This document shows, one piece after another, positions 1 through 64,000 of a stretch of DNA of 64,000 nt; position 1 is the stretch's first letter, and every line of letters starts with the position of its first letter. The notes beneath the pieces are model-generated. The model made no database searches. It was not told where the DNA came from and worked only from the letters and a program-made list of their open reading frames with translations. Source of the DNA: Gavia stellata (lineage: Eukaryota); the NCBI RefSeq assembly GCF_030936135.1, contig NC_082627.1:269172-333171 (forward strand). Reading direction: 5' to 3'. The translations under genes and the position numbers were made by a program.

Positions 1-1248
1 TTCCAAAACCTCCAGCACTTACCAAAGCTAAAGCCCACTCCAGCTTTGCTTATGTGTACATTTTGAGCAGGTTTACTAGAATGCGATCTCCATCCGTGCC
101 CTGCAATGGTTTGCAGCATCTGCTAAAGAAAAAAAAGAACATGAGGTGCAAGATCTTTGCAGCTCGAGTCTCATAACGCTACTAGCCTGACTGCAGCACA
201 ACTGCATGATGAAGTGTGAAGAACGCGTGCAACAATAGATATCGACACTGAAAAAAAGTCTTTTCAGAGAATACTGAAAACATCTATAAGGTTAAAAGGT
301 GAAGAAATGCAAGAAGACCACTGCTGGGCATGGAAGTGCTGGATATGGAAGTGTTAAGTGAGTATATTAATAGTTCAGGGTTGTATTTTCCTGTAGCCAA
401 TATATTACTCTTTTATAGTTTTCACAAGCCACAGCCATTGCAAAATGCTATGTTGCTTTCTTACCTAAGTTTTACCTTCTTCCCTAACTGCTACCACCAT
501 TATAGAGAAAAACAAACCAATCGAACAATACCAACAAACATCTAGAAAGACCTCAATCCTCCCAAATGTTTTATACCTTATTTTATCTGGAAACAGACAA
601 GAAGAAGATGAGGTTGAGAAAAAGCCAGGTGATTGTAATCACTTCTTTTTATTTTTTTTTTTAAGGATGATCCGGTCACATATAGCTTTGCCACCAAAAA
701 GTTTTGTCTAAACTAGAAAAAGTTCTGAATTCAAAATAATGCTAAAGGTGATACCCTACATGAAAGAAGCTGTCAAGTTTATGCTAGAGAACTGAAATCT
801 ATCGTGGTTTTCATACCTGAGTGGCATGCAAGGTCAACACCAAAGGTGACTCTGAAAACACCCAACACTCCCCCCAACAAGTGGAAATACGAATTGGACG
901 GGGGGTTCATACCCGGTGGTGGCACAACGGGGTGACAAAGAACCACGGTTCACAACATGTAAGGATTTGGGTGACCACCTGCCTGCTCCATCAACCTCCT
1001 TCTGTCTGACTCGGTAGATTCAGTGACAAGTCACTGGCAGCCGTGCTCAAACCCAACTCCTCACGCCCCTCCCTTGGAGGATTACACCAGCTCTGGCACC
1101 GTTGGAAACACCACCGCGACAGCGGCGTGGTTGTTGGCGGGGCTGAACTCCTACCACCGGTGCCTCGCCTTCGATCTGCGAGGGGCTGGCTGCCGTCCAG
1201 CGGAGACGCCTTCTCTGACCGCCCGGCCGCGTCCTGCTGGGGGACGTT

Positions 1249-1348
1249 GCCCGAGGGAAGGACGGGTGTGGCTGCCCGAGGGAAGGACGGGTGTGGCTGC
1301 CCGAGGGAAGGACGCGGCTGCCCGAGGGAAGGACAGATGTGGCTGCCC
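1249..1348. repeat. 25-bp GC-rich minisatellite, 4 tandem copies (gcccgagggaaggacgggtgtggct)
   Basis: Direct reading: 4 consecutive near-identical 25-mers at 1249, 1274, 1299, 1324. Confidence 0.85.
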
Positions 1349-1559
1349 GGCCGCCCCGACCCAGCGCCCTTCACCTTTCCCCTACTTCAGGAGCGGCTCT
1401 GGAAATGGGTAGAGCAGGAAAAGGGCCGGTGTAAACAGGGTTCTGCCTGAGCTGTGCACCCTTCACGCTGTCTGGCGGGAGGTTATCAGCGGCTGGGTAA
1501 CTTCTCGCGTAAGGAATACTTTTAATTCCTAAGGGGAAGGTCAGTACTTCAGAAAGCCA

Positions 1560-2110
1560 CTTTTACCGACCACCGTTAAAAAACGCCACCGGCAGCGCAG
1601 CCAGCTACGCGTCGGGAAGGGCAACCAGGAGGCCGTGAGGGGCCGCCTCGGGGCCTGGCGGCGGGCGCCATGGCGGCCCGAGAGCCCCCGGGTCGGGGCT
1701 GGCGGCGCCCACCCGGGCCCCGGCGCCGACCGCCGCCGCACGGCCCCCCCCCCGCCCTCAAGCCGGCGGTTACGGCGGGCGGCGGCCGGGCTGGCCCCGA
1801 GGCCTCCGGCCCTTCGCCCCCCGGCGCTCCCCGGCCCGCCCCGCCCCGTCCCCCCGCGCCGCCGCGGCCCGGCCCGGCCGCTCACCCGGCTGGCTCTGAA
1901 GGCGGACATCTTGGCGAGGGCGGCCGCGGAGGCTGCCGGCAGTGCCCGGCCGGGCGGGTCAGGTCGGGGCGGGCGCCGGGGGGCGGCGCCGGGGGAGGCC
2001 TGCGGGGCCCGGGCCTGCCCGCCCCGGCGCGGGTGGGCTCTCCCCCCGCGAAGCCAGGCCGGCGGCGGCGGCGGCGTTTATGCCCTTCGCCACTTGGCTT
2101 GAAGTAAGGC
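1560..2110. promoter_or_regulatory. CpG island (about 80% GC, dense CpG); candidate promoter/first exon of an unidentified gene
   Basis: Extreme GC and CpG density flanked by AT-rich DNA. Minus-strand ATG at 1907-1909 (gccaagATGt, -3 A) is followed 24 nt later by a GTGAGC donor-like site. Plus-strand gcgccATGG sits at 1670. Neither ORF is recognisable; both are low-complexity P/G/R. Confidence 0.5.
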
Positions 2111-5100
2111 TTGCAAGGGAAATAGCCACTTTCATTTCTCCGTGAGCAACCTTCTCCGGGTGAAGTGTCTAACGGAATTGCTGAAGTACGAAGCTGCTTT
2201 CTGAAAGCCGGATTTCGGGTAGCGTTTCATTTTGAGTAACGCTTCAAAGTAAGTTGTGCCTAATGTTTTTAGCACCGCTACTGCCTTGGCGCGTTTGATT
2301 CTCCAGTGCTTGGTTTGTTGCTGACAGCTACGGCTGTTGATTTCGTACTTAAGGCAGAAGAAATGCTTCAGTAGGTAGCTAGCCGCCTAAGAGTTAATTT
2401 TTGGCACACATATCAGCAGATTAAAAAAAAGCTGATTGTAATCTCGCACAGGCTTTGTACCAGCATGACTCCAGGCCTTTACCGACTGTTGTGACTGCTG
2501 ATCTTTCCCTCCCATACCCCTAGATTTTTTCTCCCTGTACTTTAAGGGCAGTTGAGTAAAAGGTAATTTGTAACATTATGTTATTCAGATATTTCATGAA
2601 GATTTTCACATGTTCTTCCAGTTTTAAATTGAGTCTCAAATACATGTGATTGTGTGGCTTTGAGGCTTTTAAATATCAGCTCTCAAGCCTGCGTTCTGTG
2701 CACCACTTTATATAGGGTTTTGCTCCATAGGTTGTGTTTCTGACTACAGTGCAGAATTCCCGAGCAGCCCGCTTCTATTCATGTAATTCTTTATCTCTTA
2801 TTTGTGTAGTTACTGCATACTGTGTATCTCAGTATTCCTCAGTTGATTTATCATCAGAACAGCCCTGTGATATAGAGAAATATATTCATCCCATTTTACC
2901 AATAAAGGTTTTAACAGTTTTGGGGTTTTTTTGATGAGCAGGACTGCTTTTACTGTGAGTAAAACTAAGATTACACCCACAACACAGTTCTAGAGGTAGG
3001 AGGTAGGAGGGTTCAGTATCGGTATGGAAAAGTAATGGCACAGGCAATATACACTCTCCTGGGTAATAAACAACTGCAGCTGACTGAGTTGGGTGCCTGT
3101 ATGAAGGCCTGTAAGGATGCCATATGCTAAGGATCTTTACTAGTTGCTGCAAGGGATTTAGGTACAACAGGGGCAGAATTGGGACGTTATTTCTAGGTGC
3201 CTTCAAGCTTCGGATCCATAACCCTTTGGTAAGTAACAAGCTCCTATAATTTGCGACCAAGGCATGACCTGGTATGGAGGGCGAGCAGGTCCAGCTGCGG
3301 AAGGGCTTCAACTGGCTGGAAGCAGGAATGCCAGCGTGAAGGTTCCCTTGGTGATGAGATAAGAAGCATCCTGGTCTTGCAGCCAAACCGGAATACAAGG
3401 GAGCTCAGGGGCCATCCCTGAGTGGGCTGGGGATGGACCCCAGGCCGGGCTGAGGCCCCGTGCCAATGCTCACAGGGTGGGCGCTGGTCCCAGCACCTGT
3501 AAGGAGTCGGCTCCTGCCCTGTCCGTGCAGACTCCTTGCAGAACCGCTTATGGGGGTAGGACTCTGCCTCATGCAGTGCTCATGGTTTTATTTTTTTATA
3601 TATATATTCAAGCACAAACATGTGTTTAATTCACCTCAAGGGGTATGATAAAAAATCCTGAGCACTGCTAAGGTTTCGGGAAGAGAGTGATATGAACAAT
3701 AGCAAGGTTATCTGTCAACGCCTGAACCACTTGAACCTTGAGTTCCAAAGTTGTTTGCCTAAGAAATGACAACAGAAGTTTCTGTTAGGCGCATCTAGCA
3801 TTTTTAGCCTTTCTTACAGAAGAAGGAAATACAGCATTGCTCTTTCCTTTTTATCTTCTCAAACTCTTTTGTAATATCTCTAATATTCCTTACTTATTCC
3901 TCTGTTTACTTTTACTGCAGTATAAATTATAAACTGGGCAGTCCCTTGCATTGTTGGACTAGAATCCTCTCTTTTACACTAACCACCAGAATACCTGATG
4001 CTTGTTGCTGAAATGTATAAATCAGCAAGCAAACACAATAAGAATACTACATCAGAAAATATATTTCATACCTTAAAGTGAGCAATTCTGATCTAAGCAG
4101 AAGCTATTTTTTTAGTAGTGCTATGTTTTTAGTAGTAGTTATAAAGTAGTTACAAAGTAGAACTATTTTTTTAGTAGTAATTATAAATGTTTTACTGTTT
4201 GGGTTTTTTTAATTATTAGGAACAACCTGTAGTCTAGCATTTGCTAATGAACCATTATTTTAGAAATGGAAAGCAACTTGTATGTTACGCAGGGATTGAT
4301 GTAGTGCAAGTTACGGAAGTTACTGCCTTGAAAGAACATTTTAAAATTCAATGAAAATATTTCCAGGTATATTTTTAGCTTGTTTGATTCCTGGGTATCA
4401 CAAACATTACTTCATTTCAAATTTTCAATCTTTTTTTAATTATAAAGCCATATGTGCTCAAAGTCTTGGAGGCTTTTAATTTGTCACATCAAGTACTATT
4501 TTTTAATGCCATAAAAAGGCACAGAGTTACATTTCTATGACTGTCTAACATGAATTATAAAGAACAAGAAGGGACAGATATGCAGAGCTTGAGAACAACT
4601 AAAAAACATTCGGTTGCATCTGGTAATAATTTTGGCTTGTATGGCTTTCTGAAGACAAAGAAGGTCAGTGCATGGCTTGGAAGATAGCTTCTGCATCATG
4701 CCTTAGAAGAAACATCACCTGTCCTGACTTTTTTCAAAGTATAATGAAATCTGGCTTAGGGTTTTTCAGGACCAGCTACTTTAAGGAACAAGTGCTTACT
4801 TAGACAACTGTGGCTTTAACTTGTGTGAAACATAACCAAGTTAATTATTCAAAGAAATACAGCATGGTAAGGGCTATCTCTGTGTGAAGGAAACATCCAG
4901 GATGTTTTAGCACAGGATCAGTTCCAGGCATTGTATTGAAATACGCTGATCAGGATGTAAACTGAAGGCTCGGGGAGGACCGTGGGACTGTGCAAACTGG
5001 TGAAGGAGTTGGGGGGAAAGGTTGCGGGGGAAGGGGGGGAGGCAAAGGAAGGAGAGACAGAGAGGGCTGCAAAAGGGACCAGACGTGGGTGAAACAGGGC

Positions 5101-5289
5101 AGTCAGTCCCCTCCTGGGATGAGCCCTACCCCTGATCACCGCAGTCTGTCCTGTCTTCTTCTATCTTCCTATGACATCTCTTTTTACCTGTCTTTTAGAA
5201 CCTTGTCTTAACTATCTCTCTGTGTAATCTCACTCTCTATCGCATGTGCATGTGTGCTGCAAGGACTGAGTGTCAGCTGCTGATGAGAT

Positions 5290-6250
5290 CTGTGTCAGAG
5301 AGTGAAAATCACTGCCAGGTACCGGGGTCAGACCAGGGGTGTGGGTGCCCCTGGGCTGTGCTGTCAGCTACTGGAGTGTTTGGGGTCCCAGTGCAGCTAC
5401 CGGAGCAAGTGGGAGTCTTTAATATGCAGCCACTATGGCAGGAACAGTCTGTGACCCCAAAACCAGCTACTGGGGGGGACCAGCATGAGCGAAGCGAGTG
5501 AGGGGCTCTGCACTGGCAGCTGAAGCAGGACCATGGGTCACAGCCCGTGTGCCTGGTGCTGGCTGCTGGGAGGGGCGAGGGTCTGATTCCCCCCAAATCA
5601 GGGGGTGTGCATGGGGTGTGCGTGGGTTTTCTCCAGCAAACTTCAGGCTGGACCAGCTGGGAGCAGGGGGACCTTGGGTCTGGGCTGGGGTATCAGGTGG
5701 GCAGGGGTCTGTGCTGGTACGTGGGGGGACCCGCGAGTATGGGGTGCCCATGGGATGGGTGTGTGAGTGCTGCGTGTTTGCAGCGAGCACTGAGCTGGAC
5801 CAGCTGGCGAGTCAGGGACCCGTGGAGTGGGTCAGAGGGCTAGGGTCCAGGCAGGGGTCCTGGGCAGCAGAGGGGCCATACTGATGCTCGGGGGACCCAC
5901 GAGTGTGTGTGTGCTCGTGAACCCTGAGTGTGTGTTTGTGCCTGCATGAGTGACCATCTGTCTTTGCCAGCTCCAGAAGAGGAGGGGACGTGTCTGTGGG
6001 TGCAGGTGTGTGATGGGGGTCCTGTGCATGGGTGCTGCTGGCTGCAGAGTCTTGGCTGTGGCAGGCTGTGTGACCACCTGTGTCTGTACATGTGTGTCTC
6101 TGGGACACCGTGCTCACCTTCACTGCTGGTTGAACCTCCCAAGGGGAAAGCAGCAGCTCTGTCCCTCATTCTGGGCAGAGACCCTGGGTCCCCCAGGGGG
6201 TCCTGGGCTGGAGTTGCTGGAGGCAGTAGCAGCTTCTGACATCCCTTGAC
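5290..6250 (+). repeat. Copy A of a ~1 kb low-copy duplicated segment (partner at 22650-24010)
   Basis: Long collinear blocks shared with 22650-24010, e.g. ccaaaaccagctac, the gagtgaggggctc...ccatgggtcac...ccgtgtgcctggtgctggctgctggg block, and the terminal ctgacatccctt motif. Matching spurious ORFs occur in both copies (5498..5884 vs 23229..23498). Confidence 0.8.
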
Positions 6251-6999
6251 ATCCCACTCTGCTGTCCCACTTGCACAACTCCCTCACCTCTACCTGAGGG
6301 CCCAGACCCAGCTCCCACAGGGGAGGATCATCTCCTCCACAGCACCAGCCTTGCTTAGCCACTTGCTTTCCTGAGCAGAGTTTCTTGACCCCTTTGCACC
6401 GTGCTGCAATGTTGAATGAAATACATACATGCTCTTCTTTGGGCATCAGCAGAGAGTGAAGCAGCATGGACAGACCTGCAGTGAACAGCCCTCTGCATCA
6501 GCTCCTTCCCCAAGATGGGGAAGGGCCAAGGTGGCATAGAGGTGACAGCAGTGATTCCAAGCCCAGGAGCCCCTCTTTCCTGTCCCGTGTCCCCACCACT
6601 ACCCCCCCTGCCTTCGGAAACCGGGGCACCAAGGCACCTCAGGGGAGAGCACTTGCCCGGCCCCTTCCCTGCTCCTACTGCTGCAGTCGGGGACAGATGT
6701 GACACACACAGAAGCCTTGCGCTCGGTGGCAGAGGCAGTGCAGGAGGAGGGATTTGCTCCGCTCTGTTGACCCACCTGTGGTGGCAGAGACACCAAAGGG
6801 GCAGCGCTCTGTGGTGCAGCCCTGTGCCAGGACCAGTCCCCAGCTGAGAAGCAATCCCAACTTCCCCCATCCCAGCCTGCAGCCTCGCAGGAGGCTTCAA
6901 ATGCTGCTTTCCAAATGGCCTGCCCCCCAGCATGTACTGGTGCACAGGGTTATACCACCCCAGGTGCTGGACTTTGCACTTTGGGACTTTGCAAACATA

Positions 7000-7200
7000 A
7001 GAAAAAACATTTTTTTACCGTGAGTGTGATCAAGCGTCAGACCTGGCTGCCCAGAGAAGTTGTGGATTCTCAATCCTTGGAGATATTCAAAACCTGGTGA
7101 GACATAACCTAGATGACTTGCTCTAGCTGACCCTGTTTGAGCAGGGGATTTGGTCCCATCCCAGCCCAGCTATTCTGTGATTTTGTGTTTCTGTGAATCC
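7000..7200 (+). mobile_element. CR1 LINE 3' terminal fragment
   Basis: Translation ...RQTWLPREVVDSQSLEIFKTW* matches the CR1 ORF2 C-terminus ([17 protein letters not shown]). It is followed by ctagatgacttgctctag and attctgtgatttt, which match the CR1 3' tail and octamer motif. Confidence 0.7.
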
Positions 7201-9229
7201 TGCCCGGGGATTAAAAGGAATCCCACGTTAAAAGGAATGTAGTTTTGAAATTTGTCTGTCAGAGTCCCAGGACTTTCACTGGTTCGTTTATCAGAGCCCC
7301 AGCGAAAGGACTTGCACTGAGCAGATGCACAAAAATCGAAATTAGTTATTTTATTGAAAGCGACAGAACAGATTCGAGATTGCCGTTGATAAATTCACTA
7401 ACTACAATAGTGCTACTAATTAAGGTTAATATTGCTAGCAAACTTGATAGCAATACAAGAACCCCGGGATAACTTTCACCCAGAGAGTGAGAGGCACAGC
7501 GCTTACCCAGAGAGGTGTCCCTGCCTGGGGTGGAGGAAGAGAACGCAGCCCGTCGACTGGTCCGTCAGGCGTCGAGGTTCTTCTCTCCCACTTTAACAAT
7601 CATTTTCTCCGTCTTTTATCCCCAAAACTACGAGGTTCCCCCCCCCCCCCCCATATATGACATGTAGCTTGATTTGGGTGGAGAGACCAGTGCTATAGTT
7701 ATATATGTTTAGCATGATCTCTATAATCTTCATTAGCATATGCAGGGGTGTGAGTTGTAATATGCATTTCACCGGTAATGAGGCAAAGGTCAGTTATTGG
7801 ACACGAAGCCTTTCGAAGAAACAAAGAACCCCTCACATTCCTGTTATTTTACTGTCTTTGCTGACCACAGGCAGGGCTGTCCTGCTTCCACAGGGCCCCC
7901 TCCTTATCTGCATCCTGTGTTAGCCAGGCAAGTCTCCGCTCCCCGGGGTCGAACAAGAGATAGCAAGGTCAGTCTTAATGGTTCTTTGTGCACAGGAATC
8001 CCACCTCATTATCCAAATTCCACAGCTGCCAACATGATGCGCTCCTGCCTGCATGAGTGTGTCACAGAGAATTGCTGTGTCTTTCTGCACGTGTGCCCGC
8101 AGCCTTGGCTCCCAGGTACAGCTGCACTGATGGGGTCTGTGCTGCCCACAGCAGAGCCTATGGGAAACAGAGATGGGAAGATGGGAAGATGGACCTCTTA
8201 ACTGAGAGAACACTTTCTTCTCGGTTGGGTTTTGAAGCTTCCTTGGGCAAAGGGATCCCAAGAGAGTGTCCCCACAGTGGGGACTGTGACAAAGAAGCAT
8301 GGCTCAGAGTGCACAGTCCAGCAAGAGGCACTGCCTGGAAACACCTAGGTGTGTGTTTGGAGATGGCTAACTGTAGCCATGCCCAGGTAGCCAGGGGTCA
8401 CACAGATCAGCCGACAGAGGACTGTGGCAGTAGTGGAAGAAAATGGCAGGGGCACTTTCTCTTTGAGCATTTCCATGGGTCTTTTCACTCCTGTCAGTGG
8501 CATGTTTCTGAGATACACCTCTGGACTGTCCCAGTCGTTGTGCTCCATTTCACCCTGTGGAGCAGCCTCAGAGGGTGGGAACTGGGTTCCTCTTCAATGA
8601 GCTGGCCCCAGAAGTTGTGCTCTGGGAGCACAACTAACGTGCTCCAGCTGTCTGTAGGCTTCCAGTCCATCGCACAAGGCCAAAAGTAAGCCAAAAGGAA
8701 AGCAACCCAAAATGTCCCAAAAGTGAACATCATCCCCTCTACCTCAGCAATTTTGTTCCATGTATCCAACATCCTGGCTCTTCACTGCTGGCAAATTTGG
8801 ACATGGCCTTTCAGCAGACCCATGTCGTCAATAATTCCTGCTGGTTCTTATCCCCAACCATCCTTCCTGCTGCTTTGGGCCCATCATGGTGGAGCCAAGG
8901 AATGGGAATTTCTGGCCATTTTGTTTTGTCCAGTCATTTCAGTGTGTATGCTAGTGGTCACACTGCTGTAAGGGGAGAAATAGCGCTGGATGCTGCTGAC
9001 TAGACAACTCAAGTGCTGTGGGTATGCCCCACACAGCCCTGATATCCACATGCAGATTTCAGAGATGACACATGGCCTATATTGAGCCCTGAAATTTGGG
9101 ATGGCAGCTGGAGGCCAAGAAGGCTTGGGATAAGAGGACTGATGGGAGAGGGAGTGTTAACAGCACATGAAAATCCCTAGGGAGCCCCAGGTCCCTCACT
9201 GCAGTCTCTCCAGCCGGCAGGAGGGATGC

Positions 9230-9400
9230 TTCAGCCCCTCGAACAGCAGCCACACCCCAGCATCTCCAATGTTGTTATCACCCATGTCCAGCTCCTGCAG
9301 ACTCAGGCTGGTGCTGAGCATGGCAGCCAGGTCCCCAGAGCCAGCACTGGTGATCTGGCAGCACTACAGTCTGCTGGGGGGGCACACAAAGAGGAGCTGG
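9230..9400 (-). pseudogene. LRR exon (about 57 codons) of the NLRP3-like gene
   Basis: The minus strand reads CCQITSAGSGDLAAMLSTSLSLQELDMGDNNIGDAGVWLLFEGLKHPSCRLERLQ, preceded by a ...ctgtag acceptor and followed by a gtgagg donor. This is the ribonuclease-inhibitor-type LRR pair typical of NLRP LRR exons. The ORF track shows it only out of frame. Confidence 0.6.
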
Positions 9401-10130
9401 GAGATTGTCACAGCCACCAAGAGACAGATTCACCCCGCCCACCAGCCTTCCCAGTTCAGTCCCACTAGTCCCTGACCCGGAGCTTCCCCAGTCACTGGGC
9501 ACCTCCCAAGGCTACAGACAAGAAATGGGAATTTCTGAGCACTTTACTTTGTTCACAAAGTCACCTCAGTGTGCACACTAGTCATCCCACCACCGTAGCG
9601 GAATTGTGCAGCTGCATGCCCATGACTCGGCAAAGCACTCTAGAGCCACAGGCGGTGCCCTACATGGCTCAAACATCCAGGCAGAGCTGGCAGAGACAAC
9701 ACAGAGCCTGCACAAGAGCTCCGACATTCGGCACAGCAGCCAGGGTGGCAATAGCAAGGACTGAGAGGGAGCCAAGTGGCCCAGCCCAGGATGACTTGGC
9801 CCTGGCAGAAGAGGGTCTTCTAAAAGAATGTGTCCTGCCCTCTTCTGTTGCCCACTCATGTGGGACTGAACACCCCAGATTCAGCAGACACCAGGGCTGG
9901 GAAAGAGGTGCCTGGAGGGGCACCACTTTCACACACTTCTCTTGCTTTCCGGGCAGGCAGGCAGGGAGCACGGGGTGAGCAGGGACCCAGCGCTGCAGGC
10001 TCACCTCGAAGGCAGCCTCTCTCCACCCCTGCAGGCAGCAGCTGCCAAGCCCCAGTCCCAGCCCAGATCCCATCAAGGGCTGCCCACGAGGCAGCCAGGG
10101 AAATGCCCCAAGGGGCCCCTGTCTCTCACC

Positions 10131-10300
10131 CCATGATCTCCAGCCGGCAGGTGGGTTGCTTCAGCCCCTCACACAGCAGCTGCAGTCCAGGGTCTCCAAA
10201 ATCATTATCACCGAGGTCCAGGTCCTGCAGACTCAGTCTGGTGCTGAATGCAGTGGCCAGGTCCCCACAGCCAGTCCTGGTCAGCTGGCAATATTGCAAC
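10131..10300 (-). pseudogene. LRR exon (about 57 codons) of the NLRP3-like gene
   Basis: ORF 10126..10479(-) contains YRLQYCQLTRTGCGDLATAFSTRLSLQDLDLGDNDFGDPGLQLLCEGLKQPTCRLEIMG, flanked by a cccctacag acceptor and a gtgaga donor. It is strongly NLRP3-LRR-like (compare ...[22 protein letters not shown].L). My hand count gives 170 nt rather than the expected 171, so there may be a 1-nt lesion or a counting error. Confidence 0.65.
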
Positions 10301-10639
10301 CTGTAGGGGAGACACACGAAAAGGAGCCACAAGACCATCACAGGCACCAGCACAGATGTAACCACCCAGCAGCCTCTCAACAGGCCTATGCCCACATGCC
10401 ACGGCCAGAAACCCTGCCCACACTCATGGGATCCAGTGATTGTCCAAGGTCTTGGTGCTGGAGCCACTGCTTGCTCCAAGCCAAGCCCTCAGCCTCCTCT
10501 GAGCCCATTTCTTCTGAGAAGAGAACTAATGGCTCTTTTCAGCAATGCACAATGGAAGGATAAGAGGCAACAGCCATGAGTTCCAACAGAGGAAACTAAT
10601 TAGACTTTAGATCTCTCCGTTCCCTGCTCCCCCACCATG

Positions 10640-10810
10640 AGTGTGGTCAACAATGGAACAGGACTCCAGGGAGGCTGTGGGATCCTCATCCTTGGAAACA
10701 TTCCTAACCCAGTTGGACAAAACTGTGAACAACTGAATCTACAGCAGCCCAGCTTTGAACATGAAGAAGTGCTAGATGACCTCTAGAAGTCCCCTCCTAC
10801 CTAAAGTACT
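10640..10810 (+). mobile_element. CR1 LINE 3' terminal fragment
   Basis: Reads ...SLETFLTQLDKTVNN... then gtgctagatgacctctagaagtcccc, the typical CR1 ORF2 tail and 3' UTR. Confidence 0.6.
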
Positions 10811-11492
10811 TTATGATTCTGGAACTGGGCAAGACCCTGCTCATTAACTGCCCTTCTGCAAATGACTGGAGCCATGGAGAGTCTGGAAAACAGGCCTATG
10901 GAGACATTCCTACAATCCTTCAGACCCTGCCTGCATTCAGGACATACACGTAAGGATGCACACCTTCAGCTGAAAATGCAGCAACACTAACTCCCCCTTT
11001 GCCAACACAATCCCTACTGCTGGACTTGCTCATTCATGGCAGGATTGTGAAATCTCGAGGAAAAGGCTGATGTAAAGATCTCCACTAGTCTCTTCAGGAC
11101 TTCCTTCTGCTGCCCAGCTGCTCTCCTCCTGCTTGGAAGGTAGAGCAGGCAAGATCACTTTAATTGCCCAGCCCACCTGGCTATGTTTCAGGGTCCATTT
11201 CTTCCCACATTAGCTCCGTGCAACCACCCCAGCTTCAGCCATGTCGCTCGCATGTCCCAGTACAATGGTGAGGACCTCAAGCTTAGCAGCACTTTCACCC
11301 ACCTCATGATCTTGAAAAAGATGCCTTCCCTTTCAGGAGTTCATCCCCTCTCTCAGCTCGCCTCTCTCGTGAGTGCCGTTTGGGAGACACCACTTCCATC
11401 TCCACATCCCAGTTGGCAGCAGCAGCTGCCCAGCCCCAGCCCCATTGAGTGCTGCTCAGGAAAATACCCCAAGGAGCTCCCGGATCTCTCAC

Positions 11493-11559
11493 TGCAGTCT
11501 CTCCATCCAGCAGGCTGGATGCTTCAGCCCCTTGCACAGCAGCTGCACTCCCCAGCATT
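11493..11559 (-). pseudogene. 3' half of an NLRP-like LRR exon, cut off from its 5' half by a CR1 insertion
   Basis: The minus strand reads (G)KCWGVQLLCKGLKHPACWMERLQ followed by a gtgaga donor, homologous to the 3' halves of the other two LRR exons. It carries indels relative to them. The CR1 3' end abuts at about 11560-11580. Confidence 0.55.
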
Positions 11560-11579
11560 TCCCACCTGCCTGTCTTGCA

Positions 11580-12442
11580 GGTCACAGAATCATAGAATCA
11601 CAGAATCACTAATGTTGGAAGAGACCTGTAAGATCATCAAGTCCAACCATCAACCAAAAAACACCACCATGCCCATTAAACCATGTCCCACAATGCCACA
11701 TCCACGCGTTCCTTGAATACCTGCAGGGAGGGTGACTCCACCACTTCCCTGGGCAGTTTATTCCAGTGTCTCACCACTCTCTCAGTAAAGAAATTTTTCC
11801 CAATATCCAGTCTGAACCACCCCTGGCGCAACTTGAGGCCATTTCCTCTAGTCCTGTCACTCGTCACTTGGGAGAAGAGGCCAACACCCACCTCTCTGCA
11901 ACCTCCTTTCAGGTAGTTGTAGAGAGCGTTGAGGTCTCCCCTCAGCCTCCTCTTCTCCAGACTGAACAACCCCAGCTCCCTCAGCCGCTCCTCATAAGAC
12001 TTGTGCTCCAGACCCCTCACCAGCTTCGTCGCCCTTCTCTGGACGCGCTCCAGCACCTCAATGTCCTTCTTGTCATGAGGGGCCCAAAACTGAACACAGC
12101 ATTTGAGGTGCGGCCTCACCAGCACCGAGTACAGGGGCACGATCCCCTCCCTACTCCTGCTGGCCACACTATTTCTGATACAGGCCAGGATGCTATTGGC
12201 CTTCTTGGCTAATGGGGCACACTGCTGGCTCATATTCAGCCTGCTGTCAATCAACACCCCCAGGTCCTTTTCTGCGGGGGAGCTTTCCAGCACTCGTCCC
12301 CAAGCCTGTAGCATTGCATGGCCTTGTTTTGGCCAAAGTGCAGGACCTGGCACTTGGCCTTGTTGAACCTCATACAATTGGCCTCGGCCCATCGATCCAG
12401 CCTGTCCAGATCCCTCTGCAGAGCCTTCCGACCCTCCAGCAG
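11580..12442 (-). mobile_element. CR1 LINE, 5'-truncated, with RT C-terminal region and 3' UTR, inserted into an NLRP-like LRR exon
   Basis: ORF 11676..12524(-) contains [24 protein letters not shown]...[42 protein letters not shown]...[31 protein letters not shown], which is CR1 ORF2. The 3' end at 11580-11650 shows catagaatcacagaatc...ttggaagagacc in antisense. Confidence 0.9.
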
Positions 12443-12526
12443 GTCGAGCTCCCTCAGGCTCCGGCTTGTGCTGAGCGCGGCGGCCAGGTCTCTGCAGCTG
12501 GGGCTGGTGAGCCACCACCCCCACAG
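12443..12526 (-). pseudogene. 5' half of the same NLRP-like LRR exon, fused in frame to CR1 RT sequence
   Basis: ORF 12251..12805(-) reads ...[24 protein letters not shown] and then runs straight into CR1 [32 protein letters not shown] ctccccacag acceptor lies at about 12527-12536. Confidence 0.6.
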
Positions 12527-14699
12527 GCTGTGGGGAGATGCACCAAAGAGGGGATGGGGGTAATCAGCCACCAGGACAGACACAGCCCCCCACCACACTC
12601 CCAGCAGCCTCAGTCTGGGGAGGATGGGAGCCCCAAGGAGCCATGGGGACCAGCAGAGCCTAATCCTGGCCTGTGCATGCTGCAGTGCACACAGCTGGGG
12701 TTCAGCTACCCCTTGTTTGGGGTAAGAAAATCCATGTCTGCCTTCCCCACCCCAAGCTGATGTTCCCAGGGGATCAGGGCTGGGTTCCAGTGGACCACTG
12801 GACAACCCGTCTCCCTCAATGCCCCATGGCAGGGCCTTTAGATACCTCCTTGGGGCTTGAGGGCTGTGAACACAAGCTCTATCAGGTGCTCATCTGGACT
12901 TGACTCAACTTCTCTCCACTCTCTGGTCACAGGCAGGAAACACAAGGGCATTATGCACAGGGATTTGGGATTCCCTCTCCAGCAGGATTCAGGTGGGCAG
13001 AATGAGCAGCCTGTTTTAGAGAAAGGCTGGCATTTTGGTTGGTTTGTCTCTAAGAAACAGAACAGTTTTCTCACCTGAGTGTCTTCAATTTGCTCCTTGG
13101 ATTCCCTACAGCTTGATGGGGCAGGGACAGAGGTGATGACTGTGACTACTCTGCCTAGGGTGGCTGCCTGGAGAAGTGAGAGAGGAGATGCTCTGCATGA
13201 GAGGTGGCAAGCTGGAATTGTTCCTGGTTCATAAACATCAAGACAGTATGTCAGGGAGCATGACCTCCCACTCAAAATAGGATGGTGTGTATTCCCAGTT
13301 CACTGCAAATCATCTGAAAAACAGATCTGGCTCACACTGTGCAATGCTGGGTCAGACATTCAAGACATTGAGAGTAATCACTAATGCTGTGTGTTGTACA
13401 CAGCTACCTTAGTGTGACTGTTCACTCGACTCCTGCTCAGCTTTTGGCGTAACACATGGCTCACGCCAAGGCCCGATGTGTGCTGGGAGCAGCACCATTA
13501 GGTCAAAGCAAGAGCAGCATGTTCACTGGACACACTGGACTATGATGGAGAAGCACTCTCACCATTGCCCAGGTAACTATTTCGGTCACAGACATACGAG
13601 TTAGAGAATTTGCAAGATATTGGAGAACATGCAAGGTATTTGAGAAGGTGTAGTGAATCCACAAATTAATGAATCAGAGAATTCATGTGATAGACTAATC
13701 TGTACAACGGGGATTGAGCCTTTGCTTGATTTTTTTTTTAACCAGATGAGCTCATGAAATAAATTTTAATTTACAAAATGTAAATTGTCCTGTAAATTTG
13801 AGAGATCCAAATGAACTGTGATACTTACCCATGCAAAGACTTTTGCTATCCACATACAAAGACTATGCTTGCTCTGGTCAGGTTTGTAGGAGGGATTCCC
13901 AGGGAAGGCAAACTGGTGCCTTTCACTGTCATCAGCAAGGCCTTGAGGAGAGTGGCAGTGGGCTGCCTGGACACTGGACAGAGCTCTCTGGAAATGTCTC
14001 GGTCTCTAAACAGATCCAAAATTTCCTCTGGAATTCCATGAACAGAGACGCTCATGAGAATTGAAACTGCCCCACAGCAAGAGCGAGCGACTCCCTGAGG
14101 AATAGGAGCATATCCACAGACTTCACTTGCACTGCTAATCCTTTCCTTCATAAGATGCTAATCCTTTCCTTTCTGAGCATTAATTATCACTGTTGGGAAA
14201 AGAGCGACTGTGGTCCCCACTGAGCACACAGCTCGCACAGGATAAAACCACAGGGACCGAGTCAGGCCGGGTAATGACAGCTGGTGCTATGAACAGTAGA
14301 CCTGTGCCGTGGTATGAGGGCAAGCAGCTACGTCAGGGAGGTGGGCTATGGGATACAGATGGCCCTTGAGGGCCTGTGTCTGAATGGGTCTGAGAACACT
14401 CAGAGCCACAGCCGGCTCAGAGTCCAGGTGGACATGCTGTTTGGGGATACCCACTCACCAGCCACACACCTGATCACTGCGATTTGGACTAGGACAATAA
14501 ACCTGTTTTCTTCTACTGTGCTTGCATCTGACTTGCTTGTACTGTCAAGGCATTTTTCACCACTCATCCTTTGTGTTGTGGAAGGAACTCTGGGAGCTCT
14601 CTTCCCGACACTGATGGGGAAACAGGTGCAGGGTAATGCCCAATACTACCATCCCTTCCCAAACTCCTTGCCAGTCCCACTGCTGACCGTGGAAGTGCA

Positions 14700-15833
14700 G
14701 CTATGGTGCCATGGAAGCGGCAGCTGCTGCCACTTTTCCAGTTTGACAGATGCCTTCCACGGGAAGAAGACTGTGCTTTGACAGTGCCCAATGCCACAAG
14801 AAAGCCTTGTCACAATGAGAAGGTTGCACCCCATAGGGGAGAGGGGATACAAACAAAACCTGTGCTTTTACAGGTGATCCTGGCTCTGTGATCATTGTAG
14901 AAGTCTGTGGAAGATCATTCCCTTCATCAAGTTCTCATTCAAGGACAGTGCAGATGGCTCAACACATGATGGGTGCAAGGCACATGGTAAAAAGAGCGTA
15001 ATTTCTTTTGACAAAACTGATGGCTTTTCTTGCTTTGTCTTAATCCATTAAGAACTTGTTGAAATATTCCTTCCTCTCAGCTTCTGAAAAACTCAGTATC
15101 TCTGCAAGACACTCCCTCTTTAAACACTGCCCCAGACTTTGAAGAGCTGTTGGTCTTGTTGTGATGAGTAAGGGGGACTCTGAAAGGAGAGTCTTCTCCA
15201 ATAAACTGCTCAGAGTAATTTCCATGGGCTTCTTTTCCTCAGCACTCGAGCATAATTTACATTTTGGTTGATCCAAGGAAAACCTCAGTTCATCAAAGCC
15301 ATCAATGATGAACTTGATGAACTCATCAATGATGAGCTTCTGGGGACTAGCCAGGATCTCTCCAAGTGGTGCCCATTGATCAGGACAGCAGTCTGACATC
15401 AAATCACCCCGACTCAGAATATCCTCTTGCAAAGAAAGGTTGATCTCTCTACAGCTTATGTAGAAAGCATAGTCAAATTGTGCATAAAGGGCTCCTTTTG
15501 CCCTGTCTAACATGATCTTTCTTGATGTCATTGTCTTTCTAGTCCCTGCAGCTCCCACCAGCACAATGATCTGTGGTATTTGCCCTCTTTTATCAGGCTG
15601 AAAAAGAGTTTCCACAGTGATGGCAGGGTTAGCACCTTCCCTTCTGACCTCTGCATGTCTCTGCCTGAGACCCAGGACCTCATGTTCTTGTTCAGTTCTG
15701 TTCTGAGTCTTTGTAACCATCATCAGCTTTGCATATCTGCTGCTTAGAGTCACGTTCTCACCCAGACAAGCGCTCACCTCTTTAAAATTGCAGAACTCTC
15801 TTGCTACATGGTCTCTGTACTTCTGTCTGTAAT
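14700..15833 (-). pseudogene. NACHT-domain exon of the NLRP3-like gene, with in-frame stop codons
   Basis: ORF 15040..15861(-) reads [14 protein letters not shown]...[14 protein letters not shown]...[44 protein letters not shown]...[16 protein letters not shown]...[19 protein letters not shown]. It is collinear with the human NLRP3 NACHT exon (YRKKYRKYVRSRF...[45 protein letters not shown]...LITTRPVALEKLQ...ILGFSEAKRKEYFFKYFSD). A tttctcatttgtttag acceptor sits at 15834-15849. The same frame continues after TAA (15040) as DKARKAISFVKRNYALFTMCLAPIMC* (compare [29 protein letters not shown]), with further TGA/TAG stops. The exon probably extends to about 14100. Confidence 0.75.
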
Positions 15834-17924
15834 CTAAACAAATGAGAAACGTAAGTACCATCTCCTAATAAAGGCAAACTTCTCATTAGCCCCTCATAAC
15901 TAAAATTATTTCCACAGCGCATTCCCGATGCACTGCACTTGTTTTACACATCTGTTTTCAAGACTTCCAAAGACCTTTACAATGGCTTTTGCTGAGCAAC
16001 CATCTGAGCAGGCCTGTCTACCTTTTATTTAGGGAAGGTGGGGGGAACCAGCTCCTCCTCACACAGCTCCATTAAGTACAACCAAGTAGGGTGGAAGGAA
16101 CCCAGTGGGGGAAGACCACCTTCATGGGAAAGACTGGTGTGTATTTACTTGGAAAACAGTTGCTAAGCATACTCCTCTTTCTGTAAAGCACCCTGGCTTC
16201 TGTACCAAAGCAGAAGAGGACTTCCAACTTCATTTCTCAAATGGAAGACACATAGTTAATGGTGCATTCCCTGGCCCAAATCAGACTCGGAGGCCAGAGC
16301 TCCAGCCAACCTCTACTGCAATAAGCAGGTGATACTGTCAGTTGCTTAGAGATCACCCATTGAATCACCTCTATTCTTTCAAACGCTGCCAGAAAAGGAG
16401 AATCTGAAGTGTCCCTTGTATTCCCTAGGTGCGTAGATGACTCCACCTTTATCTCTTGGCTGAGATAGCTGCATGTAGCATAGTAGCTTCTGCTGAAATG
16501 GCACATACCATCAGTTGATGTTTCAGGACTGGGAGCTGAAAATGCAAAATGAACATGAGTATTAGCATAGTGGTGTGGCAGAGTCCCACAGACAACACTC
16601 AGCAGCAGTGGATCCCTCTGGAGCCTGCCCAAAATCCTGGAGGATAAAGCAGAGTTCTGTTACTGATATTGCCACACAAGCACTGAATGCTCCCCGTCCT
16701 CTGCAAATCAGCCTGCCTTGACATTGGGAAGGAAACCCTCTCCTCCCAGGGAACCCCAGGTCCCACATGGGGACATTCTTCCTTCCCAGAGCAGAACAAA
16801 TTGCCTGAGCTGTGGGCCACAACCCACCCCACCTGATTAAGAGGGCAGGACATGTAGAACCCCAGAGAAATCATGGCAGCAGTCCCTGAAATGGGCAAGT
16901 AGGACATTGGCAGGAGGGGGTCGGTACAGTCCTCCCCACTCCCCGGCAAGGAGACCACTAGGCTCCTCTCTTTCTCCCCTTTCCCTGGGACTTGAAATCT
17001 GCTCTTGCCCCTTTGAGAGGAGCTTTCTTTGCACTTTTTCCAGGGAGCAAGAAGAGAGAAGGAACGGAAAGTATTAGTAGTCTCCTGCTTCCTCACGTTC
17101 CTCTTTCTTCTGCCTCAGTTGAGCTGCCATGTCTCTGGTTGATCCCTTCCAGCACACGGATAGCCACCTCCACCCACAGCAACATCTGATCCCCAGCGCT
17201 CGCACCTGCGCTCAGCAGGCGCGACTGTGTCATCAGTTTCCTCAAACCAACCTCTGGGCAGACTGCACGCCTTCGTAACCCATACACGACAACTGAAGTT
17301 TAAACTCCTTACCCATGGTGAGAACCTCATGGGGCTGATAGGCGAGCTCCAGCCGAGCAGGGAGATGACCCCTGAAGGCAGAGCTCAGTCCTGCCCTGCT
17401 GCCCCTGCAGGCGGGTGCTCACCCTATCCCTCCCATCCCCCACTGCCTGTGCCCTGCCTGATGTGACTCCACCCGTGGTGGCTGCAGCAGCTGGGAGCAG
17501 CCCCACTGGAGGGACTGGACATGCAGGGAGGGGAGGGAGCTCCAGTATGCAATGGGCACACACTTCTCTGAAGGGTGGGGAGGGCAACTCCAGTCTGCAG
17601 GTGCCTGTATTGGGCATAATCAGCCGGGTTTTGGCAGTGGGGACCTGCAGGGATGACACTTTGGAGGTGGCCGCGGGCTGCCCGGTGCTGGGCACGGCCG
17701 GCTCCTGCTGCTGTGGCCATGGAGGGCACAGTGCGGTGCTGCGACTATGATGGATGGTTCCCCACTCCACTCTGGACATTGGAGCTATTTTAGAGTTTTC
17801 CTACAAGAAGATAAGACCATCTGAGAGACACCTGCCCGTCCCCTTTGCTTGCTGCTGGCCCACCATGTACCAGTGCAGGAGTGACCTCAGAAGCACTTAC
17901 CACAATCCATGGACTTAAGAGCCA

Positions 17925-18720
17925 TAGAATCATGGAATGATTTTGATTAGAAGGCATCTTCCAAGATCATTCATTTAAAACACCCTGCCATAGGCAGGGA
18001 CATCTTCCACTAGATGAGGTTGCTCAAAGCCCCTGTCCAACCTGACCTTCAATACTTCCAGGGATGGGACATCCACAGCTTCCTGGGCAACCTGTTCCAG
18101 TGTCCTACCAACCTCATGGTAAAAAATTTCTTCCTTATAACTAATCTAAACCCACCCTCTTTCAGTTTAAAACTTACAACTCTTGTCCTGCCCCTACAGG
18201 CCTTGGTAAAATGTCTCTCTCCATCTTTCCTGTAAGACTCCTTTAAGTATTGAAAGGCTGCAATAAGGTCTCCCCAGAGCCTTCTCTTCCCCAGGCTGAA
18301 CAACCCCAACTCTTTCAGCCTTTCCTCATAGCAGAGGTGTTCCAGCCCTCTGACCATTTCTGCAGCCTCCTCTGGACCTGCTCCAACAGGTCCATGTCTT
18401 TCCTGTGCTGGGAACCCCAGAACTGGATGCAGTGCTCCAGTTGGGGTCTCAGGAGAGCAGAGTAGAAGGGCAGAATCACCTCCCTCGATCTGCTGGCCAT
18501 GCTTCTTTTGATGTAGCCCAGGATACAATTGGTTTTCTAGGCTGTGAGTGCACATTGCTGGCTCATGTCCAGTTTGTCACCTACCAGTATTCCCACGTCC
18601 TTCTCTTCAGGTCTGCTCTCAATCCCTTCATCCCCCAGCCTGTGCTGGTACTGGGGATTGCCCCAACCCAGGTGCAGGACCTCACACTTGGCTTTGTTGA
18701 ACTTCTTTCTGGCCTGCCAT
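17925..18720 (-). mobile_element. CR1 LINE, 5'-truncated (RT C-terminus plus 3' UTR)
   Basis: ORFs 18049..18555(-) and 18315..18500(-) read ...ILPFYSALLRPQLEHCIQFWGSQHRKDMDLLEQVQRR... and ...FRLVIRKKFFTMRLVGHWNRLPRKL.... The 3' UTR at 17925-18050 shows catagaatcatggaatg...ttccaagatcat in antisense. It is flanked by 22-bp direct repeats gcaggagtgacctcagaagcac at 17875-17896 and 18731-18752. Confidence 0.85.
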
Positions 18721-21589
18721 ATACTGGGGCAGGAGTGACCTCAGAAGCACAAGCAAAGCTACAAACTCCTTTCTGGTGGATCAGGTCCTCCGGAAGAACT
18801 AACCTTACACACACGGACTGTTGTGCACCTTGAGCTGCTCGTCTGTTGCAATCCCAGTAAGAAAGGGACTCAGACTCCTTAAGATATCACTCACTGCTGT
18901 TCATTAGAGCTAGCACTGCAAGAAGAGAAAAGCATAGAGGGCGTTATGTCCCTTCAGATGCTGGGAAGACCAGGCAGTACAGCACTGAACATATCTCTGA
19001 CCCATGTGCAGCACGTGGTGCAGACCCTGTCCATACCAGTGGTTCTCTTTCAGTCATTTGAGCTATTATATGGTTTTATTAGAAGGAGACAGATCTATCA
19101 CTTCTATAGTCAGACAGAAAGGATGTTTCTATCAGAGCTTTTTGCTGCACTGTTAGGTGAAGGCAGGAGCTGCCTGCAGGCTCCTCTGCTATGCTGACCT
19201 GATGAGGGTGTCCTGCGGCCAAGGGGTTTGTGCAGCACAGCCCAGCAGTGGCCTGCACCTGCCCGGGTTGACTGTGATGTGGATGGCCAAGTCCTGGATG
19301 TCCGATGGTCTGCTGGTCAGGACCACTGCACCAGCCCAAGCCATATGTCTCCTGCTGACGTAGCTGTTCCTTGGGCAGAAGTGACCTCAGTACATCTGGC
19401 AGTATATCTTTGGGAAAGCGTTCCCAAGTTTCAGAACAGACTCTTATGCAAGAATGTTCAGGGTTTAGGAAAACATCAGGAATTTCTTCCGCCTTCACAG
19501 CAGCTGTTAACCCTTCGTGCAAGTGAAGTTTTTCTCCTCTATCTGCAATGATTGCGTTCCCTTGATCCTGACTTATCTTAGTGGCTTTATGTTGCTCTGC
19601 TAGAAGCTGAGCTGCTGTGCTAGCTGTCTCTAGCTCCTTCTAAAATCGTCTATTTCTAAATCTTGCACTTTTCCAGCTTCAGCCTCTAGTTGTGTAATTT
19701 GTACATTTGTAAGCTGAGGCTCTGTCTGTGGGCCGGAAGATCTTCCGCTCTTATGATTAAGATGGTGTTTTGTGCTGCTAATTTGGGAATTTCCTCCTCC
19801 TCTAGTCTCTGGATTTCTTTTGGCCACTTCTTCACCTCCCCATCTTTTTTTGTTAGCAGACCCCGTGACTCCCGTAAGGCATAGCACAGGGTGCAAATGG
19901 CACAAGCTGCCTTTTTACTGCCTTTCAATTTTGCCCATTTGCAGCGACTGACATAAGCCTCACAGCCTGCAGAAGTGGGATCTGCTCCTTTAGAGCAGCC
20001 AGCCCTCCAGGGTTTTTTCCCCTGTTTAATCACCCATTTGTGGCATTTAGCAGCATCCTGCTAGTGGAAGCTGCTGGTCTGTTTTGCTTTGTGCACTTCC
20101 CACACCGCCTTTATGCAAACGCACACTACCAAGAATTTGGTTGCTCCAACAGGCCGACTTAGAAGGAGTTTTAAATGTGTTTTTTGTAAGAACTAATTCC
20201 ACATTTCCTTTCTTTCCGAGCTCAGTTGCTTCTGAGCCCCCAGAGAGCCAGACTGTCAGATGCATTTCTGGTCCTTGCAGTGACCGCCCTCCCTCAAAAG
20301 CCTTCCACTTTTGCTGCAGGGCTTGTCTCTCAGGTGTGGGGCAGCACAATAAAATTGGTTGATTTGTCAAACAGGGTCTGCGTGGAGGAGCAAGGGCTGC
20401 CTTCAGTCCAACACACAGCACCTAGTGCAGTTCCTGTACAGCATGGGGGCAGGGGAGTCCACTCTACAGACTTTCTGCCATCAGTCCAGGCGCTATAAAG
20501 CAACCAGTGACCCAGACCCGGGACAGCCAGATGCCACCCAGGGCAGTGTGTAGTTGGTTTCAAAGACACCAGCGGCTGAAGGGTTAAGGCAAATACTCAA
20601 ACCCCACAGACCTAGCCAGGTAATTGACAGTTTTCCTGTCACAGAAATATTTCTTGAGACACATATCCAGCAATCTGGCCAACCCTGGATAAGCTCAGAC
20701 CAACACAAAAGGGAAAAAAAAAAGAAGAAAAAAATCTACTCCACCAAGCAAGCAGTAAAAAGTGCAAAAAGGAAAGCAGTTTGTGGGAATCAGTTCAAAT
20801 GGTGCCCACACACTTGGGCTCGCTACGGCCAAAGGCAGTGAACGCACAGGCTAAGGTCCAAGTTCCAAACAAGATGCACACACGGGTCACGATATTCATA
20901 AAATCAGAGCCTTATGTGACAGAAAATAACATGCAGGAGCGTGTATGTACAAGCACACGTATTTTGTTATAGGGCCCCTCAAAAACACTGGCTGGTGAAA
21001 CGGGATTCCTACTCCAGACAAGGAATCTTGCCTTCAGCCAGTCCTTTATAAATCTGGCAGCTGTCGATTTCACCCAACAGGTCCACCTCCCCAGGAGCCC
21101 CCCCAGAAAGGTCTCCCCTGGCATCTGGAAGATTTCCCAGTTACAGCCTGGGGGGAATTCCAGTGCTGATGACTGAGGACAGAGAGCAGCTTTCTGGTGG
21201 AGCAAAGGGACAATTATGCCTAGGGGTGAGGGGGGTCTGGGCCCCTGATGCCCGTTCACTGGCTTACTTTGACTTTCTTGCCTGCCTGCCTGCCTTCCCC
21301 ATCTCTCTACTCCACGGTGATCAAGCCCCTTTACTCTTCTTTACTGCCAATTGCTCCTGCATGACTCCCCCTTAGGCACAGCTGGGCAAACCTCGCTGTT
21401 TAACCCTTGCAGCTTCTGATATGACCTTCTGCTCCATCCAGCGTGACTGTGAGCTGGCGGGCTGGGCGCAAGCTGGAGGCTCAGAGCTGCTTGCCCCGAT
21501 GTCCCAACTCCTCCTGCTGTGTCACCCCGATGTCCCAGCTCCTGCCCCTGCTCCCAGCACCGCTGGGGCTCTAGGGATGCTGAACGCAG

Positions 21590-21790
21590 TGGTAACCATT
21601 AAGAAAGTAATTGAGGCAAAAGCTCTGCCATCCAACACTCCGGCCCAGAAAGCAGAGCTCATAGCCTTGCTGAGAGCACTAGAACTTTCAAAAGGCAAAA
21701 CTCTTAATATATGGACAGATTCAAAATTTGCCTTTGGAGTGGTCCATGCTCATGGAGCTATTTGGAAAGAAAGGGGACTCCTAACATTTT
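21590..21790 (+). mobile_element. Endogenous retrovirus pol fragment (RNase H domain)
   Basis: ORF 21421..21993 contains ALPSNTPAQKAELIALLRALELSKGKTLNIWTDSKFAFGVVHAHGAIWKERGLLT, which matches the gamma/epsilon-retroviral RNase H signature (AQ.AEL.AL..AL.....K.VNIYTDSRYAF...H.HG.I...RGLLT). The flanks are not retroviral. Confidence 0.65.
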
Positions 21791-22649
21791 CTTGGTTACG
21801 ATTTTTGGGTAACAAGGGGATGCTGAATCCTGCTGCCAGGCAGCCCCTGAGCCAGAGGCAGCTCCAGCAGCCTCCCAGGAGCAGGCTGCGGTGGGGTGGT
21901 GAGGTGGCCTCAGCATGGCAGGGGAGTGCAGGGAGAGGCCACCTCCCCTCTGCCTGGGCTGGGGACAGCTTTTCCCGAAAGGAACCTCCCTGAGGAGCGC
22001 ACCTCGTGTGTGCCAGCCTGTGACCTGCTGTGACTGCCCCTGGAGGACAACTGCAGCTCCCCTGTCCTTTCACTGATTCCCCGCTGTCCTCACTCTGGAG
22101 ACCATCACCAGGAACAGTATCCAGATGTGGTCTCAGAAAGGCTGAAGAGTCCCCTCCCTGGCCCTGCAGCCCAGGATGCTCTTGCCCTTCTTGGCTGCAA
22201 GGGCATACTGATGAACCCAGTTCGATGTCTGGTTCACAGGACCCGACAAGGTCCTTTTCTGCAAAGCTGCTTCTGCAGCACAGTCACCCCCAGCCTGTCC
22301 TGTGCCTAGGGCTGTTCAGGCTCAGCTGGCTCTGATGTCTCCCTGGTGGGCCTGGCTCACCCTCACCTCTCTCCAGGGGCTGCACTTTTCTATGTGCCTG
22401 CAGCTCTGCAGGAGAAGAAGGAGCCTGCCTTCTGTGCCAGAAGCCACCAATTTCCATCCCGTCCTGCTGTTGGACCTCAGCAGTGGCACTGACTGACAGG
22501 CTGCCAAGGGACTGCAGGCAAAGCTGGCCTTGGCAACCGATCAGGATGCAAACCAGAGGGTCTGGGGTATAGGAGGTATTCGGGGGGGGTGTGGGTGTAG
22601 GTGTGGGTGGGTGTGTGTTGCGAGGATTAGGTGCCAGCTATTGCCGAGA

Positions 22650-24010
22650 GAGACTGTCACGAATGGATTTGGGGCCAGCAACAGGAGTCAGACCAGGATC
22701 AGTGGGGGTCTGGGCCTCCAGCCAGTGGGGCGGGAACGGTGTGTGTCCCCAAAACCAGCTACCGGGGGGACTGGTGTTGGGGACTGTTTCTTGTACCCCT
22801 TGATGCGAACGGAACACACGTTTGTGCTTAAACAGAGAGATGTGATGGGCCACACATGGGGCAGAGTCCTACCGCCGCAAGGGCTTCTGCAAGGGTTCAC
22901 ACGGATGGGGCAGGAGCCGGTTCCTTCCCCATGCTGGGGCCAGCGCCTGGCCCGTGAGCAGCGGCTCGGGGCCCCTCAGCCCGGCCGTGGGTCCATCCCC
23001 AGCCCAGCTCTGCTGCTGGGGGTGGCCCCTGAGCACCCCGTTGCAGGACCCTCAGGAGTCTATCCTGCAGCATGTCCCATCTCACCAGCCAGGGAACCTG
23101 CACCAGCTCTGGGGCCTGGAGAGGCTCTGCTCCCTGCCAGCTTAACCCCTTCCTGCCTCCCTGCCAGATCGCTCCTTGGTCACCAGGTGCTGGGCAGTTG
23201 CAATTTGGGTTTCCCCTTCACAGGGTGAGTGAGGGGCTCCGTGCCAGTGGCTGGAGCAGGACCATGGGTCACGGCCCGTGTGCCTGGTGCTGGCTGCTGG
23301 GGGGGGGAGGGTCTGATTCCCCCCAAATCAGGGGGTGTGCATGGGGTGTGCGTGGGTTTTCACCAGAAAACCGGGCTGGACCAGATGGCAGCAGGGGGAC
23401 CTCAGGCCCAGGCTGGGGTATCAGGTGGGCAGGGGTCTGTGCTGGTACCTGGGGGGACCCGTGAGTGTGGAGTGCCCATGGGATGGGTGTGTGAGTGATG
23501 CGTATTTGCAGCGAACACCGAGCTGGACCAGCTGGCGAGTCAGGGACCCGTGGAGTGGGTCAGAGGGCTAGGGTCCAGGCAGGGGTCCCGGGTGGCAGCG
23601 GGGACCAGTTGCCAGTGCTTGGGGGACCCACGAGAGTGTGTGTGTGCCTGCATGAGTTGCTGTGTGTCTGTGCCAGCCCTGGAGGAGGAGACGACGTGTC
23701 TGTGGGTGCGGGTGTGTGATGGGGGTCGTGTGTGTAGGTGCTGATGGCTGCAGAGTCTTGGCTGTGGCAGGCTGTGTGACTGTCTGTGGCTGTGTGTCCT
23801 CTGTGTATCCTGTGGCTGTGTGTCTCTGGGACATATGTGCAGCTTTGCTGCTGGTTGGACCTGGCAAGGGGAAAGCAGCAGCCCCATCCCTCAGCCAAGG
23901 CAGAGACCCCAGGTCCCTGGGCTTTGGGCCAGCTGGGCTACAGCAGCCTGGCAGGAGGGTCCTGCCCTGGGGCTGCTGGAGCAAGCGGTCACTGCTGACA
24001 TCCCTTAACA
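22650..24010 (+). repeat. Copy B of the ~1 kb low-copy duplicated segment (partner 5290-6250); carries an extra ~430 bp at 22800-23230
   Basis: See copy A. The duplication ends at ctgacatccctt in both copies. Confidence 0.8.
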
Positions 24011-27000
24011 GTTTCATCGGTGGCAGGATCTGGTCCAGCTATGAGCATTCCCGCGATTACTTGATTACTTGTATATAATTATTACATGACTGGGGACTGA
24101 TCCCTTGTTAACGTGCCTGTAATGATACACTTGTAATCAAACTCCTAGAAGGTTTCTCCCTTTGCAGGGTGCTCTCAATATCTTCCACAGAAGAACTACA
24201 TCAACATTGAGAAGAGCTGCAGGGGCTTGAGCAAGACAGCTCTGTTAGCACTGTCCTGCCTGATGGCCTGGAGGCTGCAGATACTTGATTTTATACTGTT
24301 TAAGTGCTTGGGGACCTTTGCTCTTTCCTAGGCAACAGACCAGTTGAGCTGCTGAACTACATCCAGTCATCCTGGGCCACCTGTTTTCACTGGAGACAGC
24401 TGAAGGGTTCTGCCCAGACACCCTGGGCTCTTTCTCTTCCTGCCTAGCCACAGCAAAGGCTGCAGGCTTTGTTTTCAAGTCCTAGGCAATTCTTGCTGTA
24501 CAAAGGAAAGAAGTGAAGATGAGATTTTGCGAGAGTTTTTTCCTACGTGCAGGTAAGTTTAGAGACCTCAGAAAAGCTCTGTGGAAGGTAAGCTTTTCCT
24601 TTCTTCAGGGGGTCTGTGTTTCCAAAGGCAATTATTAGAGGACATGTTTCCAAAGGCAAAATGAAAGGATGATAGAACTAATTTTTGCTGGTCTGCCATG
24701 ACCAAGCAAGCTACATGGGCTGGATGTAATCTACAGCAATGCCTGTGGTCGTTAGAGACCTTGTCTCACCTTCAGCAGCTGTGGTCATGCAAAAGTGAAG
24801 AAGATGTCTTTAGTCACACCAAGGATCAGTCTAATCTTTCAGACCACCGTGCTTTAGTGTCCTTCTGTGTTGAAGACACAGGGTGATCTCAGTGCTCTCT
24901 GAAGCCATTCCTTCTTGGGCCTGCCTGGGATACTAGGGCAGGGAGTTCAGCAATGTCTCTGATGCCTCTGAGTCCTGGTGGTATAAGAACTGGTGATTTC
25001 TCACCATGCTGTCAGATGCTGCCCACCACTTCAGACACCTCTGTCACCTCTGTGCTGGCTTCAGGCATCTCTTTCAAAGACAGAGGGCTCAAGTGTAGTT
25101 AGTATCTCCCGCCTGGAAGCTGGCCCCATCCCTTTGATCCCCACCCGCATTCCCTTGTCCCTAATGCTCTTAGTTCTGCTTCTGTAGGTCTATAGTCTCA
25201 TTTTTCTGCTACTGTCATCACAAACAACATCATTTTTTGGCCGTGAGGTAAACCCAGAGAGTGGTCTGCAATGCCTTAACTCAAAGCAGTCCTGGGGCTC
25301 GGGGCTGCATGGCTGCTTTGTTTGAGACATGCAGTGTTACATCTCATTCAGTAGCCTTTGCTGTGCCACTTCTACTCATCACAGAGTTTTGTTCCAGTGT
25401 TAGAGAGAGGTCTTCTCTGAGCAGTGGAGAGGCTGGCTGCTGTTATGAGCAATGATGGCACCATCTCCTGTCTCTTTGTTGCTGTTGCAGAGTCCAGACA
25501 TGGGGGAAATTCATCATACCAAACAGAGAAACTGCAGATCCTCACACCCCTCCTGACTATGTCACTGCATTACCAACATGAGCACCTCTGCTTCTCTAGA
25601 CCCATGCCAGCTGAGCTGGCCTCTCCTCTGCTCAGGTGTGCTTCAGGATTCACTCTGTCCAAGACTGCACTCCATGCTTGCCCCTTTTCCTCTGGGAGAA
25701 GGGTGTCCTCCTGTGGCATGTCGGAGCAGCCAAAAGGTGACCTGGCTGTAATGGGGGAAATGTCTGCTAGCCTGGGAACTCCCAGCCTGGGAATCCAGAG
25801 CATCCTTGGCAAGTACATGTGGGAGCCCAGGATGCCCTTGAATAGAACGAAGCAAAGAAATGCTCTAACCTGCAGAATGAAGAAAATGCACTAACGAGTA
25901 AGTAATTAATCATAAAACCATATATATACGCTTGGTTTTTTTGGTAGTAATTTTGTAGTAACTTGTAATGTGCAGTTGCTTTACTAATCCTAAATATGGT
26001 AGCCTGTCTAATAGTAATTTCTAGTAATCTGTAATAAAGAAATTTGTGGAAGCAAAGCCTTTGTGTCCCCCAGACTAGAGGCAGTACTCTGATATTGGTA
26101 AAATCACTGCCCTTCACAAGGTTAGAAAAGGGAGACCGTCCTTTTGTTTTCTGAGTGCTTCCTTGACTCTACAGCCATAGGTCACATTGCTCCCTCATTT
26201 GCCACAGCATCACACAGAGAGATCATGCTGAATTATTTATCCGTAATATTTTTCATATGAAGTGTCTCCTGGATGTAGCCTCTTCTTTCTGCTCCTACCC
26301 CTTCATGTGGGCACCACCTGTATTATTTGTTACTATGTATATAATTTTGCATTAAAATACATCTTTTAATTTAATAGGGGTAATTTACCTATTAGTCTAA
26401 ATGGTTCCTTGACCTGGATAATTTAGCTCTCCACCAAGTTTTGCAAATGATTTTGAAGTTATTTTATATTTACTTTCGACTGCTGAAGGAATGCTAAAAA
26501 TGTTAGATCTATTATTTACCACTTGAAGATTCTGCTGGAAAACACCTCCAGTGAGCACTAATTTTGAGATCTTTCAACTAACGAGCTCTTAATTGTTTTC
26601 ACATGTGCTTTAGGAATATAACACTATTCATATCCCTATCATGATGTTGAAGGGAATTATACTATATATATTGAACTACCTTTATTCACCAAACTTGCAC
26701 TCTCAAATACTGAAACTAAGTTTACACCAAAAGACAGACTTTACAAATAGCACATTTTACATTCTTTGGTTCTTTATCAGTTTGGGCTGGCATTTACAAA
26801 TAGCGCATTTTACATTCTTTGGTTCTTTATCAGTTTGGGCTGGCATTTTTTTCCCCCCCCATTTTGTTAATTTCTGGTGTTTTACTAGAAGCCTGTCAGA
26901 TTAACCGGTTTACAGGAGGAGGTCATCTTGCTTGCCTTTCCTAAAAAAAGGCACAACAGCTTTGTGAAACTACCTCAGTATATCTATTTCAGTAGATATA

Positions 27001-30000
27001 TTAAGAATTTAAAAATATAAATATATTTTCAGACAATTCTTTTAGGGAAAGTGTGTGGTGCTCAGGGTTCACTCAGTATTTAACATCATTTTGAGCGATC
27101 TCGTGTGATTTCTGCCTTTCTCCAAACCAAGGAGAACAGGAGTTCCATTCCTGTTTAAGAAATGTTATCCCTGAAAGCAGAGTTCCCAAGCCTGCACAGT
27201 TATCTAGATCTACTGATTTAAAAAGTTGAATCCCTAGCAGATGCTGCCTACTATCTGCCATTACTAATGGACTAGAAAGTGCTTCATTTATCAATCACAT
27301 TATCAGACTTGCCTACATAATTTCACAGCTTTCCAAATACAAACCAAGATTTCTTGTTAGTAAATAGCTATGCCTTTTTGACATTGTTATTCAAAGGTTT
27401 GTCACCTCCATCTGCGTGTCTGGCTTTTGACCCAGTAGGAATTTTTATGTTCCCAAGAGAGTTAAACAAACCCAAACAACAAACAAACCCACCCCCTATT
27501 ATTTTATTGGTTTGTGTTAAGAGCCAGGGATTTCTTTCCTGCTATCTCCAGCTCTTCTTGTCAATTTTGTACTGTTTCAAACTTCTAATTTTTACTGACT
27601 GCTATTTTCTTATCTTCTCTTTCCTCTCTAATAGATATTCGTTGCCTTAATTTCACCACTTGTGTTGTTCAGTGGATTGAGCTATATAGAGAAGGAATGG
27701 GCAGGCTTAACCAAGATCACCAAGAGGAGGAATGCCCATTCAAAAACACAGGTCTTGAATCTGAATTTAGTACTTCAGAAGAAGACTTCACCTCTGTATG
27801 AAGAGATTTGACATCTACTAGTGACAAATATGATGCAAGAAGGAAGTATTCCTACTCTGGTTTACCTAAAGAACTCATTCTGTACTGTGGTGTCATGACC
27901 TCCCAAACATTCTCAATTTTCATTCGTATTCTCATGTCATTTCTTCCTCTCTCGATTTTACTCACAAAGGTCATCTTAGCTTTGAAATATCACAGTTCTT
28001 GAAAACCAGCCCTCTTATGATACTTATTGCAGGCATTCTCCAGCATAGACCTGTAAATAGAGGTCCATATTTATAATAAGTAGATGCTTGAGAAGGGTAG
28101 CTTATCCTGTTCTCTAGCTTGATTTGACCAGTATACAAGAGACCCTGAGCTGTGCTGGTTAGCACATTGATCTGCATGCATTCATCATCTAGCACTTCTG
28201 AGTTTTGGGCAACTTTAAATGATTTCTTTAACAGAGAAGGTTTCTTTCTCATGCAAACAAACTTAGGTATTCTAAATGGCTGAATGAGCTAAAGCAGTTT
28301 GTAATAGTCTGGTCATGTGAATCACCCCAATCACTATCTTTGATAATGCCAGCTATATATAGTGTTTCTTACCACTGAGAATTTCTACTTACTTATGTTT
28401 TTAAACATTTAACCTTGATAACAAAGTAAATGAAAAACTGTCTTTCTTCACAATTTTGTAAATTTGCATTTATACAGGATTAGTTTATTTCATATTCTCT
28501 GGGATGCTTCTGCTTACTTCTTGCTGAGAAGATCAGTGCTTTCCTACGAGAACCAGCTGGCCTCCTCACTCAGCTGTTTTACCTGTGAAAGCGCCGTATG
28601 CCCGACACACACCCTCATCATGCACACAACAGTTCACCTCCTGTATTTTCTTGTTTATGAAACCATAAGGAGATCTGCAAAGACAATTTGTACTTTCTCC
28701 TACTCAGTTGGCTTCTGAGCTCACATTGGAATAATCTTAACTATGCAGTTTCATGGGGTTCCGTATCTTAGTTATAATAGACGTCCTATGTACAGTTCTG
28801 TAAAATGATTTTATACTTCTGACCAATCTTGTTGTTATGATATCCATTACATGAATGTAGAACACTTTGTGATTTCTGTTTAAAAGAAAAATATTTTTTC
28901 TCACTCTGTAGTACAGAATTGCTGATGAGAATTGCTTCTATAACATGCTTGAATAACCTCCCTTAGTACCTGCTCCTTCATGCCAAATAAAAGTTCACTA
29001 AATATGTTCCCTGTAGCTTTATGTTTCATCCTTCCAAAACAGCACACTATATGACTCATCAAATCTATAATAAAAATGTCGAATTCCTAGCTAGATAGAA
29101 AGCCTCCTACTTCTCCTTAGTGGTTAGTTATCAAATCACTGATCTACTTAATTTTCTTTGCAGTGTTTCTGGCAGGGAACTCAAACGACGTCAGCTCAAG
29201 AAAAACTTTATTGTCTCGAAGACTGTGTTGATATTTTCATTCCAGATTACTAATCCTCTCCTTCACAGTTATCAGATTATACTTAATGCTTCTGCAATCT
29301 CTTATTTTTTCACTTTGATGTATTTTAAGGATGAGGGCTTCATCAATGATTAGGCTAGTGGCTGTGTCCTTACAGACAGGGAGATCAAGACGTGGAGTGG
29401 GAAGCAGAATAGAAAACATGAAGTCTGCAAGGCATTTTAGCCATTTCACTTCATTACTTATTATTTAGTTCTGTTGCCTGCTGCAAAACCATCTGTTAGT
29501 GGAAGGAGCTCTGCCCTGTTTCTCCAAATTTGCTCAAAATCCCTTGTTTACCATTCTGTTCAAGTAGTGTCCTGGGACTAGTACACGTAAAGTCGATTGT
29601 CTTCTTACCTGTCTGCATGGGCAAAGTAAAAAATTACCTTCTTCCTCTGTTTTTTCACTGAACATATTTGATGAAACAAAAGAGCTACAACTATTTGTCA
29701 CTTCAGGAAATAATTCAGAATGTTTTTTTAGATACTCATGTCACCTGAACCAGTTAGGGACAGAGAGTGTTCATGTTCAAGCTTTACATTATTGCACATT
29801 TTAACTTTACAGTACCTTGAACCAAACTTGCCTTAATGTTGAAGAAATGAGTTAAGTCCTACCCTAATATTTTAATTTTCTTGAATAATGCTGTTTGATA
29901 TTTATAAGCTTATTGATCAAAAAAAGCAAATAGTGCATAATAATTTTCTCCATAAAACTCAGCACTGTAAAGCATTATTACAACAAGTATAATATTATAT

Positions 30001-30481
30001 AATTTTACTGACTTGCGGAATTCATATTTCATTAGACAAAAGCTTTACCAGTCGCAGCTGTTCTAAAGTTGTCATTGTTTTTACACTTGAAACTAGTATC
30101 TTTAATACTCAAACTTTAATACCTTCTAGTATAAAGTACCAACTTGTTTTACAGTTAAATACTTAATACTTAATTTCTGACTACCTGCAAATAAGGGGCT
30201 TATAAACAGAAATGCTATATCTCTGTCAGCTTTTTAATGATGTAGAAAGAACGGTATTATTTGTTTATTGAGAGCTTGCTTGCTGTTAGTATTATTAATA
30301 AATAGGTAGATAAAGAGGGGGAAAGCAGGCAAATGTAACCCTCAGCCAGGCAATATGTAAAAGTATTGCCAAATATTTGCAGTGAAATTACAGGGATCTG
30401 GGGAGCAATCAAAGACAGTAGGTTAAATATTGTGTTGTAAAAGTTTTTTTACAGCCCCAGTGCTGTGATGGCTGTGTCACA

Positions 30482-30600
30482 GTGGGCAGGAGGGCAGCGG
30501 TCGCTGTGTGCCACTGGTGTCACAGCAGGCAGGAGGGCAGCAGTGGCTGCATCCCTGTGGTGTCACAGCGGGCAGGAGGGCAGTGGTGGCTGTGTGCTGA
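30482..30600. repeat. About 40-bp tandem repeat, 3 copies (gtgtcacagYgggcaggagggcagYggtSgctg...)
   Basis: Direct reading of three consecutive similar units. Confidence 0.7.
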
Positions 30601-31099
30601 GGAAGGGGTGACCTCTGCATCCTGGGGCTGTGGTCCCATGCTGGAGGCTCACTTCTTTCTGCTCCCCTTCAGGGCTGATGGAGCACTATCCAGAGGAGAC
30701 ACCTCAGAGGTCATGGACAAGGTTTTGGGAGTGCTCGCCATCATCCATGGCTGCACCCACCATGAAGATGAAGCCCCCACTGCAGAGGAGGAGGGTGAGA
30801 ACTGAGCAAGCCCCTGACATGGGGGCATCATTGGGGTGTTGGGGTGCTCTGCATGCATCTGTGAGTAGTGGCAGGGGGAGCCAGGACCCCCTTTGGCCCC
30901 AAGGAAGGGCCTGTCCTCCCCTCAGCCAGGGGCCTGGGCTCGAGGCAAGTGACTGCCTGAGAGCATGGGGGCAGTGGGGGACAGGGCAAAAGGTCCCAGG
31001 AGAGGAGAGGGGAAGGCAAGGGCAGGGTGGGGAGGGGGCCGCTGAGGCCAAGGAGGAAGCTGCCCTTTGGGTCAGTGGGGTACTGTTAGGAGCCAAGCA

Positions 31100-33480
31100 G
31101 GAGCTGAGCAGCCACCTTAACAGGGGTGGTGGCTGAGTAGCCCCTGAGCAGGGGCTGGAGCTGAGGAGCCACCCCACAAAGGGCTGGAGTGAAGCTTAAG
31201 CCAGACACAAGTTGAAGCATGAGGAAGAGCTAGCAATGAGGAGCTGTCAAACAGTGCTTGGAGCTGAGAAACCCCCAGAAAGAGAGAAATAGCTGCCTGA
31301 GCAGGGGCCAGAGCAAAGTATCTCCCTCAGCAGACCCTGTAGTGGGGTTGCAGGAGCCAGAAGTCAGTCAGAGCCTGAGTGGGGGGAAGATGTAAGTTGC
31401 CACCCAAGAGACATAAGACCCCACTGGACCCAAAAAAGAGCTGCAGCGAGTAGCAGCTGGAGCAGAAGCTGGAGGAGAGTGAAGCCAGAATAAGGGCCAG
31501 AGCCCAGAAACTGCCTGAGTAGGGAGCTGAAGATTACAGCAGCCTGAGAAAGGGCTGTGTAGGAACTGGAGGCTGAGCAGGGACCAAAGCTGAGTAAGAG
31601 CTTGAGTGGGGTCTGGAGTCAAGTTGGAACCCAAGTAGGTGTCTGGTCTGAGTAGCCACTTGAGCAGGGTCTAGATTTGAGTTGGAGATTAAGCAGTGGC
31701 CAGTGCTGGGTAAGAGTTTGAGCAGGGTCTGGATTTGAGTCGCAGCCTGAGCAGGGGCCAGATCTGAATAGTTGCTCGAACAGAGCCTGGAGCCAAATTT
31801 CAGCCTGAGGTGGGGCCAGAGCAAAGTAAGAGCTTGAGCAGGGGCTGGAGTTGATTTGGAACCTGTGCAGGCACTGGATTGAAGTACACACTCAAGCAGT
31901 GTCTGTAGCCAAGCTGGAGCCTGAGGTGGGGGCAGGGGTGAGTAAGAGCTTGAGCAGGTGCTGGAGTTGAGGTGGAGAATGAGCAGGAGCCGGATTTGAG
32001 TAGCTGCTTGAGCAGTGTCCAAAGCCAGGTTGGGGTGTGAGCAGGGGCTGGAGCTGACTAAGAGCTTGAGCAGAGGCTGGCTTTGAGTTAGGTCCTGAGA
32101 AGGTGCCAGATCTGAGTAGTCACTCAAGCAGGGTTCAGAGCCAAGTTTGAGTCTGAGCAGGAGCTGGAGCCAAATGAAGCCTGGGCAGGGGCTTGAGCTG
32201 AGAGTGTGAGTAGGGGCTGGAGTCGAGTTGCAGCCTGAGCGGGTGCCAGATCTGAGTTGCCATTCAAGTAGGGACTGGAGCCAAGTTGGAGCCTGGGGTG
32301 GGGCCAGAACTTTGTAAGAACTTGAGCAAGGACTGGAGTTGAGTTGGAGCCTGAATAGATCCAGGTCTGAGTAGTCACTCGAGCAGGGACTGGGGCCTAG
32401 TTATCATCTGAGCAGAGGCTAGAGGTGAGTAAGAACTTGAAAAGGGGTTGGAATCGAGTTGGAGTCTGAGAAGGTGCCAGACCTTACTAGCCACTCAAGC
32501 AGAAGCAGAAGCCAAGTTTGAGTTTGAGCAGGCGCCAGAGCCAAGTTGGAGCCAGGGCAGGAGCTGGAGCTGAGTAAGATCGTGAGCAGGGGCTGGAATT
32601 GTGTTGGAGCTAGATGTGTGTAGCTGCTTGTGCAGGAACTGGAGCCAAGCTTGAGTCTGAGGTGGAGCTTGAACTGATCAAGAGCTAGAGTAGGGGTTGG
32701 AGTTGAGTTGGAACTTGAGCAGGTGCCAGATTTGAGTAGCCTCTTGTGCAGGGGCAGGAGCCAAGTTGGAGCCTGAGGAAGGGCTGGATCCAAGTTACAC
32801 CCTGAGCAAAGGCCAGAGCTGAGTAAGTACTTGAGCAGAGGCAAGGCGGGAGTTGAGTTGAGTCTGAGCAGGCACCAGATCTGAGTGTCCACTCAAGTAG
32901 GGGCCATAGCCAAGTTGGAGCCTGAGCAGGGGCTGGAGCCAAGTTGGAGTCTAGCATGGGCTGGAGCTCAATAAGAGCTTGAGCAGGGGCTGAGGTTTAG
33001 TTGGAGCCTGAGTAAGAGTCAGATCTGAGTAGCTGCATGAGGAGGGCCCAGAGCCAAGTTGGAGCCTGAGCAAGGGCTGGAGCTGAGTAAGAGTTGAGCA
33101 AGGGCTGGATTGAAGGTATAGGCCGTGCAGGTGCCATATCTGAGTAGCTGCAGGAACAGCATCTGGAGCCAGGTATGATCCTGAGGAGGTGCTGGAGCAG
33201 ACTAAGAGCTTGAGAAGAGGCTGAAGCTAATTTGGAGCCTGAGTAGAGGCCCAAGATGAGTAGGAGCTTGAGCAGGGACTGGAGCTGAGATGGACGCAAA
33301 GCAGGTGCCAGAACTAAGTAAATGCTTTTGCAGGGCCGAAGTCAGGTTGGAGCCTTAGCAGGGACCAGAGCTGAGTAAGAGCTTGAGCAGGGGTTGGAGT
33401 TGATTTGGAGTCTAAGCAGGAGCCACAGCGGAGTCACCACTTGAGCAGGGGCTGGATTAATTAGCCCCTGTAGTAGATCA
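31100..33480 (+). repeat. 29-bp satellite array, consensus about CCTGAGCAGGGGCTGGAGCYRAGTWRGAG, roughly 80 copies, degenerate at its 5' edge
   Basis: Consecutive 29-mers, e.g. cctgagcaggggctggagccaagttggag / cctgagcaagggctggagctgagtaagag. Spurious ORFs with an 87-bp (3 x 29) protein periodicity (e.g. 31534..32127, 32419..32892) confirm a non-coding period-29 repeat. Confidence 0.9.
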
Positions 33481-33699
33481 CAGAGGAAAGTATCAGCCCC
33501 ATTAGGGACTATAATGGAGTTTCCATCCAAGCAGCAGCCTGATGTAGATATTTGCCTGAGCAGGATCAAAGCCCAGTGAATACCCAGACAGGCACTGGAG
33601 AAGATGTGGCACCCAGGAAGTGTCCAAGGCCCACACAGCCACTGCTTGGGCAGGTGCTTGGCTCCACATCATTCTTAAGGGTGACTGAGCTCTGGGCCT

Positions 33700-34560
33700 T
33701 GCTTCTTGGTTCCAGTTCCTTCTTGAGCAGCTACTCATATCCAGCTCAGGCTCCAACTTGTATCTATCTGGCCTCTGCTTGAGAGGTTACTCAGATCTGG
33801 CACCTGGTCAGGCTACAACTCAAATTTAGCCGCTGTTTAAGCTCTTATTCAGCTCTGGCTCAGGATGAGAATTCACTTAGCTCCAGCATCTCTTTGAGCA
33901 GCTACTCATATATGGAACTTGCTTGGCCTCCCAATGCACCCCGTCCCTGCTCAGGTTTTACTTAGCATTGGTCCCTGCCCAGGCTTCAACTTGGCTCTGA
34001 CCCCTGCTTGAGTGGCTACTCAGATCATATAACTGCTAAGCTCCAACTCAACTCTAGCAGCTGTTCAAACTCTTACTCAGCTCCGGCCCCTGCTCAACTC
34101 CAGCATGGCACTGGTTGCTAGGGATACAATTGGGCTCTAGTCCCTGCTCTAGGCTCCAGTTCAACTCTAGCAGATGCTCAAGCTCTTACTCAGCTCTGGC
34201 CCCTCCTCAGGCTCCAACTCGGCTTGGTTCTGGCCTCTGGTCAGGCTCCAACTTGGCTCTGGCCCCTTGTAAGAATCCATCATTGCTCCAGTCCCTGCTC
34301 AGGCTCCAACTCAACTCTACCCCCTGCTCAAGCTCTTACTAAGCTTGGGCACCTAATTAGGCTCCAACTTACATTTGGCCCCTGTGAAGGCTCCAACTTG
34401 GCTCCAGCCCCTGCTCAAGAGCTTACTCAGCTCTGGTTTCTGCTCAAGCTCCAACTGGGCTCTAGCCTTTACTTTGTCCAACTCAGCTCCATCCCCCGCT
34501 CACACTCATACTCAGCTGTGGCCCCTGTGTAGGATCCAGATTGTCCCTTTCTCTTCCTTA
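33700..34560 (-). repeat. The same 29-bp satellite in inverted orientation (about 28 copies), followed at 34590-34720 by a short forward-oriented block
   Basis: The plus strand here reads the reverse complement of the unit (ctgctcaggctccaactyrgctccagcccctgctcaagctcttactcag). The orientation switch occurs between about 33480 and 33700. Confidence 0.85.
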
Positions 34561-35163
34561 GGCTCTGTGCTCTTTTGAGCAAGTGCAGTAGCGCTGTGGA
34601 TGCCTAAGCAGGGACAGAGTTGAGGTGGAACCTGAGCAGGGGCCAGAGCTAAGTAAGGGCTTGAAGAGGGACTGGACTTTAGTTGGAATCCCAGTAGGTT
34701 CCAAACTTGAGTAACCTACTTGGGCAGATACTTGGCTCTTCATCTTACTGCAGGTACTTCTCAAATCCAGACCCTGCTCAAGACACTGCACCCATTTACA
34801 AAAAGGGCAAGAAGGAGCATCCGTGGAACTACAGGCAGGTTAGCCTTATCTCAGTCCCTTGGGAACTGATGGAGCAAAACCATTTGATTGATGCCTTTGC
34901 CCACATCCAGCAGCTGTTACTTTCTGAGGTGCTCTACAGTAGTTGAAGTATTGATATGCTGCTTGGAAACCTGACCTAGCACCTATGGGAGATCTTCTGG
35001 AGTGATCATGCCCTGGTAGAATTCAAAATGATGATGGTAGAAGCCGATCACATCTCAAAGAGCAGTCCTCACCAGGTCTGTGGTCAAAGAACAGGACCGG
35101 AAATGGCTGTTATAAGGGTTTGGGTCTGGAAGGAGTGTCCAGGGGCAATTTCTTCTGTCTGTT

Positions 35164-35758
35164 TGTCGTGGTTTAACCCCAGCCAGTGACTGAGCACCAC
35201 ACAGTTGCTTGCTCACTCCCTCCCAGTGGGATGGGGGAGAGAATCGAAAGAGTAAAAGTGAGAAAACTCGTGGGTTGAGATAAAGACAGTTCAATAGGTG
35301 AAGCAAAAGCTGCGCAGGCAAGCAAAGCAAAACAAGGAATTCATTCACTGCTTCCCATCGACAGCCAGGTGTTCAGCCATCTCCAGGAAAGCCGGGCTCC
35401 ATCACGCATAACGGTGACTTGGGAAGACAAACGCCATCACTCCAAACGTCTCCCCCTTCCTTCTTCTTCCCCCAGCTTTATATTGCTGAGCATGACATCA
35501 TATGGTTTGGAATATCCCTTTGGTCAGTTGGGGTCAGCTGTCCCAGCTGTGTCCCCTCCCAACTTCTTGTGCACCCCCAGCCTACTCGCTGGTGGGGCGG
35601 TGTGACAAGCAGAAAAGGCCTTGACTCTGTGTAAGCCCTGCTCAGCAGTAACTAAAACATCTCCGTATTATCAACAGTCTTTTCACACAAATCCAAAACG
35701 CAGCCCTATGCTAGCTACTATGAAGAAAATTATCTCTATCCCAGCCAAAACCAGCACA
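35164..35758 (+). mobile_element. LTR-like dispersed repeat, copy 1 (TGTCGTGGTTTAA...CAGCACA); probable solo LTR
   Basis: About 595 bp, near-identical to 46033-46652 and 56725-57344, with TG...CA termini. I saw no clean TSD for this copy. Confidence 0.7.
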
Positions 35759-36290
35759 GTCACGCAAATCTCCTAGTGGTCTTGGTTTTGTTTTTTTTTT
35801 TTATTTTTTTTATGTCGAATTTGTCAAGTATTGTACAACTCAATGCAAACATCATACCAGGGGAAGATTACTTTCAGGTCCTTTAATTTCCCTAAGTTGA
35901 TTCCATCCAAGGTCACTCTAGATAGTCACTGGGGTCTAGCAAATGATTTCTCAGCCTGAGGGTAGTCATCATCTCCTTGGATGTGTCCCCCTCTAATCCC
36001 GCTTGACTGCTTTGACTATTTTCCTTTAATGGTATTGGCAGCTTGGGTAGACACAGCTTCAACAAGCTATTTGCAGTCAACTCTCCAGGGGAACCAAAGA
36101 TGTTCTGAAGTATGAAGATATTTAGATGGAGCTATCAGAGATGACAGGAATGTCCCAGGAGACCTGTCCCCTTCCTGAGGAGGATCATAGCCAGGCAGGA
36201 CATCGATTTTGTCTGAGCTAATATGAGACAACCAAATACCTTGTTGGGACTTGTGGTGCTATTTAGGCATATTTCACATACTCTGCAGTA

Positions 36291-37229
36291 TCACTTTCTC
36301 AACAGGAGTCTCTTCAGGGCAAGTCTCACTTCCTTATTCTTTAGGCTATAGATGACAGGGTTAAGCATGGGGGTCACAATTGTGTAAGACAGGGCAAGGT
36401 ATTTGTCAGTATCTGCAGAGTCAGTTGACCGTCGTTTGAAGTACACAACCATGGCCGAGCCGTAGAAGAGAGTCACCACCCCAAGGTGTGAGGAGCAGGT
36501 GGAAAAGGCTTTGTGTCTGCCCAGAACTGAAGGCATTTTCAGCATAGCCCTGACAATTTGAGTGTAAGAAAAAACTATCAAGGAAAAGGGAAGGACTGCA
36601 AATACCAGGATAATGGTGTGTAGCATCACTTGATTCCAGAAAGTGTCTGCACAGGCCAGTTCCAACAGAGGGGGCACATCACAGAAGAAGTGATGAAGGT
36701 CACGGGATGCACAGAAGGGCAAAGTGAACACCTGGTAAGTCTGCCCTACTTGTACTGGTATGACAGCCACCCATGACCCCACTACTAGTCTGACACAGAG
36801 CCCCCCATTCATGATGAGGGTATAGTGCAGGGGGTCACAGATGGCTACATAGCGATCGTAGGCCGTGGCAGCCAGGAGAAGGCTTTCGGTGCTTCCCAGC
36901 AAAACCAGGAAATACAGCTGGGCAGCACAGCCAAGGAAAGAGATCCAGCCATCTTCCGTCAGGAAAGCCAGCAGCATTTTTGGCAGAGTGATTGATGTAT
37001 AGCAGATTTCCAGGAAGGATAAGTTCCTCAGGAAGAAATACATGGGGCTGTGGAGGCTTGGGTCTACCCCAGTGATGAGCACGATGAGGCCATTCCCTAC
37101 GAGGACCATGAGATAGATGAACAGGAAGACTGTGAAGTGCAAGTCTTGCAGGTTGGCATGGTCAGAAAATCCCAGAAGAAGAAATCCATGTCCGGCTGTG
37201 TGATTCTGCAAGCCTTGTCTTTGGGGCAT
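36291..37229 (-). CDS. Olfactory receptor (class A GPCR), intact single-exon gene, about 312 aa from Met24 of the track ORF
   Basis: ORF 36291..37298(-) reads MPQRQGLQNHTAGHGFLLLGFSD...PMYFFLRNLSFLEI...ATAYDRYVAICDPLHY...KAFSTCSSHLGVV...PMLNPVIYSLKNKEV. This is the full OR motif set: N-terminal NxT, MAYDRYVAIC, KAFSTC and NPxIYSLRN. The ORF track's first M is a GTG codon, so the likely true start is the ATG giving MPQRQG. Confidence 0.9.
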   Translation of the reverse strand: MPQRQGLQNHTAGHGFLLLGFSDHANLQDLHFTVFLFIYLMVLVGNGLIVLITGVDPSLHSPMYFFLRNLSFLEICYTSITLPKMLLAFLTEDGWISFLGCAAQLYFLVLLGSTESLLLAATAYDRYVAICDPLHYTLIMNGGLCVRLVVGSWVAVIPVQVGQTYQVFTLPFCASRDLHHFFCDVPPLLELACADTFWNQVMLHTIILVFAVLPFSLIVFSYTQIVRAMLKMPSVLGRHKAFSTCSSHLGVVTLFYGSAMVVYFKRRSTDSADTDKYLALSYTIVTPMLNPVIYSLKNKEVRLALKRLLLRK

Positions 37230-37549
37230 TTTCTGTCTACAGAGCAATCGAAACAACATGCTCACTGGACAATGGCAGTGGCCCATCCACCAGCACACAC
37301 CCCTCTAGCCCAGTGAAAGACTAAAGGCATCAGCACAGGTGTGACTGTGGTATTAGGAAAGCCCGAACAAGATCTGCATGGCGGTATGGGAGTCTAACAC
37401 CAGTTGCTTGTTGACAAAAGGCTTCTAAGAAGAAAAGAGAACAGAGCCCTTCAGTTGAAACGATGGGGTTTGGTTGTAAGGACCAGAACAATTTATTCTT
37501 CCTTCTTCAGAGGAGGCTTAATAAAAGCCAATGTCTCGTGATAGATGAG

Positions 37550-37611
37550 GGAAGGCAAGGCAAGGCAAGGCAAGGCAAGGCAAGGCAAGGCAAGGCAAGG
37601 GAAATGCAAGA
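37550..37611. repeat. (CAAGG)n pentanucleotide microsatellite, about 12 units
   Basis: Direct reading. Confidence 0.9.
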
Positions 37612-38161
37612 TTTCACTCTTAGATTTTAGTGAGAGAGGTTCATCTCAGGTCTTTTCAGAGACAAGAACTCATCTCCTGAAGGTCTGTCCAGACACAGAG
37701 AGCAGGGAGACATGCTTTTGATCCAAATTATTCATTTTCACATGTCTGATGGGTGAAGTCTATCAGAAAGAAGACAGATTTCTATCTGTCAGTGAATCAG
37801 GGACATTCATGCACCTATGGGGCATTTCACCAAGGCAGAGAAGTTGCTATTTGTCCATATATCACAAGCTTTCAGGGTACTGAAAGGAGGCATTATGCAA
37901 ACAATCACAACACCATCTCAAAGAGTTTTCAAAGTGTCTGAAGAGGACGATGATTAAAGGTGGAAGAGTGGAGATTAGAGGGTGATCTCCCCAAGATACC
38001 TAGTTTTCCTGAAAAGTCTTTTACAGTTTCTGAATGACATCTGTCTAGTTCCCTGTTCCTGACCTTGATGCTCTGTTGCATGGATTTATGGCAGTTTACA
38101 AATGAAACCAAGGGCCACTCTGAAGCCAACCCAGTAATGTTTCCAAATCCCCTGCAAGCCT

Positions 38162-38441
38162 GAGAAGGGAAGGGAAGGGAAGGGAAGGGAAGGGAAGGGA
38201 AGGGAAGGGAAGGGAAGGGAAGGGAAGGGAAGGGAAGGGAAGGGAAGGGAAGGGAAGGGAAGGGAAGGGAAGGGAAGGGAAGGGAAGGGAGGGGAGGGGA
38301 GGGGAGGGGAAGCGAAGGGAAGGGAAGGGAAGGGAAGGGAAGGGAAGGGAAGAGAAGAGAAGAGAAGAGAAGAGAAGAGAAGAGAAGAGAAGAGAAGAGA
38401 AGAGAAGAGAAGAGAAGAGAAGAGAAGAGAAGAGAAGATAA
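38162..38441. repeat. Compound all-purine microsatellite (GGGAA)n - GGGGA - (GAGAA)n, about 280 bp
   Basis: Direct reading. The plus strand is 100% purine over the tract (agggaagggaag... then agagaagagaag...). Confidence 0.95.
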
Positions 38442-38918
38442 TATTTCAGTTGGAAGGGACCTACAAAGATCATCTAATCCAACTGCTTGACCAATTCAGG
38501 GCTATGCTCTCATTGTCTGGGAAACTGAGCCTTCCCTTTTGCATTTCCCATTTCCCAGAGCACAAAGACTTCTCGCAGATCACACTTGAAGGATACAAGC
38601 CATTAGCTAGCAGCTCGGCGATAGCAGGTAGCTTCTTATGAATAACAGACTCAACTGAAAGGTTTTTTAAAATCTCAGTTGAATGTGGAGAAGACATGTT
38701 CTCTTCCAGGCAGAGAGAACTGAGGATGCTGGCTGGGTCTCTGCAGCTATCGCTAACTGCCTTCGAGAAGTGGTCTTCAACTCTAATGAATCAATAATGA
38801 GAGCAGCTGGTTAGAAAACATGTCATAAAAGCATTCACATTAGCCAAGTGAAAAACACAAGATGTTTTTTTCAAGAGAACCCTTGATTTCACAGAGACAT
38901 GCAGTCTTAAGAGCGTGA

Positions 38919-38940
38919 TTTTTTTTTTTTTTTTTTTTTT
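38919..38940. repeat. Poly(T) run of about 22 nt
   Basis: Direct reading. Confidence 0.9.
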
Positions 38941-41279
38941 ACTTTTTTCCTACTATTCCTGCCTATTTCTGTAAGTCCTATCTTTGAAGTTCTCCTAGAG
39001 GTGCCATTCAAAATCCCCAAGATAAAACTAGGGTTTATGTGAGGGAAAAATGACCATGATCTGTTTCTTGATCTCCCAATTTAAGCATGCAAACGCGTAC
39101 GAAAAGGAAATACTTTTATTTCCCTAAGTGCTGTCAGAGACTTGCATTTATTGTACACAAATTTTTAACTGAAAGCAACCGTTTATAGGAAGGTTTTTCA
39201 TAATCAGCATTGCCTGCTTGTTTAAAACTCCCCCCAAACCTACAGCATATTCTTTTTAATGCCCAGATATGTTAGTATTTCACAAGATCACACAGAGTGC
39301 ACGGGTTTGACTAGCTTTGCTTGTGGGAAACTGCCGGAGTACTCCTTACACAGTCACTGTCTTACCAGCAGCATTTCTCCAAGCTAAATAAAACCTGCTC
39401 CTCTGAGCCCAGCCAAGCCACACAGATGCCGGCAGCTGCTTTTGGCAGTGGTTGTGCTGCCATGGTGTCTCAGCACTTCAAAGCATGCCAAAAGGGATTT
39501 ACCATTGTCAGAAGCCACAATGCAGGAACGCACTCCTCAGTCCATGATGCTGCAGGAGACAGTAGTTAGCTCTTTTCCTCTCTGTCATTTCCCTGGAAAA
39601 CAGCTGGATGGGGTTCTCCGGACAGGTCTCCTCCACTCGTGTTCCCACCTGGTTATAAGTCAGTTAGTGAGCGATCCCAGGAGAGAAGACAGCAATGCTA
39701 GTGCTACCAGTGCTCCTCCCCAGACACCCACAGCACATCCAAAGCTGTTAATGAAACAGCGATGGAAAGACTGTCAGAATAATGGGCATTTGCATGATTA
39801 GCAGGGTCTGAGCAACTTCAGGAATATGACTTTCGAAAATAGAGAGATTGAGAAATGAGATTTAGCTGCTCAGAGGAAAAATACTAAGCTTGTGAGAGAG
39901 AAAAAAAAGGGAAGGAGGGAGCAGAAAATTCACAAATTCGGTCTGTGTTTAGCTTTAGTTTGCATCAACAGAAAAGGCTGCTCCACAACACCTCCTCCCT
40001 GGGTCTCCACCTTGGCTGTGCTCCACATTAGCTCCAAGGTGGAGGTGGCCTTGAGAACTCAAACTCCAGTTGCTCATACTGTCTGTGCTCAGGTTCACAT
40101 CCGAATAGTGCCTAGAGAGAAAGCTCAGGTTGGAGATTCATGGGAAGGTAAGAAGGCCTGTGTCCTGTCACTCCACTGCAGATATCCATGTTTGTACAGA
40201 TTAATACGGCCCCAATGCCTAAAAAATGGATGACTGAATCTGATCAAGGCAGCCTTCGGTGGCTTTATAGCCAATAACTCAAAAAACCTTTCCAGAGGGG
40301 AGCATGTCCTGCCCTTGTTCATGCAATCCTTGATTGCTTACTCTGAAACCTTACACATAATCCAACAGCCTCTGTCTTTTAAGGATACCCAACAAAGTCA
40401 GGATCAGGACCACTTATGGTCAAATAGTCAGAAAGGCTACAGAGAGTCAATGCTGTGAGTTGGAGCAATCACGGACAAATCCAGGCACTGCAGGGTGATT
40501 TCCATCTGTGAGAGCTGTAGGATCATAAATACAGGGAAAGATTAGGGTGAGTAGAGCTACTCCAATAAGTCATGGCATGAGAAGTGTCCCATCTGCAGCC
40601 TGGATATCTTGGTAAGCAAGATCCTGTTTGCATCAACAGAGAAACAGTCAATATAGTCTATGAGACTGAAAGACGCTTGATCTGACCCAAGAGTCTGACC
40701 TGGGTGACACACAGCGGTGCCTACAGTGCTGCCAGGCCTTGAACCAGCACTGACAAGGTGATGACAGGATGCTCACGTGTCTGTCCCGGTTGTGCTACCT
40801 CTAGATCCAGTTTTGTTTTTTCTGATGCTGTTACCACAGTAGGCTTGCCCTTATGATAGCATGATATTACAGATTTGGTTACATTGGTGCTGTTGGCTAT
40901 GCAGGATGCGTTAAAGTAAGGGTTAGGTATGAGCTAATTAGGGTTAGGATTGGAGTCTGGATTAGAGTTTCTAAGGCGTTCATCATCCTCTTCCGCATCT
41001 TCCTAGGCATATATTGTTTTTGTGCAATATTTGATTCCCCATTGATTAAGGATGGAACTGTTGGACTCTGTTTCCTTGCTGTACCAATGTGCCAGCTGTT
41101 CTTCTCAAACCAGTGCTCACAAATCTCTATGTGAGCTATTCACCAAACCCTGTTGACCGTTGACTCCAGCTCTTCTTTACATGGAACCGAAGAACTTTAT
41201 AGTCCAGGCACAGATTTTTATTGTCTTCTTTTTTCATGTTTCCCTTTAAAGGGATGCTGTTAATACCTCACTTGAAATT

Positions 41280-42572
41280 ATGCATTATAGGGTGAACTTT
41301 TTTCAGAAAGCGAATAAAGTGGTTGAGCTGTTGGTACTAAACCTGATTAACCTGATCTCCTTCTACGACAAAGTGACCTGCTTAGTGGATGAGGCAAAGG
41401 CTGTGGGTGTTGTTTACCCAGACTTTAGTAAAGCCTTTGACACCGTTTCCCACAGCATTCTGCTGGAGAAACTGGCTGCTCATGGCTTGAACGGGCACAC
41501 GCCTCGCTCGGTAAAATACTGGCTGGGTGGCCGAGCCCAAAGGGTTGTGGTGAATGGACTTAACTCCAGTTGGCGGCTGGTCACAAATGGTGTTCCCCGG
41601 GGCTCAGTACTGGGGCCAGTTCTCTTTAATATCTTTATCAGTGATCTGGACGAGGGGGTCGAGTGCACCCTCAGTAAGTTTGCACACGACACCAAGTTGG
41701 GCGGGAGTGTTGATCTGCTTGAGGGTCGGAAGGCTCTGCAGAGGGATCTGGACAGGCTGGACGGATGGGCCCAGGCCAATTGTATGAGGTTCAACAAGGC
41801 CAAGTGCCGGGTCCTGCACTTGGGTCACAACAACCCCATGCAACGCTACAGGCTTGGGGACGAGTGGCTGGAAAGCTGCCTGGCAGAAAAGGACCTGGGG
41901 GTGTTGATTGACAGCCGGCTGAATATGAGCCAGCAGTGTGCCCAAGTGGCCAAGAAGGCCAAGGACATCCTGGCTTGTTTCAGAAACAGTGTGGCCAGCA
42001 GGACTAGGGCAGCAATTGTACCCTTGTACTCGGCACTGGTGAGGCTGCACCTCAAATCAAGTGTTCAGTTTTGGGCCCCTCACTATGAGAAAGACATTGA
42101 GGTGCTGGAGCCTGTCCAGAGAAGAGCATGAAGCTGGTGGAAGGATCTAGAGAGCAAGTCCTACGAGGAGCGGCTGAGTGAACTGGGGTTGTTTAGTCCG
42201 GAGGCTCAGGGGAGGCTCAGGGGAGACCTCATTGGTCTCTACAACTACCTCAAAGGAGGTTGTAGTGAGGTGGGTGTTGGTCTCTTTTCCCAGTTAACAA
42301 ATGATAGGACAAGAGGAAACGGCCTCAAGTTGTGCCAGGGGATGTTTAGATTGGACATTAGGAAATACTTCTTCATGGAAAGGGTTATCAAGCACTGGAA
42401 CAGGCTGCCCAGGGAAGTGGTTGAGTCACCATCCCTGAAGGTATTTAAAAGAAATGTAGATGTGGCACTTAGGGACATGGCTTAGCGGTGGACTTGGCAG
42501 TGTTAGGTTAATGGTTAGATTCAATGATCTTAAAGGTCTTTTCCAACCTAAATGATTCTGTGATTCTATGAA
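41280..42572 (+). mobile_element. CR1 LINE, 5'-truncated, with RT domain through the 3' UTR
   Basis: ORFs 41280..42131 and 42189..42485 read [13 protein letters not shown]...[79 protein letters not shown]...[34 protein letters not shown] ... [31 protein letters not shown]. The 3' UTR ends in gattctgtgattctatg octamers at about 42572. Confidence 0.92.
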
Positions 42573-45500
42573 TAAGGTTAATCCAGATGAATCCCATCTT
42601 GAGTTTGCAGGACACTCAAACAGGCACAAGGTTATGTCATCCTTAATTAATCCACAGTCTAAAGTAGAGTTGTCTAGATACAGGTGAAGACTTTGATATG
42701 AAGAACATGCAATGCTTTCAGGCCCTGAGTCGGAGCAAGTCTAATTCCTCAACCAAAGCGGTCAGTACTTTTTTAGAAAGTTCACAAAATACTTATTTTA
42801 AGGCAAAAAAAACCCAAACCCAAAACCCCCCTTGCCACCTTTCAGATTTGAAGGGCCTCTGGCAGCACTAAATCTGAGTCTAAAGAACTCCAGGCAGACC
42901 TTCAGTCCCTTAATGCACAACACTGCAGGATATGAGACGTGCAGGATCATGCCACAGGGAGAACCCTCTCCCAAGCTGTGATGCGATCATCCCCTTATGT
43001 CAGACTCTGGGACCTGAAAATGAATCACAAACATCAGCTGTGTCTCCATCACAAGGGTGGCACATGAGGTGCTGAGACCACACGGGACACGGGGCCAGAC
43101 CCAGTCTGAGCCAGCACCGTGCAATCCCCCAAACACAGAATGACCCAAAATCTCAGCTACTCTTTTAGTTTTGATTCTCTAGTGAGAGCAGAGCGCTGGG
43201 CAATTCCCTAGGACACTTCACCCTATTCAAACTGTGCTTCTAAATGGATGGATTGAGTAATACTCATCTGATTTTTTTCAGAAGCATGCACATGAAGTAT
43301 CAGGACTCCTCCTGTGTTTCCTCTGAAACCCGACAAGAAATGTTGAAGGAAACAGAGAAGAACTACTCATCAAGAGCTATGTCATTACCTAGGGCAAAGG
43401 GAAACCAAACCACTGGGCATCAGCTTCTTGTAGTATTGGAGGATTTTCCAATTGTTCCTTCTTTTGAGTCTGATCTCTAGACTCTGTTGCAAGAGGCAGA
43501 GTAAAAAATCATCTTTCAGGTTTTCCTGAAAAAAATAAAAGCAGTAAAAGATATGCCTTCTCAATTTTGTTTGGGTTTTTTTGGTTTCCTTTCTATCTGC
43601 ACATGAAAATGACATCACCCAGCCTAGTACTGATAGCTACACTTCCAGCTGAGCATCGTTTGCTGTCACTTTAAAAGCACTCCACAAAGAACCACAAACT
43701 TCTCCACCATAATTTGCCTGAGCTTTTTAGACTTGTACCTTCATGAAAAGATAACTAAGTCCTCGAATATCAAGATAGGAGAGATGACGCATCAGGTGTC
43801 CAATCCCAAAGCACTTTTCTGGTCTTCTTTTGACTGCTAGTTTCTGAGAGATTGGGAAATGACACCTCTAAAGCGTAGCAGCAGCGTGAAGAAGGAAAGA
43901 GTTGACTTATTAATCCAAAGGGAGTTATTCTCCTCTGGGGCATGTGGGCATGATGGAAGGCAGCCTTTGTGGAAGGTCTCACTCTCCCTGGCTTTGTCAG
44001 TATTAGCCCAGTTATGTGGATGGCTCTGGTATGTGCATTAAAGCTTCAGAAATTCAGGTCCCAGTGATCCCAGAATCACATCTCCTTGGTGACCCAGTGA
44101 GTATCAGCCATCACCTACTTTCACAAGCCGCTCTCCTGAGCTCGGTGTAATCCTTCCTTAGCTACTCTCATGGGGTTCAGTCACATCCAGCCTCTTGGGG
44201 CTGTTTCGTCTTCTGTTAAGTATGTTCTTTCTCATACTTCAAACCCCAACATGAACATCTGCTTAGTGGCTGAGAGAGCTAAATGTGAAAATGAGCTCCA
44301 GCACGGAGCCAGCATGATGAAGCAGGTAAGTTCAAAGTTCAAAGAAGACAGAATGACCCTGTGATTAGTAAAATGTTGGGTAGGATTTGGTTTGAACATG
44401 TGCAATGTATAGATATAATGGAGTAATTTCTGTTTCCTTTGTAGCCACTGGAGGACGTCTCTAAAAGTTGGATTTCTTAGACTCATCCCTCCGTACTTTT
44501 CTGAAACAAATGGACATTTCCATTGGAGAAAACCATGCTCTTGGAGATACTCTCCGCTAGAAGGGGTTATTTGTGCTGTAAAGCTGTGGAAGCAGAATAA
44601 AATCTCCTGGCTGAAATGTTGGATAGCTCAAGTATTAGGAATACAAGGGTGTATCATGCACAGACAAACATTTTTCATTTGCAGAAAGAACAAGACCGTT
44701 CATGGGTTATTCACTTGCGTTCGCACTCAGAAAGAGCATGGAGAGAAATCTCATGATTGAGAAGAATGCATGGGAAGGTAAAAAAGGACCTTGTCATGTC
44801 ACTATGCTGTTTGCCTGAGAAATGGATGACTGAGTCGGACCAGGGTAGCCTTACACCACGTTATAGCCAACAGCACAGAGAACCCCTTCCAGAGGAGGTA
44901 ATTTCCAGCAAGATGATTTTCTCCAATGGAAGTGTCCATTTGTTCAGCTCATTCAGCCTGGAGAATAGAATGGCCTTGGAGTCACATGCTGAGGAGTCTT
45001 TTTTTATAATTTTTATATTTGATTTTTATTAAATTCAAAATAATGAATTTGATTTGCGATTGAGATGAATATGTTTCTCGGTGTTAAATAGAGCCACCCA
45101 AAAAGACAGGGGAGGGTGACCTAGCAGACAGTTGCCTCACACAGCAGATAGCAACCTGTCCAAGGCCGGTGAGATAAATCTGACTGGGATGGTGGGGTTT
45201 CCTCCTGGGGTCCCAGAGAGAAATGTCAGGGCTCTGTCAGGTGTGTGCATCTGAGCTGGCCTCGTGCACTCCTCATGCACCCAGGGGTGATGAGAGACAG
45301 GAGTCCTTCCCCTGCACATGCAAAGGCAGTACACTGCAGCAATTGTAGTATCTCTCTGGCTTCCTGCTGCCATTCCCAGAGGGTGGGAGGCAGTTCAGCC
45401 CTGCGGTATATCACCCTGCAGTGTATCACCCTGCTCTGCACTCGTCTCAGGTACCCCACGGCACAAGGAATGGACACGGGGTCCTAGATGCAAAGCAGCA

Positions 45501-46032
45501 CATTCCCGTGGTGGTTACCTGGGGGATGTTTCTTGCAAACTGCAGGGGCCTTGAGAAACCATCTGCCCCACATGTCTTCAGGGCACCCCGAGGAACAGCT
45601 GATGGCACTTCTGTTCACTCAAGTTCATCTCATTGCACACATGAGATGTGCAAGCAAAGTCTGTGATGCAAGAAGAAACTTCTGACCTAGCCTTTCGGTG
45701 TCGCTCTGTGGAGGGACAAACCACCTCTCTGAGCCGGGGCGAGCGGCCAGTGCTGGCACAAGGGGCTGTTCTGTGACAGTTGCCCTGGGGCAGCTTCCCC
45801 AGGGTGTCCAGGGAACCGACCAGGTCCTGCTCTGCCGGTCCTCATGTGTCTGCCAGGAGGCCTGTGACACACGGCTGTGTGTCCCCATCCTGCACACTCA
45901 CACAGTTGACCTCTACACTGGTGTTTTCCTCTCCTGAACACTTTCCAGCCCAACCCCTCCCCAGATCTGGCCCCCACCCCTGCCCTTACCCCAGCTCAGC
46001 CCAGCAGAGCAGCCCAGTCTCGGCTGGCCCCC

Positions 46033-46652
46033 TGTCGTGGTTTAAGCCCAGCTGGCAACTAAGCACCACACAGCCGCTCACTCACTCCCCCCAGGTGGGG
46101 TGGGGGAGAGAACCAGAAGAGTAAAAGTGAGAAAACTCGTGGGCTGAGATAAAAACAGTTTAATAAGTAGAGCAAAAAACACCGCGCGGAGAAGCAAAGC
46201 AAAAGAAGGAATTCATTCACCACTTCCCGTCGGCAGGCAGGTGTTCAGCTATCTGCAGGGAAGCAGGGCTCTATCACGCGTAGCGGTTGCTCGGGAAGAC
46301 AAACGCCATTACTCCGAATGTCCCCACCTTCCTTCTTCCTCCCCCAGCTTTATATACTGAGCATGATGTCATATGGTATGGAATATCCCTTTGGTCAGTT
46401 GGGGTCAGCTGTCCCGGCTGTGTCCCCTCGCAACTTCTTGTGCACCCCCAGCCTCCTCACTGGTGGGGTGGTGTGAGGAGCAGAAAAGGCCTTGGTGCTG
46501 TGTGAGCCCTGCTCAGCAGTAACTAAAACATCCCTGCTTTATCAACACTGTTTCCAGCCCAAATCCAAAACACAGCCCCATTCAGTCCAAAACACAGCCC
46601 CATACTAGCTGCTATGAAGAAAGTTAACCCCATCCCAGCCAAAACCAGCACA
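46033..46652 (+). mobile_element. LTR-like dispersed repeat, copy 2, flanked by a 6-bp TSD GGCCCC
   Basis: 620 bp with TG...CA termini. GGCCCC lies immediately before TGTCGTGG and immediately after ...CAGCACA. Confidence 0.8.
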
Positions 46653-47319
46653 GGCCCCAGAGGGATCCCCCTGTGCTGTGTATGTCCCAGCTGATGCCCA
46701 GAGAGGAGCACATATGTATTTCACCGATCATTGCGGCAGGGGGGCAACGGGGGCCAAGAAACTCTGCTCGGGACAGCGCATGACTAAACAACACTGGTGC
46801 CCAGGCACTACAGTGGATGATCCTCAGCACGGCTTTGTCAACTGTCCTGGGCACATCAGAGGTCTCGCTGCGACAGACACCTGGAGGGAGGATGCTGCCT
46901 TTCAGGCCCCAGCTCCAGGGAGTGCCTCTCCCTGGGACTCAGGGGATGGCGGCCTCTGGTCTGGGAACTGAGGAGCAGGTGAAGGTGTGTGAGGAGGGGA
47001 GCAGTCAGTGCAGCATCGAGAATGGCAAAGAGGAGAGAGACAGGGTCCTTGCGGAGACCCCGCAGAGGAGAGATCCCGGTCACTTTGGAGCAAGGAAGTA
47101 GGGACAGCAGGAGACCACCCCAACGGAGCACTGACTGGAGAGTTCCTGCCCAGGGGGAGGCTGGGGACTTGTGCTGCTGGAGGAAGGCTCCTTCTAAGCT
47201 GCAGATCTGCAGCTGCAGAGCAGGGACTCTGCTCTGGCAAGAGGTGAAGGAGCAAGCAGGGCTGGGGCAGGCTGGAAGAAGGTGGACGGGCTCTGCCAAA
47301 ATCTAAGGGAGAAAATCAT

Positions 47320-47392
47320 TGCTGAAGCCTGGGGTTGAACCAGGGACCTTTAGATCTTCAGTCTAACGCTCTCCCAGCTGAGCTACTTCAGC
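47320..47392 (-). tRNA. tRNA-Phe (anticodon GAA), 73 nt
   Basis: The minus strand reads GCTGAAGTAGCTCAGCTGGGAGAGCGTTAGACTGAAGATCTAAAGGTCCCTGGTTCAACCCCAGGCTTCAGCA. It folds as a full cloverleaf: 7-bp Watson-Crick acceptor stem, D-arm, anticodon loop CTGAAGA, T-arm CCTGG/TTCAACC/CCAGG. The body is near-identical to the canonical vertebrate tRNA-Phe, with compensatory acceptor-stem changes. A TTTT Pol III terminator follows 5 nt downstream (GCA|ATGATTTTCTCC). Confidence 0.85.
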
Positions 47393-48429
47393 CCTGCCCC
47401 AGCAGCCCTTCTCCCTCTGCCACCCATGCCAGGCCACAGGCTGACACACAGGAGGAGCGCTCCTCGGGAGGCTTCCCAGGGAAAAGCTGTGCCCAGCCCC
47501 AGGCAGAGGGGACCTGGCCTCTCCCTGCCTCCAAGGCCAGGTGGGCTCCAGGTTTGGTGGAGGTCAGCTTACACTGGGTGTGCCAAGATGTCTGAGGGCC
47601 TTGCACAACCGTGACAGTGGCAAAGGCAAGTGGGCAGATTGGGCATGTGCAATTGCAAAGGCTGAGGGTGAAAGAAGCGTGGGGCTGGTGGAAGACCTTG
47701 TCTCCTTCCCCATGGAAGGTGTCCTCCCACCCTTTTCTTCCCAGCTCAACTTACCTCCTTCGTTCCCAACTCTTCTACCTCCTCCTCCCTGAGCAGTGCA
47801 GGGGGATGGGGAGTAGGGGTTCCAGTCAGTCCATAACCATTGCTCTCTGCAGCTCCTTCCTTCTGACACTTCTCCCATGGGGTCCCTCTTACCGCTACAG
47901 TCCTTTGAGACAAACCTGCTCCAGCATGGGCTCTCCTCAAGCCACCATTCTTCCAGGAAATAGCCAACATCTCCAGTGTTGGGTCCTCCACAGACTGCAG
48001 GGCTTACCTTCTCCACTGTGGTCTTCTCCAGGGGCTGCAGGAGACTATCTGCTCTGGCACCTGGAGCACCTCTTCTCCCTCCTTCTTCACCAGCCTTGGT
48101 GTTTGCAGGGCTGGTTCTCACACTTTTTTTCCCTCACTCCTCTCCCACTCTGGCTGTTGTGTCCTTTCTTAAATATGCTTTCACAGAGGTTCCACCAGCT
48201 TCATTGACGGGCTCAGTTTTGGCCAGCGGTGGGTCCGTCTTGGAGCTGGCTGGAACCAGCTCTGTCTGGGACGGAGGCAGCCCCTGGTCTTTTCTCACAG
48301 AGGCCAGCCCTGCAGCCCCCCTGCTACCACAACTTGGACATGGACACCAATGCACAGTGTAAATCCTTGCCTTGCTGAATGACGTCCCCTCCTCTTCCCT
48401 GGTCAACAAATGCAATTGCCTCACTGGGG

Positions 48430-48600
48430 AGGAAGAGAGAGAACCGAGAAGGCCTTGATGCTGTGCAAACATGGTTCAGCAATAGCTACAACACTGGTAT
48501 GTTGTCAACATTGTTTCGGTCCCAAATCCCAGACACAGCACCGTACAGGCTGCTATGAAGAACATTAACTCCATCGCAGCCAAAACCTGTACTGTGTGCC
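48430..48600 (+). mobile_element. Partial copy (3' portion) of the LTR-like repeat
   Basis: gaaggccttgatgctgtgcaaaca...gttgtcaacattgtttcggtcccaaatcc...gctgctatgaagaacattaactcc is similar to the 3' 170 bp of the full copies. Confidence 0.6.
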
Positions 48601-49589
48601 CGGAAATATTTTCCAGGATGAGCTGCTCAATCCTCTCTCTCTTCCCAGGGTGAGAGGTGAGGCTGACTGGCCTCTAGTTCCCTGGGTCCTCCTTCTTGCC
48701 TTTCTGGAAGATAGGAGGGACATGTGATTCCTTCCAGTCTTCAGAGGACTGTATTGTGTGCACACCTCAACTGAGGCAAGAGGAATCCCACCACCTGTGG
48801 GTTTGGGGCAGGCATGGGAGGGAGCTGAGTCCCTGTGATGGATGCGCTCCACTCCCTGACCAAACCGGTGTGGTTTGGTTCAGGCTCGAAAGGGGATAAA
48901 GGCCGAGGTGTAGCCGGGCCAAGAACCTCTCTAGTTCCAATCTGATCTCTGGAAACGCACACAGGAACAGAGAGACACAGTGACCGCTGAGGCATATGGG
49001 CTTGAAAACTGGAACAGCGACCATGCGATTAACACGTGAAGAGCAGGTGGTTCCTCCAAGACTCATTTATCAAGGAACAAAGTAAGTTGTGGGGACAAGG
49101 AGTCTCATGCTTGCCTTTTCCACTGCATGTTATTTGACTACGAGCCTACTACTTTATCCTGTAAATATGACAGCCTAAGTGAGCCTTCTTTGAGCTCTCC
49201 CTGCTAGGCAGCATGGCTGCATGGCAGCGATCTCCCCTTGAGCGGGGACACCTCTCATGGTTACTCCTCGAGGTTGAGAGACCTCTTAGCAAATTCAGAT
49301 CTTTGATAAGTGACTGATATCGCGCAAAACCTTAGTGCACTAAGATTTGGTATTGGTAGCTTTGAATCATTGTTATATCCTTTGTGCAGTAAGCAATAGA
49401 GTGAGCCTGGCCATCAAACATGTTACGTTTCAAGAAAACCACTTTTGCCAATACCTTTGGCAGTGGTTCTTTAAGTGGTCTAAATTGCCCATCCACGACA
49501 AATTGGTGTAGTCAGCAGGATTCTGAATGAGGATCCGCGACAGGAGACCTTATTGCAGCCATGCAATATATAAAGGAGGCTTATGAGAA

Positions 49590-49912
49590 GATGGAGAGAG
49601 ACATTGTTCCAGGGCCTGTAGTGATAGGACAAGGGGCAACGGTCTTAAAGTAAAAGAGGGTAGATTTAGATTGGACAAGAGATTTTTGATGGTGACAGTG
49701 GTGAGACACTGGAACATATTGCCCAGAGAAATTGTGGATGCCCCATCCCTGGGGGTGTTCAAGGTCAGGTTGGATGGGGATTTGAGGAACCTGTTCGAGG
49801 GGAAGGTGTCCCTGTCCATGGCAGGGGGGTTGGACTAGATGATCTTTAAAGGTTCCTTTCCAACCAAAACCATTCTATGCTTCTATCAGTCTATCATTCT
49901 ATGACTCTATAC
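49590..49912 (+). mobile_element. CR1 LINE 3' fragment
   Basis: The plus strand reads ...[19 protein letters not shown]...[30 protein letters not shown]... then ggactagatgatctttaaaggttcctttccaacc and attctatg-type octamers. Confidence 0.8.
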
Positions 49913-51654
49913 TTACCAGCTTCCCTCTTGTTAGCATTAGGCAGGTGAGTAGAGGTGCAGAGAGAGGAGAATAGTCAAGGGCTGAGAAGACAGGTACAGG
50001 GGAGGGCACCGTGGTGAGGACCTTGCAGCAATGCCGTGGTGTTGTCATTCAGGTTGTGGCACACGGTCACTGGGCCCCTTTGGGAGGCCCTGGTGTCTCT
50101 GCCCCACACCAGCTCTAGCGGGGCCTGGCTCTCCTGGACGTTCAGTGCTGTGTTTGCCTACTGAGTGGAGTTGTGTTTGGCACCCAGCACCTGGCTTGGC
50201 ACTAGAGGCTTTTTTCTTTTAATGGCATTAAAATGAGAGCCCTGAAATAAAAGTCTTCAGTGCAGGGATGTGGATGTGTCTTAGCTCTAGAGTGACTGGA
50301 GCTTTAGAGAGTACATTGGCAAGAGAGAGACCAGGGTTTCCTCCTGGGGCACTCCTTGGTTTGATCAGCTCAGGGGGACACTTGACAAGGCACATTCAGG
50401 TGCCCTGAATGTCTGGTGTGATTGTGGGTGGCCAGGGATATCCCCCTTCCCCCTCTGGCCCTCAGCTGATGCTCAGGAAGGACCTGGGTATGCTCAGAGA
50501 TTTTCCATCTGAGCTTGCGAACACTTGCACATGTCTTGGGCCACCTCTGGCACCTTGATCATCACAGAGTATCTGTATGCGAGCACCTGAGTCCGTGCTG
50601 AATAAAGGCAAGGGGCTCAGAGCAGGGGCTCACACGCTGGCAACTCTTTTGTGCACACCCAAAGTGAAGCAGGAGGATTCCCAGCTCCTCGAGGTCTGTG
50701 GGGTGCATGGGGAGAGCTGAACCGCGCTTCAACCTGAGGGCTTCCTAGTCAGGAGGAGATGCCTGCACCACCTCAGCTGAATCCCTGCCCTGCACAAGGG
50801 AAACCAACCCCTCCCTGTCCCTGTCTGTGACTCCTTTTTGTTATGGGTTAAGAATGTCGGTGTCCAGAGGGGAACATTGACACTCGTCGTAGAGAACCAC
50901 ACTCGGGTAGGAGAAACCATGCTGCTGGAATCAGTCTCTCTCCACTGTTGGTGATTACTTGAGGTGATGTTGCAGCCCGTTCCCCAGGGGTGACCCTGCT
51001 GCCTTTCAGGAGCTGTCAGCCCCAGAGCTGCAGGGACATCTCCAGTGAGCCCAGAGGGGGCAGAGAAGGTGCTGCCTTGGTCTGGTCCTCTGCTGCTGAG
51101 CTGGGCTGGGCTCCTGGGACGGAGGAAGCTCATGGCAAGTGGGCAGCAGTGCAGAGAGACAGCTCTGCCCAGGCAGAGCTTGTCAGTGAAAGCTGAGGGG
51201 GAAAAGGTGCTGAATATCTCAAATCTTTACAGGCCTTTGCTTACAAGGTCCCCTGCCCCACTCAGCAACAGCTACATATTTTCCTTAGCTGCTGTTGATA
51301 GCTTTTGGAATTGCTTTAGAGAAGCTGTTCTGGTTACCCAGCCCTTGCTGGTTCCAGCTCCAGCTGAGCTCTAACTCGAGTTGCCCTAACTCTACCCCTG
51401 CACGCTCAGACACAGTCTCAGTGTTCCCCCTGGGCAGCCTGTCCCTCTTTCACTGCCTGTGCACATCCACCCAGCAGCCTGAGCTTGGCTGCTCCTGACA
51501 GGGCAGAGGTGGAGGATCACCAGGAGCAGCTCCTGAGGGAGCTCCCAGGGAAAAGCTGTGCCCAGCCCTGGGCAAACTCTGCCCTGAGCACAGGGAAGGC
51601 AGGGGCAGGCTGGAAGAAGAGCAAGATGCTCTGTAAAAGCCCAAGGGAAAACAT

Positions 51655-51727
51655 TGCCAGACCCTGGGCTTGAGGCAGGGACCTTTAGCTCTTCCCTCTA
51701 ACACTCTCCCAGCTGAGCTTCTTCCGC
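51655..51727 (-). pseudogene. Decayed tRNA-Phe-like paralogue (tRNA pseudogene)
   Basis: The minus strand reads GCGGAAGAAGCTCAGCTGGGAGAGTGTTAGAGGGAAGAGCTAAAGGTCCCTGCCTCAAGCCCAGGGTCTGGCA. It retains the D-arm and the GAA triplet but has mutated U33, a broken anticodon stem and a broken T-arm. Flanking sequences (51500-51650, 51730-51880) are homologous to the flanks of the intact tRNA at 47180-47510. Confidence 0.65.
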
Positions 51728-52959
51728 TCTGCCCCAGGAGCCCTAGTCCCCATGCCAGCTGTGCAAGGGCACAGAGAGATACAGAAGACGTGTGCTCTTC
51801 AGGGAGGTTCCCGGGAACAATATGTGGACAGCCCCAAGAGAGGGGAGCTGGCTTCTCCCTGCCCAGGCAGTGCCAAGCGCCCATCTCCTGCCACCCCACC
51901 TCAGCCTGCTGCTGAAAGGTTTCATCACAGCCCCCGAGGCAGCTGGGGCTGTCTGGGGCTCCTGGGCGCTCTGTGGCAGAAGGACGGGACATGGGCATTG
52001 CATCAGCGGTGCTGCAGCAGAATGACAAAATCTGCCCTGGGTGGCACAGCTGGGGCACTGCATGACTGATGCCTCCATGACTGGTTGGGATCCAGGTTTG
52101 TGGTGAACGCCAGATCCACGTTAGGAGTTCCAGGAGTCTCGTGGGCTTCCAGGTCAAATGTGATCAGAGCAAAGACAAGATAGAGGGAACTGCAAAGGCT
52201 GAGGGTGGAGAAAGAAGCGTGGGGCTGATGAAAGAGCTCTCTCCTTCCCCGTAGGGAAGAGAGGTCTCAGGGGATGTAGAGTCTGTGCTGGTGCCATGGC
52301 TCTCTTGCTTGACTCCTGCTGGAGCAAGACTGTTTTGGTCAATGGGAGGAGATGACAGGCAGGGTGGAAGAAGACTTGAATACCTGCACGAATAGGGATG
52401 GCACAACCTCTCTTGGCAACTGACCTCATGGGGAAAACATTTCTCCTTATCCCCTGGTGCCTTCTCTGCTCCAGGCTGAACAAGCTTTGCTCCCTCACTC
52501 TTGCCTTAGATGGCAAGTGCTCCAGCCTGCCCCCAACCCAACCGTCTCATAGCCCTCTGCTGAGCTGCTCCAGCTGATCAATGTCTTGCATGTCCCAGGA
52601 CAGACCTTTGCATGCTCCACTTACTCCTGGCCCCGAGGCAGAGTGTTACCTGTTCAGGATGATCCTCTGTCCTCTCTCAGCAGATGGGGATCAAGACACA
52701 CAGATTTGTATGTGTCAAGTTCTCTCCTTGATCCTTGTGCAATGCTGGGATTTCTTCTCTTTGTACAAATTACAAAGAATGTAAATGTGTTTCATAAGAG
52801 GAGACAGTGAAGCACAGGGAGTGGCTACCCAGAGAAACAATCCGGGTTCCATCATTGTGGACTTTTTCAAGTCACAACTTGGATCAAGCCCTGACCATCC
52901 AGCTCTGAGCCCAGAGCTGACCCTGCTGGGCTGGAGACCTCCTTCCAACCTGAGTGTAG

Positions 52960-53290
52960 TGGTTTTGGCTGGGATAGATTTCAATTTCATCATGGTAGCT
53001 TGTTTCGGGCTGTGTTTTGGCTTTGTGCTGAAAGTAGTGTTACTGACACACTGATAACTTAGTTCTTGCTGAGCAGTGTTTGCACAGCATCAAGGCTTTT
53101 TTTGCTCCTCAAACTGCCCCACCAGCAGGCAGGCTGGGGGTGCACAAGAAGTTGGGGGGGACACAGCTATGACAGCTGACCCCAAGTGACCAAAGGGATA
53201 TTCCATACCATATGATGTCATGCTCAGAGATAAACTGGGGCAGGGATAGGGGTCAGAAGCAGCTGCTGTTGCTCGGGGATTGTCTGGGCA
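52960..53290 (-). mobile_element. Partial copy of the LTR-like repeat in inverted orientation
   Basis: The plus strand shows the reverse complement of the repeat interior (gctgagcagtgtttgcacagcatcaaggc...gctgaccccaagtgaccaaagggatattccataccatatgatgtcatgctcag). Confidence 0.65.
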
Positions 53291-53689
53291 TTGATTGGTT
53301 GGTGGTGAGCATTTGTTTTCTTTTACATCACTTGATTTTCTTGGGTTTTATTTTCCTCTCTCTTTAGTTTTTTTTTTTTTTTTAAGCAGGTTCATCACTA
53401 AGCCTGCCAAGTAGAGACAGCAGCATGGAGAAAGGGCAGAGGAAAAGTCCAGGAGAGGGGATAGCGGTGGGTTGTTCCTTATGAGGCCATGTTAGAGCAA
53501 AGTGAGAGTCCATCAGGTACATCAGCATCATGCGGCCATTCCCTGTAGAGTGACTGCAGAAAGAGGACAGGCACTACACTAACGTGAGGACAGGGTTTAT
53601 CTCATTGGAACGATGACCCCTAGAATGGGATGGGTCACCCCTGACTTCTCATCCCGAGTTATCTCCCGAGGCTTGAGTGGGAGCTGGTG

Positions 53690-55925
53690 GTGATCAGCAC
53701 AGTGGTTACAGACACAGTTTTAGGCCCAGAAGTCCACCAATTTCCAACTGCTGCAAATAGGGAGTCTGCTGAAGACCATCAATCAGATAGCACTGGGCCA
53801 AAGAGAAGGATGTCAGAAATTCCAGCTCTTGCCAGTCCTGGGCAGGCAGTGTTTTCACTACTGGCAAGCAAGCCACTGAAAACCTCTCAGGAAGCATCAT
53901 CAGTTCTCTCTGCTAAAGAACCGCCCTCCATGCGCTCCTCTGCTCAGCCTGGAGAAGGAGAGGCCATCCCAGGGGAGATACCGTCTCTGTCTACAGCTAT
54001 CTTATGGGATGATGCAGAGGAGAAGGAGTCAGACTCTTCCCAGGCGGGCACAGTAGGAGGATGAGAAGCCATGGCAAAAAGCTGGGACACAGGAAATTCT
54101 GACTAGACTTAAGAGAAAAGAATCTGCACTATAAGGTCTATAAGGCACTGGGAAGAGGCCCTCAGAAAGGCTGTGCAATCTCCACAATGGAGATAGTCAA
54201 GCCTCAACTAGATGTAGTGCCACAGGGGTTTTGGATTGTAATGGGTGACTACCTCATTCGGGGGACAGAGGCACCCATCTGTCGGCCCTACCAACCATCT
54301 GGAGAGGTTTGCTGCTTGCTGGGGACCAGGACCCAGGATGCTGTGATGGAAAGTTCAAAGCTCGTCTGTCCCTCTGACTACTACCCCCTGCTCTTATTCC
54401 AAGTGGGCACAAATGACACTGCCAGGGAAAACCTGGACAGGATCAGAGGTGGCTACAGAGCTCTGGGGGTGGTAGTGAAGGGCCTGGGGGCCCAGATGGT
54501 GTTCTTCTCAATCCTGTTGGTGAGGGGAAGGGGTGTGAGCAGAAAAGCACTAGTAGGACAAGTTAATAATTAACTGCAGAACTGGTGTAGGGGACATGGT
54601 TTTGGCTTCTACAACCATGGGACCCTGTCTGCAGACCAGCGTTTGCTTGGGAGAGATGGGATTCACCTCACTAAGAGGGCAAAGCTGGTTCTGCCAACAG
54701 CCTGGCTGACCTCATAAAGAAGGCTTGAAACTAAGAATGACGCGGGAGGCAGGGAGTAACGATCAGTCCTCTAAGGGAGTGACAGAGAGGATCAATGAGC
54801 AAAGGGCATGGAGTGATGTGATGGGAAGGGATCACAAAATCAACAAAATGGGCCTCAAGTGGGGTCCCCTCCAGCACTTTCAGGTAAGCAAGGAAACGCC
54901 TACAAAGCACTGTGAGGGAGAAATCTCTCACACCCTCTCCAAGAACTCCACACGCTGGGGTGTCTCTCTAAAGTATCTGTACTCTAATGCGTGCAGTACA
55001 GGGCATAATCATGAGGGTTTAGAGATCTGTGTGCAGCTGCAGGGCAACAACCTTGTTGCGATCATGGAGACGTGGTGGGATGGCTCCCACATCTGGAGTG
55101 TTGCAATGGAGAGAGAGAGGCTCTTGAGGAAGGAGAAGATGGGAAGACGAGGACAGAGAGTTGCCCTTTACGTGAGAGAACAGCTGGAGTACATGGAGCT
55201 CTGTCTGGGGATGGATAGAGAGCCAAGGGAGAGCTTAAGGTTGAGGATTAAAGAGAGGACAGGAAAGCGTGGCATTATAGTGGAGGTCTGCTATAGGCCA
55301 CATGACCAGGAAGAAAAAGTATATGAGGTCCTCAATGGACAGGTAGGAGAAGCCTCACATTCGCATGGTCCTCATGGGAAACATCAATCACCTTGATATC
55401 TGCTCGAAGGACAACACAATATAAGCAGTTCAGAGGGTTTGTGGAGTGCACTGATGATAAATGCCTCACCCAAGTGACAGAGGAGCCAATGAGGAGAGGT
55501 GCTTTGCTGGACCTCCTCCTCACCAACAAGGAGGGTCTTGTTGGGAATTTGAAGGTCTTGTGACCATGAGATGGGGCTGTAGTGACCAAGAGGTGGTGGA
55601 GTTCAGGATCCTGAGGGGAGGGAGGAAGGTAAAAAGCAATCTCAAACACAAAAAGGAAGCATACAGAGGGAGGGAACAAGGACATGTAAGCTGGGAGGAA
55701 CACAGAGATGTTGTCTGAGCATGGAGGGAGAAAGGTAGGAAAGCTAAAGCCCAAATGGAATGGGATTTGGTGAGGGATGTCAAAGAAAACAAGAAGACCT
55801 TCTTTAAATAGATGGGTAACAAAAGGGAAACTGGGGAAAATGTGGATGAATTGCTCAAGGAGACTGGGGACATGGTGACACTGGACATGGGAAGGGATGA
55901 GGCACTGAATGCCTTCATTGCCTCA
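53690..55925 (+). mobile_element. CR1 LINE 5' portion: ORF1 (SGNH esterase-like domain) plus ORF2 apurinic endonuclease; 3'-truncated, RT absent
   Basis: ORF 54187..54573 reads GDYLIRGTEAPICRP...EVCCLLGTRTQDAV...LLLFQVGTNDTARENLDRIRGGYRALGVVVKGLGAQMVFFSILLVRGRG, with the ORF1 tail LQNWCRGHGFGFYNHGTL...RDGIHLTKRAKLVL in a shifted frame. ORF 54725..55396 reads LEICVQLQGNNLVAIMETWWDGSHIWSVAMERERLLRKEKMGRRGQRVALYVREQLEY..., the CR1 endonuclease, continuing in another frame as RGALLDLLLTNKEGLVGNLKV..GCSDQEVVEFRILRGGRKVKS. The start coordinate is uncertain; it is supported from 54187, with possible ORF1 N-terminus from 53690. Esterase-bearing ORF1 in CR1-like elements is established knowledge. Confidence 0.75.
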
Positions 55926-56240
55926 CTATAGAATCATAGAATCATTTAGGTTGGAAAAGACCTTTAAGATTATCAGATCCAAGTGTTAACCTAACACTGC
56001 TAAGTCACCACTATCCCATGTCCCTAACAAGTCCCAGTAGCTGCCAGCAAGACCAGCCTTCAGGAATCCCAGCTGCCAGAGAGCAGGGGGCAAGTCTGGA
56101 GCATGGAGATGTGCCTTGGTAGAAGAGGATCAGATGAGGGAATACTAAGGCAAACTGGACATACTGAAGTCCCCGTGCCTTTACTACTCCTGATGATTTT
56201 CTTGTCATGTTTTCTATTGGTCCAAGGCTATCCACTGTGG
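55926..56240 (-). mobile_element. CR1 LINE 3' terminal fragment, antisense, abutting and truncating the plus-strand CR1
   Basis: The plus strand shows the antisense CR1 3' UTR (atagaatcatagaatcatttaggttggaaaagacctttaagat...ttaacctaacactgctaagtcaccac). ORF 56011..56235(-) ends ...LLGLVRDMG*, compare CR1 ...VDVALRDMA*. Confidence 0.6.
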
Positions 56241-56724
56241 GAAGTGGACTTCAGAGGAGGTAAAATGGACTTAATATACAGCTGATGAGTGTATCACATC
56301 CCCCTGCGTCTGCGTGCAGTCATTCTCCAAGTAAAGCTGTGAGTTGGTGCCCACGGGCTGAAACATGCAGCTACAGACTTCAGTGCAGAAAGCTCTGATT
56401 TGAACGAGGCTGCTGTAAGTGCCAGGTGGTTGATGAGAGAAAAGGTGGGGCTGGGGGTGGGGCTGAAGAATGGCCATAGATCATCAACATAAAGAAAGGG
56501 TCCTGACTTTTGCGTACATTCGAAGTCCACTGGAGACGCTCAGGATCAATATGGACTGAGGATTTCTGATCTCACAGAATGTGTAAGTAGAAAAATGAAG
56601 AAAAGTGGGGGGAAAAATTAATCCTTTCTTACTGTTTAGTAGTGACATCTTTTGACTTTGACTGCATTCCCGAAACCTCTTGTATTAACCACATGAGAAC
56701 TGAAGGCCTAAAGGAAAATGATGC

Positions 56725-57344
56725 TGTCATGGTTTAAGCCCAGCCGGCAACTAAGCACCACACAGCCGCTCACTCACTCCCCTCAGGTGGGGTGGGGGAG
56801 AGAACCAGAAGAGTAAAAGTGAGAAAACTCGTGGGCTGAGATAAAAACAGTTTAATAGGTAGAGCAAAAAACACCTCGCGGAGAAGCAAAGCGAAAGAAG
56901 GAATTCATTCACCACTTCCCGTCGGCAGGCAGGTGTTCAGCTATCTGCAGGGAAGCAGGGCTCTATCACGCGTAGCGGTTGCTCGGGAAGACAAACGCCA
57001 TTACTCCGAATGTCCCCAGCTTCCTTCTTCCTCCCCCAGCTTTATATACTGAGCATGATGTCATATGGTATGGAATATCCCTTTGGTCAGTTGGGGTCAG
57101 CTGTCCCGGCTGTGTCCCCTCCCAACTTCCCATGCACCCCCAGCCCCCTCACTGGTGGAGTGGTGTGAGGAGCAGAAAAGGCCTTGGTGCTGTGTGAGCC
57201 CTGCTCAGCAGTAACTAAAACATCCCTGCTTTATCAACATTGTTTCCAGCCCAAATCCTAAACACAGCCCCATACAGTCCAAAACACAGCCCCATACTAG
57301 CTGCTATGAAGAAAGTTAACCCCATCCCAGCCAAAACCAGCACA
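56725..57344 (+). mobile_element. LTR-like dispersed repeat, copy 3, flanked by a 5-bp TSD GATGC
   Basis: 620 bp with TG...CA termini. GATGC lies immediately before TGTCATGG and immediately after ...CAGCACA. Confidence 0.8.
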
Positions 57345-59556
57345 GATGCACAGAGCCTTGGCTCGTTAGGGAGTTTTGCATGTTAATGAGACCTCTGGTG
57401 CCAGGTTCCTGAACTGTGGATCCTTTCCCTCATGCAATGCAAATGGCTCTTCCTGGGAGCAGTGTGATGGGACGAGGGTGTGATGCCGAGTGCACGAGAG
57501 CAGTAGGACACTTCCTAGGCTCTGTGGACTAAGGGTGAGTAGGCAATGAGTCTCTGGGCTGTTTGGAACTAGTGTCTTCTCATGGGTGTCGGTGGAAGAG
57601 ACAGTTGCCATGAAAGGGAGGACAAACACTTCAGTTCTGCTGACCTCAGGCGAAACTCTTGGCCATCCCCACCACAGATGGTCCTACACTATCCTATGCC
57701 TCTGCCTGTTCCCCTGCAGATTTTAGCCACCCCGCTGCTTCCCACCTTGCTCTAACCCCATGATGTCCCAAATTTACTGATGTCATTCTGTCCTCACTGG
57801 CTGTAGCTTCAAATGCAAAGCTGAAGATTTGCCAGTGCCTGTGAGTTCCCCACAACTTATCCGGTTTCTTTCAAAGCCTTCCTGATGCTCCTCTAGCTCC
57901 CAAGATGTCCCAGCCCCACACTTGCTTGAATCCTGTACTTATATCCACATCCCAGCACTGAGATGCACATGGATGTTCTCCTGCATCCTTTAAAGTCAAC
58001 GCTCAACCTACTTCGCTTCAGCATAGCAGCACACACACCTCCACACCTCCCCTGCTATTTCAGATCCTCTTCCTGCCTTTAACACACTTACTGCTGTGCA
58101 CACCCCGCTCTCTCCCTGCACTCCCATGGGTCTCACAAACCCTTCCCGCTTCCCCTGCAGATATGGGACCTCCCTCTGGGAGGGTCATGCATTTTCCAGC
58201 ATCATGGATGGTTCTTGTGGTCCATCCAAGTGTGGGCAGTGAAGGAGGGGAAGAGAGCAAGGCCAGCTCATGAGGCGAACTGAACACAGCCACCCCCAGC
58301 AGCGGGCATTCCCTCTCTGCCAGGGTGAGGCATGCACACAACATGGAGACATCTTCCTTATCTTTGCTGTGCACAAGAGGGGACTTTCTTCATGACACCT
58401 TGCCAGGAAAAACCTCCTCTTCCTCCTCCACCCGCACAGATCCACTGCTTTCCATTTCTGGGCTCAGGCATGGCTGGAAGGATTTGCTAATGCCATGAGC
58501 CATCACTTTTTTTCTCAGGGACATCTCCCGACCCTCTCTCCCAGGCCTACACATGGCCAATCACTGCTGCTCAGGGCCACTCACTCTTCAGCAGCAGCTG
58601 GTCAGAGCTGGCCATTTCCCCCCATGCAGGCACTGAGCCCAGCAGGAGAATGGAGATGGCCTCACAGCCAGACTTACCCATAAACTGGGTGAACAGCCAG
58701 CGCTGGAAATGGCTGGTGACAGAGTCAAGAGTGTGAAAAAGGCCCTGGGCCACCGTCCCGGTCTGTCCATGCCACCAAGGGCACAGACTGGCCTCCTCTC
58801 TCCTGCACCTGCGCATCTCGGCTCCCATCCAGGAGCCCTATCTGTGCACCACAAGCCCCCTGATGCGAGCCCTCACCCTGCGCAGTCATGCAGTACAAGC
58901 TGTACACTGACGTTTTTCTCTCGCAGGAACTTTCCAGCTCAGCCCAGCTCCCTCCAAGCCCTCCTACCTCCCCTGCCCTCTCTCCAGCCCAGCCCACTCT
59001 GGTCTGGCCCCACAGCACTACTTGCCACAGGGTGCTGCAGAGCTCTGGCCACTCACCCCAGAGCCCCAGCCCCTCTGAAGGGCACAGCAGCCCCTGGAGG
59101 GGCAGAGAGGAGTCAGCCGCAGAGATGGGGGGCCACAAGGTCAAGGAGGTCAGTGGCACCCTGTGTCCCCTGTTCTCCTCTCCAGCATATCCTGAGAGGT
59201 TTGCAGCCCCTCCGGACCATCCCGTCTCCCCAGGCTGGCACAAGAGCCCAAGTCCTTCTGGTCCTCAAGAGCTCCTGATTCCCCCAGCACAAAGCAGCCT
59301 GCCCCAAGCTGGTGCAGCCAGAAAGGCGTTTCTATTTCCCATTCATTTCTGCTACACTGAAGGTGCATCATAATCCAAGAAGTTGCTGCAGGTTCTTTTA
59401 TTTTCTTAAAGAAAATGTTTTCCCATTTATACAAAGTCTCCGGGTCACACAAGATGGGTGGATCACTAAGGGGAGGCATAATTTTATGTATTTGAAGATA
59501 ACAACATTAAAAGTGGAAAAAGGAAAAAAAAATACAGGAAAGGCAGACTTGGCCTG

Positions 59557-60546
59557 TCATGACATACACTGGGAGGCAGCTGCAGAGGAAGATAGGCAGC
59601 CTATGGCTGCTGAAAGACGTCCAGTTACCAGTTTCCTCAGGGCATCCTTGAGCTCCTGGTTCCTCATGCTGTAGATGAGGGGGTTCACTGCTGGAGGCAC
59701 CACTGAGTACAGAAAAGATACCACCAGATTTAGAAGTGGGGAGGAGAAGGAGGGGGGCTTCAGGTAGGCAATCATGCCAGTGCTAAGAAACAGGGATACC
59801 ACGACCAGGTGAGGGAGGCAGGTGGAAAAGGCTTTGTGCCGTCCCTGCTCAGAGGGGAAGCTTAGCACAGCCCTGAAGATATGCACATAGGACAGCACCA
59901 TGAAAACAAAACACCCCAAAAACAGAAAAGAACTAAAAGCAATAAGCCCAGCTTCCCTGAGGTAGGTGGCTGAGCAGGAGAACCTGAGGATCTGGGGGAC
60001 TTCACAGAAGAACTGGTCCAGGGCATTGCCTTGGCAGAGTGGTAGTGAAAAGGTATTGGCCGTGTGCAGCAGAGCATTGAGAAACCCACTGCCCCAGGCA
60101 GCTGCTGCCATGTGGACACAAGCTCTGCTGCCCAGGAGGGTCCCGTAGTGCAGGGGTTTGCAGATGGCCACGTAGCGGTCATAGGCCATGACAGTGAGAA
60201 GAAAATACTCTGCTGACATCAGAAAGAAAAAGATAAACAATTGAGCAGCACATCCCCCATAGGAGATGGCCCTGGTGTCCCACAGGGAATTGGCCATGGA
60301 TTTGGGGAGAGTGGTGGAGATGGAGCCCAGGTCAAGGAGGGAGAGGTTGAGGAGGAAGAAGTACATGGGGGTGTGGAGGTGGTGGTTGCAAGCTATGGCA
60401 GTGATGATGAGGCCGTTGCCCAGGAGGGCAGCCAGGTAGATGCCCAGGAAGAGCCAGAAGTGCAAGAGCTGCAGCTCCCGGGTGTCTGTGAATGCCAGAA
60501 GGAGGAACTCGGTAATGAAGCTTCCATTGGACATTTGGTCCCTCAT
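59557..60546 (-). CDS. Olfactory receptor, intact single-exon gene of the avian-expanded OR14/gamma-c-like type, about 329 aa from MRDQMSNGSF (alternative start MSNGSF at 60534)
   Basis: ORF 59557..60609(-) reads ...MSNGSFITEFLLLAFTDTRELQLLHFWLFLGIYLAALLGNGLIITAIACNHHLHTPMYFFLLNLSLLDLGSI...MAYDRYVAICKPLHYGTLLGSRAC...KAFSTCLPHLVVVSLF...PAVNPLIYSMRNQELKDALRKL. All OR hallmark motifs are present and there are no internal stops. Confidence 0.9.
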   Translation of the reverse strand: MRDQMSNGSFITEFLLLAFTDTRELQLLHFWLFLGIYLAALLGNGLIITAIACNHHLHTPMYFFLLNLSLLDLGSISTTLPKSMANSLWDTRAISYGGCAAQLFIFFFLMSAEYFLLTVMAYDRYVAICKPLHYGTLLGSRACVHMAAAAWGSGFLNALLHTANTFSLPLCQGNALDQFFCEVPQILRFSCSATYLREAGLIAFSSFLFLGCFVFMVLSYVHIFRAVLSFPSEQGRHKAFSTCLPHLVVVSLFLSTGMIAYLKPPSFSSPLLNLVVSFLYSVVPPAVNPLIYSMRNQELKDALRKLVTGRLSAAIGCLSSSAAASQCMS

Positions 60547-63500
60547 GGCATGGGAGCCTATACATGGAGGAAAAGATATCAATGAGTAAGGACTGATTTC
60601 TCTGAGCAAAATCTATTCCATTTCTTGTAGAAACCCCCAAACCACCTGTCCCTAATCAAGAAGACGTTTGGCAGGTCCCTTTTGTGAGCTCTGGTTGGTG
60701 CTGGCTGAGGGTGTCCCTGGCAGCAGTGCACTCTGCGGTGGGCTCTGGGGGAGCCAGCGCTTCCCTACAGCGATAGGGAAATAGGAACACAGTGTCTATG
60801 GTTAAATCCACTTGTGATATCAAAGAGCTTTTCCCCACTGTCTCTCCCAAGGCACCCAACCCTGGAGCAGAGCTGTGAGGATTTTGTTTTGTTTATTCTG
60901 CTCTAGTGGCCCCACCACCCCCGAGGAGTGTTTTTAAGGCAGAAATCCTTGGCATTAGTACTGCCCTTCAGGTGAAACCTTGTGGGTCCTGAGAAGCAGA
61001 GGGGCCGTCCCTTAGTGCAGAGTGAGGACAGCCAGTCTGTCCATCAGCCCTGGTCTCAGCTGCCTTGTGCTGGCACCTCTTTGAGCTGGAGGACGATAGC
61101 ACTCAAGTGTTCTCCCCAAATGAAACTGGACGCTGCTGAGAGCAAAAGAAATGCAGTTTCCAAGTGCAGACCTCCAAACCCCTCACCCTGCCTCAGCGTA
61201 CCCAAGGAGGAGCTCAGCTCTCCCCTTCCAGCCAGGGGCACAGAGGGCTCACTGCCGCTGCCTGCGTGGAGCCACCCAGCAGCATTTCTGTGGCCTTAGT
61301 GCTGACTTGTCTTCTCCATGGGGCTCCTGCATAACACAGAGATGCCATGGGTGAGCTGTGCTTGTCTGGAGGGCACCCTGCAGCCCAGCAGGACCCCCAG
61401 GGAAAGAGTCAAATGTCCTAAAGATGGGACATCCAAAAGGAGCATTGGCTCTCTCCCAGCCCTGCAAAATGCATTTCCACAGGCTGTGCTACATCTACAT
61501 GGGGGAAGAGACCTGATGGGGGGTGGTGTGTGCTCCAGGGGAGGTTTCTGCACTGCAGGGGATGGCAGGGAGGTACCCAGTTCCCCCTCCCACAGTGTTT
61601 CTGAGAGTAGCTCCCTCTCCCTCCCTGCCCATGTCTCTGCTGCCTGGAGCTCTCCCTGCCAGGAGCTATTTCCCTGTCCCCATGTGTCTGCTCCCTGCCA
61701 GTGCTCAGAGACCCCAATGCACCCGCTGTGTGCTCAGCTCTGCCCTGCAGACACCTCCTGGCAGCAGGGCACTGCCCAGGGGCATGTCTGTCTGTGCAGA
61801 AGCTAAGGCGCAGCTCAAACAAGTCCCACAGACATCACCAAGGTGATGCTCTCGTGCTGTCTGTAGGCTGAGCAGTGCCTTAGGGGACTAGATGAGGTTC
61901 CTTGCAGACCTAGCCATCTCTCAGGGCAATGATCCTGGAGTCTCGGTGTCTTGTCCAAATTCAACACCTCCATTACTCTTTCCCTGCCCTCTCTCCTCTC
62001 CCTCAGTGCAGGACATGAACTGGGGGTCGGCAAAGCAACTTTGTCTCAAAGAGCACCTTCATTGACTTTCCTACGGCAGTCTCCTCTGGAAATAGCCCCT
62101 TGGTGAGCTCGACCTGGGATCTCTCAGTGTAACAGTTAAGGTGTCTCAGAGGGTTGTCCACACCTGACAGATCCATTCCATTCCCACCCATCCAACTAGT
62201 ATAACCTTTAACGCAAAGACTCAGGAATGCACAAACTGAAGCAGGAAAGCCTTGCCTTGACTGTCGTCTTTGAAAGATCCTCTCCAGAAATGTGCTGGGG
62301 GTGATGTGGAGCTGTGAGCAGCCCAGACACACACGGCACCCTCTCAACAGCAGAAGGACCCCCCCTGGCTAGTGGTCACTTCTTCCATCCTGAGCTTCTC
62401 CCCGCAGTGCCCTGGGGAGCTCCCTGGGCAGGCTGAGTGCTGACCCTGGCAGGCAGCAGAGTCCCTGCCCCGGCTCACAGTGCCCTGGGGTGCAGGGACC
62501 CTGCTCTGAAGGACAGCCCTGGGCACCCCTGGATGCACACCCACCTTTACACCCCTGCAGCCATCCCCGGGAGAAGGCAGCCATCGTGCCCTGTCCCTCT
62601 GAGAGTGCAGGGAGGAATCCCTGCTGTGGAGCACATCCTTCTCCTCTATACTAGGGAATCTGTGAGAGTCCTCCGGGAAGTTCCTACAGGCTATGGGATG
62701 AACCAGGTCTAGGAGACCCCTGCAGAATACTCATTATTATTGCCCTGCAGCTCAGAGACTTACCATATAGAGGGCTGTGAGGATTTCTCTTCCAGTGAAC
62801 TCTCAGCTGTCGTCCCACTCCACACTGCCTTTAAGCTCTCTCTGCCTCGCTCCTTTCCCCTCGGTGCTTACAGGCAGTGCCCTCAGCCCTGCTGCGCTTT
62901 GAAGAAAAGCTGCTCCTGGGCAGAGCTGTCTCTCTGCAGCACTGCCCACTTGCCATCAGCTCCCTCCCTCCATTCCAGGAGCCCAGCCCAGCTCAGCAGC
63001 AGAGGACCAGCCCAAGGCAGCACTTTCTCTGCCCCCTCTGGGCTCCCTCCAGGTGTCCCTGGGGCTCCAGGGGAACCTGCTGTGAAACAGGCTGAAAGAA
63101 TCACTGCTGTTCCCTTCCTCAGCTGGGGAGAGATGCTTCTTCCCAGCACTGTATTTTTCCTGCTCAGAGACAGAGTTCAGTCTAAATATCACCTTTCCTT
63201 GTCCCATCAGTAGGCAGAATACCCAGTGAGTGTGAGGGATCTCATTTACCACTTGTGAGGGAAGAGATTCAGCTGAGGCAATCGAGGCATCTTATTCTGG
63301 GTTTGTAGCTTTTTTGCCTGGAAGGGGTCTCAGCTCCCTCCCATGACTGGCACAAACCCACAGGAGGATGGATTTCTCTTGCCTCTCTTCAGGTGTGCAA
63401 AAATGGACATTTGCATGGGAGCTTTTTGTCTCAGCTCCCCTGCTAATTAATGGAGATGGAGGGCAGGAGTGAGTGCTTCACATGCAAATACCTGGTGGCA

Positions 63501-63892
63501 TTTGAGGTGCCAGAGGTGGCCCAAGGAAACTGCAAGCCCTAGTGGAGCAATTCTCATGGACAGGGCAGTGTCCATCTTGGAGGCCATTGGGAAATGCCTT
63601 TGGCCAACTGAAATGACAGCAAATGGCCACATTTAGGAGAATGAAACTTGTCCCCACTCAGTATGGACAGGGCAGCATATAGAGGTATTTGTCTGCCCCA
63701 GTGGAGTTATTTTGCACCAGGAGAGCTAAGTTCCTCTCTTTCTCTTCTCCATCACCTATATGTATTAGATCACATTTGACTATGGTGTCTCATGGTCTCC
63801 TGCCAGGGCTGCACAGCCCAGGCCCTCTTCCATCTGGATTCAGTGTCAGCAGGGTTTGCTCGCTCTCTGGGCAGCTCATGTCATCTTTCTCA

Positions 63893-63935
63893 TCATCTAC
63901 ATCTACATCTACATCTACCTCTCATATCATCTTTT
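63893..63935. repeat. (CATCTA)n hexanucleotide microsatellite, about 5 units
   Basis: Direct reading. Confidence 0.8.
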
Positions 63936-64000
63936 ACGCTGCCATCTGCAATCCATTCCAAGCACATCTGTGCCATGTAGCAAAGCCTTTACCTATATGG

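Follow-up and report, generated by a model that had tools for sequence, protein, structure and literature searches.

Results

Remains of an NLRP3-like gene in the loon genome

The window, a 64,000-nucleotide stretch of the genome of the red-throated loon Gavia stellata (contig NC_082627.1, positions 269,172 to 333,171), contains on its minus strand the relic of an NLRP3-like NACHT-LRR gene that extends from ~17361 to 9199. The first-pass annotation had recognized the relic at 9230–15833; it is indeed present there, but a remnant of its PYD exon lies further upstream. Orthologous loci with the same flanks and exon layout are found in the shearwater Calonectris borealis (annotated as NACHT, LRR and PYD domains-containing protein 12-like, or NLRP12-like; protein P0170, locus L002 on CAXMUC020000008.1) and the potoo Nyctibius grandis (also annotated as NLRP12-like; XP_068280867/XP_068280868; proteins P0168/P0024, locus L003). 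From position 25235 down to 1, the window is collinear with the Calonectris locus at 77–88% identity and ends in the same ACADM-like neighbor. Exons of the orthologues, which map at 100% identity, have canonical splice sites. The ORFs of Calonectris and Nyctibius are uninterrupted, encode 1036–1058 amino acids, and include seven LRR exons; we refer to these genes as intact in the sense of an uninterrupted annotated ORF. In contrast, the loon locus is interrupted by at least six in-frame stops and by several frameshifts; it also contains a CR1 insertion and has undergone two or three large deletions. What survives is a frameshifted PYD exon, a remnant of exon 2, a NACHT exon cut down to 952 nt, a short linker exon, and three LRR exons of 171 nt each; five exons of the intact relatives (exons 6–7 and 10–12) are absent. 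The relic retains introns that align with those of Calonectris, which argues against a processed (retro-)pseudogene.

The ancestral gene had the layout of NLRP3: a PYD exon followed by a short exon, a NACHT exon of ~1.7 kb, an exon of ~90 nt, seven LRR exons of 171 nt each, and a short final exon. The human NLRP3 gene is built in the same way, with one large exon for NACHT and LRR exons of 171 nt.

The NACHT exon

The first 952 nt of NACHT exon 3 (14883–15834) encode FISNA, the nucleotide-binding domain, and the beginning of HD1, as judged from PDB, Pfam, and tblastn matches. A 273-amino acid ORF (15861–15040) matches chains of human NLRP3 in the PDB with E ~1e-53 (query residues 9–273, human residues 134–388), whereas the best chains other than NLRP3 score far more weakly (2e-33 and 3e-33; NLRP6). 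The best solved-structure matches are NLRP3 chains and not members of a non-NLR family. Pfam scores for this region are 122 bits for NACHT and 30.3 bits for FISNA. The proposed collinearity with human NLRP3 over more than 250 residues holds for 265 residues, within which LITTRP and FSEAxRKEYF are conserved; the linker motif YRKKYRKYV of the human protein reads YRQKYRDHV in the loon. The stump is 75% identical to residues 12–322 of Nyctibius P0024 (tblastn), and protein identity to the two intact orthologues ranges from 75 to 79%.

Beyond the ORF, the NACHT frame is interrupted by TAA at 15042–15040 and by TGA at 14961–14959 and 14937–14935, where Calonectris encodes E, W, and Q, respectively. 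The TAA and TGA stops noted earlier are therefore present in this exon; the TAG stops belong to the linker and LRR exons. The exon also carries an 18-nt in-frame tandem duplication near 15330–15300. The Walker A sequence (P-loop; 15532–15555) reads GAAGTRKT in the loon and departs from GxxxxGK[ST] in that arginine replaces the glycine before the lysine. Orthologues have GAAGIGKT or GAAGMGKT; the former is encoded by the DNA of Calonectris and of L001, the group A gene of another bird.

NACHT homology had been proposed to continue to ~14100. The homology is real, but it ends at 14883 and the remainder of the exon is deleted. The deletion of 1.7 kb corresponds to 12685–14407 of the Calonectris locus and removes ~785 nt from the 3′ end of the NACHT exon together with ~940 nt from the 5′ end of intron 3. 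Its flanks are collinear in blastn alignments (Calonectris 10828–12684 with window 16777–14883, and 14408–16838 with 14874–12439), and comparison of the junction sequences shows a 9-nt filler, CAGGATCAC, at 14874–14882. The rest of intron 3 occupies 14873–13167. Residues 323–583 of P0024 have no tblastn match at the loon locus; WHD and HD2, present in Calonectris, are lost.

The PYD exon and exon 2

A search for a PYD exon above 15833 located a remnant of exon 1 at 17098–17361, delimited by a five-way DNA alignment against the intact PYD exon of Numenius. The start-codon region is unalignable. The remnant contains a +4 insertion (17176–17173) common to the loon, L001, and Calonectris; a −2 deletion (between 17137 and 17136) common to all four, including Nyctibius; and a −2 deletion specific to the loon (17265/17264). 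When its frame is repaired, it scores 25.3 bits against Pfam PYRIN (cutoff 22.9); as it stands, its frameshifts preclude translation into a PYD. The proteins P0024, P0170, and P0181 have no Pfam PYRIN match, whereas proteins of group B (see below) do. To judge from the shared lesions, the frameshift of this exon arose in the common ancestor of the group A carriers. Alignment to exon 2 of Calonectris (L002 11065–11088) identified a remnant of this short linker exon at 16520–16541; its acceptor has changed from AG to AT.

LRR exons, CR1 insertion, and the 3′ end

Exon 4, a 90-nt linker and transition-LRR exon (13077–13166), has conserved splice sites and contains two TAG stops (13157–13155 and 13148–13146). 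Exon 5 is split, as the first-pass annotation had noted, by a CR1 element of 856 bp. Its 5′ half lies at 12439–12529, and its 3′ half (11492–11582) bears a +2 frameshift relative to Calonectris, whose exon 5 lacks the element. The CR1 (11583–12438) is truncated at its 5′ end, lies in the orientation of the gene, terminates in ATTCTRTG octamers, which are a hallmark of CR1, and is bounded by a target-site duplication, ACCTGC. It is 83% identical to a CR1 copy at 41712–42571, in which an ORF (41280–42131) carries RVT_1.

Between 11492 and 10299, exons 6–7 are absent. The exon orthologous to Calonectris exon 8 (10129–10299; 171 nt) has an open frame, keeps its AG acceptor and GT donor, and is 82% identical to residues 786–842 of P0024. 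The counterpart of exon 9 (9199–9369; 171 nt), identified through blastn collinearity and comparison of splice sites, has TAG (9366–9364) as its second codon. At least three LRR exons with canonical splice sites had been claimed on this strand; three are found, and they share with Calonectris an AG or AG-equivalent acceptor and a GT donor. These exons, of the 171-nt ribonuclease-inhibitor type, score 55.5 bits against Pfam LRR_6. Further downstream, an 825-nt stretch (7201–8025) stands in place of ~6 kb of the Calonectris locus (L002 25671–31630) that holds LRR exons 10–11 and the final coding exon. None of the loci L001–L004 has a match to this stretch, from which we conclude that the 3′ end of the relic gene is gone. 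Splicing cannot rescue the relic because its stops sit within exons, at positions where intact orthologues have sense codons.

Selection on the group A gene

Between Calonectris and Nyctibius, dN/dS of the NACHT exon is 0.35 (bootstrap interval 0.26–0.46), and the exon has stayed under purifying selection between these two species, whose copies look intact. On the loon branch, dN/dS is 0.57 (0.30–1.11) compared with 0.31 (0.14–0.71) on the Calonectris branch, a rise that is not significant (P ~0.87 that the loon branch exceeds the Calonectris branch). The L001 gene is also dead, through a set of lesions different from that of the loon. Together with the loon relic, this independent decay in a second bird shows that losses are recent and repeated and do not go back to one ancient event. 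In the loon lineage, the frameshift of the PYD exon was followed by three nonsense codons and the glycine-to-arginine change of Walker A in the NACHT exon, and by the 1.7-kb deletion that took WHD and HD2. Exons 4 and 9 also acquired nonsense codons, exon 5 acquired the CR1 insertion and a frameshift, and exons 6–7 and 10–12 were lost.

Phylogenetic placement

We found at least four lineages of NLRP3-like proteins in birds, designated A to D. In a neighbor-joining tree of one region (~312 columns), the relic groups with Calonectris (82% bootstrap) within group A (100%). Group B (Rissa, Numenius, Mycteria, Ciconia, Theristicus, owls, and a penguin) is its sister (100%) and ~60–64% identical to it. 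Group B shares the exon layout of group A, but has an intact PYD exon (66.9 bits against Pfam PYRIN in Numenius), more LRR exons, and a location near the end of a 14–16-Mb chromosome. Group C, the universal bird NLRP3 discussed by Billman et al. 2024 (PMC11258412), belongs to the same NLRP3-like subfamily but is only ~45–47% identical to group A. UniProt names its members NLRP3 in Aquila, Falco, Accipiter, owls, and others, whereas the NCBI label is now NLRP6. Group C retains the PYD in most birds, adjoins INCENP on a macrochromosome in Rhea, and is present in relatives of the loon (penguins, storks, pelicans, and gannets).

The bird copies together make up a single clade (75%), which is nested among those of sauropsids. 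NLRP3 and NLRP12 of mammals cluster with each other (93–98%) and stand apart from all of these, so that no bird copy is a clean one-to-one orthologue of NLRP3. We considered the relic as such an orthologue and rejected the assignment: it is nested in the bird and sauropsid clade, and mammalian NLRP3 pairs with NLRP12. The relic also differs from human NLRP3 in being non-functional and in its genomic neighborhood.

Genomic neighborhood

The relic was described initially as embedded in an olfactory receptor (OR) cluster. It lies instead at the edge of one: the intact ORs, at 36.3 and 59.6 kb, are confined to its upstream side, and the immediate downstream neighbor is the ACADM-like gene. The two OR proteins match XP_059688442 and XP_059688443 of Gavia stellata exactly and are named OR10AG1-like and OR14A16-like; by name, neither ZNF496 nor OR2B11 is among the relic's neighbors.

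These ORs, 19–44 kb upstream of the relic, and the position of eutherian NLRP3 between Znf496 and Or2b11 (PMC13076529) could suggest that the relic marks an ancestral amniote NLRP3 site beside ORs, preserved in synteny with human 1q44, and that the functional bird NLRP3 has relocated. We consider this scenario improbable. The order NLRP3-Znf496-Or2b11 is reported for eutherians only, whereas NLRP3 of marsupials and monotremes adjoins Rps5 (PMC13076529), and the locus of bird NLRP3 differs from the mammalian one (PMC11258412). Moreover, the gene nearest to the relic is ACADM-like, the upstream neighbor in Nyctibius is a proteasome-type AAA ATPase gene, and the flanks of the Calonectris, Nyctibius, and Numenius loci yielded no OR sequence. 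The palaeognath counterpart of groups A and B, which together form a clade with 100% bootstrap, is separated from the universal copy by ~0.9 Mb on a macrochromosome in Rhea; this location and the nesting of all bird copies among those of sauropsids also speak against an ancestral site shared with mammals. The adjacency of the relic to ORs is probably incidental.

Discussion

The minus-strand locus of Gavia stellata is very probably a non-processed NLRP3-like pseudogene, the loon copy of the bird-specific group A paralogue. This fits the first of two possibilities raised in the first-pass annotation, a dead paralogue of NLRP3, given the exonic stops and the placement in group A; the second, a decayed true orthologue, conflicts with the separation of the relic from group C. 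Because the group A gene still looks intact in shearwater and potoo, the relic is a pseudogene of an ordinary kind, derived from a bird paralogue; it is neither the loon's NLRP3 nor part of a synteny shared with mammals.

There is little to commend the idea that the locus functions in reduced form, for example through the 273-amino acid FISNA-NACHT ORF or a regulatory transcript. That ORF is open and begins with ATG, and LRR exon 8 likewise has an open frame and has kept its splice sites; however, the ATG corresponds to intron sequence in Nyctibius, the Walker A glycine is replaced, WHD and HD2 are deleted, the PYD is frameshifted, the acceptor of exon 2 is lost, and the 5′ end lacks a CpG island (CpG o/e 0.30 at 17000–17600). 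No functional protein is expected from the relic. Least likely of all is that the relic is the decayed true NLRP3 of loons and that the gene is wholly lost there: human NLRP3 is its best solved-structure match and no Gavia protein is among the best 120 homologues in either list (which is uninformative either way), but the relic falls in group A and not in group C, group C occurs in Aquila, Falco, Accipiter, owls, and relatives of the loon, and Billman et al. find NLRP3 in all birds searched (PMC11258412). An intact group C copy is expected in Gavia because of this universal retention, and the inflammasome capacity of the loon would depend on that copy, elsewhere in the genome.

By itself, the relic is unremarkable, as one more among NLR pseudogenes; its value is that of a marker. 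The published count is a single NLRP3-like gene in birds (Table 1, four species; PMC11258412), compared with the four or more lineages found here. A tentative reading, which may prove wrong at least as easily as right, is that many Neoaves have NLRP3-like paralogues in addition to the one bird NLRP3, and that one of these, group A, was without its PYD by the time Strisores and Aequornithes diverged, remained constrained in its NACHT exon in shearwater and potoo, and decayed independently in the loon and in the bird carrying L001. The loss of the PYD from a gene with a constrained NACHT exon parallels the PYD loss reported in NLRP3 of songbirds and falcons and is relevant to the question of how NLRPs of birds signal in the absence of ASC. 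If the intact group A copies are expressed, they would represent an NLRP3-like sensor that has long persisted without a PYD, in animals that are devoid of ASC as well, and the loon relic would be a snapshot of a process, still under way, in which the inflammasome repertoire of birds is trimmed lineage by lineage. The tree also cautions against carrying the mammalian names NLRP3, NLRP12, and NLRP6 over to birds.

Structure of the NLRP3-like relic

The first-pass annotation was correct in recognizing the relic of an NLRP3-like gene in the loon (Gavia stellata) window, an assignment that our analysis confirms. The relic lies on the minus strand between ~17361 and 9199. Its 273-amino acid ORF (15861–15040) aligns over 265 residues with human NLRP3 chains in the PDB (E about 1e-53); matches to the best non-NLRP3 chains are much weaker, near 1e-33. 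Pfam assigns NACHT (122 bits) and FISNA (30.3 bits) domains to the ORF, and the NLRP3-like motifs cited in the first-pass annotation were found in the relic.

Exon 3, which encodes NACHT, spans 15834–14883 (minus strand) and carries three stop codons, a G-to-R change in Walker A, and an 18-nt duplication. The reading frame is indeed broken as had been claimed: the frame runs on beyond the ORF and is interrupted by stops at 15042–15040 (TAA), 14961–14959 (TGA), and 14937–14935 (TGA), sites that encode Glu, Trp, and Gln in the intact Calonectris borealis orthologue. Because these stops lie within an exon, they cannot be removed by splicing. The exon had been thought to extend down to about 14100; it is instead cut at 14883 by a 1.7-kb deletion that took out the whole of WHD and HD2, the helical domains after the nucleotide-binding domain (NBD), as well as the start of intron 3. 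The deletion junction (14882–14874, minus strand) consists of a 9-nt filler, and the counterpart of nucleotides 12685–14407 in the Calonectris locus (L002) is gone. The remainder of intron 3 (14873–13167, minus strand) can be aligned with Calonectris intron 3. We therefore rejected the idea that 13167–14883 represents an insertion; this segment is intron 3 following a deletion. Permissive tblastn and blastn detected no WHD or HD2 in 13167–14883, and the missing 260 residues have no match anywhere in the window.

The other exons of the relic, all on the minus strand, are similarly decayed. Exon 1 (17361–17098) encodes a PYD that is frameshifted and scores 25.3 bits against Pfam PYRIN once the frame is repaired. 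In exon 2 (16541–16520), the acceptor AG has become AT, and exon 4 (13166–13077) contains two TAG stops. Ribonuclease-inhibitor-type LRR exons are present downstream of NACHT on the same strand, as had been proposed. Exon 5 is the one that is split by a CR1 element, leaving fragments at 12529–12439 and 11582–11492, the latter (3′) half with a +2 frameshift. Exons 6 and 7 are missing. The frame of exon 8 (10299–10129) is open and both of its splice sites are kept, while codon 2 of exon 9 (9369–9199) is TAG. Exons 10–12 are also missing; 825 unrelated nucleotides (8025–7201) replace ~6 kb of Calonectris sequence, and neither the last coding exon nor further LRR exons were found below 9199 in the window.

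The insertion in exon 5 (12438–11583, minus strand) is 856 bp in length and 5′-truncated, with the tail ATTCTRTG and the target-site duplication ACCTGC. We assign it to CR1 from this octamer tail and its similarity to a copy bearing reverse transcriptase; Pfam assigns no family to the ORF at 11676–12524. The latter copy, a second CR1 at 41280–42131 (plus strand), keeps a 283-amino acid ORF with RVT_1 (64.6 bits) and is 83% identical to the CR1 in exon 5.

Intact relatives and orthology

A first homologue search with the 273-amino acid ORF yielded short fragments only and no full-length bird protein. An exhaustive profile-free search identified the Nyctibius grandis “NLRP12-like” protein XP_068280868 (1035 amino acids), which is 79% identical to the ORF, and a follow-up search gave a Calonectris “NLRP12-like” protein (P0170; 1058 amino acids) together with three more sets of NLRP3-like bird proteins. 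Intact genes begin with a PYD exon (282 nt in the Numenius gene of group B, defined below), followed by a short linker exon of 24–27 nt, a NACHT exon of 1704–1749 nt, and a linker or transition LRR exon of 84–93 nt. Exons 5–11 each encode LRR sequence in 171 nt (seven such exons in group A, which includes the relic), and exon 12, the last coding exon, is short.

The Calonectris locus is collinear with the window from 25235 down to 1 (minus strand) at 77–88% identity, and both loci have an acyl-CoA dehydrogenase gene as downstream neighbor. The relic and the Calonectris gene are orthologues.

The relic is a non-processed pseudogene of an ordinary kind, derived from an NLRP3-like paralogue of birds. 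An assembly artefact was rejected because the independent lesions are too many and include a transposable element insertion and kilobase-scale deletions; a processed pseudogene was rejected because introns are retained.

Phylogeny of bird NLRP3-like genes

The first-pass annotation had left open two possibilities: a dead paralogue or the decayed true orthologue of NLRP3. From 312 columns of the FISNA-NBD region, we built a neighbor-joining tree with 200 bootstraps. The relic pairs with Calonectris (82%) inside group A (loon, Calonectris, Nyctibius, and Podargus; 100%). Group A joins group B, found in owls, frigatebird, ibis, storks, waders, and gulls (100%), and these two join copies from rhea and ostrich (100%). 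A penguin protein (P0085) is group B-like and was left out of the tree as too short. All bird copies (group A, group B, the universal group C, and a further lineage, group D) unite at 75%. Mammalian NLRP3 and NLRP12 group separately from the sauropsid sequences (93%), and also together with other mammalian NLRP copies (98%).

The proteins that UniProt names NLRP3 in Accipiter, Aquila, Falco, and owls belong to group C (NLRP6 in NCBI), so this group corresponds to the “bird NLRP3” of Billman et al. Since the relic falls in group A and bird NLRP3 is group C, the decayed-orthologue reading is not supported, and the dead paralogue is the right one. Gavia NLRP3 does not appear in two lists of the best 120 homologues, which is uninformative either way. 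For four representative birds, Billman et al. reported a single NLRP3-like gene apiece, whose locus differs from that in mammals (PMC11258412). Our results suggest that NLRP3-like paralogues in Neoaves outnumber such literature counts.

Genomic neighbors

The argument for conserved synteny with mammals, made from the adjacent olfactory receptor (OR) genes, does not hold: the nearest gene is ACADM-like, ORs flank the relic on one side only, and the Nyctibius neighbor, the eutherian gene order, and the Rhea loci described below also speak against it. Two intact OR ORFs on the minus strand (37229–36294 and 60534–59560) exactly match Gavia stellata XP_059688442 (OR10AG1-like) and XP_059688443 (OR14A16-like), which identifies the window as red-throated loon DNA. 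The flanks of the four comparison loci (L001–L004), among them those of Calonectris, Nyctibius, and Numenius, yielded no OR sequence.

In loon, Calonectris, and Nyctibius alike, the NLRP gene has the ACADM-like gene as its conserved downstream neighbor; we take this acyl-CoA dehydrogenase gene to be ACADM from the resemblance of its exons to the human sequence. At the 5′ end of the loon gene, a coding exon occupies 119–24 (minus strand; MLQTIAGHGWRS…), and a CpG island lies at ~1000–2000 (GC 0.715, CpG o/e 0.86). The upstream neighbor in Nyctibius is a proteasome-type AAA ATPase gene. The alligator NLRP3 locus has no neighbors within 10 kb. The order NLRP3-Znf496-Or2b11 has been reported in eutherians only, and marsupial and monotreme NLRP3 adjoin Rps5 (PMC13076529).

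In Rhea pennata, an A/B-type copy (43.78 Mb) that adjoins an SRCR-domain gene and the universal copy (42.83 Mb) that adjoins INCENP lie about 0.9 Mb apart on a 70-Mb macrochromosome (CM051765.1). Their presence on one macrochromosome suggests that the copies arose through local duplication and were later relocated in Neoaves.

Loss of the PYD and selection in group A

A +4 insertion in the PYD exon is common to the loon, Calonectris, and L001, a bird contig (ENA ERZ27275487, k117_670595) of host DNA within a metagenome assembly that holds a group A gene. A −2 deletion occurs in all four group A sequences, Nyctibius included. Because these indels are shared, loss of the PYD predates the divergence of these orders; consistent with this, the annotated proteins of group A give no PYRIN hit. 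Despite this loss, dN/dS of the NACHT exon between Calonectris and Nyctibius is 0.35 (bootstrap 0.26–0.46), and the gene was therefore constrained after the PYD was lost. Values for the loon and Calonectris branches are 0.57 (0.30–1.11) and 0.31, a difference that is not significant; they are compatible with late relaxation in the loon.

The gene died a second time, independently, in the L001 bird, whose lesions (a TGA at codon 49, a TAG at codon 316, and three deletions, of 2, 1, and 9 nt) are unlike those of the loon. L001 is nearer to Calonectris, at a dS of about 0.11, than it is to the loon (0.14). Together, these observations suggest that one PYD-less lineage persisted in certain orders and disappeared piecemeal from others.

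Other features of the window

A direct repeat of ~700 bp (5496–6192 and 23227–23917; 81.7% identity) lies on either side of the relic. The same pair occurs in the Calonectris locus (1205–1964 and 33683–34375) and is thus older than the loon-shearwater split. The stretch at 22000–24000 is GC-rich (0.60–0.64) with low CpG o/e (0.21–0.28), is not a CpG island, and is about 84% conserved in Calonectris; a 232-amino acid ORF within it (22530–23228) shows no evidence of coding. The interval that separates the relic from the first OR gene holds a degenerate tandem array (31567–34500; unit 115–116 bp, 65–75% matches), which lies where GC skew is strongly positive. A ~620-bp unit occurs three times (35164–35759, 46032–46653, and 56724–57345), the last two copies being 97% identical. 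Each of the two intact OR genes has one copy within a few kb of its 3′ end; the copy at 46 kb has no OR ORF close by. These repeats suggest that a unit within the OR cluster was duplicated recently.
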